From Octopus sinensis (Eukaryota): DNA of 64,000 nucleotides. The number at the start of each line of letters is the position of its first letter. The stretch's first letter is position 1. Shown one piece after another: positions 1-64,000 of this stretch. The position numbers and the translations under genes were made by a program. A model generated the notes under the pieces. That model made no database searches. It saw only the letters and a list, made by a program, of their open reading frames with translations, and had not been told where the DNA came from. The stretch is from positions 88,474,001 through 88,538,000 of the forward strand of contig NC_043003.1 in NCBI RefSeq assembly GCF_006345805.1, given 5' to 3'.

Positions 1-2195
1 AGTGAAAGCTGCATGTTTGATTTGTTCTGAAACAGTTGCTGTGTTCAAGGAATATAATTTGAAACGCCACTTTCAAACGAAGCACGCCAATTTTGGACAC
101 AATTTATCAAAACAAGAACTGCAAAAGAAAGCAAATGATCTGACAAAACGTTTGAAGCAACAGCAAAATGTGTTTGATAAAACTTCCTCTTTACAAAGGA
201 ACGCGACAAAGACAAGTTTTATATTGGCCAACAAAATTGCAAAGCAAAACAAGTCATTCGCAGAAGCAGAATTTATCAAAGATTGTATGGTTGATGCTGT
301 CAGCGTTGTGTGTCCTGAAGTTAAGTCAAAAGTAGAAGCCATTTCCCTGTCACGAAGAACTATTGTTCGTCGCATTGATGCAATTGCCGTGAATATTCAT
401 GAACAGCTGTTAACAGCCAGTGGTCGATTTCAGTGGTTTTTCTATTGCTTTAGATGAGAGTACTGATATTCAGGATACTGCTCAGTTACTCATTTACATC
501 AGAGGAATTGACGAAAACTTTGAAATTACAGAGGAATTGTTATCTATGGAGTCTCTCAAAGACACTACTACTGGAAAAGATTTGTTCAACAGTGTCATTA
601 ACAGTTCAATCAGGTCTGGATTAACCCTAAATAAACTGGCCAGCATTACAACCGATGGAGCTCCTTCACTCACCGGTAAATATTCCGGCCTTGTGAAGTT
701 GTTGAATGACAAAATCAAAGATTTTCCACTACACAGTGTGTTGTCTTTTCACTGCATCATACATCAAGAAAGCCTTTGTAAGTCATCTTTAAAACTCAAA
801 CATGTCATCGAACCTGTGGTGCGTGCAGTGAATTTAATAAGATCACGGGGATTGAAACACAGGCAATTCCGAAGTTTCTTGGAGGATGTGGAGGCTGATT
901 TTACTGATGTGCTGTACTACACAAATGTCCGCTGGTTAAGCATTGGAAAAGTTCTTAAGAGAGTATGGGACCTCAAAGCAGAGATTCTTATGTTTCTCAA
1001 AATGCAAGACATCTCCTGTGACTTTTTAAACGAAATGGAGAGTGACGAATGGGTTTGTGATTTTGCATTTGCTGTGGACATAATGCAGAAGCTGAATGAA
1101 CTTAACACAAAACTGCAAGGCAACGGTATATTTGCTCATGAATTGTACCTGGAAGTGAAAGCTTTTCAATGGAAGCTTGGACTTTTTGCCAAGCAGCTGA
1201 ATGAGCAAAAATTTATTCACTTCCCTCTGCTGAAAACACAGTCTGTTACACAAGAATCATCGGACAAGTACAGTTCCCAGTTGATGGCTTTACAAAAGGA
1301 ATTCATTAGAAGATTTGCTGATTTCAAGGCAGTTGAAGGCCTGTTCGATTTGCTTAACTCACCTCTTGTCTGTGACATTGAAACAACTACCGAGGAACTG
1401 CAGATAGAACTGATTCATTTGCAAGCCGACAATTCTTTAAAGATGATGTTTGAAAGTAAACCACTGGTCGAGTTTTATGCTTCTCTACATTCAAAAAAGT
1501 TTCAAAATCTTAAAAAATTTGCAAGAAAGATGTTTGTGTTGTTTGCATCAACTTACATATATGAGCAGACTTTCTCCATCATGAAAATTAACAAGGGGAA
1601 GAATCGATCACTTCTCACAGACTCAAATCTTCAGTCAGTGTTAAGAATCAGCACCAGCAACTTGACACCTAATTTTGACAAACTGGTAAATGACAGTAGT
1701 CAGCTGCATCATTCTCATTGACATTGTTATTTACAGAGCCGCTTTGTTTTTCAAATAAATGCTTCAGGTGACGTTTCTAATTTCAGATATCAATTCATAT
1801 TAATAAACTGTTATTTCTCTTTAAAATCTTTTATTTTGGGTATCCTAGAATTTAAGTATAATATTCATCATGGTTGTCCATAATATTAAGAGGTGGTTGT
1901 CCACAATTAGTTGGCAATTTGTAAGCAATAACAGGCTGTCCAAAATAACCGAGGTTCCTGTAATAATTTCAACTATAGGAGCAAATAACCGAAAACCATG
2001 AACCCGATACTCTAAAAAATAAATTAAATCACTTAAACCAGGAATATTTCACAAAATTTCCTTTCAATCAATTGTGTGTTTATAGGTCTATAACTGCCTT
2101 TAAAAATATTTTCACTTGATTTTTATAAATGAGGCCCGTCAAGGTTCCAAAGACGCACTGTGCGGCCCGTGATCAAAAAAGTTGGCCCACCCCTG
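1..2195 (+). mobile_element. hAT DNA transposon, Buster/Charlie/SPIN-like (GTF2IRD2-like); 5' end lies outside the window
   Basis: Transposase ORFs followed by a right TIR ...GGCCCGTGATCAAAAAAGTTGGCCCACCCCTG ending at 2195 (reverse CAGGGGTGGGCC). The next 8 bp, ACATATAC, fit the nnnTAnnn TSD pattern of Buster elements. Confidence 0.9.
2..1721 (+). pseudogene. hAT transposase split by one frameshift near 430
   Basis: N-terminal zinc-finger-like CLIC...EYNLKRHFQTKH; catalytic motifs SIALDESTD and ITTDGAPS; FHCIIHQE (CxxH); C-terminal STYIYEQTFS and RSLLTDSNL dimerisation region. ORFs 2-457 and 420-1721 overlap in different frames. Confidence 0.88.
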
Positions 2196-2611
2196 ACATA
2201 TACATATATGTGTACGAGTGTGTGTACATTTCCGTAGGTACATACTCCATGCAAGGGTACGCGTAACTCTCGAAAGATATAGGTCTCCACACCTATACGT
2301 TCGAAGATTCATTCATGCACACACGCAAAAAACCACATATACTAAATGTCTGTCTCGAATACGGTGATGTAACGATTATAAACAATTATAAATAAATTGT
2401 AAATAAATAATGATGTGTAAGGGTAAAGCAGAAAAAAATTAAAAGATGCGGCAAAATTAGAGAAAAATAAAAACAGAAATAAAAATAGGGAACAATAAAT
2501 TAAACAAAAACTTAGAGGATTAGAGATTAAGGAATTAAAAAGGTTAAGAAAGTAAAAAATAAAGGAGAAAATAAAGATAAAACGAAAATGAAGGTAAAAA
2601 GACGATAAAAA

Positions 2612-5600
2612 ATCATCATCATCATCATCATTTAACGTCCGTTCTCCATGCTAGCATGGGTTGGACGGTTCGACTGGGGATCTGGGAAGCCAGAAGGCTG
2701 CACCAGGCTCCAGTCTGATCTGGCAGTGTTTCTACAGCTGGATGCCCTTCCTAACGCCAACCACTCTATGAGTGTAGTAGGTGCTTTTTACGTGCCACCA
2801 GCACGGAAGCCAGTCAAGGCTATGCTGGCATCGGCCACGATTCGGATGGTGCTTTTTACGTGCCACCAGCATGGAAGACAGTCTGGCATCGGCCATGTTC
2901 AGATGGTGCTATTACGTGTCACCGTCTCAGGTATCACAACTGCAGTTTCTATTGATTTTGATGTTGGTGTACTTGACTCAATGCATCTTCTCAAGCACAG
3001 GGTCGAAATGGTGTCTCTTCACTTGCCACCTGCACAGGAGTCAGTCCAGCGGTCCTGGCAACTGCCGGGTGCCAGTCATAGGATTGACTCAATTTCGATT
3101 CCGATTTCACTTGCCCCAACAGGTCTTCGCAAGCAGAGTTTAGTGTCCAATGAAGGGAGGTTGGCATGGGTGCCTGTCGTCGGGTGAGGTTCGATTTCGA
3201 CTTCGCTTGCCTCAACAGGTCTTTGTGTGTCCAAGGGAGGAAAGACATGCATAAGTTGGCTGAACTCACTTGTCCTGCCAGGTCTTCTCCCGCACAGCAT
3301 ATTTCCAAAGGTCTCAGTTGCTAGTCATTGCCTCGGTGAGGCCTAAGTTCGAAGGTCGTGCTTCACCACCTTGTCCCAAGTTTTCCTGGGTCTACCTCTT
3401 CCATGGGTTCCTTCAACTGCTAGGGATTGGCACTTTTTCACACACCTATCTTCATCCATTCTCGCCACATGACCATACCAGCGCAATCGTCTCTCTTGCA
3501 CACCACAGCTGATGTTTCTTAGGTCCAACATTTCTCTCAAGGTATTAACACTCTGTCGAGTATGCACACTGACATTACACATCCATCGGAGCATACTGGC
3601 TTCATTCCTCGTGAGCTTACGCATGTCCTCAGCAGTCACGGCCCATGTTTCACTGCCATGTAGCGTGGCTGTTCGTACACATGTGTAATACAGTCTGCCT
3701 TTTACTCTGAGCGAGAGGCCCTTTGTCACCAGCAGAGGTAAGAGCTCTCTGAACTTTGCCCAGGCTATTCTTACTCTAGCAGTTACACTTCCAACACACC
3801 TGCCCCTGTTACTAACTTGGTTACCTAGGTAACGGAAGCTATTTCTAGTTTTTCTCCCTGGAATGTGGCGGAATTGGTCTCTGTGCATTTTCAGTGTTTA
3901 TTGCTCCTGAGCATCTGCCACATACAAAAACTATCTTCCTAGTTAGCCTTCCCTTGACGTTGCTGCACCTCTTATGTGTCCATAGCTTACACTTGGTGCA
4001 TCTTATAGAGTTTCTACCTACACCTTTTCTACAGATCGAGCAGGGCCATCTACCTGAAGGTTTGTCTACCTTCCTACTTATTAGGACTTTAGTTTTAGCT
4101 AGGTTGACTCTAAGGCCCCTCGATTCTAATCCCTCCTTCCACACCTGGAACTTCTTCTCCAGTTCTGATAGTGACTCAGCAATTAGAGCAAGGTCGTCAG
4201 CATAGAGGAGCTCCCAGGGGCATCCTGTCTTGAATTCCTCCGTTATTGCCTGGAGGACTATGATAAATAGGAGGGGGCTGAGGACTGAACCTTGGTGGAC
4301 CCCAACCTCTACCTTGAATTCTTCAGTGTACACGTTGCCAACCCTAACCTTACTTACAGCATCCCTGTACATGACTTGCACAGCTCTCACCAGCCATTCA
4401 TCTATCCCTAGTTTCCTCATTGACCATCAGATAAGGGATTGGGGGACCCTGTCGAAGGCTTTCTCCATGTCAATGAAAGCCAGGTACAGGGGCTTATATT
4501 TGGCTAGGTATTTCTCCTGCAGCTGTCTCACCAGAAATATGGTATCAGTGGTGCTTTTCCCTGGCACGAAACCAAACTGCATCTCATCCAAGTTGACTCT
4601 CTCCCTAATCAGTTGGGCTATGACCCGCTCCGTAACCTTCATTACCTGATCCAACAGCTTGATACCTCTGTAATTATTTGTATCTAGAGCGTCACCTTTA
4701 CCTTTGTAGCAGTTGACTATTATGCTGCTACACCAGTCATTGGGTATGACTCCTTCGTGTATCACCTGGTTAACTATACGGGTGACTAGGCTATAGCCGA
4801 CACTACCAGATATTTTAAGCATCTCTGAAGTAATTCCTGATGGGCCGAGGGCTTTCCCTGTCTTCATGCTTCTAATTGCCTTAACTACCAAAGAACTGTC
4901 AACTCGGATAGCTGGTCCCTCTGTTGGGTTGACATTCGGCAGACTCTCTTTATCCCATTCATTTTCTTTATTCAGCAACCTTTCAGTCTCCAAACCTCTC
5001 TCTTTGCAGCCTCATTTAGCGCAAGTGAACCGTCATCCATGCGAACACATTTCTCTCCTACCACATCTCGATTGTCTCTCACACACTGTCTTGCAACGTG
5101 AAATACCTCAAGTCTTTGGTCCTCACGGCACAGAACATTGGCAAATTTTTTCTTATCTGCTTCCCCTCTGGCTATATAAACCTGTCTCCTAGCTTCTCTT
5201 TTGGCAGTCTGATACAGTTCCCTGCTACCTCCGTTCTTCCAAGCCTGTTTCTTTTGTCTAATAGCCCTATCAACCACATTGTTCTACCACCACGTTACCT
5301 TGGGTCGAGTGGGGACTTTGCACCAGCTACAGATCTGGTCAGTGGCTCTCAGCAGGTTGTCCCATAGAAACCTCCAGTTGTCTTCCACATTATGTGATGC
5401 TATATCCCCTTCTATTTCATCAAGGGCTTCGAGTAATACGTTTCTAAATCTCTGTCCATTTGCAGGATCTTTAAGTTTCCAAACTCTTCTCCACCAGGCT
5501 GGTCTTGTTCTGGGCATCCATTCAGCCCCAATCCTGAAGTTGCTAACTACTAATCTATGTTGAGGGGTACATTCTTCGCCTGGGAAGGTTTTGGCATTTA

Positions 5601-6005
5601 TAAGCAGCCCTCTTTCCCTTTTTCTGGCGAGGATATAGTCAATTTGGCTGGTGTGTCTGCCAGAACGATAGGTGACTAGGTGACGGGCGGGTTTCCTGAA
5701 GTTAGTATAGCAAACCATAAGATCATTTGCATCGCAGAACTCCAGCAGTCTGGTTCCCTCCTCATTGAGGGAACCAAAACCATAGCCTCCATGTATGCCA
5801 TGGAAGTCCCCTGCACGTTGTCCAACATGTCCATTGAAATCACCAGCCACAAAAAGAAGGTCTCTGTCGTTCGTCGATGAGCTAGTCTGCAATAGGGTGT
5901 CATAGAATCAGTCTTTCTGCCCCTCTGGTAGCCCCGGCTGAGGGGCATAGGCCAAGATAATGGTAGCTGACCTATGGTGAAGCACTAAACTAATCTTAAG
6001 TACTC
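2612..6005 (-). mobile_element. RTE-clade LINE, 5'-truncated and degenerate (APE, RT, PHD-like insert, long 3' UTR, (GAT)n tail)
   Basis: Fragments GDFNGHVG/SQIDYIL (APE), NYRGIKLL, QFGFVPG, AFIDMEKAFD, VHQGSVLSP, LLYADD, RRLRWYGHV; (ATC)n tail at 2612 on the + strand. Confidence 0.93.
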
Positions 6006-6299
6006 TGTCACATGAAAAAATAAAGATAAAATCGGGCTGAAAGATTAAACTGAGACTAAACCTAAAAATAAAAATAACAATAAAAATAAAAGTAAAGGTG
6101 AATGTAAACGTAAAAAACCAGAAAGGTAGGAAAAATCAGAAAGGAAAGGGTGGAGTTAGGAAGACATAGGCAAGAAAAGGAGAAATTCGGGAACAATCAT
6201 AAGCGAAAAAAGAGAGGTGAGGGAGATAAAAAAGATTCAAGGAAATAGACTCAACATCAAAGTTAGAAGTGGAAAATGAGATGGGAAAAGTAATCGAGA

Positions 6300-8010
6300 A
6301 GTGCTGGAGTCAACAATGCTGTAAGTGGATATGAGGATATTACATTGGAGAGTTATGTATATGAGCCTAAGCCTTGTAATATTTGAAGGTTTTAGTCAAT
6401 TTATGCATACAAGAAGGTTTAAATTCAAATCTTTTATTAATTAATTTGTTTTTCTCCTTGAATTTAATGATATTCAGGAGTTCTACGCAACACAGTTGGC
6501 ACCCTGTTCTATTATTTCTATAAGGCGCAGCTGATCTGATAATGGACCACCTAAGGCTAAAATCTATACTATTGTCTTTAAGCTCCCAAATTTTTCTAGA
6601 TAAAGAGGTACTATTAGCCTTGTATCTGAGCCTAAAGGATGACCGGTGGTTATAGAATCTGGATTTCCAGGCGGATGAGCAACCAATGTAGGGAAGTGTG
6701 TTTAATTGGGTACTTACTTCACAGGAATAGATTACGTTTTTAGCTAAACATTTTCTGTGTAAGGGACATGCTGGTGCAATTGCGCAGTTGCATACGAATT
6801 TGCACTTCCCAGCCGTCTGTTATTAGTCCTAGGGCAGGTAATTTGTGTATGGTTACTGTGGAGGTTGCTATTGTAGAGGATGGAAGCTCTGCTAGTATTT
6901 TCGCCGTTGCTACTGTTATCACTATTGGTGCTCTTTAAGTTGTTTTGGTCTATCTTTCCTCTGCTTCGAGTCCTGATATTGGAACTGTGTTCTGCGTTGT
7001 TATTATTATTAATGCTAGTTATATAGCTATTACAATTGGTATAATTTAAGTTCACGATTATTATTCAATGTGGATTGAGCTATCACATTAAGCGTAGTAG
7101 CAGTATTATCTTCGTTAGATATACAGTTATTGTGTATAACGTTGCCTCTGTTGTTGTGATGGGTGTTGTTACTAGCAGTTTCGGTGTTACTGTTACTGTC
7201 CTGATTATTGTTATTATATTGACTATTACAATGGTTAAGGTTAAAGTTATGGGTTTGGCTGCTACTAATGCTAACGCCTGGATTGTTGGGGTTCGAGTGA
7301 TCATTATTATTTCTTCCTAATCTAGCTGTTCTAATTTTAATATTATTGTGTTTAGTTATGAGGCAGCTCATGTTGGGTAGAGTTGAGTAGGATATCCTAA
7401 TAGTTTTGTTTGAGAAGATGCTTCTATACTTATGGGTGGGTGGGAAGTTATTGGAAATTATTGAGAATATTTTATTACATAATTTACCCTTAACCGTTAT
7501 GTTATATGGTATAACATACCATATAACATATGGTATTTCCACCCCTATGTCCTCTAATATAATCGGTGTTACTCTCGTCGGAAGGGATTTCATTAACTAA
7601 TATTCTATTGGTTCGATTTCTTTCCATTTGTTTCTTAGTCCTGTTAGAAATTAAATTAGAATTTGTATTAGCTGAAGCCGTGTTGTTATTACCACTATTT
7701 AGTCTAATTTCGTTTAATTTTAAATGAATAGTTTTGGAATTCTTAGTTCGTTTATAAGGGGGAGTTTTATAGTTGACGGGTGTTCCTGGCGGTTCTTCAT
7801 AGGATTTTCTGCCGAAAGATATTTTCTGGGTGTACCCAGCATTAGAGAGGGACTGGTTATAGTGATGTGCATAATCATTGAATATATTCTTGTTAGAGGA
7901 TAACTTAGTTAATCTGTCAGAGACGGCTTGGACTGTGGTGTTAATTATACAGGGTGGGTGGTTGGAAGAAGTGCTAATATATCTAGTGGTTTCCTCGGGT
8001 TTCCTATAGG
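6300..8010 (-). mobile_element. Penelope-like element remnant (RT thumb, Asn-rich linker, GIY-YIG endonuclease)
   Basis: Minus-strand YPYRKPEETTRYISTSSNHPP near 7960-8010; NNFPPTHKYRSIFSNKTIRISYSTLPN (ORF 7030-7593); KNVIYSCEV...PYIGCSS near 6680-6750; SRKIWELK near 6580. Boundaries approximate. Confidence 0.85.
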
Positions 8011-8141
8011 GGTAGTGAAGGTGCTTGTTCTGTTATATTAATCATGCATTGATATAAGTTGTTCAATAAAGCCCGAAACATATGTAACGTAGAATCCTTT
8101 GCGTCCTGTTTTTCTTTTGATACATATATCCTATCATCTAT

Positions 8142-8493
8142 TGTGAAGGGAGCTGACTTCTCGTCGACAGCCATGATTGTCACATGCTGATGAAAGGTAA
8201 ACACCTTGAAACTCGGGTCCGTGTGTATCATGAGTTGAAGACGGGGAGGATGACTCCCCTTCACAAATACTGAGAGGACACAGATAGTGTGTCTATAGCC
8301 AGCTGGAGGAGATATCTTCCTGGGGCTACAAACTACAGTAGCATCCACCCTTAGGGGTTAGCCATATTCAAATGGCAAATATGCGTCACGGTGTGTTACC
8401 GCTACTGTTTATAACTCGCTCTGAGATTTATCATTGTTTGATTTCACTTTTTCAATATCAGTGTCAATCGACACTGGAAAAAGTATATGTATT
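8142..8493 (+). repeat. 352-bp hammerhead-containing tandem unit 1 (retrozyme-like); unit 2 starts at 8494
   Basis: TGTGAAGGGAGCTGACTTCTCGTCGAC recurs at 8142 and 8494. 8161-8390 matches 13834-14063 with 4 substitutions in 230 bp. Confidence 0.9.
8172..8232 (+). ncRNA. Type I hammerhead ribozyme, copy 1
   Basis: Stem I CACATG(8181-86)/CGTGTG(8220-25), extended by CATGAT/ATCATG across a bulge. Core CTGATGA 8187-93; stem II AAGGT-AAAC-ACCTT; GAAA 8208-11; stem III AC-TCGG-GT; GTC triplet 8217-19. Confidence 0.9.
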
Positions 8494-8751
8494 TGTGAAG
8501 GGAGCTGACTTCTCGTCGACAACCATGATTGTTATTCGTCTAGGGACCCCTCTTTCATCTGCGTTTTGAGAAATTTTGCTGCCTTTTTGTTGAGTGAGTT
8601 CGTATTTTTTGTTCGTCGTTGTTTGTGTTTACTCGTGAATTGAACAGTTGTCCGTTGTGTAACTGTAATTTTCGCCCTACGGGGCGGAAAATTCTGTGTC
8701 ATTACCTTTGAGGTAATTTTTTTTTAAACATTTGTTCTCATAATTTGAGAA

Positions 8752-10175
8752 ATGGAGTTCGACTTGGCGTCGAGGAGTGACTTTCCCGTGATGGGAAAAG
8801 GTGAACAAAAGGATACCGAAGTCAAAAAACAGTCTTTTTCGGCCGCAGTGGGCGGAACCGTAACGGATGTAGAATTTAAGATTGAACAGTTATTCGAATA
8901 CGGGAACTTGGTAAAAACCGAAGGAAATGAAATTAAACTGGTACCGCCGCAAGCGAAGATACAGGAAATAAAGGCAAAGACAGTTGTATACAAAGTTTAT
9001 TGCAACAAAGAAAAAAAAATAATGAATGTCAAGAACGAGATAGTAGAAAAGTGCTTGTCCCCGGTGTGGGACAAAATTCGCCACGTTGTTCGAGGTGCTC
9101 GCAGCGCTACCGTTGAAGCACATTTCGACTCGGCTGATGTGGCAAGAGAGGTGTCATCAATGACCTTGAAAAGTGAGGATATCATGTTGCTACCTTCGTA
9201 TATGGGGAAAAGATCAGCCAAACTACATGTAGAGGATATACCTAGAGGGTATGATATAATGTGGGTAGCAGCGGCAGTCCTGCACAACGTAGAGCGGGAA
9301 GTTTCAATTCTGCAGATGAGAAGGAAAGAGGAGGTGCACTGGAAAGGACAAACGCTAGAACTCCTCGTTCAAGCAGAAAATAAGATACTAGAAAACTTAC
9401 CCGATAGGGTATTTAATGAGGAGGGAACCTCAATGAGAGTGTCAGTGGAGGGGCGCAGACCTAGGTGCTTCAAATGTGGCGAAAAGGGTCACGTTCGCTC
9501 AAACTGCTTAAAAAAAAAGAAAATCAATGAAGCCCCTCCTCAAAGTGCTTCAAACACTGAAAAAGAAAAGGCGGAAAAAGAACCCAAGACTGCGACAAGG
9601 AAAGGAACCGAAACGGAAGATGAAAATGAACAGATGGAATATACACAGGTGACACACAAAAGAAAAAAAGATAACACCCTGGACAAACAAAGAAAAAATC
9701 AGCAAACACCGCAGAGATACATATAAAACAAATTCCCCAGCACCTACCCCCACGGCACTGTATTCATTGGAACACAGTTCGCCAAGCCCCTCCCCATAAA
9801 CAAGATTTGAAAAAATTGTTAAAAAAAAATGATAAGATTATAGCATTTGACGAGAAGAACGATAGGGTGTACAAGTATTTCAAATTTTCAAAATTTAAAC
9901 TATTCAGTAAGTCTACAGACACAAAATCAACCACTCACTTCGCAAAAATAAAGGAAGACGAGTGGAAGGAAAAAACACTACAAGAACATTTAAAGAATAA
10001 TCTTATAAGAGATGTAACGAAGGAAATACTGGAGGGTAAACTTATAACCTCGGCAACCACACCTACCCAGAGCCCGATGGCAACGCCGGTTAAGAGCCCT
10101 GCAGCTACGACCACAAGGGAGGGAGAAGGGGAAGCGGGCAGATTTAAACTGTCATGCTCCCTTTCTCAACCGTAA
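8752..10175 (+). pseudogene. Tx1 ORF1 (gag-like, CCHC zinc knuckle), one apparent frameshift near 9690
   Basis: RCFKCGEKGHVRSNC (CX2CX4HX4C). The 9807-10175 frame is open back to the A-run near 9690, so both pieces probably form one ORF. Confidence 0.8.
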
Positions 10176-10202
10176 GTTTATTTATTCTTTCTCTCTCCGA
10201 CA

Positions 10203-13200
10203 ATGGCATAGCTGGGTTGTGTGAATGTGCGTGGAATGGGGTCGAAATGGAAACAAATTTGTTTCCTGAACGACCTCACGACACACGGAGTGGACGTAGC
10301 TATTGTAACCGAGTCCAAGATGAACGGGGCCCAAGCGTTCTCGCCTCTTCTAAATGGTTTCGAGAAATTTATTTCTCCTAGCCGAGGAAGAGGAAGAGGC
10401 GTGGCAGTCCTTATCAGGAAGAGCTTGGACTTGCAGGTAAGTACTGTCTTTCTGGACCCAGAAGGCAGGCTGGTCGTTGTGGATGTGACCCACGTAAGTA
10501 AACAGTCCTTCAGGTTGGTAGGTGTCTACGCTCCGAATGAGTGTAGGCAGGCGGGTTTTTTTCGGAATCTGGAGCACTTTTTAGCGACGTCGAAAACGGT
10601 AGTCTTAGTAGGGAACTTTAACACTGTCCTTGAAGCGCGGGTTGACAGTGTTGGGGAACCCTAGCCTCAAGGGTCTGCTAGAGAGCTTTGATCTAGTGGA
10701 CCGTTATCGACTGGATGAGCCGAGCGTTCCACAGTGGACGTGGAGTAACAACGACGGCTCACACAGATCGTATATAGATAGGATATTCGTTAGGAAAAGA
10801 GATAAGGATACGTTTAGTTGTCCACAGTTTCACATTGTGCCTTACACGGATCACAAATTTGTGACCTGTAGGGTGCAATTAGATAAGTGCCATAGACAGC
10901 GACCCGGGTACTGGAAGCTGAACAAGTCTATTTTGAATTGTGAAGACTTCCGTACCCGGATTAAGGTGTTAGTACAGAGGGCATTGTGTGGCACCATCAT
11001 TAACAATAGATGGTGGCACTCCCTCAAAAGAGCCATTCGTTCAGAGTCCATTAGATTTAGCAATCAGCTAAGATTAGATAGGTCTAGGATAGAGGACGTT
11101 TTAGTTAAGAATCTAAACGAGGCAATGGAAGCTGGCTCTGCATCCGGAGTGATGACGGCAAGGACGGTATTGTACCGTCACCTTAACTCCAAACACGAAG
11201 GTTGCAGAGTCAGAGCTAAGCTACGCGCTGGGAAACGAGAAGGTATTAACGTTGCCGGATGGGCCCGTCGAGTGGAGAGTCAGAGAGGTAACAAAGCTTC
11301 AATCAAGTCTTTAACTGACGAACAGGGACAAAAGATCTATGGACAGGAGGAGATGCAAAAGTTTCTTCACCAGCATTTCGCCCGCGTGTTCGGGGGTGGT
11401 GTGGTGCCGGAGCGGGGGAGGGCCTTAAAGGACTTCCTAGCCGGCGGACCGTGGCTCTCGGGGCGTGAGGTGGAGTGCTGTGAAGGAGCGATCACTTCCA
11501 CGGAGATAGAGGGGATACTGGCTGGATGCGCCGGGGAGAAGTCGCCGGGGTTGGATGGTCTGCCCTACGAGTTTTACCAAAGTATGCCGGACTTGTTCGG
11601 GGGAATAATGGCAGGCGTCTACGCGAACTGGCAGCAGAATGGGAGAATTCCCAGTTCTGTAAGCCGAGGAGTGGTGACGCTAATCCAGAAAGACCCGAGC
11701 AAGGGGGATAACATTAGTAATTACAGGCCCATAACTCTACTTAATGTAGAGTTAAAGATTTTGGCCAAGGTGTTGGCAAAAAGGTTGACGATTGTCGTGG
11801 AGAAACTTGTAGGGAAAGCACAGACATGTGCAATTCCAGGCAGGTCGATCCAGGACAATCTTCACCTTATACGCTACACCTTAGATAGGGTGGGTAAATT
11901 AACCGGCAAGGGCGGGGTAATGGTCCATTTAGACCAAAGTAAAGCGTTCGATAGGGTAAACCAATAAGTACCTGGCGACGGTCCTCGAAGTGGCTGGACT
12001 GGGCCCTGAATTTCGCGGGTGGATCTCCGCTATGTATAGCGGCATCAAGTCCACCGTCCAGATAAACGGATACCTAACGGAACCGTTTTCGATCGAATGT
12101 TCAGTTCGTCAAGGGTGCCCCTTGTCACTACTTTTGTACGTGTTGGCTCTCGAGCCATTGCTGCGAAAGTTGGAGAGGCTGGGAAGTAACCCGGATGAGA
12201 TCGGAGGTGGGAGGACGGTTACTGCTTATGCGGATGACGTCACCCTCATCGTGTCCAATGAGGCCCAGCTACCTTGTGTAGAAGATGCTATCAGAGGATA
12301 CGAGGCGGTGGCAGTAGCAAGGGTTAACAAGGACAAGTTGGTTGGCTTGCGCCTCGGCACCTGGAGGAGCAAGTCGAAATCGTCCAGTGTCGTGGGACAC
12401 TGGACGGATGGTCCTGTTAAGTTGCTAGGAGTTTGGTTTGGGTCAGACTCCCAAACGGAGAGGAATTGGAGTGAGGTGACGAACAAGGTGGAGGCCATAG
12501 TACGGACCTGGTCCGGAAGGTCTCTGTCCTTGAAAGGAAGGGCGGAGGTGGCACAGATGTTCATTGCATCTGTAATCACTTACCGCCTGACCGCTGTCCC
12601 TTGCCCCGATTCATGGCTTAGCAAGTTGGAGCGAATCCTTTTCCGCTTTTTGTGGAAGGGAGGAAAGCCACTTGTGAGGCGCTCCATTTGCTGCCAGGAA
12701 CCGTTAAAGGGTGGGTTAGGAATGCCTTGGTTGATGATGCGCAGGCATGCGTTGAGGCTGAAGCATCTCTGGCACCACCTGGAGGGTGATAAGGTGTGGA
12801 GTCTGCTGGCAGGGGAATTTTTCCCGAGACCGGCTTCCTTAGTGAATTTTAAACCCGGTCGCATCAAAAGACGGAATCTGACTTTATGGCAAAAGGAGTG
12901 CCGACAGGCACTCACGCTGATCCACAAGGCGGGCAAGGCTGGCTGCGGAAATACCACCTCGGTATTTTATAGCAGGCTGGTAGAGGCAAAGAACGACGAC
13001 GTCCTAGGAGGGGCTCTGGGGTTTGACGAAGACCAGCTTACCAACCTGTTTAAAAAGACTTTCAGGACGGGGTATTTGGATAGTTTCCAAAGATCCCTGG
13101 CCTGGCAGTGTTATAGGAATGCTTTACCTGTTCGCGAGAAGTTATCGCGGCACGGAATTTCAGTGCCACCGACGTGTCCAAGATGCGGGTTGGATGATGA

Positions 13201-13576
13201 AACCGTCCAGCACGCTTTTGTACACTGTCGGAAGTTGTCAGACTTGATAAGTTACGCAGAACACGTGTTATCGCATCTGGGACGAGTACAACTGTCGGCT
13301 GAGTCTATGATTAAGATGATACCGCCAACTGGACTCTCGAAGGAAGGTGAGGCATGTTTTCACTGCACGGTTGCAGTAGTAAAAGAATGCATGTGGCGTA
13401 CAAGAATGGAAGGAGTCGCAATAGGATCCTTTGTCTCAGGCCCCGGCTTGCTCACTTACTTCAGATATCATCTGAAGAGCAAAATGGGGCTGGAAAAGAA
13501 GATCTTACCACGAGGTGTGTATGAAAAAAGATGGAAGGAAGTGGCAAAAAAGGTGGGTGTCAGAAACCCAGCTTAA
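10203..13576 (+). pseudogene. Tx1 ORF2 (APE endonuclease, reverse transcriptase, C-terminal zinc finger), disrupted
   Basis: NVRG, VTES, GNFN, SYIDRIF, TDHK (APE); GYWKLN; NYRPITLLN; LDQSKAFDRV; RQGCPLS; AYADD; CPRCGLDDETVQHAFVHC. Lesions: in-frame TAG at 10209, frameshifts near 10650 and 11970. Confidence 0.9.
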
Positions 13577-13833
13577 CTATGGATGGAGGAGAGGAAAGAA
13601 AAGCTGCGGGGCCTTATAGGTTGCCGGGGTTTAAAATATATCAGTAAGAGCGCAAGTTAATGTAATGTTGTAATGTTCTATTGGTCATGCAAAGGACAAT
13701 TTAAATACAAATTTTGTTTAAGGAATAATCCATATATTATGGAAAATTTTTAATCGAACCACTTAACTGTTTTTTGTATGTATGTCCTGTATTGTCCTTC
13801 TATGTAATGATTTTCTAATCGTAATAAAGAAAT

Positions 13834-14063
13834 TCGTCGACAACCATGATTGTCACATGCTGATGAAAGGTAAACACCTTGAAACTCGGGTCTGTGTGTA
13901 TCATGAGTTGAAGACGGGGAGGATGACTCTCCTTCACAAATACTGAGAGGACACAGATAGTGTGTCTATAGCCAGCTGGAGGAGATATCTTCCTGGGGCT
14001 ACAAACTACAGTAGCATCCACCCTTAGGGGTTAGCCATATTCAAATAGCAAATATGCGTCACG
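13834..14063 (+). repeat. Remainder of hammerhead tandem unit 2, truncated by a (TA)n/(TG)n microsatellite
   Basis: 230 bp matching 8161-8390 with 4 substitutions. Confidence 0.9.
13845..13905 (+). ncRNA. Type I hammerhead ribozyme, copy 2
   Basis: Same fold as copy 1: CTGATGA 13860-66, GAAA 13881-84, GTC 13890-92. The first stem I pair is G-U instead of G-C. Confidence 0.88.
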
Positions 14064-14068
14064 ATATG

Positions 14069-14099
<31 letters not shown>

Positions 14100-14146
14100 G
14101 TCTGTATATATATATATGTGGGTGTGTGTGTCTATATATACATGTC

Positions 14147-14214
<68 letters not shown>

Positions 14215-14224
14215 TGTCTATATA

Positions 14225-14685
14225 TATCACTTCAACGACGCCGTGAACGCTACATTATCTGTATGATGTGGAAAATATTCCATCAGCACTGTCCGAATGA
14301 TGTTGGCATCACCTTCAAAATACATCCAAGGCTTGGACCATGTGCCATCCGTCCACAACAAAAATCTAAATCGCATCACATGACGACAATACGGCACAAC
14401 TATTTCACATCAATTGGACCCACTCTCTTCAACACTACACCAGGACACGTCAAAAAAGAAACTGACCACACAAAATTCAAGAAGTCTTTGGACAAATTCC
14501 TTCAAACAGTACCGGACAAACCACCCACACCCAGATATGTCTCCGCAAACAATAACTCTCTGCTCGAATGGGCCTTTGTGCCCAAATCCTGAACTGAATG
14601 ACTTCACCAGGTGGTGCTATAAAGTTAGACATGGCCTGGGCCAATACTGGCCAAAACCTTTCTAAGTTATTCTAAGTTATATACA
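14225..14685 (+). mobile_element. 3' fragment of a CR1/L2-group LINE
   Basis: TIRHNYFTSIGPTLFN...FKKSLDKFLQTVPDKPPTP...NNSLLEW, then a short TTCTAAGTTA tail repeat. Confidence 0.7.
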
Positions 14686-14734
14686 TATACATACATATAC
14701 ATATTTATATATACATACATACATATATATATAT

Positions 14735-15142
14735 CTCTTTACTCTTTTACTTGTTTCAGTCATTTGACTGCGGCCATGCTGGAGGACCACCTTTAATCGA
14801 GCAACTCGACCCCGGAACTTAGTATTTTGTAAGCCCAGTACTTATTCTATCGGTCTCTTTTGCCGAACCGCTAAGTAATGGGGACATAAACACACCAGCA
14901 TCGGTTGTCAAGCGATGTTTGATGGGACAAACACAGACACACAAGCACATACACGCGTATATATATATATACATATATACGACGGGCTTCTTTCAGTTTC
15001 CGTCTACCAAATCCACTCACAAGGCTTTGGTCGGCCCGAGGCTATAGTAGAAGACACTTGCCCAAGATGCCATGCAGTGGGACTGAACCCGGAACCATGT
15101 GGTTGGTAAACAAGCTACTTACCACACAGCCGCTCCTGCGCC

Positions 15143-15143
<1 letters not shown>
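14735..15143 (-). mobile_element. tRNA-derived SINE (family A)
   Basis: A-box TGGCTGTGTGG, B-box GGTTCAGTCC, central microsatellite and shared 3' tail. Matches the copies at 17073, 34938, 38708, 47191 and 54538. Confidence 0.88.
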
Positions 15144-15200
<57 letters not shown>

Positions 15201-15209
15201 GTATGTATG

Positions 15210-15276
<67 letters not shown>

Positions 15277-15278
<2 letters not shown>

Positions 15279-16805
15279 CTTCTAAAAGTATGTAAGAGAG
15301 TCCTAGCAAGACCACTGCAGTTCCTCTTTCAGAGCTTCCTTGCAACTGGCAAACTCCCAAGAAAACTGAAGGAAGGTAAAATATGCCCTATTCATAAAGG
15401 AGGTAGCAGAGCAGAGGCCAAGAACTACAGACCTATCTCTCTGACCTCACACATCAGCAAGGTCATGGAACGAATAGTCAGAAGGAAACTAATCGCGTTC
15501 CTTGAAGAACATGGTTTCTGACCAGGAAGAAGCTGCCTAACTCAGCTCCTACAACACTATGACTGGGTGCTGAAACAACTGCTCAACCACTCAAATGTGG
15601 AAGTCATATATCTTGACTTTGCAAAGGCCTTTGATAAAGTCGATCATGGAATGATATGTAACAAACTGCGTGATCTTGGCGTAGTTGGAAAATTGGGAGA
15701 ATGGCTTCATGACTTTCTGAAGGATAGAAGCCAGGTGGTAGTAGCCAATGGGGCCACTTCCATTAACACGCAAATAGTGAGCGGTATTCCGCAAGCCACT
15801 GTTCATAATGGCCCTCTCAGACATGCCCTCAGCCACGCAGAGAGCCACGATCACAAATTATGCAGATGATACAAAAGTTTCACAGGCAATACAGAACCCT
15901 GAAGACACTATGCACCTGCAATGTGAGCTGGACAAAATATACAAGTGGACTGAAAAGAATAGCATGCAGTTCAATGCTGAAAAGTTTCAAGCTTTATGCT
16001 ATCAGCATGCAAAACTAAATGCAATACCCAATAAATATACTGGACCTGGAGGGATTGCAATCCCAGAGGCAGAATCAGTGCGAGACTTGGGTATTTACAT
16101 GAGTAATGATGCAACCTTTCATGTGCATTTTGCTAAATTGGCAATGAAATGTAGGCGGCTGACCGGATGGATTCTTAGAACCTTTAGAACAAGAGACCAG
16201 GAAACCATGATGGTCCTCTGGAGGACACTTGTTCTAAGCCACTTTGACTATTGCTCTCAGCTATGGTCACCATCCAGTATCAAATTAATCACAGAACTTG
16301 AGGCTATCAAACGAAGCTACACGAAGAAGATAGCCTCTGTGCAGCATATAAGCTATTGGGAAAGACTCAATATACATAATATACATCTGGAAGATCTTAG
16401 AAGGACTTGTCCCAAACTTTGGCATTGAGAGTTATACAAATACTGGGCGCCACTGCATAGTGCCAAGGACTCGAAATTTGCCATCAAGATGTAGGACAAG
16501 ATACTGTGATAGCCTGGGCTTCAGAGGCCCACAGCTCTTGAATATCCTTCTAAAGAACCTGAGAGACCTGCATGGGGTGGATACAGATGTCTTTAAAATA
16601 AAACTGTCAGGTGTCCCAGATGAACCAACTTCATGGCAGGAGGTGCAGATGAGGGCAGCTGCATCGAACTCTCTCATGCACCAAATGGCAATTGCTAAAA
16701 AGCATTTGTGAAGTAAAATCATGTAGCAACACCAAATGGCGGTGCCCCAGCATGGCCACAGCTCGTGAGCTGAAACTAGATAAAATAAATAAAATAAATA
16801 AAATA
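15277..16805 (+). mobile_element. CR1/L2-group LINE, 5'-truncated RT region with tail
   Basis: KNYRPISLTS, YLDFAKAFDKVDH, NYADDT, HFDYCSQLW. Same family as 31184-34370. Confidence 0.88.
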
Positions 16806-16834
16806 TATATACATATATATATATACATACATAC

Positions 16835-16877
<43 letters not shown>

Positions 16878-16912
16878 CATGAATATATATATATACACAT
16901 TATATATATATA

Positions 16913-16950
<38 letters not shown>

Positions 16951-17072
16951 ACATACATATACATATATATATGTATACATACATATACATATATATATAT
17001 ATATACATACATATACATATATATATATATACACACGTACATATACACATATATATACATACACATATATAT

Positions 17073-17242
17073 AGGCGCAGGAGTGGCTGTGTGGTAAGTA
17101 GCTTGCTAACCAACCACATGGCTCCGTGTTCAGTCCCACTGCATGGCATATTGGGCAAGTGTCTTCTGCTATAGCCTCAGGCCAACCAAAGCCTTGTGAG
17201 TGGATTTAGTAGACGGAAACTGAAAGAAGCCTGTTGTATATA

Positions 17243-17283
<41 letters not shown>

Positions 17284-17502
17284 CTGTATATGTTTGTGTA
17301 TCTGTGTTTGTCCCTCTAACATATCTTGACAACCGATGCTGGTGTGTTTACATCCCCATCACCTAGCGGTTTGGCAAAAGAGACCGATAGAATAAGTACT
17401 GGGCTTACAAAGAATAAGTTTCGGGGTCGGTTTGCTCGACTAAAGGTGGTGCTCCAGCATGGCTGCAGTCAAATGACTAAAACAAGTAAAAGAGTAAAGA
17501 GT
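17073..17502 (+). mobile_element. tRNA-derived SINE (family A)
   Basis: AGGCGCAGGAGTGGCTGTGTGG head through ...AAACAAGTAAAAGAG tail. Confidence 0.88.
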
Positions 17503-17558
17503 ATACATATATATATATATATATATATACATATGCATATATATATATATATACATAT

Positions 17559-17869
17559 ATCACCGTGATCACCGTGACCGACCAGGCTATCAGATGCTGC
17601 TACACATCGCTGGTCACAATGCGTTTCACATTGTTTTAGCCTTCGAATGATGCTACCCCACTGGCTAAGCGAGCAGGCCAACAGAAGAAAGAGTGGGGGA
17701 AAGTTGTGGCGAAAGAGTACAGCAGGGATGGCCACCACCCCCTGCCGGATCCGCGAGGAGCTTTAGGTGTTTTCGCTCAATAAACACTCACAACGCCCGG
17801 TCTGGGAATCGAAACCGCGATCCTACAACCGCGAGTTCGCTGCCCTAACCACTGGGCCATTGTGCCTCC
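17559..17869 (-). mobile_element. Second tRNA-derived SINE family (family B)
   Basis: Minus strand begins GGAGGCACAATGGCCCAGTGGTTAGGGCAGC (A-box), has GGTTTCGATTCC (B-box), and ends in a CACGGTGAT tandem tail. Confidence 0.75.
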
Positions 17870-18319
17870 CGAAGCAACATGTATTTGTTCGTCTCCCTGC
17901 GGCCATTAGGCACAACTTCACAAGCCAGCCCCATACTCAACTCGTCCTGTCGAAAGACCCTTGTCCTACGTCCTGGTTTCGTTTTGTTTTTTTATTTTTA
18001 CCGTTATTGTTTTTACGTTTTTGTATTCTTATTGGTGTCACGTATTCTGTATTTTTGTTCGTGTACTTCGTTCGTTTTCCGTCCTCGTGTTGTATACATT
18101 CGAAGCTTTCTTCCAGGGGATCTAATGCGCTTGGCTTAGATTTCCCTTGGCGGGCTGCCCATATCGGAGCAATCTCAAGATTAATCAGCCGAAATTGCTA
18201 AGATGATCTGGTTCTTGACTGATGACTGAGGGCTTCGAATGTCCCGTCCTGTGGTTCTTGTGTCGTCTCTGTGGTGTTTCATGTTCTTGTCCATGTCTGT
18301 AATTATTTTTACTGTTTAC

Positions 18320-18714
18320 CTATATATATATATATATGTACATATATACATATATATATATATACATATATATATACATATACATATATATATATGTACA
18401 TATATACATATTTATATATATATACATATATACATACATATATATATAATATATATATATATATAATATACATATATTATACATATATATAATATACATA
18501 TATATATACATATATACATATTATATATATATACATATATACATATATATATACATATATATATACATATATATATATACATATATATATTACATATATA
18601 TATATATATACATAATATATATATACATATATATATACATATATATACATATATATACATATATATATATATAATATATATATACATATATATACACATA
18701 TATATACATATATA

Positions 18715-18752
<38 letters not shown>
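18320..18752. repeat. (TA)n/(TACA)n compound microsatellite
   Basis: Direct inspection. Similar tracts occur at about 14065-14225, 15144-15275, 16805-17070 and many other sites. Confidence 0.95.
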
Positions 18753-18753
<1 letters not shown>

Positions 18754-18754
<1 letters not shown>

Positions 18755-19149
18755 TAGCAGTATTGCCCGGCGTTGCTCGGGTTTGTAAGGGAAATAACTA
18801 TAAAGCATTTTTAGAGAGCTATAGCCAAAAAACAGCAAAAAATGCATCAAAAATCGAAAAAAATGATGGTAAATTTTTTTTTAAATCGTTGACTCATCGT
18901 AGACATTTTTAGAGAGTTACTTCCTTTTATTAAAAAAAATATGCTTTAAAATGGAAAAAAATTATGGTAAATTATTTTTAAAATCGTAGACTCATCGTAG
19001 ACGTGCGCTAATACCCAGAAGGGCTCGATATGAATCATGACTATAAGATACCCGGTTTTGGTTAAACTGCACTGCAAAATGTGGGAGTAGTTAGGAATCT
19101 AAATCGTAGGAGACAGACACTCACACAACTTCACTTTTATATATATAGA
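18754..19149 (-). mobile_element. Non-autonomous Helitron
   Basis: Minus strand starts TCTATATAT and ends with hairpin CCCG-AGCAACGC-CGGG followed by CTAG; inserted between A and T. Confidence 0.8.
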
Positions 19150-19236
19150 TATGTATATATATATAAATATGTATATATATGTATATATGTACATGTATAT
19201 GTATATATATATAAATATGTATATATATGTATATAT

Positions 19237-19700
19237 TGTTATGAATGGTTCAATTTAAGGACAGTTGGTTGCGACCTACTTGTGGAATAAATCCATTGTT
19301 CTGTCAGATTCACGAAGGAGTAATGAGCTTTGAGGGGACCTTTGGCCTTGTGCCGGTCAAGGAAAGTTCGAGGAAACCCCTTAAAAAGCAGGGAGATGTG
19401 AGTCTGTTAGTCAGTTGGGGACAGAGCGAGTTAGTGACAGGTAGTTTCTGCGATGACAGTGAACGTGAAAGAGGAAGATAAACAGGGAATCTGAGGAGCT
19501 GACAAGCGAGAGAATGATAGAGAATGTGAAAGAGGAAGACAGGCAGGGAGTATTACAGAGCTAAGAGAGAGGGACTACGGTATGAGGGCACTTGGCTGTT
19601 GTTGACGGTATGTGTTTAATTATGTTTTGATATATGAAAAAAAAAGAAGGAAAAAGAATTAATGTGTTGGAAAAAAAGAGAAAGAAGGAGAAAGACTCTA
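19237..19700 (+). mobile_element. 5' part of a Gypsy-type LTR, related to 35373-36361
   Basis: Starts TGTTATG inside a TA tract. Shares the CCGGTCAAG-AAG and TTAGTCAGTTGG blocks and an AG-rich segment with the solo LTR. Confidence 0.5.
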
Positions 19701-19703
19701 ATG

Positions 19704-20682
19704 TATTATAATCAAGATCTAAAATAATCTCTATAAATAATTGTATATAATGAAAACCTAATAAATTTAATTTTTCATATTTAAAGATGAAATAGCTAAT
19801 TTCAAAATACAAATAAACTAACTTAAACGGACTTTCAAAATCTTATGTAAAATACTTATAGAAATATTCAATTCTTAGTAATATAGTATCAAATAAATTT
19901 AATTTTTCATATTTAAAGATGAAATAGCTAATTTCAAAATACAAATAAACTAACTTAAACGGACTTTCAAAATCTTATGTAAAATACTTATAGAAATATT
20001 CAATTCTTAGTAATATAGTATCAAATAAGTACTATAAATATAATTATGAATGGGAATAATTATCTAATATAAATTATGCTATTAAATTAGACATGGCCTA
20101 AACCAATCTTTAGTCGAAACATATCTAATTTTATCAAAGTTTATCTAATTTATTTAATATCTAATAACATAGAAAATTACGATAATTAAATCATTACTTA
20201 AACAATGATATTTAAATAAGGAGAATATTATTACTCGAAAGGCTTATACAATATTAAAATTTACAATTTGAAGATCTTAAAAAGATACATACTTATCTTG
20301 GCGTTGTTTATGTAATGATCTAATTATCGTAATTTTCTATGTTATTAGATATTAAATAAATTAGATAAACTTTGATAAAATTAGATATGTTTCGACTAAA
20401 GATTGGTCTAGGCCATATCTAATTTAATAGCATAATTTATATTAGATAATTATTCCCATTCATAATTATATTTATAGTACTTATAGTATTTATTTGATAC
20501 TATATTACTAAGAATTGAATATTTCTATAAGTATTTTACATAAGATTTTGAAAGTCCGTTTAAGTTAGTTTATTTGTATTTTGAAATTAGCTATTTCATC
20601 TTTAAATATGAAAAATTAAATTTATTAGGTTTTCATTATATACAATTATTTATAGAGATTATTTTAGATCTTGAGTATAATA
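19704..20682. repeat. Long inverted repeat (arms 19704-20197 and 20312-20682) with a 132-bp tandem duplication in the left arm
   Basis: Arms read as reverse complements with few mismatches; spacer about 114 bp; ATAAATTTAATTTTTCAT at 19761 and 19893. Confidence 0.9.
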
Positions 20683-20924
20683 TTTATATATATTTTCATT
20701 GATAATTTATATATATTAGTTATTTTAAATATTTATGCAATTAGATATAGACTAATATTGATATTAGATTATGGGTTTTCTACCTTATAAATTAAAGTTA
20801 ATATTTAACATTATAGTCGATTTCGATATAATCATATTTAATAAAAGAGTTTATTATAAGTAAAATTATTATATTATATATATTATTTATATCTTAAAAA
20901 TATTGATTATATTTTAGATATTTA

Positions 20925-20991
20925 AACCACCTGATGAATGACTGCGACTCAAAAATTTGAAGAAGTTAGCAGGCATGAAACGATCGTAGTG
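20925..20991 (+). ncRNA. Minimal Penelope-type hammerhead motif
   Basis: CAC-CTGATGA-ATG/CTGC...GCAG/CAT-GAAAC-GATC-GTA-GTG. Complete core, palindromic stem III (ACGATCGT), 3-bp stem I. Confidence 0.7.
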
Positions 20992-21214
20992 TGATATTAA
21001 TTATATTTTTTTAATAATTTTGTTATATATTTAAATAATATAAATTAAATAATCATATGTATTGGCTTAAGTTTTTCATTGTTTGATTTGCCTAATAGTG
21101 GTTTTGTCTCTAATTTAATATAATATAATATTTTACTATAAAATTGGATTCAATCCTAAATCTGATTTTTCCCTGTAAGTTTGGATTTATTCCCTAATAT
21201 TTATTATTAATATA

Positions 21215-21609
<395 letters not shown>

Positions 21610-21675
21610 CAATATTAAGGAATGGCCTTTGATTTTTTTGCTACCCTGATATTTATTAATTAATGATATATATAT

Positions 21676-21913
21676 ATCATCATCATCATCGTTTAACGTC
21701 CGTTTTCCGCGCTAGCACGGGTTGGACGGTTTCGACCGGGGTCTGGAGAGCTCGGGACTGCCCCAGGCTCCAGTCTAGTCTGGCAGTGTTTCTACAGCTG
21801 GATGCCCTTCCTAACGCCAACCACTCCGCGAGTGTAGTGGGTGTTTTTTACGTGCCACCTGCACAGGTGCCAGAGGGGTCTGGCATCGGCCACGTTCGGA
21901 TGGTGCTTTTTTT
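21676..21913 (-). mobile_element. RTE 3'-UTR/tail fragment, interrupted
   Basis: (ATC)n then GTTTAACGTCCG...CTGGATGCCCTTCCTAACGCC, as in the 2612 copy. Confidence 0.85.
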
Positions 21914-21914
21914 A

Positions 21915-22391
21915 TGGGGGGTGCAGAAATATAGGGGAGAACCAGTGGGAGGGGTGGTTCAGAGGACAGGTAATAGGCAAGTAGAACGTAGGATATCGAA
22001 GAGGGGTAATGCATGGTGAAATAGCGTATTGAAGAGGGGGGTTCAAAGAGTAGACACCTATAATGGTGGTGGTGGGGGGGTGCAGAAATATAGGGGAGCA
22101 CCAGTGGGAGGGGTGGTTCAGAGGACAGGTTCTAGGCAAGTAGAACTAGGTAGGATATCGAGAGAGGGGTAATGCATGGTGAAATGGCGTATTGAAGAGG
22201 GGGGTTCAAAGAGTAGACACCTATAATGGTGGTGGGGGGGGGGTGCAGAAATATAGGGGAGCACCAGTGGGAGGGGTGGTTCAGAGGACAGGTCTAGGCA
22301 AGTAGAACGTAGGATATCGAGAGAGGGGTAACGCATGGTGAAATAGCGTATTGAAGAGAGGGGTTCAAAGAGTAGACACCTATAATGGTGG
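21915..22391. repeat. About 160-bp tandem repeat, 3 copies
   Basis: GTGCAGAAATATAGGGGAG at 21921, 22080 and 22243. Confidence 0.92.
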
Positions 22392-22474
22392 GAGAGAAAG
22401 AAACGACATCCGGTATAGTTGGAGCAAAATAGAGATATCCGGTATTGGTGGTGGGGTGGGGTAGGGCGGGCGCG

Positions 22475-23683
22475 CCGCGAAGAACCGGCAGCCAATTTCT
22501 AATCAGCCCTGTAAGGGAGATAGATCTTAAATATCTATAAAGATAACTAGTGAATTATACAGAATATGCAAAAACGAGGCGAGGCTGAAATAGTAAACAG
22601 AGTGGCGACTAGGGGGATCAGAATAATAATAATTAATAAATAATAATAATAAATAGAGATACGGATGAATTAAAGTTCAAAGATTTCTTATCTTGGGATC
22701 ACTTCGTTTACGGACAGACTTGGCAAAAGGAATTCGGAATCAAGAGTGAGGCAGGTTACTAGCTTAAGTATGCATAGCCATGTCGAGGAGTAGGAAGAGG
22801 AGTCCAGACAGACAATGTAAAAAGAGGGGGAGAGAAACACCGCGAAGAACCGGCAGCCAATTTCTAATCAGCCCTGTAAGGGAGATAGATCTTAAATATC
22901 TATAACGATAACTAGTGAATTATACAGAATATGCAAAATCGAGGCGAGGCTGAAATAGTAAACAGAGTGGCGACTAGGGGGATCAGAATAATAATAATTA
23001 ATAAATAATAATAATAAATAGAGATACGGATGAATTAAAGTTCAAAGATTTCTTATCTTGGGATCACTTCGTTTACGGACAGACTTGGCAAAAGGAATTC
23101 GGAATCAAGAGTGAGGCAGGTTACTAGCTTAAGTATGCATAGCCATGTCGAGGAGTAGGAAGAGGAGTCCAGACAGACAATGTAAAAAGAGGGGGAGAGA
23201 GAAAACCCGCGAAGAAGAACCGGCAGCCAATTCTAATCAGCCCTGTAAGGGAGATAGATCTTAAATATCTATAACGATAACTAGTGAATTATACAGAATA
23301 TGCAAAAACAAGGCGAAGCTGAAATAGTAAACAGAGTGGCGACTAGGGGCATCATAATAATAATAATTAATAATAATAGTAATAAATAGAGATACGGATG
23401 AATTAAAGTTCAAAGATTTCTTATCTTGGGATCACTTCGTTTACGGACAGACTTGGCAAAAGGAATTCGGAATCAAGAGTGAGGCAGGTTACTAGCTTAA
23501 GTATGCATAGCCATGTCGAGGAGTAGGAAGAGGAGTCCAGACAGACAATGTAAAAAGAGGGGGAGAGAAACACCGCGAAGAACCGGCAGCCAATTTCTAA
23601 TAAGCCCTGTAAGGGAGATAGATCTTAAATATCTATAACGATAACTAGTGAATTATACAGAATATGCAAAAACGAGGCGAGGT
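22475..23683. repeat. About 366-bp tandem repeat, at least 3.3 copies, running into the gap
   Basis: CCGCGAAG at 22475, 22840, 23207 and 23573. Confidence 0.93.
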
Positions 23684-23783
23684 NNNNNNNNNNNNNNNNN
23701 NNNNNNNNNNNNNNNNNNNNNNNNNNNNNNNNNNNNNNNNNNNNNNNNNNNNNNNNNNNNNNNNNNNNNNNNNNNNNNNNNNN
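23684..23783. other. Assembly gap (100 N)
   Basis: Run of N. Confidence 0.99.
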
Positions 23784-24664
23784 TGGGGGGGATGGCAGCA
23801 AACGTAGACCGGTGACCAGAGATAACAACAACAATAGAAAGAGAGAGACACAGCGGAAGGCAGATGCTTACATTTAACAATAGTTTATCCAATTGTTACA
23901 ACATCAAATAAAACGTAATACATATCAGATACATTTAAAGAAAAACATCTAACAGATTGTACAGGGTTAAAAGAAAAACAATTAATGCATGCACAATACA
24001 CGACGTTCGAAAACCGTCCAAATCAAAGTCTTTCTGTTCTCTTTTTTTTTACATTTCAATAGATTACAGTTTGTCACAATGTTCTTTTTTCTTTTTGTCA
24101 GTCTTTCTGGTTTTTACACAACTCACAAGTTCTTTTCTCTTTTCATTTACATTTCACATCAACATCCAAAATTCAACAACAAAAACATAAACAACATTAC
24201 CGTATGTTTTCTCGTATGCAACACTCCCTGAATCATCACAAAAACTCTCACTATATCAGACCGAGTTCAAAATGTCTCTCACTTGTCATCTCTCACATTC
24301 ACTGTCTGTCTTTCTCCAGACCACGCTTGTCATCCTTGTCGTTGCCTCTCGCTTGACAAGTCCTCAATCCCCTATGTCTGTCTTTCTCGCCATCGCAACC
24401 GAATCTGCCAACTGAACTGTCCCAGGCCAACTCTCACGCCAAACTGACTGCTAACCCCAATGCCAGCTGCATTTATAAAGGGTAGCATTTGTATTTCTTT
24501 CTTAAACTTTCCCTGACCGTAGGGACCAAAATGTCACTTCCTAACTCATTAATTTTCCCTACAGATGACAGGACAAAGCCAAATAACTTCTTTCGCCAGT
24601 CCATCTGGCACCAAACCAATGGAAACTAGGTCATAACAGTTTTTCCTCAACTGACCTCGTATCA
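23784..24664 (-). mobile_element. Gypsy-type LTR, diverged copy of 35373-36361, 3' end lost in the gap
   Basis: Reverse complement aligns in blocks, e.g. GGTGCCAGATGGACTGGCGAAAGAAGTTAT and GAATTTTGGATGTTGATGTGAAATGTAAA. Confidence 0.75.
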
Positions 24665-24797
24665 ATATACATATATATATACATATATATATACACACAT
24701 ATATATATATACATATATATATATATACATACATATATATACATATATATATATATACATACATATATATACATATATATATATATACATACATATA

Positions 24798-24888
<91 letters not shown>

Positions 24889-24892
24889 GTAC

Positions 24893-24926
<34 letters not shown>

Positions 24927-24935
24927 GTACATATA

Positions 24936-24970
<35 letters not shown>

Positions 24971-25090
24971 GTACATATATATATACATACATATATATAT
25001 ACATACATATATATATACATATATATATACATACATATATATATACATAGATATATATAGATATACATATATATATACATACATATATAT

Positions 25091-25149
<59 letters not shown>

Positions 25150-25310
25150 CATATATATATACATATACATATATACATACATACATATATACATACATAT
25201 ACATACATATATATATACATATACATACATATATACATACATATACATATATATATATATATATACACACATATATATATACATATATATACATAAAAAA
25301 TAAATATATG
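24665..25310. repeat. (TA)n/(TACA)n compound microsatellite
   Basis: Direct inspection; source of the spurious YIYM-type ORFs. Confidence 0.95.
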
Positions 25311-26403
25311 TATGTATATCACTCCATCTGCCTCCACTGTGCCTGCTTCTCTCTCTTCTTGCAGCCTACCCAACAGCATGTCATCTCTTTTTCATCCTCC
25401 CATTTAATGTATCATTTTTATTCTGCCAATTTGCACTATCAGACTTCATCTACTCCCCCACTAACTCCTAGTACCTCTATCATACTAGTCTTACCCACTT
25501 TGTACCTTGAGGGTCCACTCTGACTCTTCATCACCATTATTTTTCTGCTTTCCAGTGCCAGGAGTTATATATTCTCCTACAGCAACAAACTTGTTCTACT
25601 CTGCCTCCTTTTCCTCTCAAACTTTAATCCTTTTTACTTCTCATTCTTCCAGTATAAAGAGACTTCTTTCTTTCCACCATGGCTCAGTCATGCAAGCAGT
25701 ATAGTGACCTCAATAGGTGCAAAAAAGTGCACCCAGCATACACTATAAAATGATTGGCATTAGGAAGGATAACCAGCTGCAGAAACCATACCAAACCAGA
25801 CACTGGAACCCAATACTGTTCTTGGGCCCATCAGATCTTGTCAAACTATCCAATCCATGATAGCATGGAACATGGATGTTAATTGATGGTGATGATGAAC
25901 AGTGCTTTTTTTCAATTTCCAGCTACCAAATCACATCACAAAATAAAGAAAAATATTTCAACATGTACAAGAACATATTTAAATCCCGCCCCCCCCCCAC
26001 TAGATTAATACTTTATTTTATTAACTCTGGAAGGATGAAAGGAAAGGATGATCTCAATGGAATTTGAAGCATCAGCAACATAATATATTCTACAAGTTTC
26101 TCTCCATTAAATATATAAAACAGCCAACATTTACAAAGCTGAATTGTCCACTGAACACAAATGGGCAACATAGGCTTGAAATCTCTTTCTCCCAGACAAG
26201 TCTGTTTAGTATGACATAAAACATACTCATTTGCACTAATAGATGTTTTACCCACTAATAGATGTTTTACTCAACATTCATCAGAGCTGAAAACACCAAG
26301 TATCATACTAGTGAAATATTCAAAATGCCACTCTAAATTATAACAAATTAATTAAATCAAATGAAGATCACAAGAGTTTTGAAGTTTAATTGACTAGACA
26401 TAC

Positions 26404-26511
26404 CTGTACAGTGTTAGCAGTAGACCAATACTGATCAGATGAGAGACATCGCAGAAATAGCCGGAGGGAAGTGGGAGCTACAGGAAATTGAAGCAGTCTT
26501 GCTACCCACAT
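26404..26511 (-). CDS. Candidate first coding exon of a host gene, MWVARLLQFPVAPTSLRLFLRCLSSDQYWSTANTVQ (possible mitochondrial presequence)
   Basis: ATG with A at -3; 36 open codons ending at a phase-0 donor CAG|GTATGT; upstream acceptor CTACAG| at 26604 with no earlier ATG in between; non-repetitive and less AT-rich than the flanks. No downstream exon identified. Confidence 0.35.
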
Positions 26512-27814
26512 GATCGATGGAGTTGCCAAAAACAGTCAAATAACTAGCAAGGTTATGCTTGTGCGTGCAGTTGATCACTGGTATCGAGAGCAGAGTTACA
26601 GATTCTGTAGACCACAAATAAATGGAATTTCAATAGATGCTAGAAGTGACAAGTGTCTCAGCATCACTTTCAGACTATTCTACAATATTTAGGCCACCTT
26701 TTTCAAACACTTTACTACTGATATTTACAAAATCAATAAGCCAAGATGCAAGCTAGGTTTGAATTCATAAAGGAAATTGTGGTCTCATTCAAGGCTTGAA
26801 TAAAATTAATTTTCAGAAAGAAAAATAACATTAATAAAAATTATCATATGAATGATTTTTTTTTAATAGAGAGAAGACCACTTATTACAGAGGTGGAGTA
26901 TTGTCAGTTGAATTAACCACAATATATTACTGGTACTTAGTATATTAGCTCCTTATGTCAAGTGCACCATATTAGAACTTCAATTTGAAATCAAAACAGG
27001 CAGCATTTAGCACAGTGCTCAAACTTGCCAATCTCTGACTTCCTGGGGAAATTGTTAGAGTATCAGGCAAAATACTATGAGGCATTTCTTCCAATTGGGT
27101 TGTAATTTAATTGTTTAATTTTATTATAAAAGATGAGCTAGTCTATGTGTATTTGTTTAAGGTATATTAATGTCATTGCCTAAGCCATGTTTGTGTATAC
27201 TTTATTATTATTATCATCATTATGAGTGTGGAAAAATATAGCATTTGTATACCATAATGGCAGGGTGTTGGTTTCCATATCTGTTTGTACTCTTGCTCCA
27301 ACCATTTCAAATAAAAGTAGATAAATTAAATTAAATAAATTATAGGTATACACACACACACACACACATACATACATACATACATATATATATAGATATA
27401 TATATATATATATAAGAGAAGGTATGATTCTAAAGTATATCTACTGATCTCCAAGTGTTCTAATACTAAATCTAATCAGATATATATTAACACCATAATT
27501 TATGCGCGTACAAAATTCTATATGCACAACTATACTTGACTTTACCTATACACTAAAACTCCTCGCATATGCATACACACGCATCTAAGTGGACATGCAT
27601 ATGTCCACTTACATGACAACATAAGTATATCCATAAATCCACAAATACTCCGATTAGAGTACTAATCAGATATGTATTTCTATACCTATGTTAATGCGTT
27701 TACTCCAATATATATATATATATATACACATACACATACACATTGCCAACCCAGTCCAAATCCTCATCCTGAACTTCATATATCATACACACACAAATAC
27801 ACGTATGCACATAC

Positions 27815-27857
<43 letters not shown>

Positions 27858-28139
27858 TATACATACATGCGTGCATACACATATGTGTGTGCATATACAT
27901 ATACACATACAGATATACGTACAAAAATAATGGCAATATATATACTCACACATACATGTATATATGCACACAATCATAACTAACTCACTACATACTTTCA
28001 TTTATACGCCTGTACATATAAAGTATACAATGTAATAGAGCAACAAGAACAACACGAATAAATATTATGTCAGTAGGGGTTTGAATATTAGATGCTAGTG
28101 CTATTTGGAGAAGGTATGCCTAGTTTTATTAAGATAGGA

Positions 28140-29318
28140 ATCGTTTCATTCATTAAGACTATTTATAAGCGGAAGTTTGGCTTTAATTATAAAGGAAATT
28201 TCATTAATACATAATATACATTTTCTATTTCTAGTACTATACACCGGTGCTGTTGTAACGATTTTCCAATGTAAATTGTAGTTAATTCCCCCATCCTTTA
28301 CTTCCCATATATAGTCACTTAATCCTGTAGTATTCTTCCTATTTCTATTTCTAAAAGTATACCTGTGGTGATTCAGCCTCGGTTTCATATTGTTTTTGGT
28401 CATTCCCACATATAACTTACTATCAGATTGTGTACTTACTATGTCATGCTGGTGAGACCCATATTGGAGTATGGGATTCAAGCCTCTTCTCCTTATCTCC
28501 TCAAAGACATACAGCATCTCGAAAGAGTCCAGAAGCTGGCTACCCGCATGGTTCATGGTCTCAAAAATTTGTCCTACGAAGAAAGGCTGAGGACGCTCGA
28601 CCTTTATTCTCTTGAAAAACGCCGCTGCCGTGGTGATCTCATTCTCGCCCACAACATCATAAGCGGAAAGTGTAACCTCTCGCAAAAGCTGTTCTTCACT
28701 CCTGCTCCAGAGCGTCGGCTGCGGGGTCATTCCGAAAAGCTCTACCTGCGACGATTTCATCTCAATCGAAGGAGAGGAGCTTTCTCCGTCCGGGTTGCGG
28801 ATCCGTGGAACAAGCTGCCAGACGAGATGGTGAAGATGCCGACGACCGCTTTGTTCAAAGCCTCCCTTGACCTCAAGTGGCCTGAACTCTTTACATGAAC
28901 ACCACCCTGTACTTAACTCCATGTCCCCCTACATGGCCTTGCTATTTGCTTTTGAGCCAAATTAACTAACTAACTAACTAACTACATTGATACATTACTT
29001 CCTTTCTAATACAGTTATCATTGAATACACAATTACTGCTGATTCTACAATTACATGTTTTATGTAGCTGTGTGGGGTTTATATTATTGGAACGGATAGT
29101 CATTACATTATTGGTACTGTGGCTATTGTTGATACCAATATTGTTATTATTGTTGTTACTACTGTGATTACTAGTAATAGTATAATAATAATAATAATAA
29201 TTATTATTATTATTATTATTGGTTAAAATAATATTATTATTTTCATTTATATTGTTGCTGTTATTATTATTATTATCATCATCATCATCATCATCATCAT
29301 TACCAAGAGCACAATTTC

Positions 29319-29363
<45 letters not shown>

Positions 29364-30010
29364 GGTTATTATCATTATTATTATTACTTGTCTATGCATC
29401 ATTTCTGTTATTTTTTCTACTTAGATAGGTATCCAGTTTTCTATTGTTAATTGAGATGATGGTAGCCAGGTTATGTGTTAGACTATATCATATTTTTATT
29501 GTTTTGTTATTGATTATCTCCCAATATTTGTTTTTTTCTTTTGTAAAGTGTTTGTTAATTAATCGAAAAATTGTTTTAACTATGTCATTTTTAATTTGCA
29601 TAGCAAAAGGGATGATCAACAACAGAGTATCAATTTCATTATTTCCCTTATTGAGGTTTTTACATTATGGGTATTGTTTGTTATTATTCCTATTTTTGCT
29701 TTAATAATTAATATTATTATTATTATTAACAATTTTATAATAATTATCATTATTATTGTTGTTGTTATTATGGCTATTATTATTTATGTGTCGCTTTATT
29801 GTATTTCTAATATTTCTATTGTTGTATTTATATTTATCTTTGGTAGAGTTACATTCGTCCACATTTTGGGGGCTAGAGGTAGTTGCTCTATCCTGGCTAC
29901 TATAGTTAATATTCCTTGGGAGATATTTAATTTTACCTTTATATCCTGCATTTTTTAGTGCTATATTGTATTTTTCCTTGTCTTTATTAAACATTTCTTC
30001 ATTAGAGGAT
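28140..30010 (-). mobile_element. Penelope-like element remnant interrupted by a CR1 fragment
   Basis: FNKDKEKYNIALKNAGY; PPFAMQIKNDIVKTIFRLINKHF; KLYVGMTK...LSDYIWEVK...CILCINE (GIY-YIG). Confidence 0.8.
28430..28984 (+). mobile_element. CR1-clade LINE 3' fragment nested in the Penelope endonuclease region
   Basis: LVRPILEYG...LERVQKLATRMV...LSYEERL...LEKRR.RGDLI; (TAAC)n tail. Confidence 0.88.
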
Positions 30011-30385
30011 AGATTTCAAAAGATGGAAATAACATGAGGGTTACTGTGACCTCTTGGCAGAAACAGCAGTAAGAAACTGCTCTTTTTTCTCTTTTCTAGA
30101 AATTACTAGTACTTTATACATGTATATATATTATTAGAACTGTTTTAAATAAATAAATAGACATAATATAATGTTAAACAGCTGATGAATACTACCTCTG
30201 GATTCCCTCCATTTTCTTTTTGCCATATAAATTAAGGGTAAAAACACTTATTACACTCGCCCAGTTACTATAATCAGTAGTGTAATTACCATGCAATAAC
30301 CAACACCTGTGTATTCTAACAACAGTATATTGGATAGATACTATCCTTAGTTGGTTGGATTCACAACCTCTAACTCTATGTCAAT

Positions 30386-30430
<45 letters not shown>

Positions 30431-30454
30431 TGCACACATAAATATACATAAATA

Positions 30455-30508
<54 letters not shown>

Positions 30509-30693
30509 TATATACACACACATAAATATACATAAATATGTGTGTGTGTATATATGATTGATTTTGATTTTTCCAGTTTCAGCTAATGAGCTGTGGCCAT
30601 GCTGGGGCACCGCCATTGTATATATATATACACACACATATATACATATATGTATATATATATATACACACACACATATATGTACAAATGTAT

Positions 30694-30745
<52 letters not shown>

Positions 30746-30781
30746 AGATACAAATGTATATATACAAATAAATATATATAT

Positions 30782-31102
30782 TGTTGTATTTAGGAATGGT
30801 CATTTTGCAAGTTTAGCCAATTAAATCACACACACTATATATTTGGTGTTACTTTGCTTCAGCGTTATTCATTTTTTAATCTTAATCTTATTTCAGCCAG
30901 AGTTCTTTTGTCATACTCCTGGCCGAAATAAGATTAAGATTAATGTAAAAAATGAATAATGCTGAAGCAAAGTAACATCAAATATATTGTGCGTGTGTTT
31001 TTATTGGCTAAATTGGCAAAATGACCGTTCCTAAATACAATATCTGTTTCAACACACGATTTCACATCAAAAATCTTGCAAAACAAATATATAAACGTAA
31101 AT
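30782..31102 (+). mobile_element. Non-autonomous hairpin element (MITE- or HINE-like); shorter copy at 36500-36662
   Basis: About 260-bp imperfect palindrome (30784-31042) plus a conserved one-sided 3' extension ATCTGTTTCAAC...AAATCTTGCA..ACAAATAT.TAAACGTAA present in both copies. Confidence 0.65.
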
Positions 31103-31183
31103 ATATATACATATATATATAAATACAAATGTATATATACAAATAAATATATATATATATATATATATATACACAAATATATG

Positions 31184-34100
31184 ACTTGATTTGATTTGAT
31201 CTAGTTTCAGCTCATGGGCTGTGGCCATGCTGGGGCATCGCCTTTGCTGTTGCTATATAATTTTATCTCACGGATGCTTTTTTAAGAATTGATCTTTGGT
31301 GCATGAGGGAGTTTGATGCCACTGCCCTCATCAGCACCTCCTGTTGTGATGTTGGCTCACCTGGGACACTTCACAGGAAGCGGTCCAGTTTTATTTTGAA
31401 GACACCTACATCCACCCCATGCAGGTCCCTCAGGTTCTTCGGAAGGATATTAAAGAGCTGTTGTCCTCTGAAGCTCAGGCTCTTGCAGTATATTGTCCCA
31501 AATCATGATGGCAAATTTCGAGTCCTTGGCACGATGCAGTGGCGCCCAGTTCTAGTATTTGTGTAACTCTCGATGCCAAAGTTTGGGACAAGTCCTTCCA
31601 AGATCTTCCAGATGTATATTATGGCATATCTTTCTTGCCTATGCTCTAAGGAATAGAGTCTTAATCTCTTGAGTCTTTCCCAATAGCTTATATGCTGCAT
31701 AGAGGCTATCTGCTTCGTGTAGCTTCGTTGGGTTGCCTCAAGTCCTGAGATTAATTTGACACTGGTTGGTGACCATAGCTGAGAGCAATAGTCAAAGTGG
31801 CTTAGGACAAGTGTCCTCCAGAGGACCTTCATAGTTTCCTGATCTCTTGTTCTAAAGGTTCTAAGAATACATCCGGTCAGCCGCCTACATTTCATTGCCA
31901 ATTTAGCAACATGCACATGAAAGGTTGCATCATTACTTGTGTAAATACCCAGCTCTTGCACTGATTGTGCCTCTGGGATTGCAATCCCTCCAGGTCGAGT
32001 GTATTTAATAGGTATTGCATTTAGTTTTGCATGCTGATAGCATAAAGCTTGAAACTTTTCAGCATTGAACTGCATGCTATTCTTTTCAGCCCACTTGTAT
32101 ATTTCGTCCAGCTCACATTGCAGGTGCATAGTGTCTTCAGGGTTCTGTATTACCAGTGAAACTTTTCTATCATCTGCATAACTTGTGATCGCGGCTCTTT
32201 GCATGGCTGAGGGCATGTCTGAGAGAGCCATTATGAACAGTAGTGGTCCCAAAACAGTGCCTTGTGGAACACTGCTCACTATTTGCATGTCATTGGAGGT
32301 GACCCCATTGGCTACTACCACCTGACTTCTATCCTTCAGAAAGTCATGAAGCCATTCTCCCAATTTTCCAACTATGCCAAGATCACGCAGTTTGTGACAT
32401 ATCATTCCATGATCAAGTTTATCAAAGGCCTTTGCAAAGTTGAGGTATATCACTTCCACATTTGAGTGGTTGAGCAGCTGTTTCAGCACCCAGTCATAGT
32501 GTTGTAAGAGCTGAATCAGACAGCTTCTACCTGGTTGGAAACCATGTTGGATGTCAGGCAGCAAGTCATTTTCTTCTGACTATTCGTTCCGTGACCTTGC
32601 TGATGTGTGAGGTCAGAGAGATAGGTCTGTAGTTCTTGGTCTCCGCTCTGCTACATCCTTTATGAATAGGGCATATTTTACCCTCCTTCAGTTTTCTTGG
32701 AAGTTTGCCAGTTACAAGGAAGCTCTGAAAGAGGAACTGCAGTGGTTTTGCTAGGACTCTCTTACATACTTTTAGAAGGATTGCTGGGAATTTATCAGGG
32801 CCAGTAGTTGAGTTTGGGTTCATTTCATCTATAGCTCTTATTATATCGTCTTCCTTTATATTGATGTAATCGATCATCATTGCCTCTGTTTTTATATCTG
32901 CAGTAGTAAAAAAGTCAGTCGGATTGCTGACATGCAAGTGTCCGGGGGGGGGGGGGATACTTTTGAATTGCTCATTTAGTATTTCACTTATCCTCATTGG
33001 GCTTCCTGTGAGTGTACCATCTTTTTCAAGGATGGCCCTATGCTGCAGTGCACTGCAGCTGTTTCTTTGGTAAACTTGTAGAAAGCTCTGGGGTTAGATT
33101 TTATGCTGTCTATAGCCCAGGCTTCTTTGTCTGTTCTTTCTTTTTTATGGGAGAGTTGCAGAATTTTTTCAATCTCCAGCAGTTGTATTTTCACTGCTTT
33201 CAATTTGTTTGTTTAGGCGATTTGAAACTTTTATACGCCGTCTCATAAGAATTTTCCTCTCCCTGGGGATTTTGTTTTTGTATACAGTGGCTTTTCTCTC
33301 TGGGACACATTTGTAGCATATGGCTTGCATTACAGACATGAATTGCTGAAGTTTCATGTTGATATCCGATGAGGAGAGACATTTAGGCCAGTTTTGTTTG
33401 AGGCTCTCTTTCTCAATTTGTTTCCAGTTTGCCTTATGGAATTTCAAGCTGGAAAGATTCTGAGAGTTTCTAGTAGGCTGCATGTCCATGCTTTCCTTTG
33501 GCCCGTACATGGTCAGCTCTACCGTGTTGTGATCTGAGAGTAGTGTCAATGTAACTTTCACATTATGGATGAGATCCATATTATTTGTGAAGCAGAGATC
33601 CAGTGTGTTACCTGCCCTGGTTGGTTGGAGTATTACTTGCTCCATGTACAGTGTTGATGAGGTTCAGAGGGGACTTCACCTGTCCTTGTTCACATTGTGT
33701 CATTCCTGAGAGAGAAAGGCCCTCGGGCCATCTGACATTGTGCAGATTGAAGTCTCCCATAAGAAGTACGCTTATGTGTTGTTCTAATGTGACTAGAACT
33801 TCTATTTTTGTAAGGCAGTTTTCAAACTTACCTACATGATTTGGAGCATCTGGAGGGCGATATGTAGCACATATAACTACACTGAGTTGCCTTATATGTA
33901 CAATTAGTGTGTCACTGAATTTGAGTGTGACAAAAGGACCTGGGGTGTGAGGTCTTTGCGGTTGTACATAGCAACTCCACCATGACTCCTTTCTTTTCTG
34001 TCGGTCCGTAATACAACATACTGTGGTATGTGTATTTCTGCATTTGCTATATCTGGTTTCGGGTGTGTTTCTGTAAGTGCTATGCATAAGGCTTGATTGC

Positions 34101-34370
34101 ATGCAACAAGGTCTCTCAAGAAAGGGATTTTTGTCCTGTTACTAAGTGTTAACAGTCCTCTGATGTTCAGTAAGAGCACTGATGTGATGTGTGTTGTTGC
34201 CAGTGGTGCCCACCTTGGGTCTATTTGCTGTGGTGATCTTGTGTATTGGGGATAGTCCCATCTGTGAGATTGATATAGCCAGGTCAGCTGCTGTACAATC
34301 TTTTGTGCTATGACAAAAAAGATTGTTGTTCAGCAGTTACCCTTTCCACATGTTGATAGGTCTGATTTGT
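31184..34370 (-). mobile_element. CR1/L2-group LINE, degenerate ORF2 (APE and RT) with tail
   Basis: LNIRGL, ALTETH, RTDRKERSHGGV, GDFNL, LDLCFTN, NYRPISLTS, VPQGTVLGP, SYADD; (ATTTG)n tail at 31184 on the + strand. Confidence 0.92.
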
Positions 34371-34495
34371 AGCACACACACACACACATATATATATATA
34401 TACACAATACATACATATATATATCTACATATATACAAATATACATATATCTACAAATATATATATCTACATATATAGATATATAAATATATATA

Positions 34496-34595
34496 TATCA
34501 TCATCATCGTTTAACGTCCGCTTTCCATGGACGTTTTTGACTGAGGGCTGGCGAGCCTGATGGCTGCACCAGGCTCCAATCTTGATCTGGCAGAA
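34496..34595 (-). mobile_element. RTE tail remnant
   Basis: (ATC)n GTTTAACGTCCGC...GGCTGCACCAGGCTCC...GATCTGGCAG. Confidence 0.7.
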
Positions 34596-34937
34596 TGGTT
34601 ACTACTACTACTACTACTACAATTAATGGTCTCTGCTACTACTGCCATTATGGCCAATTGTCATTTTCACGATTACAGCCAACGAATCTAGTCAATGCAC
34701 AAGACAGCCATTATGCTCTCCCCAACAAAACACCACCATGTGAACTTTTGAGACTAGTAAGAAACAATTATGAACTTTTTTATTACACTTAACTTTTTAA
34801 AATATTTTTGATAAGGTTTGTTTTTTCAAGAAGAACCGAAACATGTAGAATCTCTAAGAAAATTTAAATTTATCCTATATAGTGACGTTTTCAAACTTCT
34901 TTTTTATAAATATATAAATATATATATACAAATATAT

Positions 34938-35326
34938 AGGAGTGGCTGTGTGTTAGGTAGCTTGCTGACCAACCACATGGTTCTGGGATCAGTCCCAGAA
35001 CGTGGCATCTTGGGCATGTGTCTACTATAGCCTCAGGTCAACCAAAGCCTTGTGAGTGGATTTGGTAGACGGGAACTCAAAGAAGCCCGTCATCATTATG
35101 TGTGTGTGTGAGTATGTTTGTGTGTCTGTGTTTGTCCCCCTAGCATTGCTTGACAACCGATGGTGGTGAGTTTATGTCTCCGTCACTTAGCGGTTTGGCA
35201 AAAGGGACCGATAGAATAAGTACTGGGCTTACAAAGAATAAGACCCGGGGTCGATTTGCTCGACTAAAGACGGTGCTCCAACATGGCTGCAGTCAAATGA
35301 CTGAAACAAGTAAAAAGAGTAGAGAG
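34938..35326 (+). mobile_element. tRNA-derived SINE (family A)
   Basis: Head, body and tail as in the other copies; more diverged. Confidence 0.85.
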
Positions 35327-35372
35327 ATATACAAATATATATATATATATATATATATGTATACAAATATAT

Positions 35373-36361
35373 TGTTATGCGAGGTCAGTAGAAGAAAAAG
35401 TGTTATGACTCAGTTTCTGCTGGTTGGTGCCAGATGGACTGGCGAAAGAAGTTATGGAGCTTTGTCTTGTCACCGGTAAGGGAAATTAATGAGGATGGAA
35501 AGTACCTCTGACCCTTATCCGGTCAAGCAAGGTTTAAGAAAAAAATAAATCTACCACCCTTTAAAATGCGGCGAGCTGGGGGTTAGTTAGTCAGTTGGCG
35601 AGAGAGAGTTGCCGAGAGGAGTTGAGTTGGCAACAGAGAGTTGACCAGAGACAGTCAGCCAGACCGTGACCGGAGCGGATAAGGGAGTGAGAGGAAGATT
35701 ACAGCGAGAAGGCATGAATATTTGTAGTAGGAGCTGAAATTGTTGCAGACTCAGAACGTGTGGTAATGTTTGTTTATGTTTTTGTTGCTGAATTTTGGAT
35801 GTTGATGTGAAATGTAAAAGAAAAGAGAAAAGAACTTGTGAGTTGTGTTTAAAAAAACAGAAAGACTGACAAAAAGGAAAAAGAACTGTGGAAAAGAAAG
35901 AAAAAGAAGGGAAAAGAACATTGTGACATAAACTGTAATCTATTGAAACGTGTCAAAAAGAACTGTAAAAAGAGAAGAGAAAGACTTTAATTTGGACTGT
36001 TTTCGAACTCTATTGTGTTGAACATTGTTCTGATCGTTTTCAGACGTTGTGTATTGTGCATGCATTGGTTGTTGCTTTTCTTTTTAACTCTGTACGATTT
36101 GTTAAATGTTTTTCTTTAATGTATCTGCAATGTATTACGTTTTGATTGATGCTGTAACAATTGTATAAATTGTTGTTAAATATAAGCAACTGCCTTCCGC
36201 TGTCTCTCTCTTCCTGTTGTTGTTGTTATCTCTAGTTTCTGGCTTGCGTTCGCTGCCCACCCCCGCTTTCTGTGGTGGATTTCCATTTGACTGAGCGTGG
36301 TCGTCGTCGTCACTCGACTTAGGGTCCCGAGTTCAAGTTGAGCGACGGCAGGTACGTAACA
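35373..36361 (+). mobile_element. Solo LTR (Gypsy-type) with ATAT TSD
   Basis: TGTTA...TAACA termini; ATAT on both sides (35369-72 and 36362-65); homologous to 23784-24664. Confidence 0.75.
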
Positions 36362-36425
36362 ATATATACATCTATATATATATGTATACAAATATATATA
36401 TATATATATATATAATATATATATA

Positions 36426-36458
<33 letters not shown>

Positions 36459-36468
36459 ATATATATAT

Positions 36469-36499
<31 letters not shown>

Positions 36500-36506
<7 letters not shown>

Positions 36507-36662
36507 ATATTTCGGAATGGTCATATTGCCAGTTTAGCCAGTAAAAACACACGCACTATATATTTGGTTTATTTTTTATGCATTCCGAAATATAACAATA
36601 TCTGTTTCAACCACAAACGACTTCACATAAAAAAATCTTGCACAACAAATATTTAAACGTAA
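36500..36662 (+). mobile_element. Internally deleted copy of the hairpin element at 30782
   Basis: Perfect 20-bp inverted repeat TATTGTTATATTTCGGAATG / CATTCCGAAATATAACAATA plus the shared 3' extension. Confidence 0.65.
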
Positions 36663-36905
36663 TATATATATATATAATATATATATACAACTATATATAT
36701 TTGTATACAAATATATATATATATACAACTATATATATATTGTATACAATATAAATATATATATTATATTATATATATAATAATAAGGGTAATAATTTCT
36801 ATAATGGTCTTTAAAAAAAGACCACAATTATTTACTGGTAGAATTCGGTATGTAAATATAGCCGATTACCGGCAGGAACTTCTGTAAAGTTCAGTATATA
36901 TATTG

Positions 36906-37772
36906 TATATAAGAAAAAGGGACAGGCAACAGGTTGCTTGACCGCATACCGAAAAAAGTAGAAATAGCAGTCAAAAATGCTTATTTCTAATTTCCACAAA
37001 TGGGGCTCCAGGCACGACAAACCTGTAATTCCATATGCAAAACCAAAGGAATAGATATTCGAAAACGAAGTCTGGTGGTTATCTGTGAACATCATGTTTC
37101 TGGATTATAACATATTGAATATATATTCATATATACTTTTGATATATATTTCATATATATTGCATATATATTTCACATCCTTCTTCAGCACAGCTTTCCA
37201 TTGAAATAGATTTATCATAGATTTATCAAATGCTACGTACCTCAAACCTTCTGACCATGCGACATCAAAATATTTGAAGAAAGCGAGCAAAGGCTAAACC
37301 TACATAGACGTTTGAATTCATAAATCTTCCCTCCAAAATTTTGCCATGCAACTATTTTTGTAGTGCGCATGGCAAAATTTTGGAGGAAGATTTATGAATT
37401 CAAACGTCTATGTAGGTTTAGCCTTTGCTCGCTTTCTTCAAATATTTTGATGTCGCATGGTCAGAAGGTTTAGGTACTAGCATTTGATAAATCTATGATA
37501 AATCTATTTCATTGGAAAGCTGTGCTGAAGAAGGATTGAAATATATATGCAATATATATGAAATATATATCAAAAGTATATATGAAATATATATTCAATA
37601 TGTTTATAATCCAGAAACATGATGTTCACAGATAACCACCAGACTTCGTTTTTCGAATATATTCCTTCTGTTTTGCATTTGTGGAAATTAGAAATAAGCA
37701 TTTTTGACTGCTATTTCTACTTTTTTCGGTATGCGGTCAAGCAACCTGTTGCCTGTCCCTTTTTCTTATATA
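36906..37772. repeat. Near-perfect long palindrome (arms about 400-440 bp, 17-nt spacer at 37350-37366)
   Basis: Arms are reverse complements apart from small indels and a deletion of about 35 bp in the right arm; flanked by TA tracts. Confidence 0.93.
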
Positions 37773-37811
37773 TATATATATAATATATACAAAACTATAT
37801 ATATGTATACA

Positions 37812-37842
<31 letters not shown>

Positions 37843-38250
37843 CAACTATATATATATGTATACAAATATATATATATATATAATATATTATATATATACA
37901 AATATATATTATATGCATATACAAATATATATATTGGCCCTTGTATGTAAGTACATATTCCTTTAAATTTGGTACGACTCTATAACACTGTCTCTCTCTC
38001 CTACATTTCTCTGCCTTTCACACTTTGCACTCTACTTTGATCTGTCTCTTTCTTTCTCTCTACTTCTCTTCCTCCTTTTCTCTTTTCTTGACTCTGATTC
38101 TTTGGTCTCCTCTTCCCCCACTCTCTCACATTTCTCTGTCTTTCTCACTTTGCACCTCACTGATTCTGTCGCCAAGCCAATCCTTGGCACGCTCTCTTTC
38201 TTCTCCCCTCTTAAATTCCTTCTTTCTCTCTCTTCTCCGCCCCCCCCCCT

Positions 38251-38378
38251 TTCGAGACACATGCGATTCGAACTGAAACTCTCTTATTGTGGTAAATTAT
38301 ATGGTTATGGACAATGTGTCTTATTTCAGCATATTTGGCATTGGAAATTTTTTCAGTTCGAATCGCACATGTCTCGAA
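38251..38378. repeat. 28-bp inverted repeats enclosing a 72-bp segment duplicated at 38601-38672
   Basis: TTCGAGACACATGCGATTCGAACTGAAA / TTTCAGTTCGAATCGCACATGTCTCGAA. Confidence 0.85.
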
Positions 38379-38707
38379 TGGGCTGGTGATTTTCTATTTT
38401 GGATATATTTGGGGTACTTAGTTGTGCTCATGACTTAGTGTTTGCTTCTTCCATGGGTATGAGTAAGTATTTCATTTATTTCTTTTGCCGCATTTATCAC
38501 TGACGAATGGAGGGTTCTTATGAACTAACCCTGAAATCGGTCCGATATGGTAATAACGGAATTTGTCAGAAATTTCTGTCAACTTTTTTTGAGTAGCGTG
38601 CTTATTGTAGTAAATTATATGGTTATGGACAATGTGTCTTATTTCAGCATATCTGGCATTGGAAATTTTTTCGTTTGCCCTTATTTATAAGTTGTATATA
38701 CAAATAT

Positions 38708-39113
38708 GAGTGGCTGTGTGGTAAGTAGCTTGCTAACCAACCACATGGTTCTGGGTTCAGTCCCACTGCGTGGCATCTTGGGCAAGTGTCTTCTGCTATA
38801 GCCCGGGCCGACCAATGCCTTGTAAGGGGATTTGGTAGACGGAAACTGAAAGAAGCCTGTCGTATATATGTATATGTGTGTGTGTGTGTGTGTTTGTGTG
38901 TCTGTGTTTGTCCCCCCTAGCATTGCTTGACAACCGATGCTGGTATGTTTACATCCCCGTTACTTAGCGGTTTGGCAAAAGAGACCGATAGAATAAGCAC
39001 TAGGCTTACAAAGAATAAGTCCTGGGGTCGATTTGCTCGACTAAAGGCGGTGCTCCAGCATGGCCACAGTCAAAATGACTGAAACAAGTAAAAGAGTAAA
39101 AGAGAGAAAAGAG
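38708..39113 (+). mobile_element. tRNA-derived SINE (family A)
   Basis: Matches the other copies. Confidence 0.88.
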
Positions 39114-39542
39114 TATACACACATACACACAGACGCACGCACTAATAAACACACACTCCGTCATCTCGCACACCGCTTGCCACCAGCCGTCGCCTAACAT
39201 ATACATACATACACACACACGCACACACTCCCATACACACACTCTTCATCTCACTCATTGTGTTTTTACCTTCCTTCTTTTTCCACTCTCCTGTCTTTGA
39301 AAACCTGTCCCCTCTCGTCTACGACATCCGCCTCTCAGTATGTTTACCTCGTGAAGACCATTCGCGTTTTTTTTCCCTCTGTCCTCCCACCTCGGGATCT
39401 TTCTTTCTCTTATGTTTCCGACGAAGAGCTCCGCTCAAAACATCATACCCTCCTTCTTCCCTTTTTTCCTGAGCGCCTAATAATACTTTAATTGTTCCAC
39501 CTTTTGCGTTGTCTTTTTTGTTTTTTTTGTTTGGATTAACTT

Positions 39543-39593
<51 letters not shown>

Positions 39594-39644
39594 AATATAT
39601 AACCAAGTGAATTTGTAAAGTACTGCACAAGTGGAAATATATAT

Positions 39645-39705
39645 TTTTTTGTTTTATTTTATCTAGTTTCAGCTCACGAGCTGTGGCCATGCTGGGGCAC
39701 CGCCA
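39645..39705 (-). mobile_element. Tail-only fragment of the CR1/L2-group LINE; another at about 30555-30617
   Basis: TCTAGTTTCAGCTCACGAGCTGTGGCCATGCTGGGGCACCGCCAT is the reverse complement of 16736-16780. Confidence 0.8.
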
Positions 39706-40004
39706 TATATGAACGAGGGTCTGAAAATGCAATTTTAAAAGATGTTTATTCACTTGACCGGTGTCACTTTTTTAGTAAAAGTTTTTCAAAAGTAAAATGT
39801 AAAAGCTTTGTTGTGTTAAGTACTGGTTTTCACAAAATATTACAATATATATATATACATTCTTTGATAATAATAAAATGTTCAAAACAGTTTACAAGGA
39901 AAAATCTTGAGAAAATATTAAAAAGTTCAATAATATTAAGATTTCATTAAAAATCATTCCAAATATTCATTAAAAATCATTCCACTGATTCCAAACACTG
40001 ATTC

Positions 40005-40720
40005 TAAACAATACCTAAAGCAGATGAAGACAAATATCCCCTTCAACCTAGCGAGAAGAATCTGCACAATTGTCTAAAATTATAGAACATGAAATAAAAG
40101 ACTCCGGAACTAAAGGCAATTCTTCTCGAAAGACATTACCCAGCATCACTAGTTGACAATGGAATAAAACGGGCCAAATCAATTACCCAAGATTTACGAA
40201 AACCAAAAGACACTCACAGTACAGTAAATAGCCTCCCCATACCTATCAACACACAATCCAATTGTATACAAGAACATTCCACAGCTGAATCAAGACCCAC
40301 GTCTAAAAAAAGTACTCGCAACCCATAAAATAATAAAAAGCAAAAGACAACCCAAATCCCTAAAAAAACCTACTCACCAATGCAAAATTACCCAACACAA
40401 ATCCACCGCCCACCGTCAAAATATGTGGTTGTTCCAACTGCAGGACTTGCATCCACCTCATTGAAGGAACAATGTACAAATTCCAGTCGGGACACACTTT
40501 TGTCATAAAAATAACTTCACCTGCGCATCAAAGAATTTACTCTATGTCATAAGGTGTGAAGGGTGCCAAAAAGACAACATAGGGCAAACGAGCCTTACCC
40601 TCAGAGAAAGAATGACAGTTCACCGCCAACAACTGGGCGATCCCACCACAAGACGGATACCACTTAGTGGGCATTTAGACCTCTGTGCACACAAGTCCCC
40701 CAATATTCCTAGTTTTCTCA
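40005..40720 (+). mobile_element. Penelope-like 3' fragment (RT thumb to GIY-YIG)
   Basis: NIPFNLARRICTIV; LLERHYPASLVDNGIKRAK; CGCSNCRTC; NLLYVIRCEGC...IGQT...RMTVHRQ. Confidence 0.78.
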
Positions 40721-41367
40721 CATTTTACATATTACTTTTGACAATCTTTTTCTAAAAAAGTGAAACCAGAAAAGTGAATAAAAATCTTTTAAGATTGCAT
40801 TTTCAAATCTTCTTTTATATATACAAATATATATATATATATATGTATCAAATAAAATAAAAAACAGAACACAAAGGATGTCGCGGTACACATGTTTTGA
40901 GCTTTATAAAACAACTTATTCCTACATCAATGTATAATCAACATAACAGATAGTTTGAAGCCCTCTTCAGCCGCATGCAATTGCTACACCAAAGACTTGC
41001 ATCACATTATGAAAGGTCTGAGAAAGAACATTTGGTATTATTTATAATGGTAAGTAAACTGAGTATCACTGAGAAAGTATGTTTGAAAATCTTCATAATC
41101 AAATAGGTGTACAGGGTATTATTGGACTCCAAAAATCCATCCATACTGTTTTCTCACTCAATATAGAGTGAATACTGGGTAAATTCCGGTTGGGTTCATT
41201 CCTCTTGTAAGGGAAGGAAATATTTGAAACATGTGTACCGCAACATCCATTGTGTTCTGTTTATTATTTCATCTGATACATATATCCTCTCACCTCTGCT
41301 ACTAGCTGGCATATACAGGTGCTTACACTTATCAAGTATTCACCCTGAATTTATTGTATATATATAT

Positions 41368-41424
<57 letters not shown>

Positions 41425-41464
41425 AAATTTAGAGGACTGACCACTAAAAGTGGACAGCCTGTAT

Positions 41465-42840
41465 GCTAGATATAGACATCAAAATCGCCATTTTCCATGA
41501 AGAATGTGTTCTCAAGAAAAAATTCAGCAAAAAACCCAAGTATAAAAATAAGCAAGACAAATGAAAATATACGAAATAAAAAACGATTCGATGACATAGA
41601 CTTCCTCACACACATTCCAAATACAGTTCCGCAAAACACCATACTTGCAAGCTTCGATGTCACAAACTTATACACGAACATACCACACACCCTAGGTCTA
41701 GAAGCAATAAAACAATCGGTAGAAAAATACAGGGGACTCATAGATAAAAGTTTCAAGACAGACTTTATCACCCAAGCACCCAATTAATACTTGAAGAAAA
41801 TACATTCTCATTCAACAAGACATACTAACAGATAAAGGGCATGGCTATGGGTACAAAATTCACACCTTCATATGCCAACCTGGTGATGGGTTTCCTTGAG
41901 AACAAACTATATGATAAAATAGGGAAAGTCTTCGAACACGACTTCAGAGAAGACATCAAGAAAAAGTGGAAACACTACCTTGATGACTGCTTCATCTTTT
42001 GGAACAGATTAGAAGAAAACCTACGAACATTCCACAACATCTTCAACACACTGCACCCATCTATCAACTTCACAATAGATACCAGCCACAACAAACTTCC
42101 CTTCCTAGACATCAACATCAAGATACACAACTCCATCATCACAACAGACATCCACTACAAAAAAACTGACACACACCAATATTTAAATTTCCACTCCTGC
42201 CACCCATCCCACATAAAAAGAAACATCCCATATAGTATGGCAAGACGTATATACAGCATAGTAACTGACTCACAAACACGCCTAATAAGACTAGATGAAC
42301 TTAAAAACTTCCTACTAGAACAAAAATACCCCCTTAAACTAATAAAAAATGGAATCTCAAGAGCAATGAAACTGGACATCACACAACTCAGGACACCCAA
42401 AACAAAAAATAAAGAAACATTATCCCTTTCATAAACAGACACAACTCTGGAGTTACTAACATGTTTCAAATCATACATTCAAACCTACCAGTAGTCCTAC
42501 AAAGCCCCCAAATGGAAAACATACAAAACAAATATTGCATAAAAAACAGCAGACGACAAGACAAAAACCTGAAGAAACAACTAACAAGAGTGAAATTCTC
42601 ATCAGAAGCTAAAACTGAATTCTTTGTAAAAGAGTGCGGAGATGGTAGGTGTGGGATCTGCAGTAACCCCACCTACAAATACATAGAGGGAGACAAAGAA
42701 ATGAAATTTAAAATTGGTCACATATTCAAAATAAATGCAGATATGAACTGCAAAACAGAGAACGTAATATACTGCATAACCTGCCCCACATGCAAGAAGG
42801 ATTATATAGGTGAAACTGGAAATTCTTTATGCCAATATGG
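41465..42840 (+). mobile_element. Penelope-like element, RT and GIY-YIG pseudogene
   Basis: SFDVTNLYTNIPH; AMGTKFTPSYANL; HYLDDCF; PFLDI; KKTDTHQYLNFHSCHP; NVIYCITC..C..DYIGETG. Confidence 0.9.
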
Positions 42841-43480
42841 ATCCAAATGCTCAATGCATTTCCAAGATTATGGGAGCTTGTCACGAAGCTTTTGCTCCTT
42901 ATAATGTAATCCTTGAGGAAAAGAAGACCATCCAAGGAACTCTCAACTGGATATTTAAGCACATCGAACAATAAGAACAGCCAGAGTCAGCTGTTGATGT
43001 TGATGATCCACAGCCATCTACATCCGCGATGCAAATCCCAAATTGCATGTACATATTGGTAAATAATTAATTTGTTTTTACTATTGCAAAGTAATAATAA
43101 TTACTGAATTTGTTTTTTAAGCCTCAAAAATGACTTATTGTAAACTGCATTCATAAATAAAGCATGCACGATGTACAGTAAACACCACCAAATTGTATTT
43201 GTAAATTTGGATTACTTTTTTCTACTGTACTGTATTAAAAAGTAAAAATTATTTATTTGTGAGCTTAAAATAGGTTTTTATTAACCATGTATTATTGAAG
43301 ATGCACTCATAAATAAAGTACAGAACTGGAAATGAATATTATCAGTTTAACTTAGAGAGAAGTAAATTTGGCTTACCATAACCTAGAGACAAGTTAATTC
43401 GACTTCAGTTGTTTTTCGACTTAAGACATGTCTCCTGAAACCAATTAACGGAGGGTGAGGTATGGCTGTATATATAAACA

Positions 43481-43620
43481 CTAGCAGTATAACCCGGCCT
43501 TTTTCGGGATTACGTTACGATTATTAAGCTAATCAAGTTCTTTATTTCAAACCAAACTAGGTAATATAGACGTTAAATTTGGGCAAAATCCATTGAAATT
43601 AGTTATATTATATATGTATT
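43481..43620 (-). mobile_element. 3' end of a non-autonomous Helitron; 5' extent unresolved
   Basis: + strand A|CTAGCAGTATAACCCGGCCTTTTTCGGG, the same terminus pattern as 18754 and 47702. Confidence 0.55.
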
Positions 43621-45184
43621 ATATATATATAATATAAATATATTTGGGCAACAGACACGAACACACATACACACACATACGTACGTACACCTATTGCATG
43701 TTTTGTGCATGCATACATGTTCATAAACAGAAATGAATGGAAAAAATGTTGTTAAATTTGTAGATTAACACTCGCACGATTTTCACTAAGAAAAAAATTG
43801 TTTTTTTTGCGTGGAATCAACTACTCTAGCCTCAAAACCCATTTGTGGTCCGTGAAACGGAGTGGGGTGTGGGGGAAGCCTCGCAAATTGTACCCATTTA
43901 TATTGTGTAATTCACTGACAAATTTTTACTCACCTCTTTGTTTTTTTGTTGTTAAATAAATGGATTGTCAACAAAACACTTTTTTACTCAGCGCAAAATA
44001 AAAACAAAACTCTTTCGCACCCAAAGTAATGTGTGTGAGAGAGAGAGAGAGGGGGGAGAAAGACGAACGATTTAAAATAAATATATTGCAATTTGGTTTT
44101 GGATTTGGTTTGCAAGATTCTTTATAGGAGTTCGTGTGTTGAAGCATATTCTGTTGTGTCTGGGGAGAGTCATTTTCTTTTTGTGCCTTATTTAACACAT
44201 TCACCGGTAAAATTTCCGGTTATTCCTTATTTTTATTTTCCTAAAATTTTCATTGCGCCTTGCAACCTTTTCATAGTTTTGACTCTGTCCGTTATTTACA
44301 CTGCATTCCCTTTTGTTTGTTTGTGCGCATGTGTGTGGGTCAGTGTGTGTGTGTGCCTATACATGCACGCATGTATGTGTGTGTGTGTGTTTGCATGTGT
44401 GTATGCATATGTATATATGTATGTATGTGTGTGCATCTGTATGTACGTATCCTGCATATTTATGTGCTTGCCTGTCCGTGTTTGTGTATTTTCTATGTAT
44501 GTGTGTGTGAGCATGTGTTTGTATATATATGCACCTCTGTCTCCTTGTGTGTGTGTGTTATGTAACTATGTACCATGTTTGTATGTATGGATGTGCATCT
44601 TTATATGTGTGGATCCATGTCTCCATGTGAGTCTGTTCATATAGTCTATATATAATTATCCGTCTGTATATTGATCTGTTTATTTACATATCTAACATAC
44701 AAACACACACACACACACGGACCCACACACATGCGCACAAACAAATAAAAGGAAACGCAGTATATTATAATTATTGTGTGAGAAAGTATATATACTATGA
44801 TTATAAAATAGTGCCTTTCAAAAACAAAAAACAAAACATTTTACATTTTATTTTCTATGAACATCATCACTTACTCTCTTTCTCTCTCATTTTGTCTTTC
44901 CCGTGAAACTCTCTGCTTCCTTCTTCAACTTTTCTTTATCTCTTTTTTTTTTGTTAGACGCTGTCAAAAAGCAATGGCCGATAGTTTTTATGGCTAAAAT
45001 CTATGTCTGAAAATAGATATTTACACTATCCATGGGTGCTTCAGGGAAAAAAATAAGTACACACACACACATCATGCCTTTTATAGATATGATATATACA
45101 TATACATGTATACATCTGTATATATATATATATATGTATGTATGTATATAAATATACACACACACACTCACATATATATATAAA

Positions 45185-45380
45185 TACATATATCTATATG
45201 TACATACATATATCTATATGTACATACACATATCTATATGTACATACACATATCTATATGTACATACACATATCTATATGTACATACACATATCTATATG
45301 TACATACACATATCTACATGTACATACACATATCTATATGTACATACATATATCTATATATACATACATATATCTATATA
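45185..45380. repeat. 20-bp minisatellite TACATACACATATCTATATG, about 10 copies
   Basis: Direct inspection. Confidence 0.9.
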
Positions 45381-45414
45381 TATATACATATATATATATA
45401 CATATATATACATA

Positions 45415-45802
45415 TATCAGAATGGAAATCAATCAATGGAAATTGCAGATGTGTTACCAGTGCCGGTGGCATGTAAGAGAACCTTCCGTTTCGCGACCGT
45501 TGCCAGCACCGCCCCGTTTCGTGTCCGTTGCCAGCCTCGCCTGGCCCTTGTGCCGGTGGCACATAAAAAGCACCATCCGTTCGTGGCCGTTTGCCAGCTC
45601 TGTCTGGCACCTGTGCGGGTGGCACGTAAAAAGCACCCACTACACTCACGGAGTGGTTGGCGTTAGGAAGGGCATCCAGCCGTAGAAACACTGCCAGATT
45701 TGACTGGGCCTGATGAAGCCTTCTGGCTTCACAGACCCCAGTAGAACCGTCCAACCCATGCTAGCATGGAAAACGGACGCTAAACGACGATGATGATGAT
45801 GA
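45415..45802 (+). mobile_element. RTE 3'-UTR fragment with (GAT)n tail
   Basis: Repeated GTGCCGGTGGCA motifs, GGCGTTAGGAAGGGCATCCAGC, ACGCTAAACGACGATGATGATG. Confidence 0.85.
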
Positions 45803-45943
45803 TATACGTACATATATAAATACATACATTTATACATATATATACATATACATATACATACATTTATACATATATATACATACATATATACATACATATA
45901 TATGCATACATACATATATATGCAAACATATATGAATACATAC

Positions 45944-45990
<47 letters not shown>

Positions 45991-46051
45991 GTATGTATGC
46001 ATATATATGTATATATATGTATATATATATATATATATATCCATACATATA

Positions 46052-47681
46052 TAGGGGTTGGACAAAATAATGGAAACACCTTAAAATTGCAAACAAATTA
46101 ATTTTAATATGGGTAGTAATTACAGCTTGAATTCTATAAGGTATGGACTCATACAAAATTTGAATCGTTTCCAAAGGAATTTTTGTCCATTCTCCAACTA
46201 AAACAGTCTCCAGTTCTTATAGTGATGATGGTGGGGGATATTGACTCCCTACTTGTTTTTCTAAAATGCACCATAAATGTTCAATAAGATCTGGGGACTG
46301 TGGTAGCCAGATAAGATGATCAACTTCACTAGAATGTTCCTCATGTCATTCACTAACAACTTTAGCTGTGTGAATTGGTGCATTATCATCCTGAAAGATT
46401 GCGTTTCTCTCCAGAAACAGTCCCGCAATGGCACAGGATGAATTTGATCAGATAAAATGCTGAAATAATCTTGACTATTAATTCTGCTATGAAGGGAAAC
46501 CATTGGGCCGGCAGATTTCCAAGATATACCCCACCCCCATCATCACAGATCCTCCTTCATGTTTAACAGTTGGAAGAAGGCAGTCTGGGTCAAATGCTTC
46601 TTTTGGCTGTCTGCACATGTATAGTCGGCCGGTGGTCGGAAATAAGGTAATGGATGACTTGTCCAAGACAATAACATTCTTTCACTGCTCTAGGGACCAA
46701 TTCTGTAGGTTTCTACTCCACTCTAAATGCTTTGCAACTTTTCCTTGAAATTCAGCTTTCTGCAACTCCCAGCGAACAGTTTTTGTGGAAACTCAGTTCT
46801 CGAGGTGGTCATTAAACTCTGCAGTAATTTTGGGAGCTGTACTTTTGTGATCCTTTCTAATAATTCACATAAGAGTCCAACGGTCCCTATCTGAAAGTTT
46901 GGGTTTTCTTCTGGATTTTTGTTTCGACAATGAGCTTTTTCCCCTCTTTCTCAAAGTCTGTCATTACTTTCAAGACAGTACTTCTTGATGCATAAACATT
47001 TCAGCTTTTTTCATTACGCTAGCACCTACCATACGAGCACAAAAAATTTGACCCTTCTGAAAGTCCGATAGATCTGTCATTTTAATGAATTTTAATTACC
47101 TTTTTCTGATGATATCTGAAAAGAAATAGCAATTTTAGCAAAGCATATTAAGTAACACTAATAATAAACCAAAAAACAAAAAAATAAACAAGCGCAGGAG
47201 TGGCTGTGTGGTAAGTAGCTTGCCTAACAACCACATGGTTCTGGGTTCAGTCCCACTGCGTGGCATCTTGGGCAAGTGTCTTCTGCTATAGCCTCGGGCC
47301 GACCAATGCCTTGTGAGTGGATTTGGTAGACGGAAACTAAAAGAAGCCTGTCGTATATATGTATATATATGTATGTATGTGTATGTATATGTTTGTGAGT
47401 CTGTGTTTGTCCCTCTAGCATTGCTTGACAACCAATGCTGGTGTGTTTACGTCCCCGTCACTAGCAGTTCGGCAAAAGAGACCGATAGAATAAGTACTGG
47501 GCTTACAAAGAATAAGTCCCGGGGTCGATTTGCTCGACTAAAGGCGGTGCTCCAGCATGGCCGCAGTCAAATGACTGAAACAAGTAAAAGAGTAAAAGAG
47601 AAAGAGAGTAAGCTTTTGATGGTTCTATAGATATTACAGTGCTATGATGCTAGGTGTTTCCATTATTTTGTCCAACCCCTG
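46052..47681 (-). mobile_element. Tc1-like DNA transposon, decayed, with a SINE inserted
   Basis: 30-bp TIRs (C/T)AGGGGTTGGACAAAATAATGGAAACACCT at 46052-81 and 47652-81; TA flanks; minus-strand remnants RINSQDY..ILSDQIHP, FQDDNAPIHTAK and PQSPDL. Confidence 0.88.
47191..47610 (+). mobile_element. tRNA-derived SINE (family A) nested in the Tc1
   Basis: Matches the other copies. Confidence 0.88.
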
Positions 47682-47701
47682 TATATATATATATATATAT
47701 A

Positions 47702-49231
47702 CTAGCAGTTAAGCCCGGTTTCACCCGGTCTGTTTGGATAATGTGGCTCTGATCGTTTTCAGTTAGGCATAATCTATAACAGCGTTTCTCAACCTTATCA
47801 TTTCAGGTCCCCTGTTTCGATTGGTGCCTCCAGCTGTATGAAATTTTCCACCCACCCCCTGTCAGAAAACAGCTTCAGGAGTTGTGAAGATAGAATTTGT
47901 ATGTAGTCTGTTTCTGAGAGCTATTGTATTGGACCTCTGTCCAATCATTAAAACATTTATTTAATTATGAGCATAGAAAGAAATTATACATTAATCCCTA
48001 TTTTTGTAAGCAGTTGTATCTATAAAAATTTTATTTGCAGATAGCAGAAATTGAAAGAAGACATGTGAAATGGATGTGTGTGTGTGCATGCCTGTGCATA
48101 TATATGTGAGAGAGAAAGAGGGTGAGAAAGAGAGATAGAGTGAGTAAAGTGAAAATATTTTCACAGAAAACAGCTTCAGGAGTTGTGAAGAAAGAATTTG
48201 TATGTAGTCTGTTTCTGAGAACTATTCTATTGGACCTCTGTCTAATCACATCTTTTAAGGTATACACACATACATAGAAAATGTGAGGTCATAGTAGAAA
48301 ATTTTTACGATAGTTGATTTATGGAAAAGATTATGTGAAATTTTTGAAATGCAAATTTGTGAATGAAAATGAAGTTCAGATGTCTACATGGTAGGTAGAC
48401 CTGGTAGAAATAGCAGCCAAATCTCCTTCAAAACACCCTCCTCCTGTATTAATCTGACAATTCTGCGTATTATGTAGTTTGAATGAGAAACTGTAACTAA
48501 AGACAAAGATAATTAACCCCACAAAGAGGTGAAAGACGAGAGACAGCATAGAGAAAATTTTGGTGACTGTCATTCTGTAGTGGAAAGGTATATGGCGGTT
48601 GTGTGAGCAACTGGTTATTTTAATGGGGGAAGAAAGAAGGGAAGAAGTTTTAATCAATTTTCTCAGTAAGTATGGGTGCTAGGAAAAAAACAGAAGAGGC
48701 ATTAAGAAGTTGACGTTAAGAATTGCTTAAACAGTTAGAAAATGTTTGTCATTTCAAGCATCATCAAAAAATGAAGCTGTAAGAATTTACGGGAAAACTG
48801 TATGTAAGATGTAAAGCAGAAATGATTTTTAACTGTACTGCCAAAGTTCTGCAACTTAATAGCAAACATATCCAATTTAAGAAAAATGAAGATAAAAGTT
48901 GAAGTGGAGAAGTGTGGAAGAAGTCATTGTTATACACTTATAGAAAAAATAGACACATACCTTTTTAGAGAACAAAATGTAGGTGAGAGCTATTGTATTG
49001 GACATCTGTGTAATCAGAGAGCAGAAATTGAAAGAAGATATATGAAATGGACGTGTGTGTTTTTCCGGCTAATTTGGCGGGATTTTTGCAGTCAGCATGA
49101 GGTGGTTTGTGTTTATCTCTGGAGGGGTGAAAAGGGGATCTTTTGAAGTCGCTGTGAAAGCGAAAGAGACAGATAGTATGAGTGAAGTTCTTTTGAAGTT
49201 GGTGTGATGCGGAAGAATTGATGTGCATGCA

Positions 49232-49265
<34 letters not shown>

Positions 49266-49657
49266 CATGAGTGTGTGAGAGAGAGAGAGCATGAGTGTGT
49301 GAGAGAGAGAGAGCATGTGCGTGTGAGACAGAGAGAGCATGTGTGTGTGTTTGATGGGGTGTGCAAGATGGACAAGAGATTTAACTGAAATTTTGTTATT
49401 CACTTGTTGTGAAAGAATGTGCGAGTGAGTAACAGAGAAAAGGAGAGAGAGGTTATGTATGTTGGTGGGGGAATTCCATTAGAAAAGTTTTAATCAATTT
49501 TCTTGGGGGCTAGGAAAAAAATACAAACTACATTCCAATCTATACATCCATCTCCACATGTGTGCCATTTTTCACGCGAATCCACCTGGCTGTTTGGCTG
49601 TGAACTTCAAGACAAGAAAGAATACAACGATCGCCCATGTTCAATTTATATTATAGA
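47702..49657 (-). mobile_element. Non-autonomous Helitron, about 1.96 kb, with internal duplications
   Basis: + strand A|CTAGCAGTTAAGCCCGGTTTCACCCGG at the left end and TTATAGA|T at the right. CAGAAAACAGCTTCAGGAGTTGTGAAGA... repeats at about 47862 and 48163. The right boundary is inferred. Confidence 0.6.
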
Positions 49658-49719
49658 TATACAATATATATATATATGCATTTGTGTGTGTGTATCTGTG
49701 TATATATATATATATATAT

Positions 49720-50056
49720 ATAGTGTAATAAATAAAATATATGCATACATACATACATATATGTACGTACCTACATCTACATGTATATATACATGCATAT
49801 ATAAATATATATACGTGAGTACAGGACACCACAACTAGAAAACGGAAAAACAAGCATGGAACAAACCATTTTTTTACAACAGAAAAACAGAAAAAATGGT
49901 TTGTTCCATGCTTGTTTTTCCGTTTTCGTTTCGTTCTACGTCTAGTTGTCATGTCCTGTACTCGCGTATATATATTTATATATGCATGTATATATACATG
50001 TAGATGTAGGTACGTACATATATGTATGTATGCATATATTTTATTTATTACACTAT
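49720..50056. repeat. Palindrome with arms of about 155-165 bp and a spacer of about 16 nt
   Basis: ATAGTGTAATAAATAAAAT...GTTTGTTCC arms are reverse complements; short insertion in the right arm. Confidence 0.9.
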
Positions 50057-50117
50057 TGTATGACAGCGCCCTCGCGTCGATTCGATTCGATTTGTTCCGT
50101 TCTTATTCTCCAAGTAC

Positions 50118-50163
<46 letters not shown>

Positions 50164-50828
50164 TATCATTTAATTGAACATCACGCATCCATTTCCAAGT
50201 AAGTTTATCTTAACCTTTTTGAAGCAACTCTACTCTATACTCTTTTCTTCCCTACCCTCTTTAATTCCCTTTTTCTCCCTTTCACCATTTTCTATCTGTC
50301 TCTCTCTCTCTTGTTACTCACAAGTGACTATCATCCATCTTTCTTTTCCTCATGTGACTACCTTTCTTTCCTGCATGGATATTCTCAATATTGGATGTCT
50401 CCTATCTCTTTCTTCTGTTTTTTCTCTTTTCAAAGAAAATATTTCCCTCAGCATGCACTATTTTCCACTTGTTCAGGTCTAACGACCCTCCATGTTTGTT
50501 TTCGTTTGGTTTTCCTGTATGTCTCCACTGTCCTCTTTTTGTTCCTAACTTTGATCCTCCATAAACCCAAAATTTTATTTTCGTATTTATGGGAACAACT
50601 GTCTTCGAAGACTCATACTGTCATTGGTTGCTCGAAATGGGGAGTAGATAGACAGCCGACAACTGATGAAGGGTCATTCTTTGTATTACTTGTCCTTTTT
50701 TCTCTTGTTATTTGCATATTTAACTCCTTTGTTTTTCTATTTCATGTTGTTTACTGTTGGTGACATCCTGTACACATATATGCATATATATGTGTGTGTG
50801 TGTGTGTATATATATATGTGTGTGTGTG

Positions 50829-50915
<87 letters not shown>

Positions 50916-50956
50916 GTATCCCTTTCCAACTAAGTTTATATATACATATAAATATA

Positions 50957-51851
50957 CTAGCTGATGTACCAGTAATTCACAGGAAAGCGGGGCTTATCCC
51001 TTTGTTCCATTCTCATTATTGTTTCACTAATCCAGTACCAACAATAGAAAGTATGTAGCCCTTAAAACGGCTTTTATGCATTTATTGAGAATACCAAACT
51101 GTCTTACACAGGATCTTGTATTAAGGAATTCCCAATAAGTTATGAATACCCAAATTGTGAAGTCAGTTATGTAATAACATGAAATTGTAGCCCCAAAAGG
51201 GGCTTTAATATGTTCCTAGGGTATATAGAACTTAGGAGAGAATACTAGTAAGGTATGTATACAAAAATCATAAAGCATGTTACGTGATAACAGGCTAATC
51301 GGATATGAGATAATAACAATTCAAAGTAAATAACTCTGAAAAATGCTTTTGTGCATTCACAGAGAATATTACCCTCAGCAGCGCTAGTGTTGGTATATTC
51401 TTGAATAAGTCACTAACCAAAAAAAGTGGTTCTATTGTTTAGGAAAATAGTATTTACTTGTTTAAGCGTTGTACTGGATAAATTGCGAAAAATAACTCAA
51501 ATAGTTCAAATACTAAGAAATAAGCTTACTCAATTTGATTTATACGAAATAATTTATGAACATGAATGGGTTATTTCCCTTCGATATATATAAGGATCCC
51601 TTTCAGGAGTGAATGGGTTATTTCCCTTGGATATTTAGAAATAATACACTAGTTATATGTAGTAGATATTAGAATCCCTTCCAGAAGCACTATTATTGAT
51701 TTTTTTCAACAATCTAAGTATGTCACTAGTTTTCCAGGAATGAGTTCTACTCACATAGCAAGTTTCATCTAAATCGATAAACTGATGTAGGAGGAGTTAG
51801 ATAACTACGCCACAAACCAATACACCCACAGATTTCCACATATGTAGTAGA
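50957..51851 (-). mobile_element. Non-autonomous Helitron-like element
   Basis: Minus strand starts TCTACTACATATGTGG and ends GAATTACTGGTACATCAGCTAG|T; internal AAGGGAAATAACCCAT repeats. Confidence 0.6.
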
Positions 51852-51905
51852 TATATATATATATATATCATTTATATCATTTTTTAATTGAATGCCATGC
51901 ATCCA

Positions 51906-51967
<62 letters not shown>

Positions 51968-51969
<2 letters not shown>

Positions 51970-53037
51970 CATATGTGGAAAATAGGTGTGTTTGTGGCTT
52001 TGTTAGCTAGCTCCCCCTATATTGTTTTATTGATTTTGATGAAATTTAACACATGAGTAGAACTCATGTCTGGAAACCTCATGACATACTTAGTTGAATA
52101 AATCAATAATACAGCCACTGGAAGGGACCTTTACATCTACCTCATATAACTAATTTTTTTAAATACCCAAGGGAAATAACCCATACCACCTGTACAATAT
52201 TTTATTTAAACACTTAAGGGAAATATCCCATTTCATTGTTTATGTTCAATTACTTTGAATATTGATTTTTTTGTGCATCCTATATATAATTTTTGCAGAC
52301 AATATCACTTTTATACTTTGACAAGTGAGTAGAACTCATGTCTGGAAACATTATGACATACTTAGATTGTTGAAAAAAAGTCGATAAAAGGGCCCTTTTA
52401 ATGGATCATTCTATCTACTACATATTACTAATATTTTATTTAAACAACTCAAGGGAAATAACCTATACCACCTGCAGAATTTTAGCGAAGCAATCAATAT
52501 TTGATTCTCATGATCAGCCAACCTAATTCTGCATTTCACTACTCACAGCTTTGAATAGCTAAACATTATTATTGCACTTCCTTAATTTGAATCTTAAACC
52601 TTCAAGACTTCATTCATACATTTCTATGCATACATACTTTTTTGAATGCCCATTGCTCCAATAATTCTGCACTTTTACAGTTACACTTTTTCCATGACAG
52701 TAGATAAATTTCTTATTTCACAACGTATTTGTAATGGCTTCATGCAGGCATAGCATGGATTCGATCCTTGATTCCCAAATTTCTCTTAACACATTAATGG
52801 CTCTTTTCTCGGTAAAACAATACTTTTTCTGTGAATGACAGCAGTTATGTATTTCGCAGATGCCTTCACTAAGCAGAATAATGTCTTTGCCTATCGCCAA
52901 CCTCCAAAAGCCTCTCTCACCATGTACTTTTTCGTGATGGAAAATATGCCTTTTGTGGCAGTTATAACGAAATTGTTTTCTTATATCAGAGTAATAGAAC
53001 ATCTTCACCCCCGAGAATTACCGAGTACACTAGCTAG
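51968..53037 (+). mobile_element. Diverged same-family Helitron-like element in the opposite orientation
   Basis: ACATATGTGGAAA...GAGTAGAACTCAT.CTGGAAA...GACATACTTAG shared with the previous element; ends GAATTACCGAGTACACTAGCTAG|T. Confidence 0.55.
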
Positions 53038-53130
53038 TATATACATACATATATTTATTTATGTATATATATATATATATATATTATTTATATTATTATT
53101 TAATTGAATGCCATGCATCCATTTCCAAGT

Positions 53131-53176
<46 letters not shown>

Positions 53177-53234
53177 ATGTATATATATATAAAATTTATA
53201 TTATTATTTAATTTAACGCCACCCATCCATTTCC

Positions 53235-54337
53235 AAGTAAGTTTAGCTTCCGTTACCTAGGGATCAAGTCAGTAGCAGCGGTGGATGCTCTGAAAGTGTA
53301 GCTGCTAGAATAAGAATAGCCTGGGCAAAGTTCAGAGAGCTCCTACCTTTGCTTGTGCCAAACGGCCTCTTGCTCAGAGTAAAAGGTAGACTATATGATG
53401 CATGTGTACGAACAGCCATGCTACATGGCAGGGAAACATTGACTGTGACTGCTGAGGACATGCCTAAGATTGCAAGAAATGACGCCAGTATGCTCCGATG
53501 GATGTGTAATGTCAGTGTGCATACACAACAGAATGTAAGTGCCTTGAGAGAAAAGTTGGACCTAAGAAGCATCAGATGTGGTGTGCAAGAGAGACGACTG
53601 CGCTGGTGTGGTCATATGTTGCGAATGAATGAGGACAGCTGTGTGAAAAGGTGTCACACCCTAGCAGTTGAGGGAACTGTGGAAGAGGTAGACCCAGGAA
53701 GACCTGCGATGAGGTGGTGAAGCATGACCTTCGAACAATGGGCCTCACCAAGGCAATGACTAGTGACTGAGACCTTTGGAGATAAGCTGTACTTGAGAAG
53801 ACCTGATAAGCCAAGTGATTCTATAGATCATGGTCTATGCCAGTGGATGTAACCAGCCCACTTTTATGAGTACCCCTCATTCACTGGACAATAAACTTTG
53901 CTTGTGAAGACCTATTGAGGCAAGTGAAATCAAAATCACTGACATGGCCGATGCCAGTACCACCTGATTGGCACTCGTGCCAGTGGAACGTAAAAAGCAC
54001 CATTCATGCATGATCATTGCCTTACCAGCACATGAAAAACAACATTTGTGTGTGGCTGTTGCCAGTGCCACCGAACTGGCTCCCATGCAGGTAGCACATA
54101 AAAAAACACCTTTTGTGTGTGATCATTGCCAGAACCAGCTGACTGGCCCTCGTGCCGGTGGCATGTAAAAGCACCCGCTACACTCTCAGAGTGGTTGGCA
54201 TTAAGAAGGACATCTAGCAGTAGAAACTTTGCCAGATCAGATTGGAGCCTGGTGCAGCCTTCTGGCTCGCCAGTCCTCAGTCAAATCGTCCAATCCATGC
54301 CAGCATAGAAAGTGGACGTTAAACGACGAAGATGATA
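53235..54337 (+). mobile_element. RTE LINE 3' portion
   Basis: RVKGRLYDACVRTAMLHG...RRLRWCGH; 3' UTR; CGTTAAACGACGAAGATGAT tail. Confidence 0.9.
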
Positions 54338-54410
54338 TATATATATACACACAAATGGATATATATTTTATATGTATATATATACATCCATGTATGCATA
54401 TATATATAAT

Positions 54411-54935
54411 TCTGGGTTCAGTCCCACTGCATAGCACCTTGGGCAAGTGTCTTCTACTATAGCCTCGGGGCAACCAAAGCCTTGAGAGTGGGTTAGGTAA
54501 ATGGAAACTGAAAGAAGACACATGTATATATATATATAGGCGCAGGAGTGGCTGTGTGGTAAGTAGCTTGCTAACCAACCACATGGTTCCGGGTTCAGTC
54601 CCACTGCGTGGCATCTTGGGCAAGTGTCTTCTGCTATAGCCCCGGGCCGACCAATGCCTTGTGAGTGGATTTGGTAGACGGAAACTGAAAGAAGCCTGTC
54701 GTATATATGTATATATATATATGTGTGTGTGTGTTTGTGTGTCTGTGTTTGTCCCCCTAGCATTGCTTGACAACCGATGCTGGTGTGTTTACGTCCCCGT
54801 CACTTAGCGGTTCGGCAAAAGAGACCGATAGAATAAGTACTGGGCTTACAAAGAATAAGTCCTGGGGTCGATTTGCTCGACTAAAGGCGGTGCTCCAGCA
54901 TGGCCACAGTCAAATGACTGAAACAAGTAAAAAAA
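54411..54935 (+). mobile_element. Partial SINE (54411-54522) followed by a full SINE (54538-54935), family A
   Basis: B-box-to-body fragment, then a complete copy. Confidence 0.85.
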
Positions 54936-54957
54936 AAATTTTTTTTAAATATAATCG

Positions 54958-57760
54958 TTCCAGCGATTCAGCTGAGATAACTAATTTAGTAGGTGCATAT
55001 TTATTAAGGTGCATAAAAAGAGAAATCCCTGAATTACAGCATTGAAAGGATTAAAAAGAAAATTAATAAGTTCTTTAAAGATTTTAACCTTAGCATAACT
55101 TATGAACCTGGCACTAAGATAGTCAATTTCCTAGATATCACCTTAGACCTTAACTCTAAGCTACATTACCCATTTAGAAAGGAAGGTGAAATCACTAGAT
55201 ATGTAAATAAATTATCTAATCATCCCCCTAATATAATAAAATCATTAGTTAGAAATATTTCCCTAAGAATTTCCAAACTGTCATCTAATAGTGATATATT
55301 CAATTCTCACTCTAAACACTATAATACTGCATTATCTAAAGCAGGATACAACCATGAAATTACCTTTCTCGATAAGGATAGTTTGTATCTTCCAAACAAG
55401 GAAGAGAATATTAACTACGTAAACAAGAATAACTATCGTGCCCGACATAAAAATAGATTTATGGTGACGAAAAATCCAGTGTACAAACCAAATTATATGA
55501 ATAAAAATATTGACCAGTGCATAGGTAACTTTGAAAAAACTAATCTAGATAAATCTAAAAAACATACAAATAAAAGTAATACGAATAATAATTCTCGTGA
55601 GAACAGTAATAACACATTTCACCCTAACTCTAATTTAAGAAAATATCATTTGGCTAAATATTCCTTTTAACTGTACGATTTTATTGAATGTATACAGTAG
55701 ATTCAAATCTATACTAGAAAAAAATTTTCCAGCCTCTCATAAATATCATAGAATAATTTCTAAGAGAACAGTTAGGATTTCTTATTCAACCCTCCCAAAT
55801 ATGTCCACTATAGTAGCTAGAATTAATAGTAAAAACATTAAGTTAGCCAGGAGTAGTAAGATTAGTATCAACATGAATAGCAATTATAATAATAGTATCA
55901 AAAATAATAATAATAATTATCAAAATGAGAGCAACATCAATAACAATAATATCAGTAATATTAATAGAAATAATTATAATGATAAAAATAAGGATAATAT
56001 AAATAAAATAATACCGAAAATAATGATAGCAATTATATCTATAGCAGTAATAATTACTTTGATATAAATACAAATAATAATAATAGCAATATCAATAATG
56101 TAGGTAATAGAGGTACTGTTATGGTGGATGTGAATGATAGTGTAAATGGATCAATAAATACTAACCCCACTTTAGATAACAATATTACCTATAATAATGA
56201 AAATAATATTTATAATAATTTGAATAACAGCAATAACAGATCTGTCCTTAAATAATTCCAAATCTGATAATTATCCCCCTAGTTGCAATTGTAGGATTAG
56301 ATCAAATTGTCCGGCATCTGGTCATTGTTCAGTCCAAAATGTAATCTATAAATGTACTATAACAACTTCTAATAGTAACTTTTTTTACATCGGTTGTTCT
56401 ATTAATTTTAAACAGAGAATTAACAATCATCTTTCCTCTTTCTGATTAGATCATAAAGCAGGTTGCACTACACTATCTAGAAAAATTTGGGATCTCAAAA
56501 ATAATAACATTAAATATAACCTAAAATGGGAAATAGTTAGAAGGGCAATACCTTACAGAAATAATAGGGTAGGCTGCCAACTCTGTTCTATGGAGACCTA
56601 TGAGATTTTAAAGTATAGAAAAAATAAAAATCTACTAAATAATCGTCTAGAGTTAGGTCTGTCTTGTATTCATTCAAAAATCAAAACTTTAAAATATTTC
56701 AAATAGAAATTTGAAGGTTCTCCTATTGTTGTTCTTTCTAACTGTATCTTTTTAATATAATAAATAGAAATTTGTACTATGCTAGCTTTTAATTGACTTT
56801 ATAGTCAACTAAACTAACCTTACTTAAATCATAGATTTGCAAATTTTCCCAATTCTATTCTAAATTTAACATGTAATACTATTCTCTTAGTTACATATTT
56901 GATTTTCACTATAAATTTGAATAGGTACAGTTCCCCTACCATTTGCTATTGATTCTAATTGACCTCTAGATAGTGATCTAGATACTTTCTTACCATATAA
57001 AAATAAAATTTAAAATAAAAACAAAAATAAAAATAGCCTTCTATTCTAGTGTTAACCTTGATTTTCTTGCTGTATCTTTCTCTACCGATAACCTAAGACC
57101 CTCTTATAGTTTTCCTTAGATCTTTCTTTCTCCTAGCTCCCACTATAAATTCTGATGGCTTTCATTTGAAAGCAAGGTGTGGTCAACCTTGCAGTCTCTT
57201 AAGAACTAGAATTTCTGTCACCATAGAAATAGGCTGACCTTTCTTTTTAGTGTCACTCTGTCTTTGTTCCTTTTACACCCCCCAAATTTTTTTTTTCTCT
57301 TTCTGTTCTTTTGTCCAGCTAATCAGCTTCCTTGACCTACCCTACTATCATTCCTACCACTAAAGAAATTTTTTCTTGCAACAGTTAGATGCGAACTTGG
57401 TCTGACTGGCATCTTTCTTCATGTTTCCTGAAATTTATATCCACAACTTTATCGGTATATTTACCTTCTCTGGGATGTCACTAATTAATTTGAGAACTTT
57501 ACATTGTTGGAAAGCATATATGAATTCAATCTTGGTCTACTTGGCATCTTGCTTCAAGTTCCTGAAACTCACATCTACAACTTTATCGGTATATTTACAC
57601 TCTCTAAGATGTTATTAATTGATTTGAGAACTTTGCATTGTTGGAAAACCTATATGAAATTAGCTGAAGATTACTTGACATATTATATTTGCAGCTTTAA
57701 TAAATTGTTATAGTATGAAACAATTGTACTAAATTACCAGATCCATTCTTGTTGCTTATT
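54958..57760 (+). mobile_element. Penelope-like element, 5'-truncated, with 3' region and hammerhead; same family as 6300-8010
   Basis: DSAEITNLVGAYLL; IVNFLDITLDL; SNHPP; KNFPASHKYHRIISKRTVRISYSTLPN; VIYKC...FYIGCS; LSRKIWDLK. Tandem duplication of about 133 bp at 57398-57660. The 3' limit is approximate. Confidence 0.85.
57659..57732 (+). ncRNA. Minimal Penelope-type hammerhead motif
   Basis: TTAG-CTGAAGA-T-TACT...AGTA-T-GAAAC-AATT-GTA-CTAA. 4-bp stem I, palindromic stem III (ACAATTGT), U-U mismatch at the base of stem II. Confidence 0.65.
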
Positions 57761-57779
57761 TTTTAGTTATATATATATA

Positions 57780-57990
57780 TGTATGTGCATGTGTCTGTAT
57801 TTGTCCCCCGCAACATCACTTGACAACTGACACAGGTTTGTTTACATCCCCATAACTTAGCAGTTTGGCAAAAGAAATCAATAGAATAAGTACTAGGCTT
57901 ACAAAGTATAAGTCCAGGGATTGATTTTGTCAACTAAAGATGGTGCTCCAGCATGGTCACAGTCAAATGACCGAAATAAGCAAAAGAATA
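57780..57990 (+). mobile_element. 3' half of a family A SINE, diverged
   Basis: TTTGTCCCCC...GATAGAATAAGTACT...GGTGCTCCAGCATGG. Confidence 0.75.
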
Positions 57991-58042
57991 TAAGTATACA
58001 TATATAAATATATGCATTTGCGCGTGTGTGTGTGTATATATA

Positions 58043-61030
58043 TATCATCCTCGTTTAGTGTCAGCTACAATTTCCATTGATGTTGATCGATTTTGATTTT
58101 GATTTTCATTTGCCTCAACAGGTCTTCACAAGTAGAGTTTTGTGTCCCAAGAAGGAAATGTATGCATAAGTGGACTGAGGCCACAGGTTATGGTCTCACT
58201 TGTCCTGCCGGGTCTTCTCACGCACAGCATACTTCCAAAGGTCTCGGTCTCTAGTCATTTCCTCGGTGAGACCTAAGTTCAAAGGTCGTGCTTCACCACC
58301 TTGTCCCAGGTTTTCCTGAGTCTACCTCTTCCACAGGTTCCCTCAACCGCTAGGGTGTGGCACTTTTTCACACAACGATCTTCATCCATTCTCGCCACAT
58401 GACCACACCAGCGCAAATGTCTCTCTTGCACACCACAACTGATGCTTCTTAGGTCCAACTTTTCTCACAAGTATGAACACTGACATTACACATCCATCGG
58501 AGCATACTGGCTTCATTTCTTGCGAGCTTACGCATATGCTCAGCAGTCACAGCCCACGTTTCATTGCCATGTAGCATGGCTGTTCGTACACATATGTCAT
58601 ACAGTCTGCCTTTTACTCCGAGCGAGAGGGGTTTTGTCCCTAGCAGAGGTAAGAGCTCTCTGAACTTTGCCCAAGCTATTCTTACTCTAGCAGTTACACT
58701 TTCAGCACACTTGCCCCCGCTACTGACTTGGTCCCCTAGGTAATGGAAGCTATCAACTATTTCTAGTTTTTCTCCCTGGAAAGTGACAGAAGTTGGTCTC
58801 AGAGCATTTTCATTGTTTATTGCTCCTGAGCATCTGCCACATACAAAACTATCTTCCTAGTTAGCCTTCCCTTGACGTTGCTGCACCTCTTATGTGTCCA
58901 TACCTTACACTTGGTGCATCTTATAGAGTTTCTACCTACGCCTTTTCTACAGATCGAGCAGGGCCATCTACCTGAAGGTGCTTTTGACTTGTCTACCTTC
59001 CTACTTATTACGACTTTGGTTTTAGCTAGGTTGACTCTAAGGCCCTTCAATTCTAATCCTTGCTTCCACACCTGAAACTTCTCTTCCAGTTCTGATAGTG
59101 ACTCAACAATTAGAGCAAGGTCATCAGCATAGAGGAGCTCCCAGGGGCATCCTGTCTTGAATTCCTCCATTACTGCCTGGAGGACTATGATAAATAGGAG
59201 GGGGCTGAGAACTGAACCTTGGTGGACCCCTACCTCTACCCGGAATTCTTCACTGTACTCGTTGCCAACCCTCACCTTTCTAGCAGCGTCCCTGTACATG
59301 GCTTGCACAGCTCTCACTATCCCTAGTTTCCTCATTGACTACCAGATAAGGGATCGGGGGACCCTGTCGAAGGCTTTCTCAATGTCAACGAAAGCCAGGT
59401 ACAGGGGCTTATCTTTGGCTTGGTATTTCTCCTGCATCTGTCTTACCAGAAATATGGCATCAGTGATGCTTTTCCTTGGCACGAACCCAAACTGCATCTC
59501 ATCTAAACTAACACTCTCTCTCTAATTAGTTGGGCTATGACCCTCTCCGGAACTTTCATTACCTGATCCAACAGCTTGATACCTCTGTAATTATTTGTAT
59601 GTAGAGCGTCACCTTTACCTTTGCAGCAGTTGACTATTATGCTGCTACACCAGTCATTGGGTATGACTCCTTCGTATATCACCTGGTTAACTATACGGGT
59701 GACTAGGTTATAGCCGACACTGCCAGATATTTTGAGCATCTCTGCAGTAATTCCTGATGGGCCTGGGGCTTTCCCTGTCTTCATGCTTCTAATTGCTTTA
59801 ACTACCAAAGAATAGTCAACTTGGATGGCTGGTCCCTCCGTTGGGTCGACATTCGGCAGACTCTCTTCATCCCATTCATTTTCTTTATTCAGCAACCTTT
59901 CATAGTGGCATCTCCAAACCTCTCTCTTTGCAACCTTATTTAGCGCAAGTGAACCATCAACCATGTGAACACATTTCTCTCCTACCACATCATGATTTTC
60001 TCTCACACACTGTCTTGCAACATGAAATACCTCAAGTCTTTGGTCTTCATGGCGCAGAACATTGGCAAATTTTTTCTTATCTGCTTCCCCTCTGGCTAAA
60101 TAAACCTGTCTCTTAGCTTCTCTTTGGGCAGTCTGATACAATTCCCTGCTACCCCCATTCTTCCAGTCCTTCCAAGCCTGTCTCTTTTCTCTAATAGCCC
60201 TGTCTACAACATTGTTCCACCACCACGTTATTTTAGGTCGAGAGGGGACTTTGCACCAGCCACAGATCTGGTCAGTGGCTCTCAGCAGGTTGTCCCTTAG
60301 AGACCTCCAGCTGTCTTCTACCCCATGTGAAGCTATATCCCCTTCTACTTCATCAAAGGCTTCAAGTAATATTTCCCTAAGTCTCTGTCCATTCGCAGGA
60401 TATTTAAGCTTCCAGATCCTTCTTCTCCATGTTGGTCGTCTTCTAGTCGTCCTCTTAGTCCTGATCCTAAAGTCACTAACTACCAGTCTATGTTGTGGGG
60501 TACATTCTTCACCTGGGAAGGTTTTGGCATTTATAAGCAGCCATCTTTCCCTTTTCCTGGTATGGATGTAGTCAATTTGGCTAGTATGTCGTCCCGATCG
60601 GTAGGTGACTGGTAGGTTTCCTGAAGTTAGAGTTGCAAACCATAAGATCATTTGCATCGCAGAACTCCAGCAGCCTGGTTCCCTCCTTGTTGCGGGAGCC
60701 ATAACCATAACCTCCACGTACACCATGGAAGCCCCCAGCATGTTTTCCAACATTCCCATTGAAATCACAAGCCACAAAGAGAAGGTCTCTGTCGTTCGTC
60801 AATGAGGTAGTCTGCAGTAGGGTGTCATAGAATCGGTCTTTCTGTCTATCGGGTAGCCCAGGCAGAGGGGCAGAGGCTGATATAATGGTTGCTAATCCAT
60901 GATGAAGCACTAATCTAATCTTAAGTATTCTGTCACATACCCTGATTACCTCAATTACCTTATCTACCCATTTTTCAGCAAGAAGTATACCCACGCCCCC
61001 AACCCCGTCAGTGTTCCCTGCCCAGAAAAT
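58043..61030 (-). mobile_element. RTE LINE, 5'-truncated, same family as 2612-6005
   Basis: GVGILLAEKW, AGDFNG-like and SQIDYI (APE); NYRGIKLL; HQGSVLSP; LLYADD; PHD-like cysteine cluster. Confidence 0.93.
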
Positions 61031-61079
61031 CTTGTATCTGTGTTCTTTGCAATATATATACACACACACATATATATGT

Positions 61080-61860
61080 GGTAAAAGTTAGGACCCGAAC
61101 CCTTCAAGGGATGTTTAGCATCCAAGTTCCAGAGGAAAACCCTAATTTGTGATTTCAAAAGGATCATATTATCCTAAAAGTTACAAGGGAAAAACTTGGA
61201 TCTTGTGAATTTTCTGAGGCCCTATCTCCCCCACCCCCATTACTTTCTGTGCATTTTTGTTTTCAGATTTGTTTCCTACATGGGTGTAAAGTAGAAAGAT
61301 ACCCATTTTCCTTGAAGTTACAAGAGAAAATCATCGGATCTTGTGAATTTTCCGAAGTCTTCTCCCCACCCCCAGGAAAAGATTTTCCCAACAAATTTCT
61401 TTATAATCATTATCTATACTATCTGAAATGTATTTATATAAAATTTCACTAAGAAAACGCATTTTCCTAAAAGAGAAGAGGGAAAAACATCGGATCTTGT
61501 GAATTTTCTGAAGGCCTCTCCCCAACCCCCATTGCTTTCCGGGCATTTTTGTTTTCATATTCGTTTCCTACACCTTTTTTTTTTACACCCATTGCACTAT
61601 TTTTGCTTAATGCTTACAACTTGACCCAGAAACGAAAATCAGAAAAAAATAGTGCAATGGGTGTAAAAAAATGTGTAGGAAACGAATAATATAAAAAAAT
61701 GCATGCAAAGCAATGGGAGGGTGTGGAGAAGACCTTAGAAAATTCACAAGGTTCAAGTTTTTCCCTCATAACTTTTAGGAAAATGGTTTTTTTTTTCAAT
61801 GAAATTTTACATAAATACCTTATAAAGTAATTTGTGGGGAAAATCTTGTAAAAATTTAAT
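61080..61860. repeat. Unclassified element built of direct and inverted subrepeats; another copy at 63655-64000
   Basis: GGATCTTGTGAATTTTC at about 61198, 61336 and 61491, inverted near 61738, and again near 63798 (one mismatch) and 63968; AAGATTTTCCC.ACAAATT shared. Confidence 0.7.
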
Positions 61861-61989
61861 GTGTCTGTATGTATACATATATAATTTTTAATAATATTAT
61901 TATTAATATTAGGAAATCAATATCAAAACTCCCCAGAAAGATATACACGTGTGAAAAATAATTGTCGAATTAAAAATATATAAATATGT

Positions 61990-62925
61990 TAAGCACCCTG
62001 AGAGAAATGCTGGACATAAGAAGCATCAGATGTGGTGTGCAAGAGCGACGCTTGCGATGGTATGGTCATGTACTGCGGATGGATGAGGAGAGATGTGTGA
62101 AGAAGTGCTGCTCCCAAACAGTTGAAGGTATCAGGGGGAGAGGTAGACCCAGGAAGACATGGGATAAGGTAGTCAAGCATGACCTCAGAGCGTTGGGCCT
62201 CACAGAGGCAATGGCGAAGGACTGAGATCTCTGGAGATATGCTGTGACTGCAAAGACCCAGGTTGCTTCCTGCACCAGTTCCGCATAGCCCCTGCCCATT
62301 CAAAGTACCTTGGATTCCAGAACATCTCGCTGTGCTTCAGGAGACCTATTGAGTCAAGTACATGAACATCGAAATAAATATCAATGGAAATAGTAGTTGT
62401 GATACCTGTGCCGGTGGCACATAAAAAGCACCATCCGATCGTGGCCGATGCCACCGCCACCTCGACTGGCTTCTTTGCCGGTGGTACATAAAAAGCACCC
62501 ACTACACTCGCGGAGTGGTTGGCGTTAGGAAGGGCATCCAGCTGTAGAAACACTGCCAGATCAGACTGGAGCCTGGTGCAGCCTCCTGGCTTCCCAGACC
62601 CCAGTCGAACTCTCCAACCCGTGCTAGCGCGGAAAACAGACGTTAAACAATGATGATGATGATAAAAGTATTGGCCCCCGTGCCGGTGGCACGTAAAAAG
62701 CACCATCCGACCATGGCCGTTTGCAGCCCCGTCTGGCACCTGTGCCGGTGGCACGTAAAAGCACCCACAACACTCACGGAGTGGTTGGCGTTAGGAAGAG
62801 CATCCAGCCGTAGAAACATTGCCAGATCAGACTGGGCCTGGCGCAGCCTTCTGGCTTCCCAGATCCCAGTTGAACCGTCCAACCCATGCTAGCGTGGAAA
62901 GCGTACGCTAAATGATGATGATGAT
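61990..62925 (+). mobile_element. RTE 3' end followed by a second tail-only copy (62670-62925)
   Basis: LDIRSIRCGVQERRLRWYGHV...RGRGRPRKTW; two (GAT)n tails near 62650 and 62915. Confidence 0.88.
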
Positions 62926-62970
62926 ATAATGTATATGACAGTTTAAAAGTTTTGAATTAATTATTTAAAG

Positions 62971-63062
62971 CATCTTATGATCGTTTCACAGAAGAGTTGT
63001 CCCTATAATGAAATCCTATATTGATAAGCATTTATAGACAATGCTTCTGCTCTTCAGAGATA
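62971..63062 (-). ncRNA. Minimal Penelope-type hammerhead motif with one stem III mutation
   Basis: Minus strand ATCT-CTGAAGA-GCAGAAG...CTTCTGT-GAAAC-GATC-ATA-AGAT. Confidence 0.55.
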
Positions 63063-64000
63063 TAAAATTTGAATTCTGTATAACATATCGAATGATAGTT
63101 TGTTTTTTTTAATTTGAAGTAAAACTATAGAATGGTGTTTGTTTGAAAGATAAATTAAAAATTACTACTTTTGATGAGTCTTTAAATCCATATATACTTC
63201 CTTGGTTATTCTACTGCAATAATCCATAATATTCATATGTAAGATCCATTATATTATCTTGTATATACATGTCTGTATATATACATATATATGTGTGTGT
63301 GCATGTGTATATATGTGTGTATATATATATGTGTGTGTGTGTGTGTGTATATGTGTGTGTATGTGTGTATATATTGATGTGTGTGTGTGTATATGTATAT
63401 AGATGTATGTGTGTGTGTGTATATATATATATATATAGATAGATAGATAGATAGATAGATAGAGAGAAAAAATAATGAGTGAATGAGAAAAACAACGGAA
63501 GGGTTTAAAAAGCGTCAAAATAACTGGAAATAAAATGAAACAAAATTGAAGCCAAAACATTAAAAATTATTGAAAGTGGGTAGAAATAAACACTACATAG
63601 TGTAGTAGTGCTATGCTAGAGCATCTGTAGAAAGTTCAATGTGATTTCGGAATGGAAAAATTCAGATCGTGGGAGTTTTCTGAAAGTCCTCTCCCCACCT
63701 CAAGATTTTCCCCACAAATTACTTTATAATCGCAATGTATGCTGTTTGAAAAAAAAAACAGACACACATTTTCCTAACAGTTACAAGCAAAAAGCTCAGA
63801 TCTTGTGAATTTTCCTAAGTCTTCTCTCCACTCTCTTGGAAAAGATTTTCCCCACAAATTTCTTTATAATCGTAATGTATGCTGTTTGAAAGGTATTCAT
63901 ATAAAATGTATTTTATATCACATATGAAAAAACCCCATTGTCCTAAAAGTTATGAGGGAAAAACTTGGATCTTGTGAATTTTCTGAGGTCCTCTCCCCAC

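What the first reader, a model, noticed from the sequence alone, without database searches (positions are those of the whole stretch)
8513..13853. Tx1-clade retrotransposon inserted precisely into a hammerhead repeat: candidate new target specificity
Seen: exact 20-bp TSD TCGTCGACAACCATGATTGT on both sides. Both copies carry the unit-2 allele (CAA), whereas unit 1 has CAG, so the flanks are a TSD within unit 2 rather than LTRs. The site is CpG-rich and unlike the TT/AAAA site of generic L1, and there is no long poly(A). Known: Tx1-clade families are often sequence-specific for multicopy targets (Keno for U2 snRNA, Dewa for tRNA spacers, Mutsu for 5S rRNA, Xenopus Tx1L for a DNA transposon). 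Inference: this family may target ribozyme/retrozyme arrays, a target I do not recall being described. A single insertion cannot prove specificity.
Basis: partly seen in the sequence, partly recalled or inferred. Interest (0 to 1): 0.9.

Follow-up and report, generated by a model that had tools for sequence, protein, structure and literature searches.

The report
LINE inserted in a hammerhead-ribozyme repeat
A dead 5.3-kb LINE retrotransposon sits inside one unit of a short tandem repeat that carries a hammerhead-ribozyme motif; the insertion is real and clean, but nothing available shows that the element aims at such repeats, so it is best read as an ordinary nested transposon insertion.

Summary
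An exact 20-bp duplication (8513-8532 and 13834-13853) flanks a 5,301-bp LINE. Removing the LINE and one duplicate restores a 352-bp repeat unit in register. Each unit carries a type-I hammerhead motif, which is Rfam Hammerhead_1's only hit but scores below threshold (19.3 bits). The LINE has a CCHC-knuckle ORF1 and an APE-RT-zf-RVT ORF2, closest to human L1 ORF2p. It is inactivated by one stop and two frameshifts. It ends in a fixed AATAAAGAAAT terminus without poly(A).

The proposed hammerhead target specificity could not be tested. The window holds one copy, and no same-family sequence exists in any searchable collection (best 56-59% protein identity, about 70% DNA identity). The closest relatives with readable ends lie in AT-rich or microsatellite DNA, not hammerhead repeats. 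One of them, in Argonauta, has a 16-bp duplication. The window is transposon-dense, so nesting is expected by chance. Tx1-clade placement is plausible from the domains but was not tested phylogenetically.

Verdict: an ordinary TPRT insertion of a new, divergent L1/Tx1-group family. Specificity for ribozyme repeats remains a minority hypothesis (about 0.2). Tabulating flanks in the source genome would settle it.

The parts
8141..8492 (+). Unit 1 of the 352-bp tandem repeat (retrozyme-like)
   Evidence: Self-BLAST gives the period and register. Sequence read.
8168..8237 (+). Hammerhead motif copy 1. Helix I is 8168-8186 paired with 8220-8237. Core CUGAUGA is at 8187-8193. Helix II is AAGGU/ACCUU with loop AAAC. 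GAAAC follows, then a minimal helix III. Predicted cleavage is after C8219.
   Evidence: Motif finder; RNAfold forms helices I and II; Rfam RF00163 match at 8181-8225, 19.3 bits, E=0.0094.
8493..8532 (+). First 40 bp of unit 2 (left flank of the insertion)
   Evidence: 97.5% identical to 8141-8180.
8513..8532 (+). Left copy of the 20-bp target-site duplication
   Evidence: Exact match.
8533..13833 (+). LINE, 5,301 bp, full-length but inactivated
   Evidence: Bounded by the TSD. Domains. It is the only copy in the window.
8533..8751 (+). LINE 5' UTR
   Evidence: Lies upstream of the ORF1 ATG. It shows no similarity to the repeat unit.
8752..9726 (+). ORF1, 324 aa, with a CCHC zinc knuckle at residues 238-252
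   Evidence: Pfam zf-CCHC E=1.4e-4; no Transposase_22 or RRM hit. Weakly similar to the ORF1 of relatives.
10203..13576 (+). ORF2 (APE, RT, zf-RVT). Broken by a stop at codon 3 (10209-10211) and by frameshifts near 10656 and 11965.
   Evidence: Three-frame translation; Pfam Exo_endo_phos, RVT_1 and zf-RVT; PDB L1 ORF2p E=1.7e-62.
13577..13833 (+). LINE 3' UTR. AATAAA is at 13823-13828. The terminus is ...AATAAAGAAAT, with no poly(A).
   Evidence: Sequence. The terminal motif is shared with the Argonauta and JGI relatives.
13834..13853 (+). Right copy of the 20-bp target-site duplication
   Evidence: Exact match.
13834..14069 (+). Remainder of unit 2, in register with 8161-8396
   Evidence: 97.5% identity over 236 bp; empty-site join.
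13841..13910 (+). Hammerhead motif copy 2, kept whole because the TSD restores the 5' strand of helix I. Predicted cleavage is after C13892, 59 nt past the LINE's 3' end.
   Evidence: Motif finder; fold.
14064..14220 (.). (TA)n/(TG)n microsatellite that truncates unit 2
   Evidence: Sequence; TRF.

Best explanation
A full-length LINE of the L1/Tx1 group entered unit 2 of a 352-bp hammerhead-bearing tandem repeat (a non-LTR-retrozyme-like repeat) by ordinary target-primed reverse transcription, and it has since decayed. Inferred steps follow. The element's APE nicked the bottom strand opposite top-strand CTTC^TCGT, at 8512/8513. Reverse transcription began at the element's fixed 3' terminus ...AAUAAAGAAAU, not at a poly(A) tail. 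The top strand was cut 20 bp downstream at GATTGT^CACATG, and repair duplicated those 20 bp. What is shown: the exact TSD, restoration of the repeat register, the LINE's domain content, and the conserved 3' terminus. What is inferred: the nick positions and their order. The choice of this site most likely reflects no dedicated specificity for ribozyme repeats. It is a nested insertion in transposon-dense DNA by a family with loose or unknown site preference. The hammerhead downstream stays intact only because the TSD happens to regenerate the 5' strand of helix I.
For: Exact 20-bp TSD and gap-free empty-site reconstruction. APE, RT, zf-RVT and a CCHC ORF1; best PDB match is human L1 ORF2p. A 52%-identical full-length relative in Argonauta hians has a 16-bp TSD (TATTTTTAAAATTTGT) in AT-rich DNA beside (TATT)n. 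A JGI relative abuts (ATT)n, and a Logan relative with about 70% DNA identity runs into A/T-rich DNA and (TA)n. None of them is in a hammerhead repeat. The poly(A)-less ...AATAAAGAAAT end is shared across these relatives, so it is a lineage trait and not a mark of site specificity. The LINE UTRs carry no target-derived sequence. The window also holds at least four other LINE remnants and a hAT fragment, so nesting is expected.
Against: With one copy, chance and specificity predict the same picture. The site (TCGTCGAC..., 45% GC, 2 CpG) is unlike the AT-rich sites of the relatives. The LINE has the same orientation as the hammerhead. The insertion is full-length with clean junctions. Many Tx1-clade families are target-specific, including for satellites and other transposons (PMC4494074). 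Distant relatives at 39-40% identity form head-to-tail tandem arrays, which hints at unusual insertion behaviour in the wider group.
Confidence: 0.62

Rival explanations
1. The family is sequence-specific for this hammerhead repeat. Its endonuclease recognises the CTTC^TCGTCGAC region of the unit, so most copies sit at this exact position.
For: Many Tx1-clade families target multicopy sequences such as U2, U5, 5S, satellites, microsatellites, DNA transposons and LTR elements (PMC4494074). Here the junctions are precise, the copy is full-length, the site is not AT-rich, and the element is co-oriented with the target. ORF1 is of the CCHC type regarded as Tx1-consistent.
Against: No second copy could be examined anywhere. 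The nearest relatives are not in hammerhead repeats. Tx1 membership is itself untested. The lack of poly(A) is a lineage trait.
Confidence: 0.2
2. The LINE exploits the repeat's ribozyme. Read-through transcripts from the repeat array would be cut at C8219 and C13892, releasing a LINE RNA with a 313-nt leader and a 59-nt trailer made of target sequence. The trailer could anneal to the nicked target and guide reinsertion. This resembles R2 processing, except that the ribozyme is supplied by the target.
For: The geometry allows it. The LINE and both hammerheads lie on the same strand. The downstream hammerhead is intact because of the TSD. AATAAA lies only 5 nt from the element's end, so normal 3' processing would fall in the flank. 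Retrozyme repeats are reported to be highly transcribed in animals (PMC7229834).
Against: This rests on geometry alone. Orientation is a 50% coincidence. The hammerhead scores below the Rfam threshold, has an A-U pair at 10.1-11.1, and has a 2-bp helix III, so its activity is unproven. The LINE carries no retrozyme-derived sequence at either end, which repeated cycles of such transcripts would tend to leave. The copy is dead.
Confidence: 0.08
3. The flanking hammerhead repeats are LTR-like terminal repeats of one composite element, as in Penelope-like elements or plant LTR retrozymes, rather than a target.
For: 236-bp direct repeats with hammerheads lie on both sides of the coding region. Penelope-like elements carry hammerheads in their terminal repeats (PMC4209133).
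Against: The left flank contains an extra 40-bp start of a second unit that stops exactly where the right flank resumes, minus a 20-bp overlap. That is the signature of an insertion into a tandem dimer. The coding part is APE+RT of L1 type, not RT+GIY-YIG. Relatives of the LINE have no such repeats.
Confidence: 0.03

Closest known systems
Tx1-clade target-specific LINEs (Tx1L in Tx1D, Keno in U2, Mutsu in 5S, Kibi/Koshi in microsatellites, Tx1-Mar in a Mariner family)
   Same: APE-RT ORF2 of the L1 group, ORF1 with a CCHC knuckle, and insertion into a multicopy repeat with clean junctions. Targeting of satellites and of other transposons is already known in this clade (PMC4494074).
   Different: Specificity in those families rests on many copies at one site, whereas here there is one copy. 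Clade membership was not tested by phylogeny. No reported member targets a ribozyme repeat (searches found none).
Human LINE-1 (ORF2p structures 8uw3, 8sxt)
   Same: Best structural-database match, covering APE through RT (E=1.7e-62). TPRT with a TSD of 16-20 bp.
   Different: No poly(A) tail. The fixed terminus is ...AATAAAGAAAT. ORF1 is a CCHC type rather than Transposase_22. The insertion site is not TT/AAAA.
Metazoan non-LTR retrozymes (Cervera and de la Pena 2020, PMC7229834)
   Same: The host repeat is a tandem unit of 352 bp, within the reported 150-450 bp, with a type-I hammerhead in each unit and GC below 50%.
   Different: Only 1.7 units are seen. Genome copy number and circular RNA are unknown. 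The hammerhead is below the Rfam threshold and has an A-U pair at 10.1-11.1.
R2 elements with an HDV-like ribozyme
   Same: A site-specific LINE that is co-transcribed with its target and released by a self-cleaving ribozyme. This is only a model for the novel reading.
   Different: The R2 ribozyme belongs to the element and lies at its 5' junction. Here the ribozymes belong to the target. R2 uses a restriction-like endonuclease, not an APE.
Penelope-like elements with hammerheads in their terminal repeats
   Same: Hammerheads with a very short helix III associated with a retroelement (PMC4209133; bioRxiv 10.64898/2026.07.22.740005 links animal retrozymes to PLEs).
   Different: The coding element here is an APE LINE that is inserted into the repeat rather than bounded by it.

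Membership tests
APE-type LINE, L1 superfamily | N-terminal apurinic-type endonuclease domain | tested here: met
   Pfam Exo_endo_phos E=2.8e-8. L1 endonuclease crystal structures also match.
APE-type LINE, L1 superfamily | Reverse transcriptase followed by a C-terminal Cys-rich domain, with closest similarity to L1 ORF2p | tested here: met
   RVT_1 and zf-RVT. Human L1 ORF2p E=1.7e-62 over residues 7-863, against R2 at about 1e-22 over the RT only.
APE-type LINE, L1 superfamily | Target-site duplication from staggered nicks | tested here: met
   Exact 20-bp TSD. The Argonauta relative has 16 bp.
APE-type LINE, L1 superfamily | Poly(A) tail (typical of L1 proper) | tested here: not met
   The element ends ...AATAAAGAAAT, and so do its relatives.
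Tx1 clade | RT domain groups with Tx1 reference elements in a phylogeny (RTclass1/Repbase) | not testable with these tools
   No Tx1 reference protein could be obtained. The papers hold no supplements, and no named Tx1 protein appeared among the database hits.
Tx1 clade | ORF1 of the RRM/CCHC-knuckle type rather than Transposase_22 | tested here: inconclusive
   zf-CCHC was found and Transposase_22 is absent, but no RRM was detected by Pfam. The criterion comes from PMC5203782.
Target-specific LINE (for the hammerhead repeat) | Many independent copies at the same position and orientation in the target | not testable with these tools
   One copy in the window. No same-family sequence in the protein, metagenome, viral or prokaryote-genome collections.
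Target-specific LINE (for the hammerhead repeat) | Relatives share the target | tested here: not met
   The Argonauta, JGI and Logan relatives are flanked by AT-rich or microsatellite DNA. No hammerhead motif occurs in any of the related loci scanned, L001-L010.
Type I hammerhead ribozyme | Conserved core CUGANGA...GAAA...UH with helices I, II and III in type-I order | tested here: met
   Both copies match. The two differences between units keep pairing: G.U to A-U at 8170, and C-G to U.G at 8220.
Type I hammerhead ribozyme | Reaches the Rfam RF00163 gathering score | tested here: not met
   19.3 bits against 34. E=0.0094 on a 77-nt stretch with full model coverage. Missed in the larger scans.
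Type I hammerhead ribozyme | Self-cleavage | not testable with these tools
   This needs an in vitro transcript. The A10.1-U11.1 pair and the 2-bp helix III may lower activity or require dimers.
Metazoan non-LTR retrozyme | Tandem repeat of 150-450 bp with a type-I hammerhead in each unit | tested here: met
   352-bp period, 1.7 units, one motif per unit. Definition from PMC7229834.
Metazoan non-LTR retrozyme | Multicopy in the genome and expressed as linear and circular RNA | not testable with these tools
   There is no other copy in the window, and the hammerhead pattern is absent from all three scanned collections.

The most novel reading that the evidence does not exclude
This LINE family is dedicated to hammerhead/retrozyme repeats and uses the target's own ribozymes. 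Co-transcripts would be trimmed at the flanking hammerheads, leaving a 59-nt target-derived 3' trailer that guides the next insertion to the same site. That would be a new target class for Tx1-like elements and the first LINE known to borrow a ribozyme from its target.
Probability: 0.12. Interest if true: 0.65.

Novelty: new member of a known kind. Interest (0 to 1): 0.25.

Why it matters
As it stands, this is a well-resolved nested transposon insertion, and it documents a divergent L1/Tx1-group LINE family, probably from a cephalopod-like genome. If the family did prove specific for hammerhead repeats, it would add a ribozyme-bearing mobile repeat to the known targets of site-specific LINEs. 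It would also raise the question of whether a LINE can rely on a ribozyme supplied by its target, which matters for understanding how retrozymes and LINEs interact. None of that is shown here.

Tried and rejected
1. Looked for other copies in the window with blastn and tblastn. Only unrelated LINE remnants appeared.
2. Exact look-up of the window's LINE proteins found none in the collection.
3. Ran three homology searches: the 528-aa C-terminal piece, the 1,123-aa read-through ORF2, and a 220-aa C-terminal piece meant to catch short-contig fragments. The best identities were 56-59%.
4. Scanned metagenome, viral and prokaryote-genome contigs for the hammerhead core. All gave 0 hits.
5. Ran protein-guided locus searches in the same three collections. 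They returned only a 39% relative in a contaminated MAG.
6. Fetched 17 related loci. No hammerhead motif occurred in the ten scanned for it (L001-L010), and none of the 16 compared by BLAST (all but L011) resembled the repeat unit.
7. Tested whether the LINE UTRs share sequence with the repeat, either as a SINE-like partner or as target-derived ends. Scores matched the shuffled controls.
8. Tested whether the RT at 31.5-34.1 kb is a Penelope-like element. It is another APE LINE. Only a weak, isolated GIY-YIG hit remains at 28146-28922.
9. Tried to obtain Tx1 reference sequences from paper supplements. None are held.
10. The LTR-like reading of the flanks was rejected on the repeat register.
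Full report
**Observation**

The 20-mer TCGTCGACAACCATGATTGT occurs exactly at 8513-8532 and 13834-13853. It occurs with one mismatch at 8161-8180, and shuffled windows gave no match. Self-comparison shows a 352-bp tandem repeat. Unit 1 is 8141-8492. Unit 2 starts at 8493, is interrupted after 8532, and resumes at 13834 in register with 8161. It runs to 14069, where a (TA)n/(TG)n microsatellite cuts it off. Joining 8493-8532 to 13854-14069 gives 256 bp that align without gaps to unit 1 with 6 mismatches. The bases just outside the duplicated 20-mer differ on both sides. This is a simple insertion of 5,301 bp with a 20-bp target-site duplication (TSD), not a pair of LTRs.

**The host repeat**

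Each unit contains CACAUG-CUGAUGA-AAGGU-AAAC-ACCUU-GAAAC-UCGG-GUC^CGUGUG. That is the full type-I hammerhead core, a 5-bp helix II, a minimal helix III, and a long helix I that continues as CCAUGAU/AUCAUG beyond an internal loop.

- A pattern finder requiring the core and all three helices gave exactly these two hits in the window. Block shuffles gave a mean of 0.015 hits.
- Rfam found nothing in the whole window or in 300-460-nt stretches.
- On a 77-nt stretch, Hammerhead_1 (RF00163) was the only hit. It covered the full model at 19.3 bits, E=0.0094, below the gathering score of 34.
- The 10.1-11.1 pair is A-U rather than the usual G-C, and helix III has 2 bp. From general knowledge of hammerheads, activity is therefore unproven and may need dimers.
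- The two differences between the units inside the motif both preserve pairing.

A tandem unit of this size with a type-I hammerhead fits the published description of metazoan non-LTR retrozymes (PMC7229834). The TSD covers the 5' strand of distal helix I. Because it is duplicated, the downstream hammerhead remains whole.

**The inserted element**

- ORF1 (8752-9726) has a CCHC zinc knuckle. No Transposase_22 or RRM was detected.
- ORF2 (about 10203-13576) has APE, RT and zf-RVT domains. It is broken by a stop at codon 3 and by frameshifts near 10656 and 11965.
- The read-through ORF2 matches human L1 ORF2p best (E=1.7e-62, APE through RT). R2 proteins match only over the RT at about 1e-22.
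- The element ends ...CGTAATAAAGAAAT with no poly(A).

It is therefore an L1-superfamily LINE. The CCHC-type ORF1 is what the literature regards as consistent with the Tx1 clade (PMC5203782). I could not obtain Tx1 reference sequences, so the clade assignment was not tested by phylogeny.

**Search for other copies**

- The window has no second copy. The only other matches are unrelated LINE remnants at 4160-4855, 15324-15791 and 59087-59482.
- The exact proteins are not in the 15-billion-protein collection.
- Three homology searches, sized to catch intact ORF2, large fragments and short-contig fragments, gave at best 56-59% identity.
- The hammerhead core pattern gave 0 hits in metagenome, viral and prokaryote-genome contigs.
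- Protein-guided locus searches of the same collections gave only a 39% relative.

**What the relatives show**

- A relative in Argonauta hians, about 50% identical over the whole of ORF2, is full-length. It is flanked by a 16-bp TSD, TATTTTTAAAATTTGT, in AT-rich DNA next to (TATT)n.
- A JGI metagenome relative ends ...AATAAAAGAAATC and runs straight into (ATT)n.
- Logan contigs with about 70% DNA identity to the window's LINE run into A/T-rich DNA and (TA)n.
- The ten related loci scanned with the motif finder (L001-L010) contain no hammerhead motif, and none of the 16 loci compared by BLAST (all but L011) resembles the 352-bp unit.
- The terminal ...AATAAAGAAAT motif is shared by four termini. 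This confirms the 3' boundary at 13833 and shows that the lack of poly(A) is a lineage trait.
- The LINE's UTRs share nothing with the repeat unit.

**Interpretation**

The structure is what target-primed reverse transcription produces. A bottom-strand nick fell opposite CTTC^TCGT, priming occurred at the fixed 3' terminus, a top-strand nick fell 20 bp downstream at GATTGT^CACATG, and fill-in followed. The nick positions are inferred from the TSD.

Whether the site was chosen specifically cannot be decided from one copy.

In favour of specificity:
- Many Tx1-clade families target multicopy sequences, including satellites and other transposons (PMC4494074).
- The site is unlike the AT-rich sites of the relatives.
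- The copy is full-length, and it has the same orientation as the ribozyme.

Against specificity:
- Relatives do not share the target.
- Tx1 membership is unverified.
- The window is dense with transposons: at least four other LINE remnants and a hAT fragment. Nesting is therefore expected.
- Any LINE sitting in any recognisable repeat would have prompted the same idea.

I put ordinary nested insertion at about 0.6, dedicated hammerhead targeting at about 0.2, and a ribozyme-exploiting variant of that idea at about 0.1. The geometry for the last is real: cleavage sites lie 313 nt upstream and 59 nt downstream of the LINE on the same strand. It remains only geometry.

**Novelty and score**

The LINE family is new to the searchable collections but of a known kind. 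The host repeat is a plausible new retrozyme-like family. No paper in the library describes a LINE that targets hammerhead repeats, so the hypothesis would be new if true. It would still be a new target for a known behaviour. Interest is 0.25.

Noticed in passing
L006-L009 (ENA ERZ21867824, contigs ctg88761c and ctg122906l): Relatives at 39-40% identity form head-to-tail tandem arrays of apparently intact LINEs, with periods of 6.82 kb (ORF1 of 718 aa plus ORF2 of 1,155 aa) and 6.60 kb (ORF1 of 546 aa plus ORF2 of 1,153 aa). Their protein clusters have 732 and 385 members. A solo truncated copy (L010) ends GAAATAAAA. Rfam found no small-RNA gene in the spacer.
   Followed up: partly
L004/L005 (CAXXMW010000012.1, labelled MAG 'uncultured Arenicella sp.'): A 19.9-kb contig of a bacterial MAG consists of an animal-type LINE repeated in tandem every 6.55 kb at 99% identity. 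It is probably host contamination of the bin. P0005, labelled Herbaspirillum MAG, is a similar case.
   Followed up: partly
L001 12014-12653 (Argonauta hians): The sister LINE carries two 3' UTR copies in tandem, with termini at 12283 and about 12653. The 16-bp TSD encloses both. ARAGORN found no tRNA in the spacer between them.
   Followed up: partly
window 9807-10175 (+): A 122-aa ORF lies between ORF1 and ORF2, in ORF2's frame, with no Pfam hit and no match in relatives. It may be a former C-terminal extension of ORF1 that a frameshift has cut off. Relatives have ORF1 of 546-718 aa.
   Followed up: partly
window 22475-23682 and 21916-22391: Two further tandem repeats: 365 bp x 3.3 at 96%, and 159 bp x 3. 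They lie next to the 100-N assembly gap at 23684-23783. Neither contains a hammerhead motif by my finder.
   Followed up: partly
window 28146-28922 (-): A 258-aa ORF with a weak GIY-YIG hit (E=0.0048, below the Pfam cut-off). It may be a remnant of a Penelope-like element, which would be relevant because animal retrozymes are proposed to derive from PLEs.
   Followed up: no
window 3343-5892 (-), 15324-16428 (+), 31503-34102 (-), 59087-60777 (-), 420-1721 (+): Other transposon remnants: a LINE with RT plus a PHD finger, an RT fragment (15324-16428), an RT remnant seen only by tblastn (59087-59482), one LINE with Exo_endo_phos_2 plus RT, and a weak hAT dimerisation-domain fragment. The region is transposon-dense and rich in (TA)n.
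   Followed up: partly
window 14220-14660 (+): Just past the microsatellite that truncates unit 2 lies what looks like the coding 3' end of a different LINE. It is followed by a short TAAGTTATTC direct repeat.
   Followed up: no
L012-L016 (Logan SRR11869384-94): The closest DNA relatives of the window's LINE, at about 70% identity over 1.5 kb, come from one series of sequencing runs. The contigs share the (TA)n-rich character of the window, so the species may be related.
   Followed up: no
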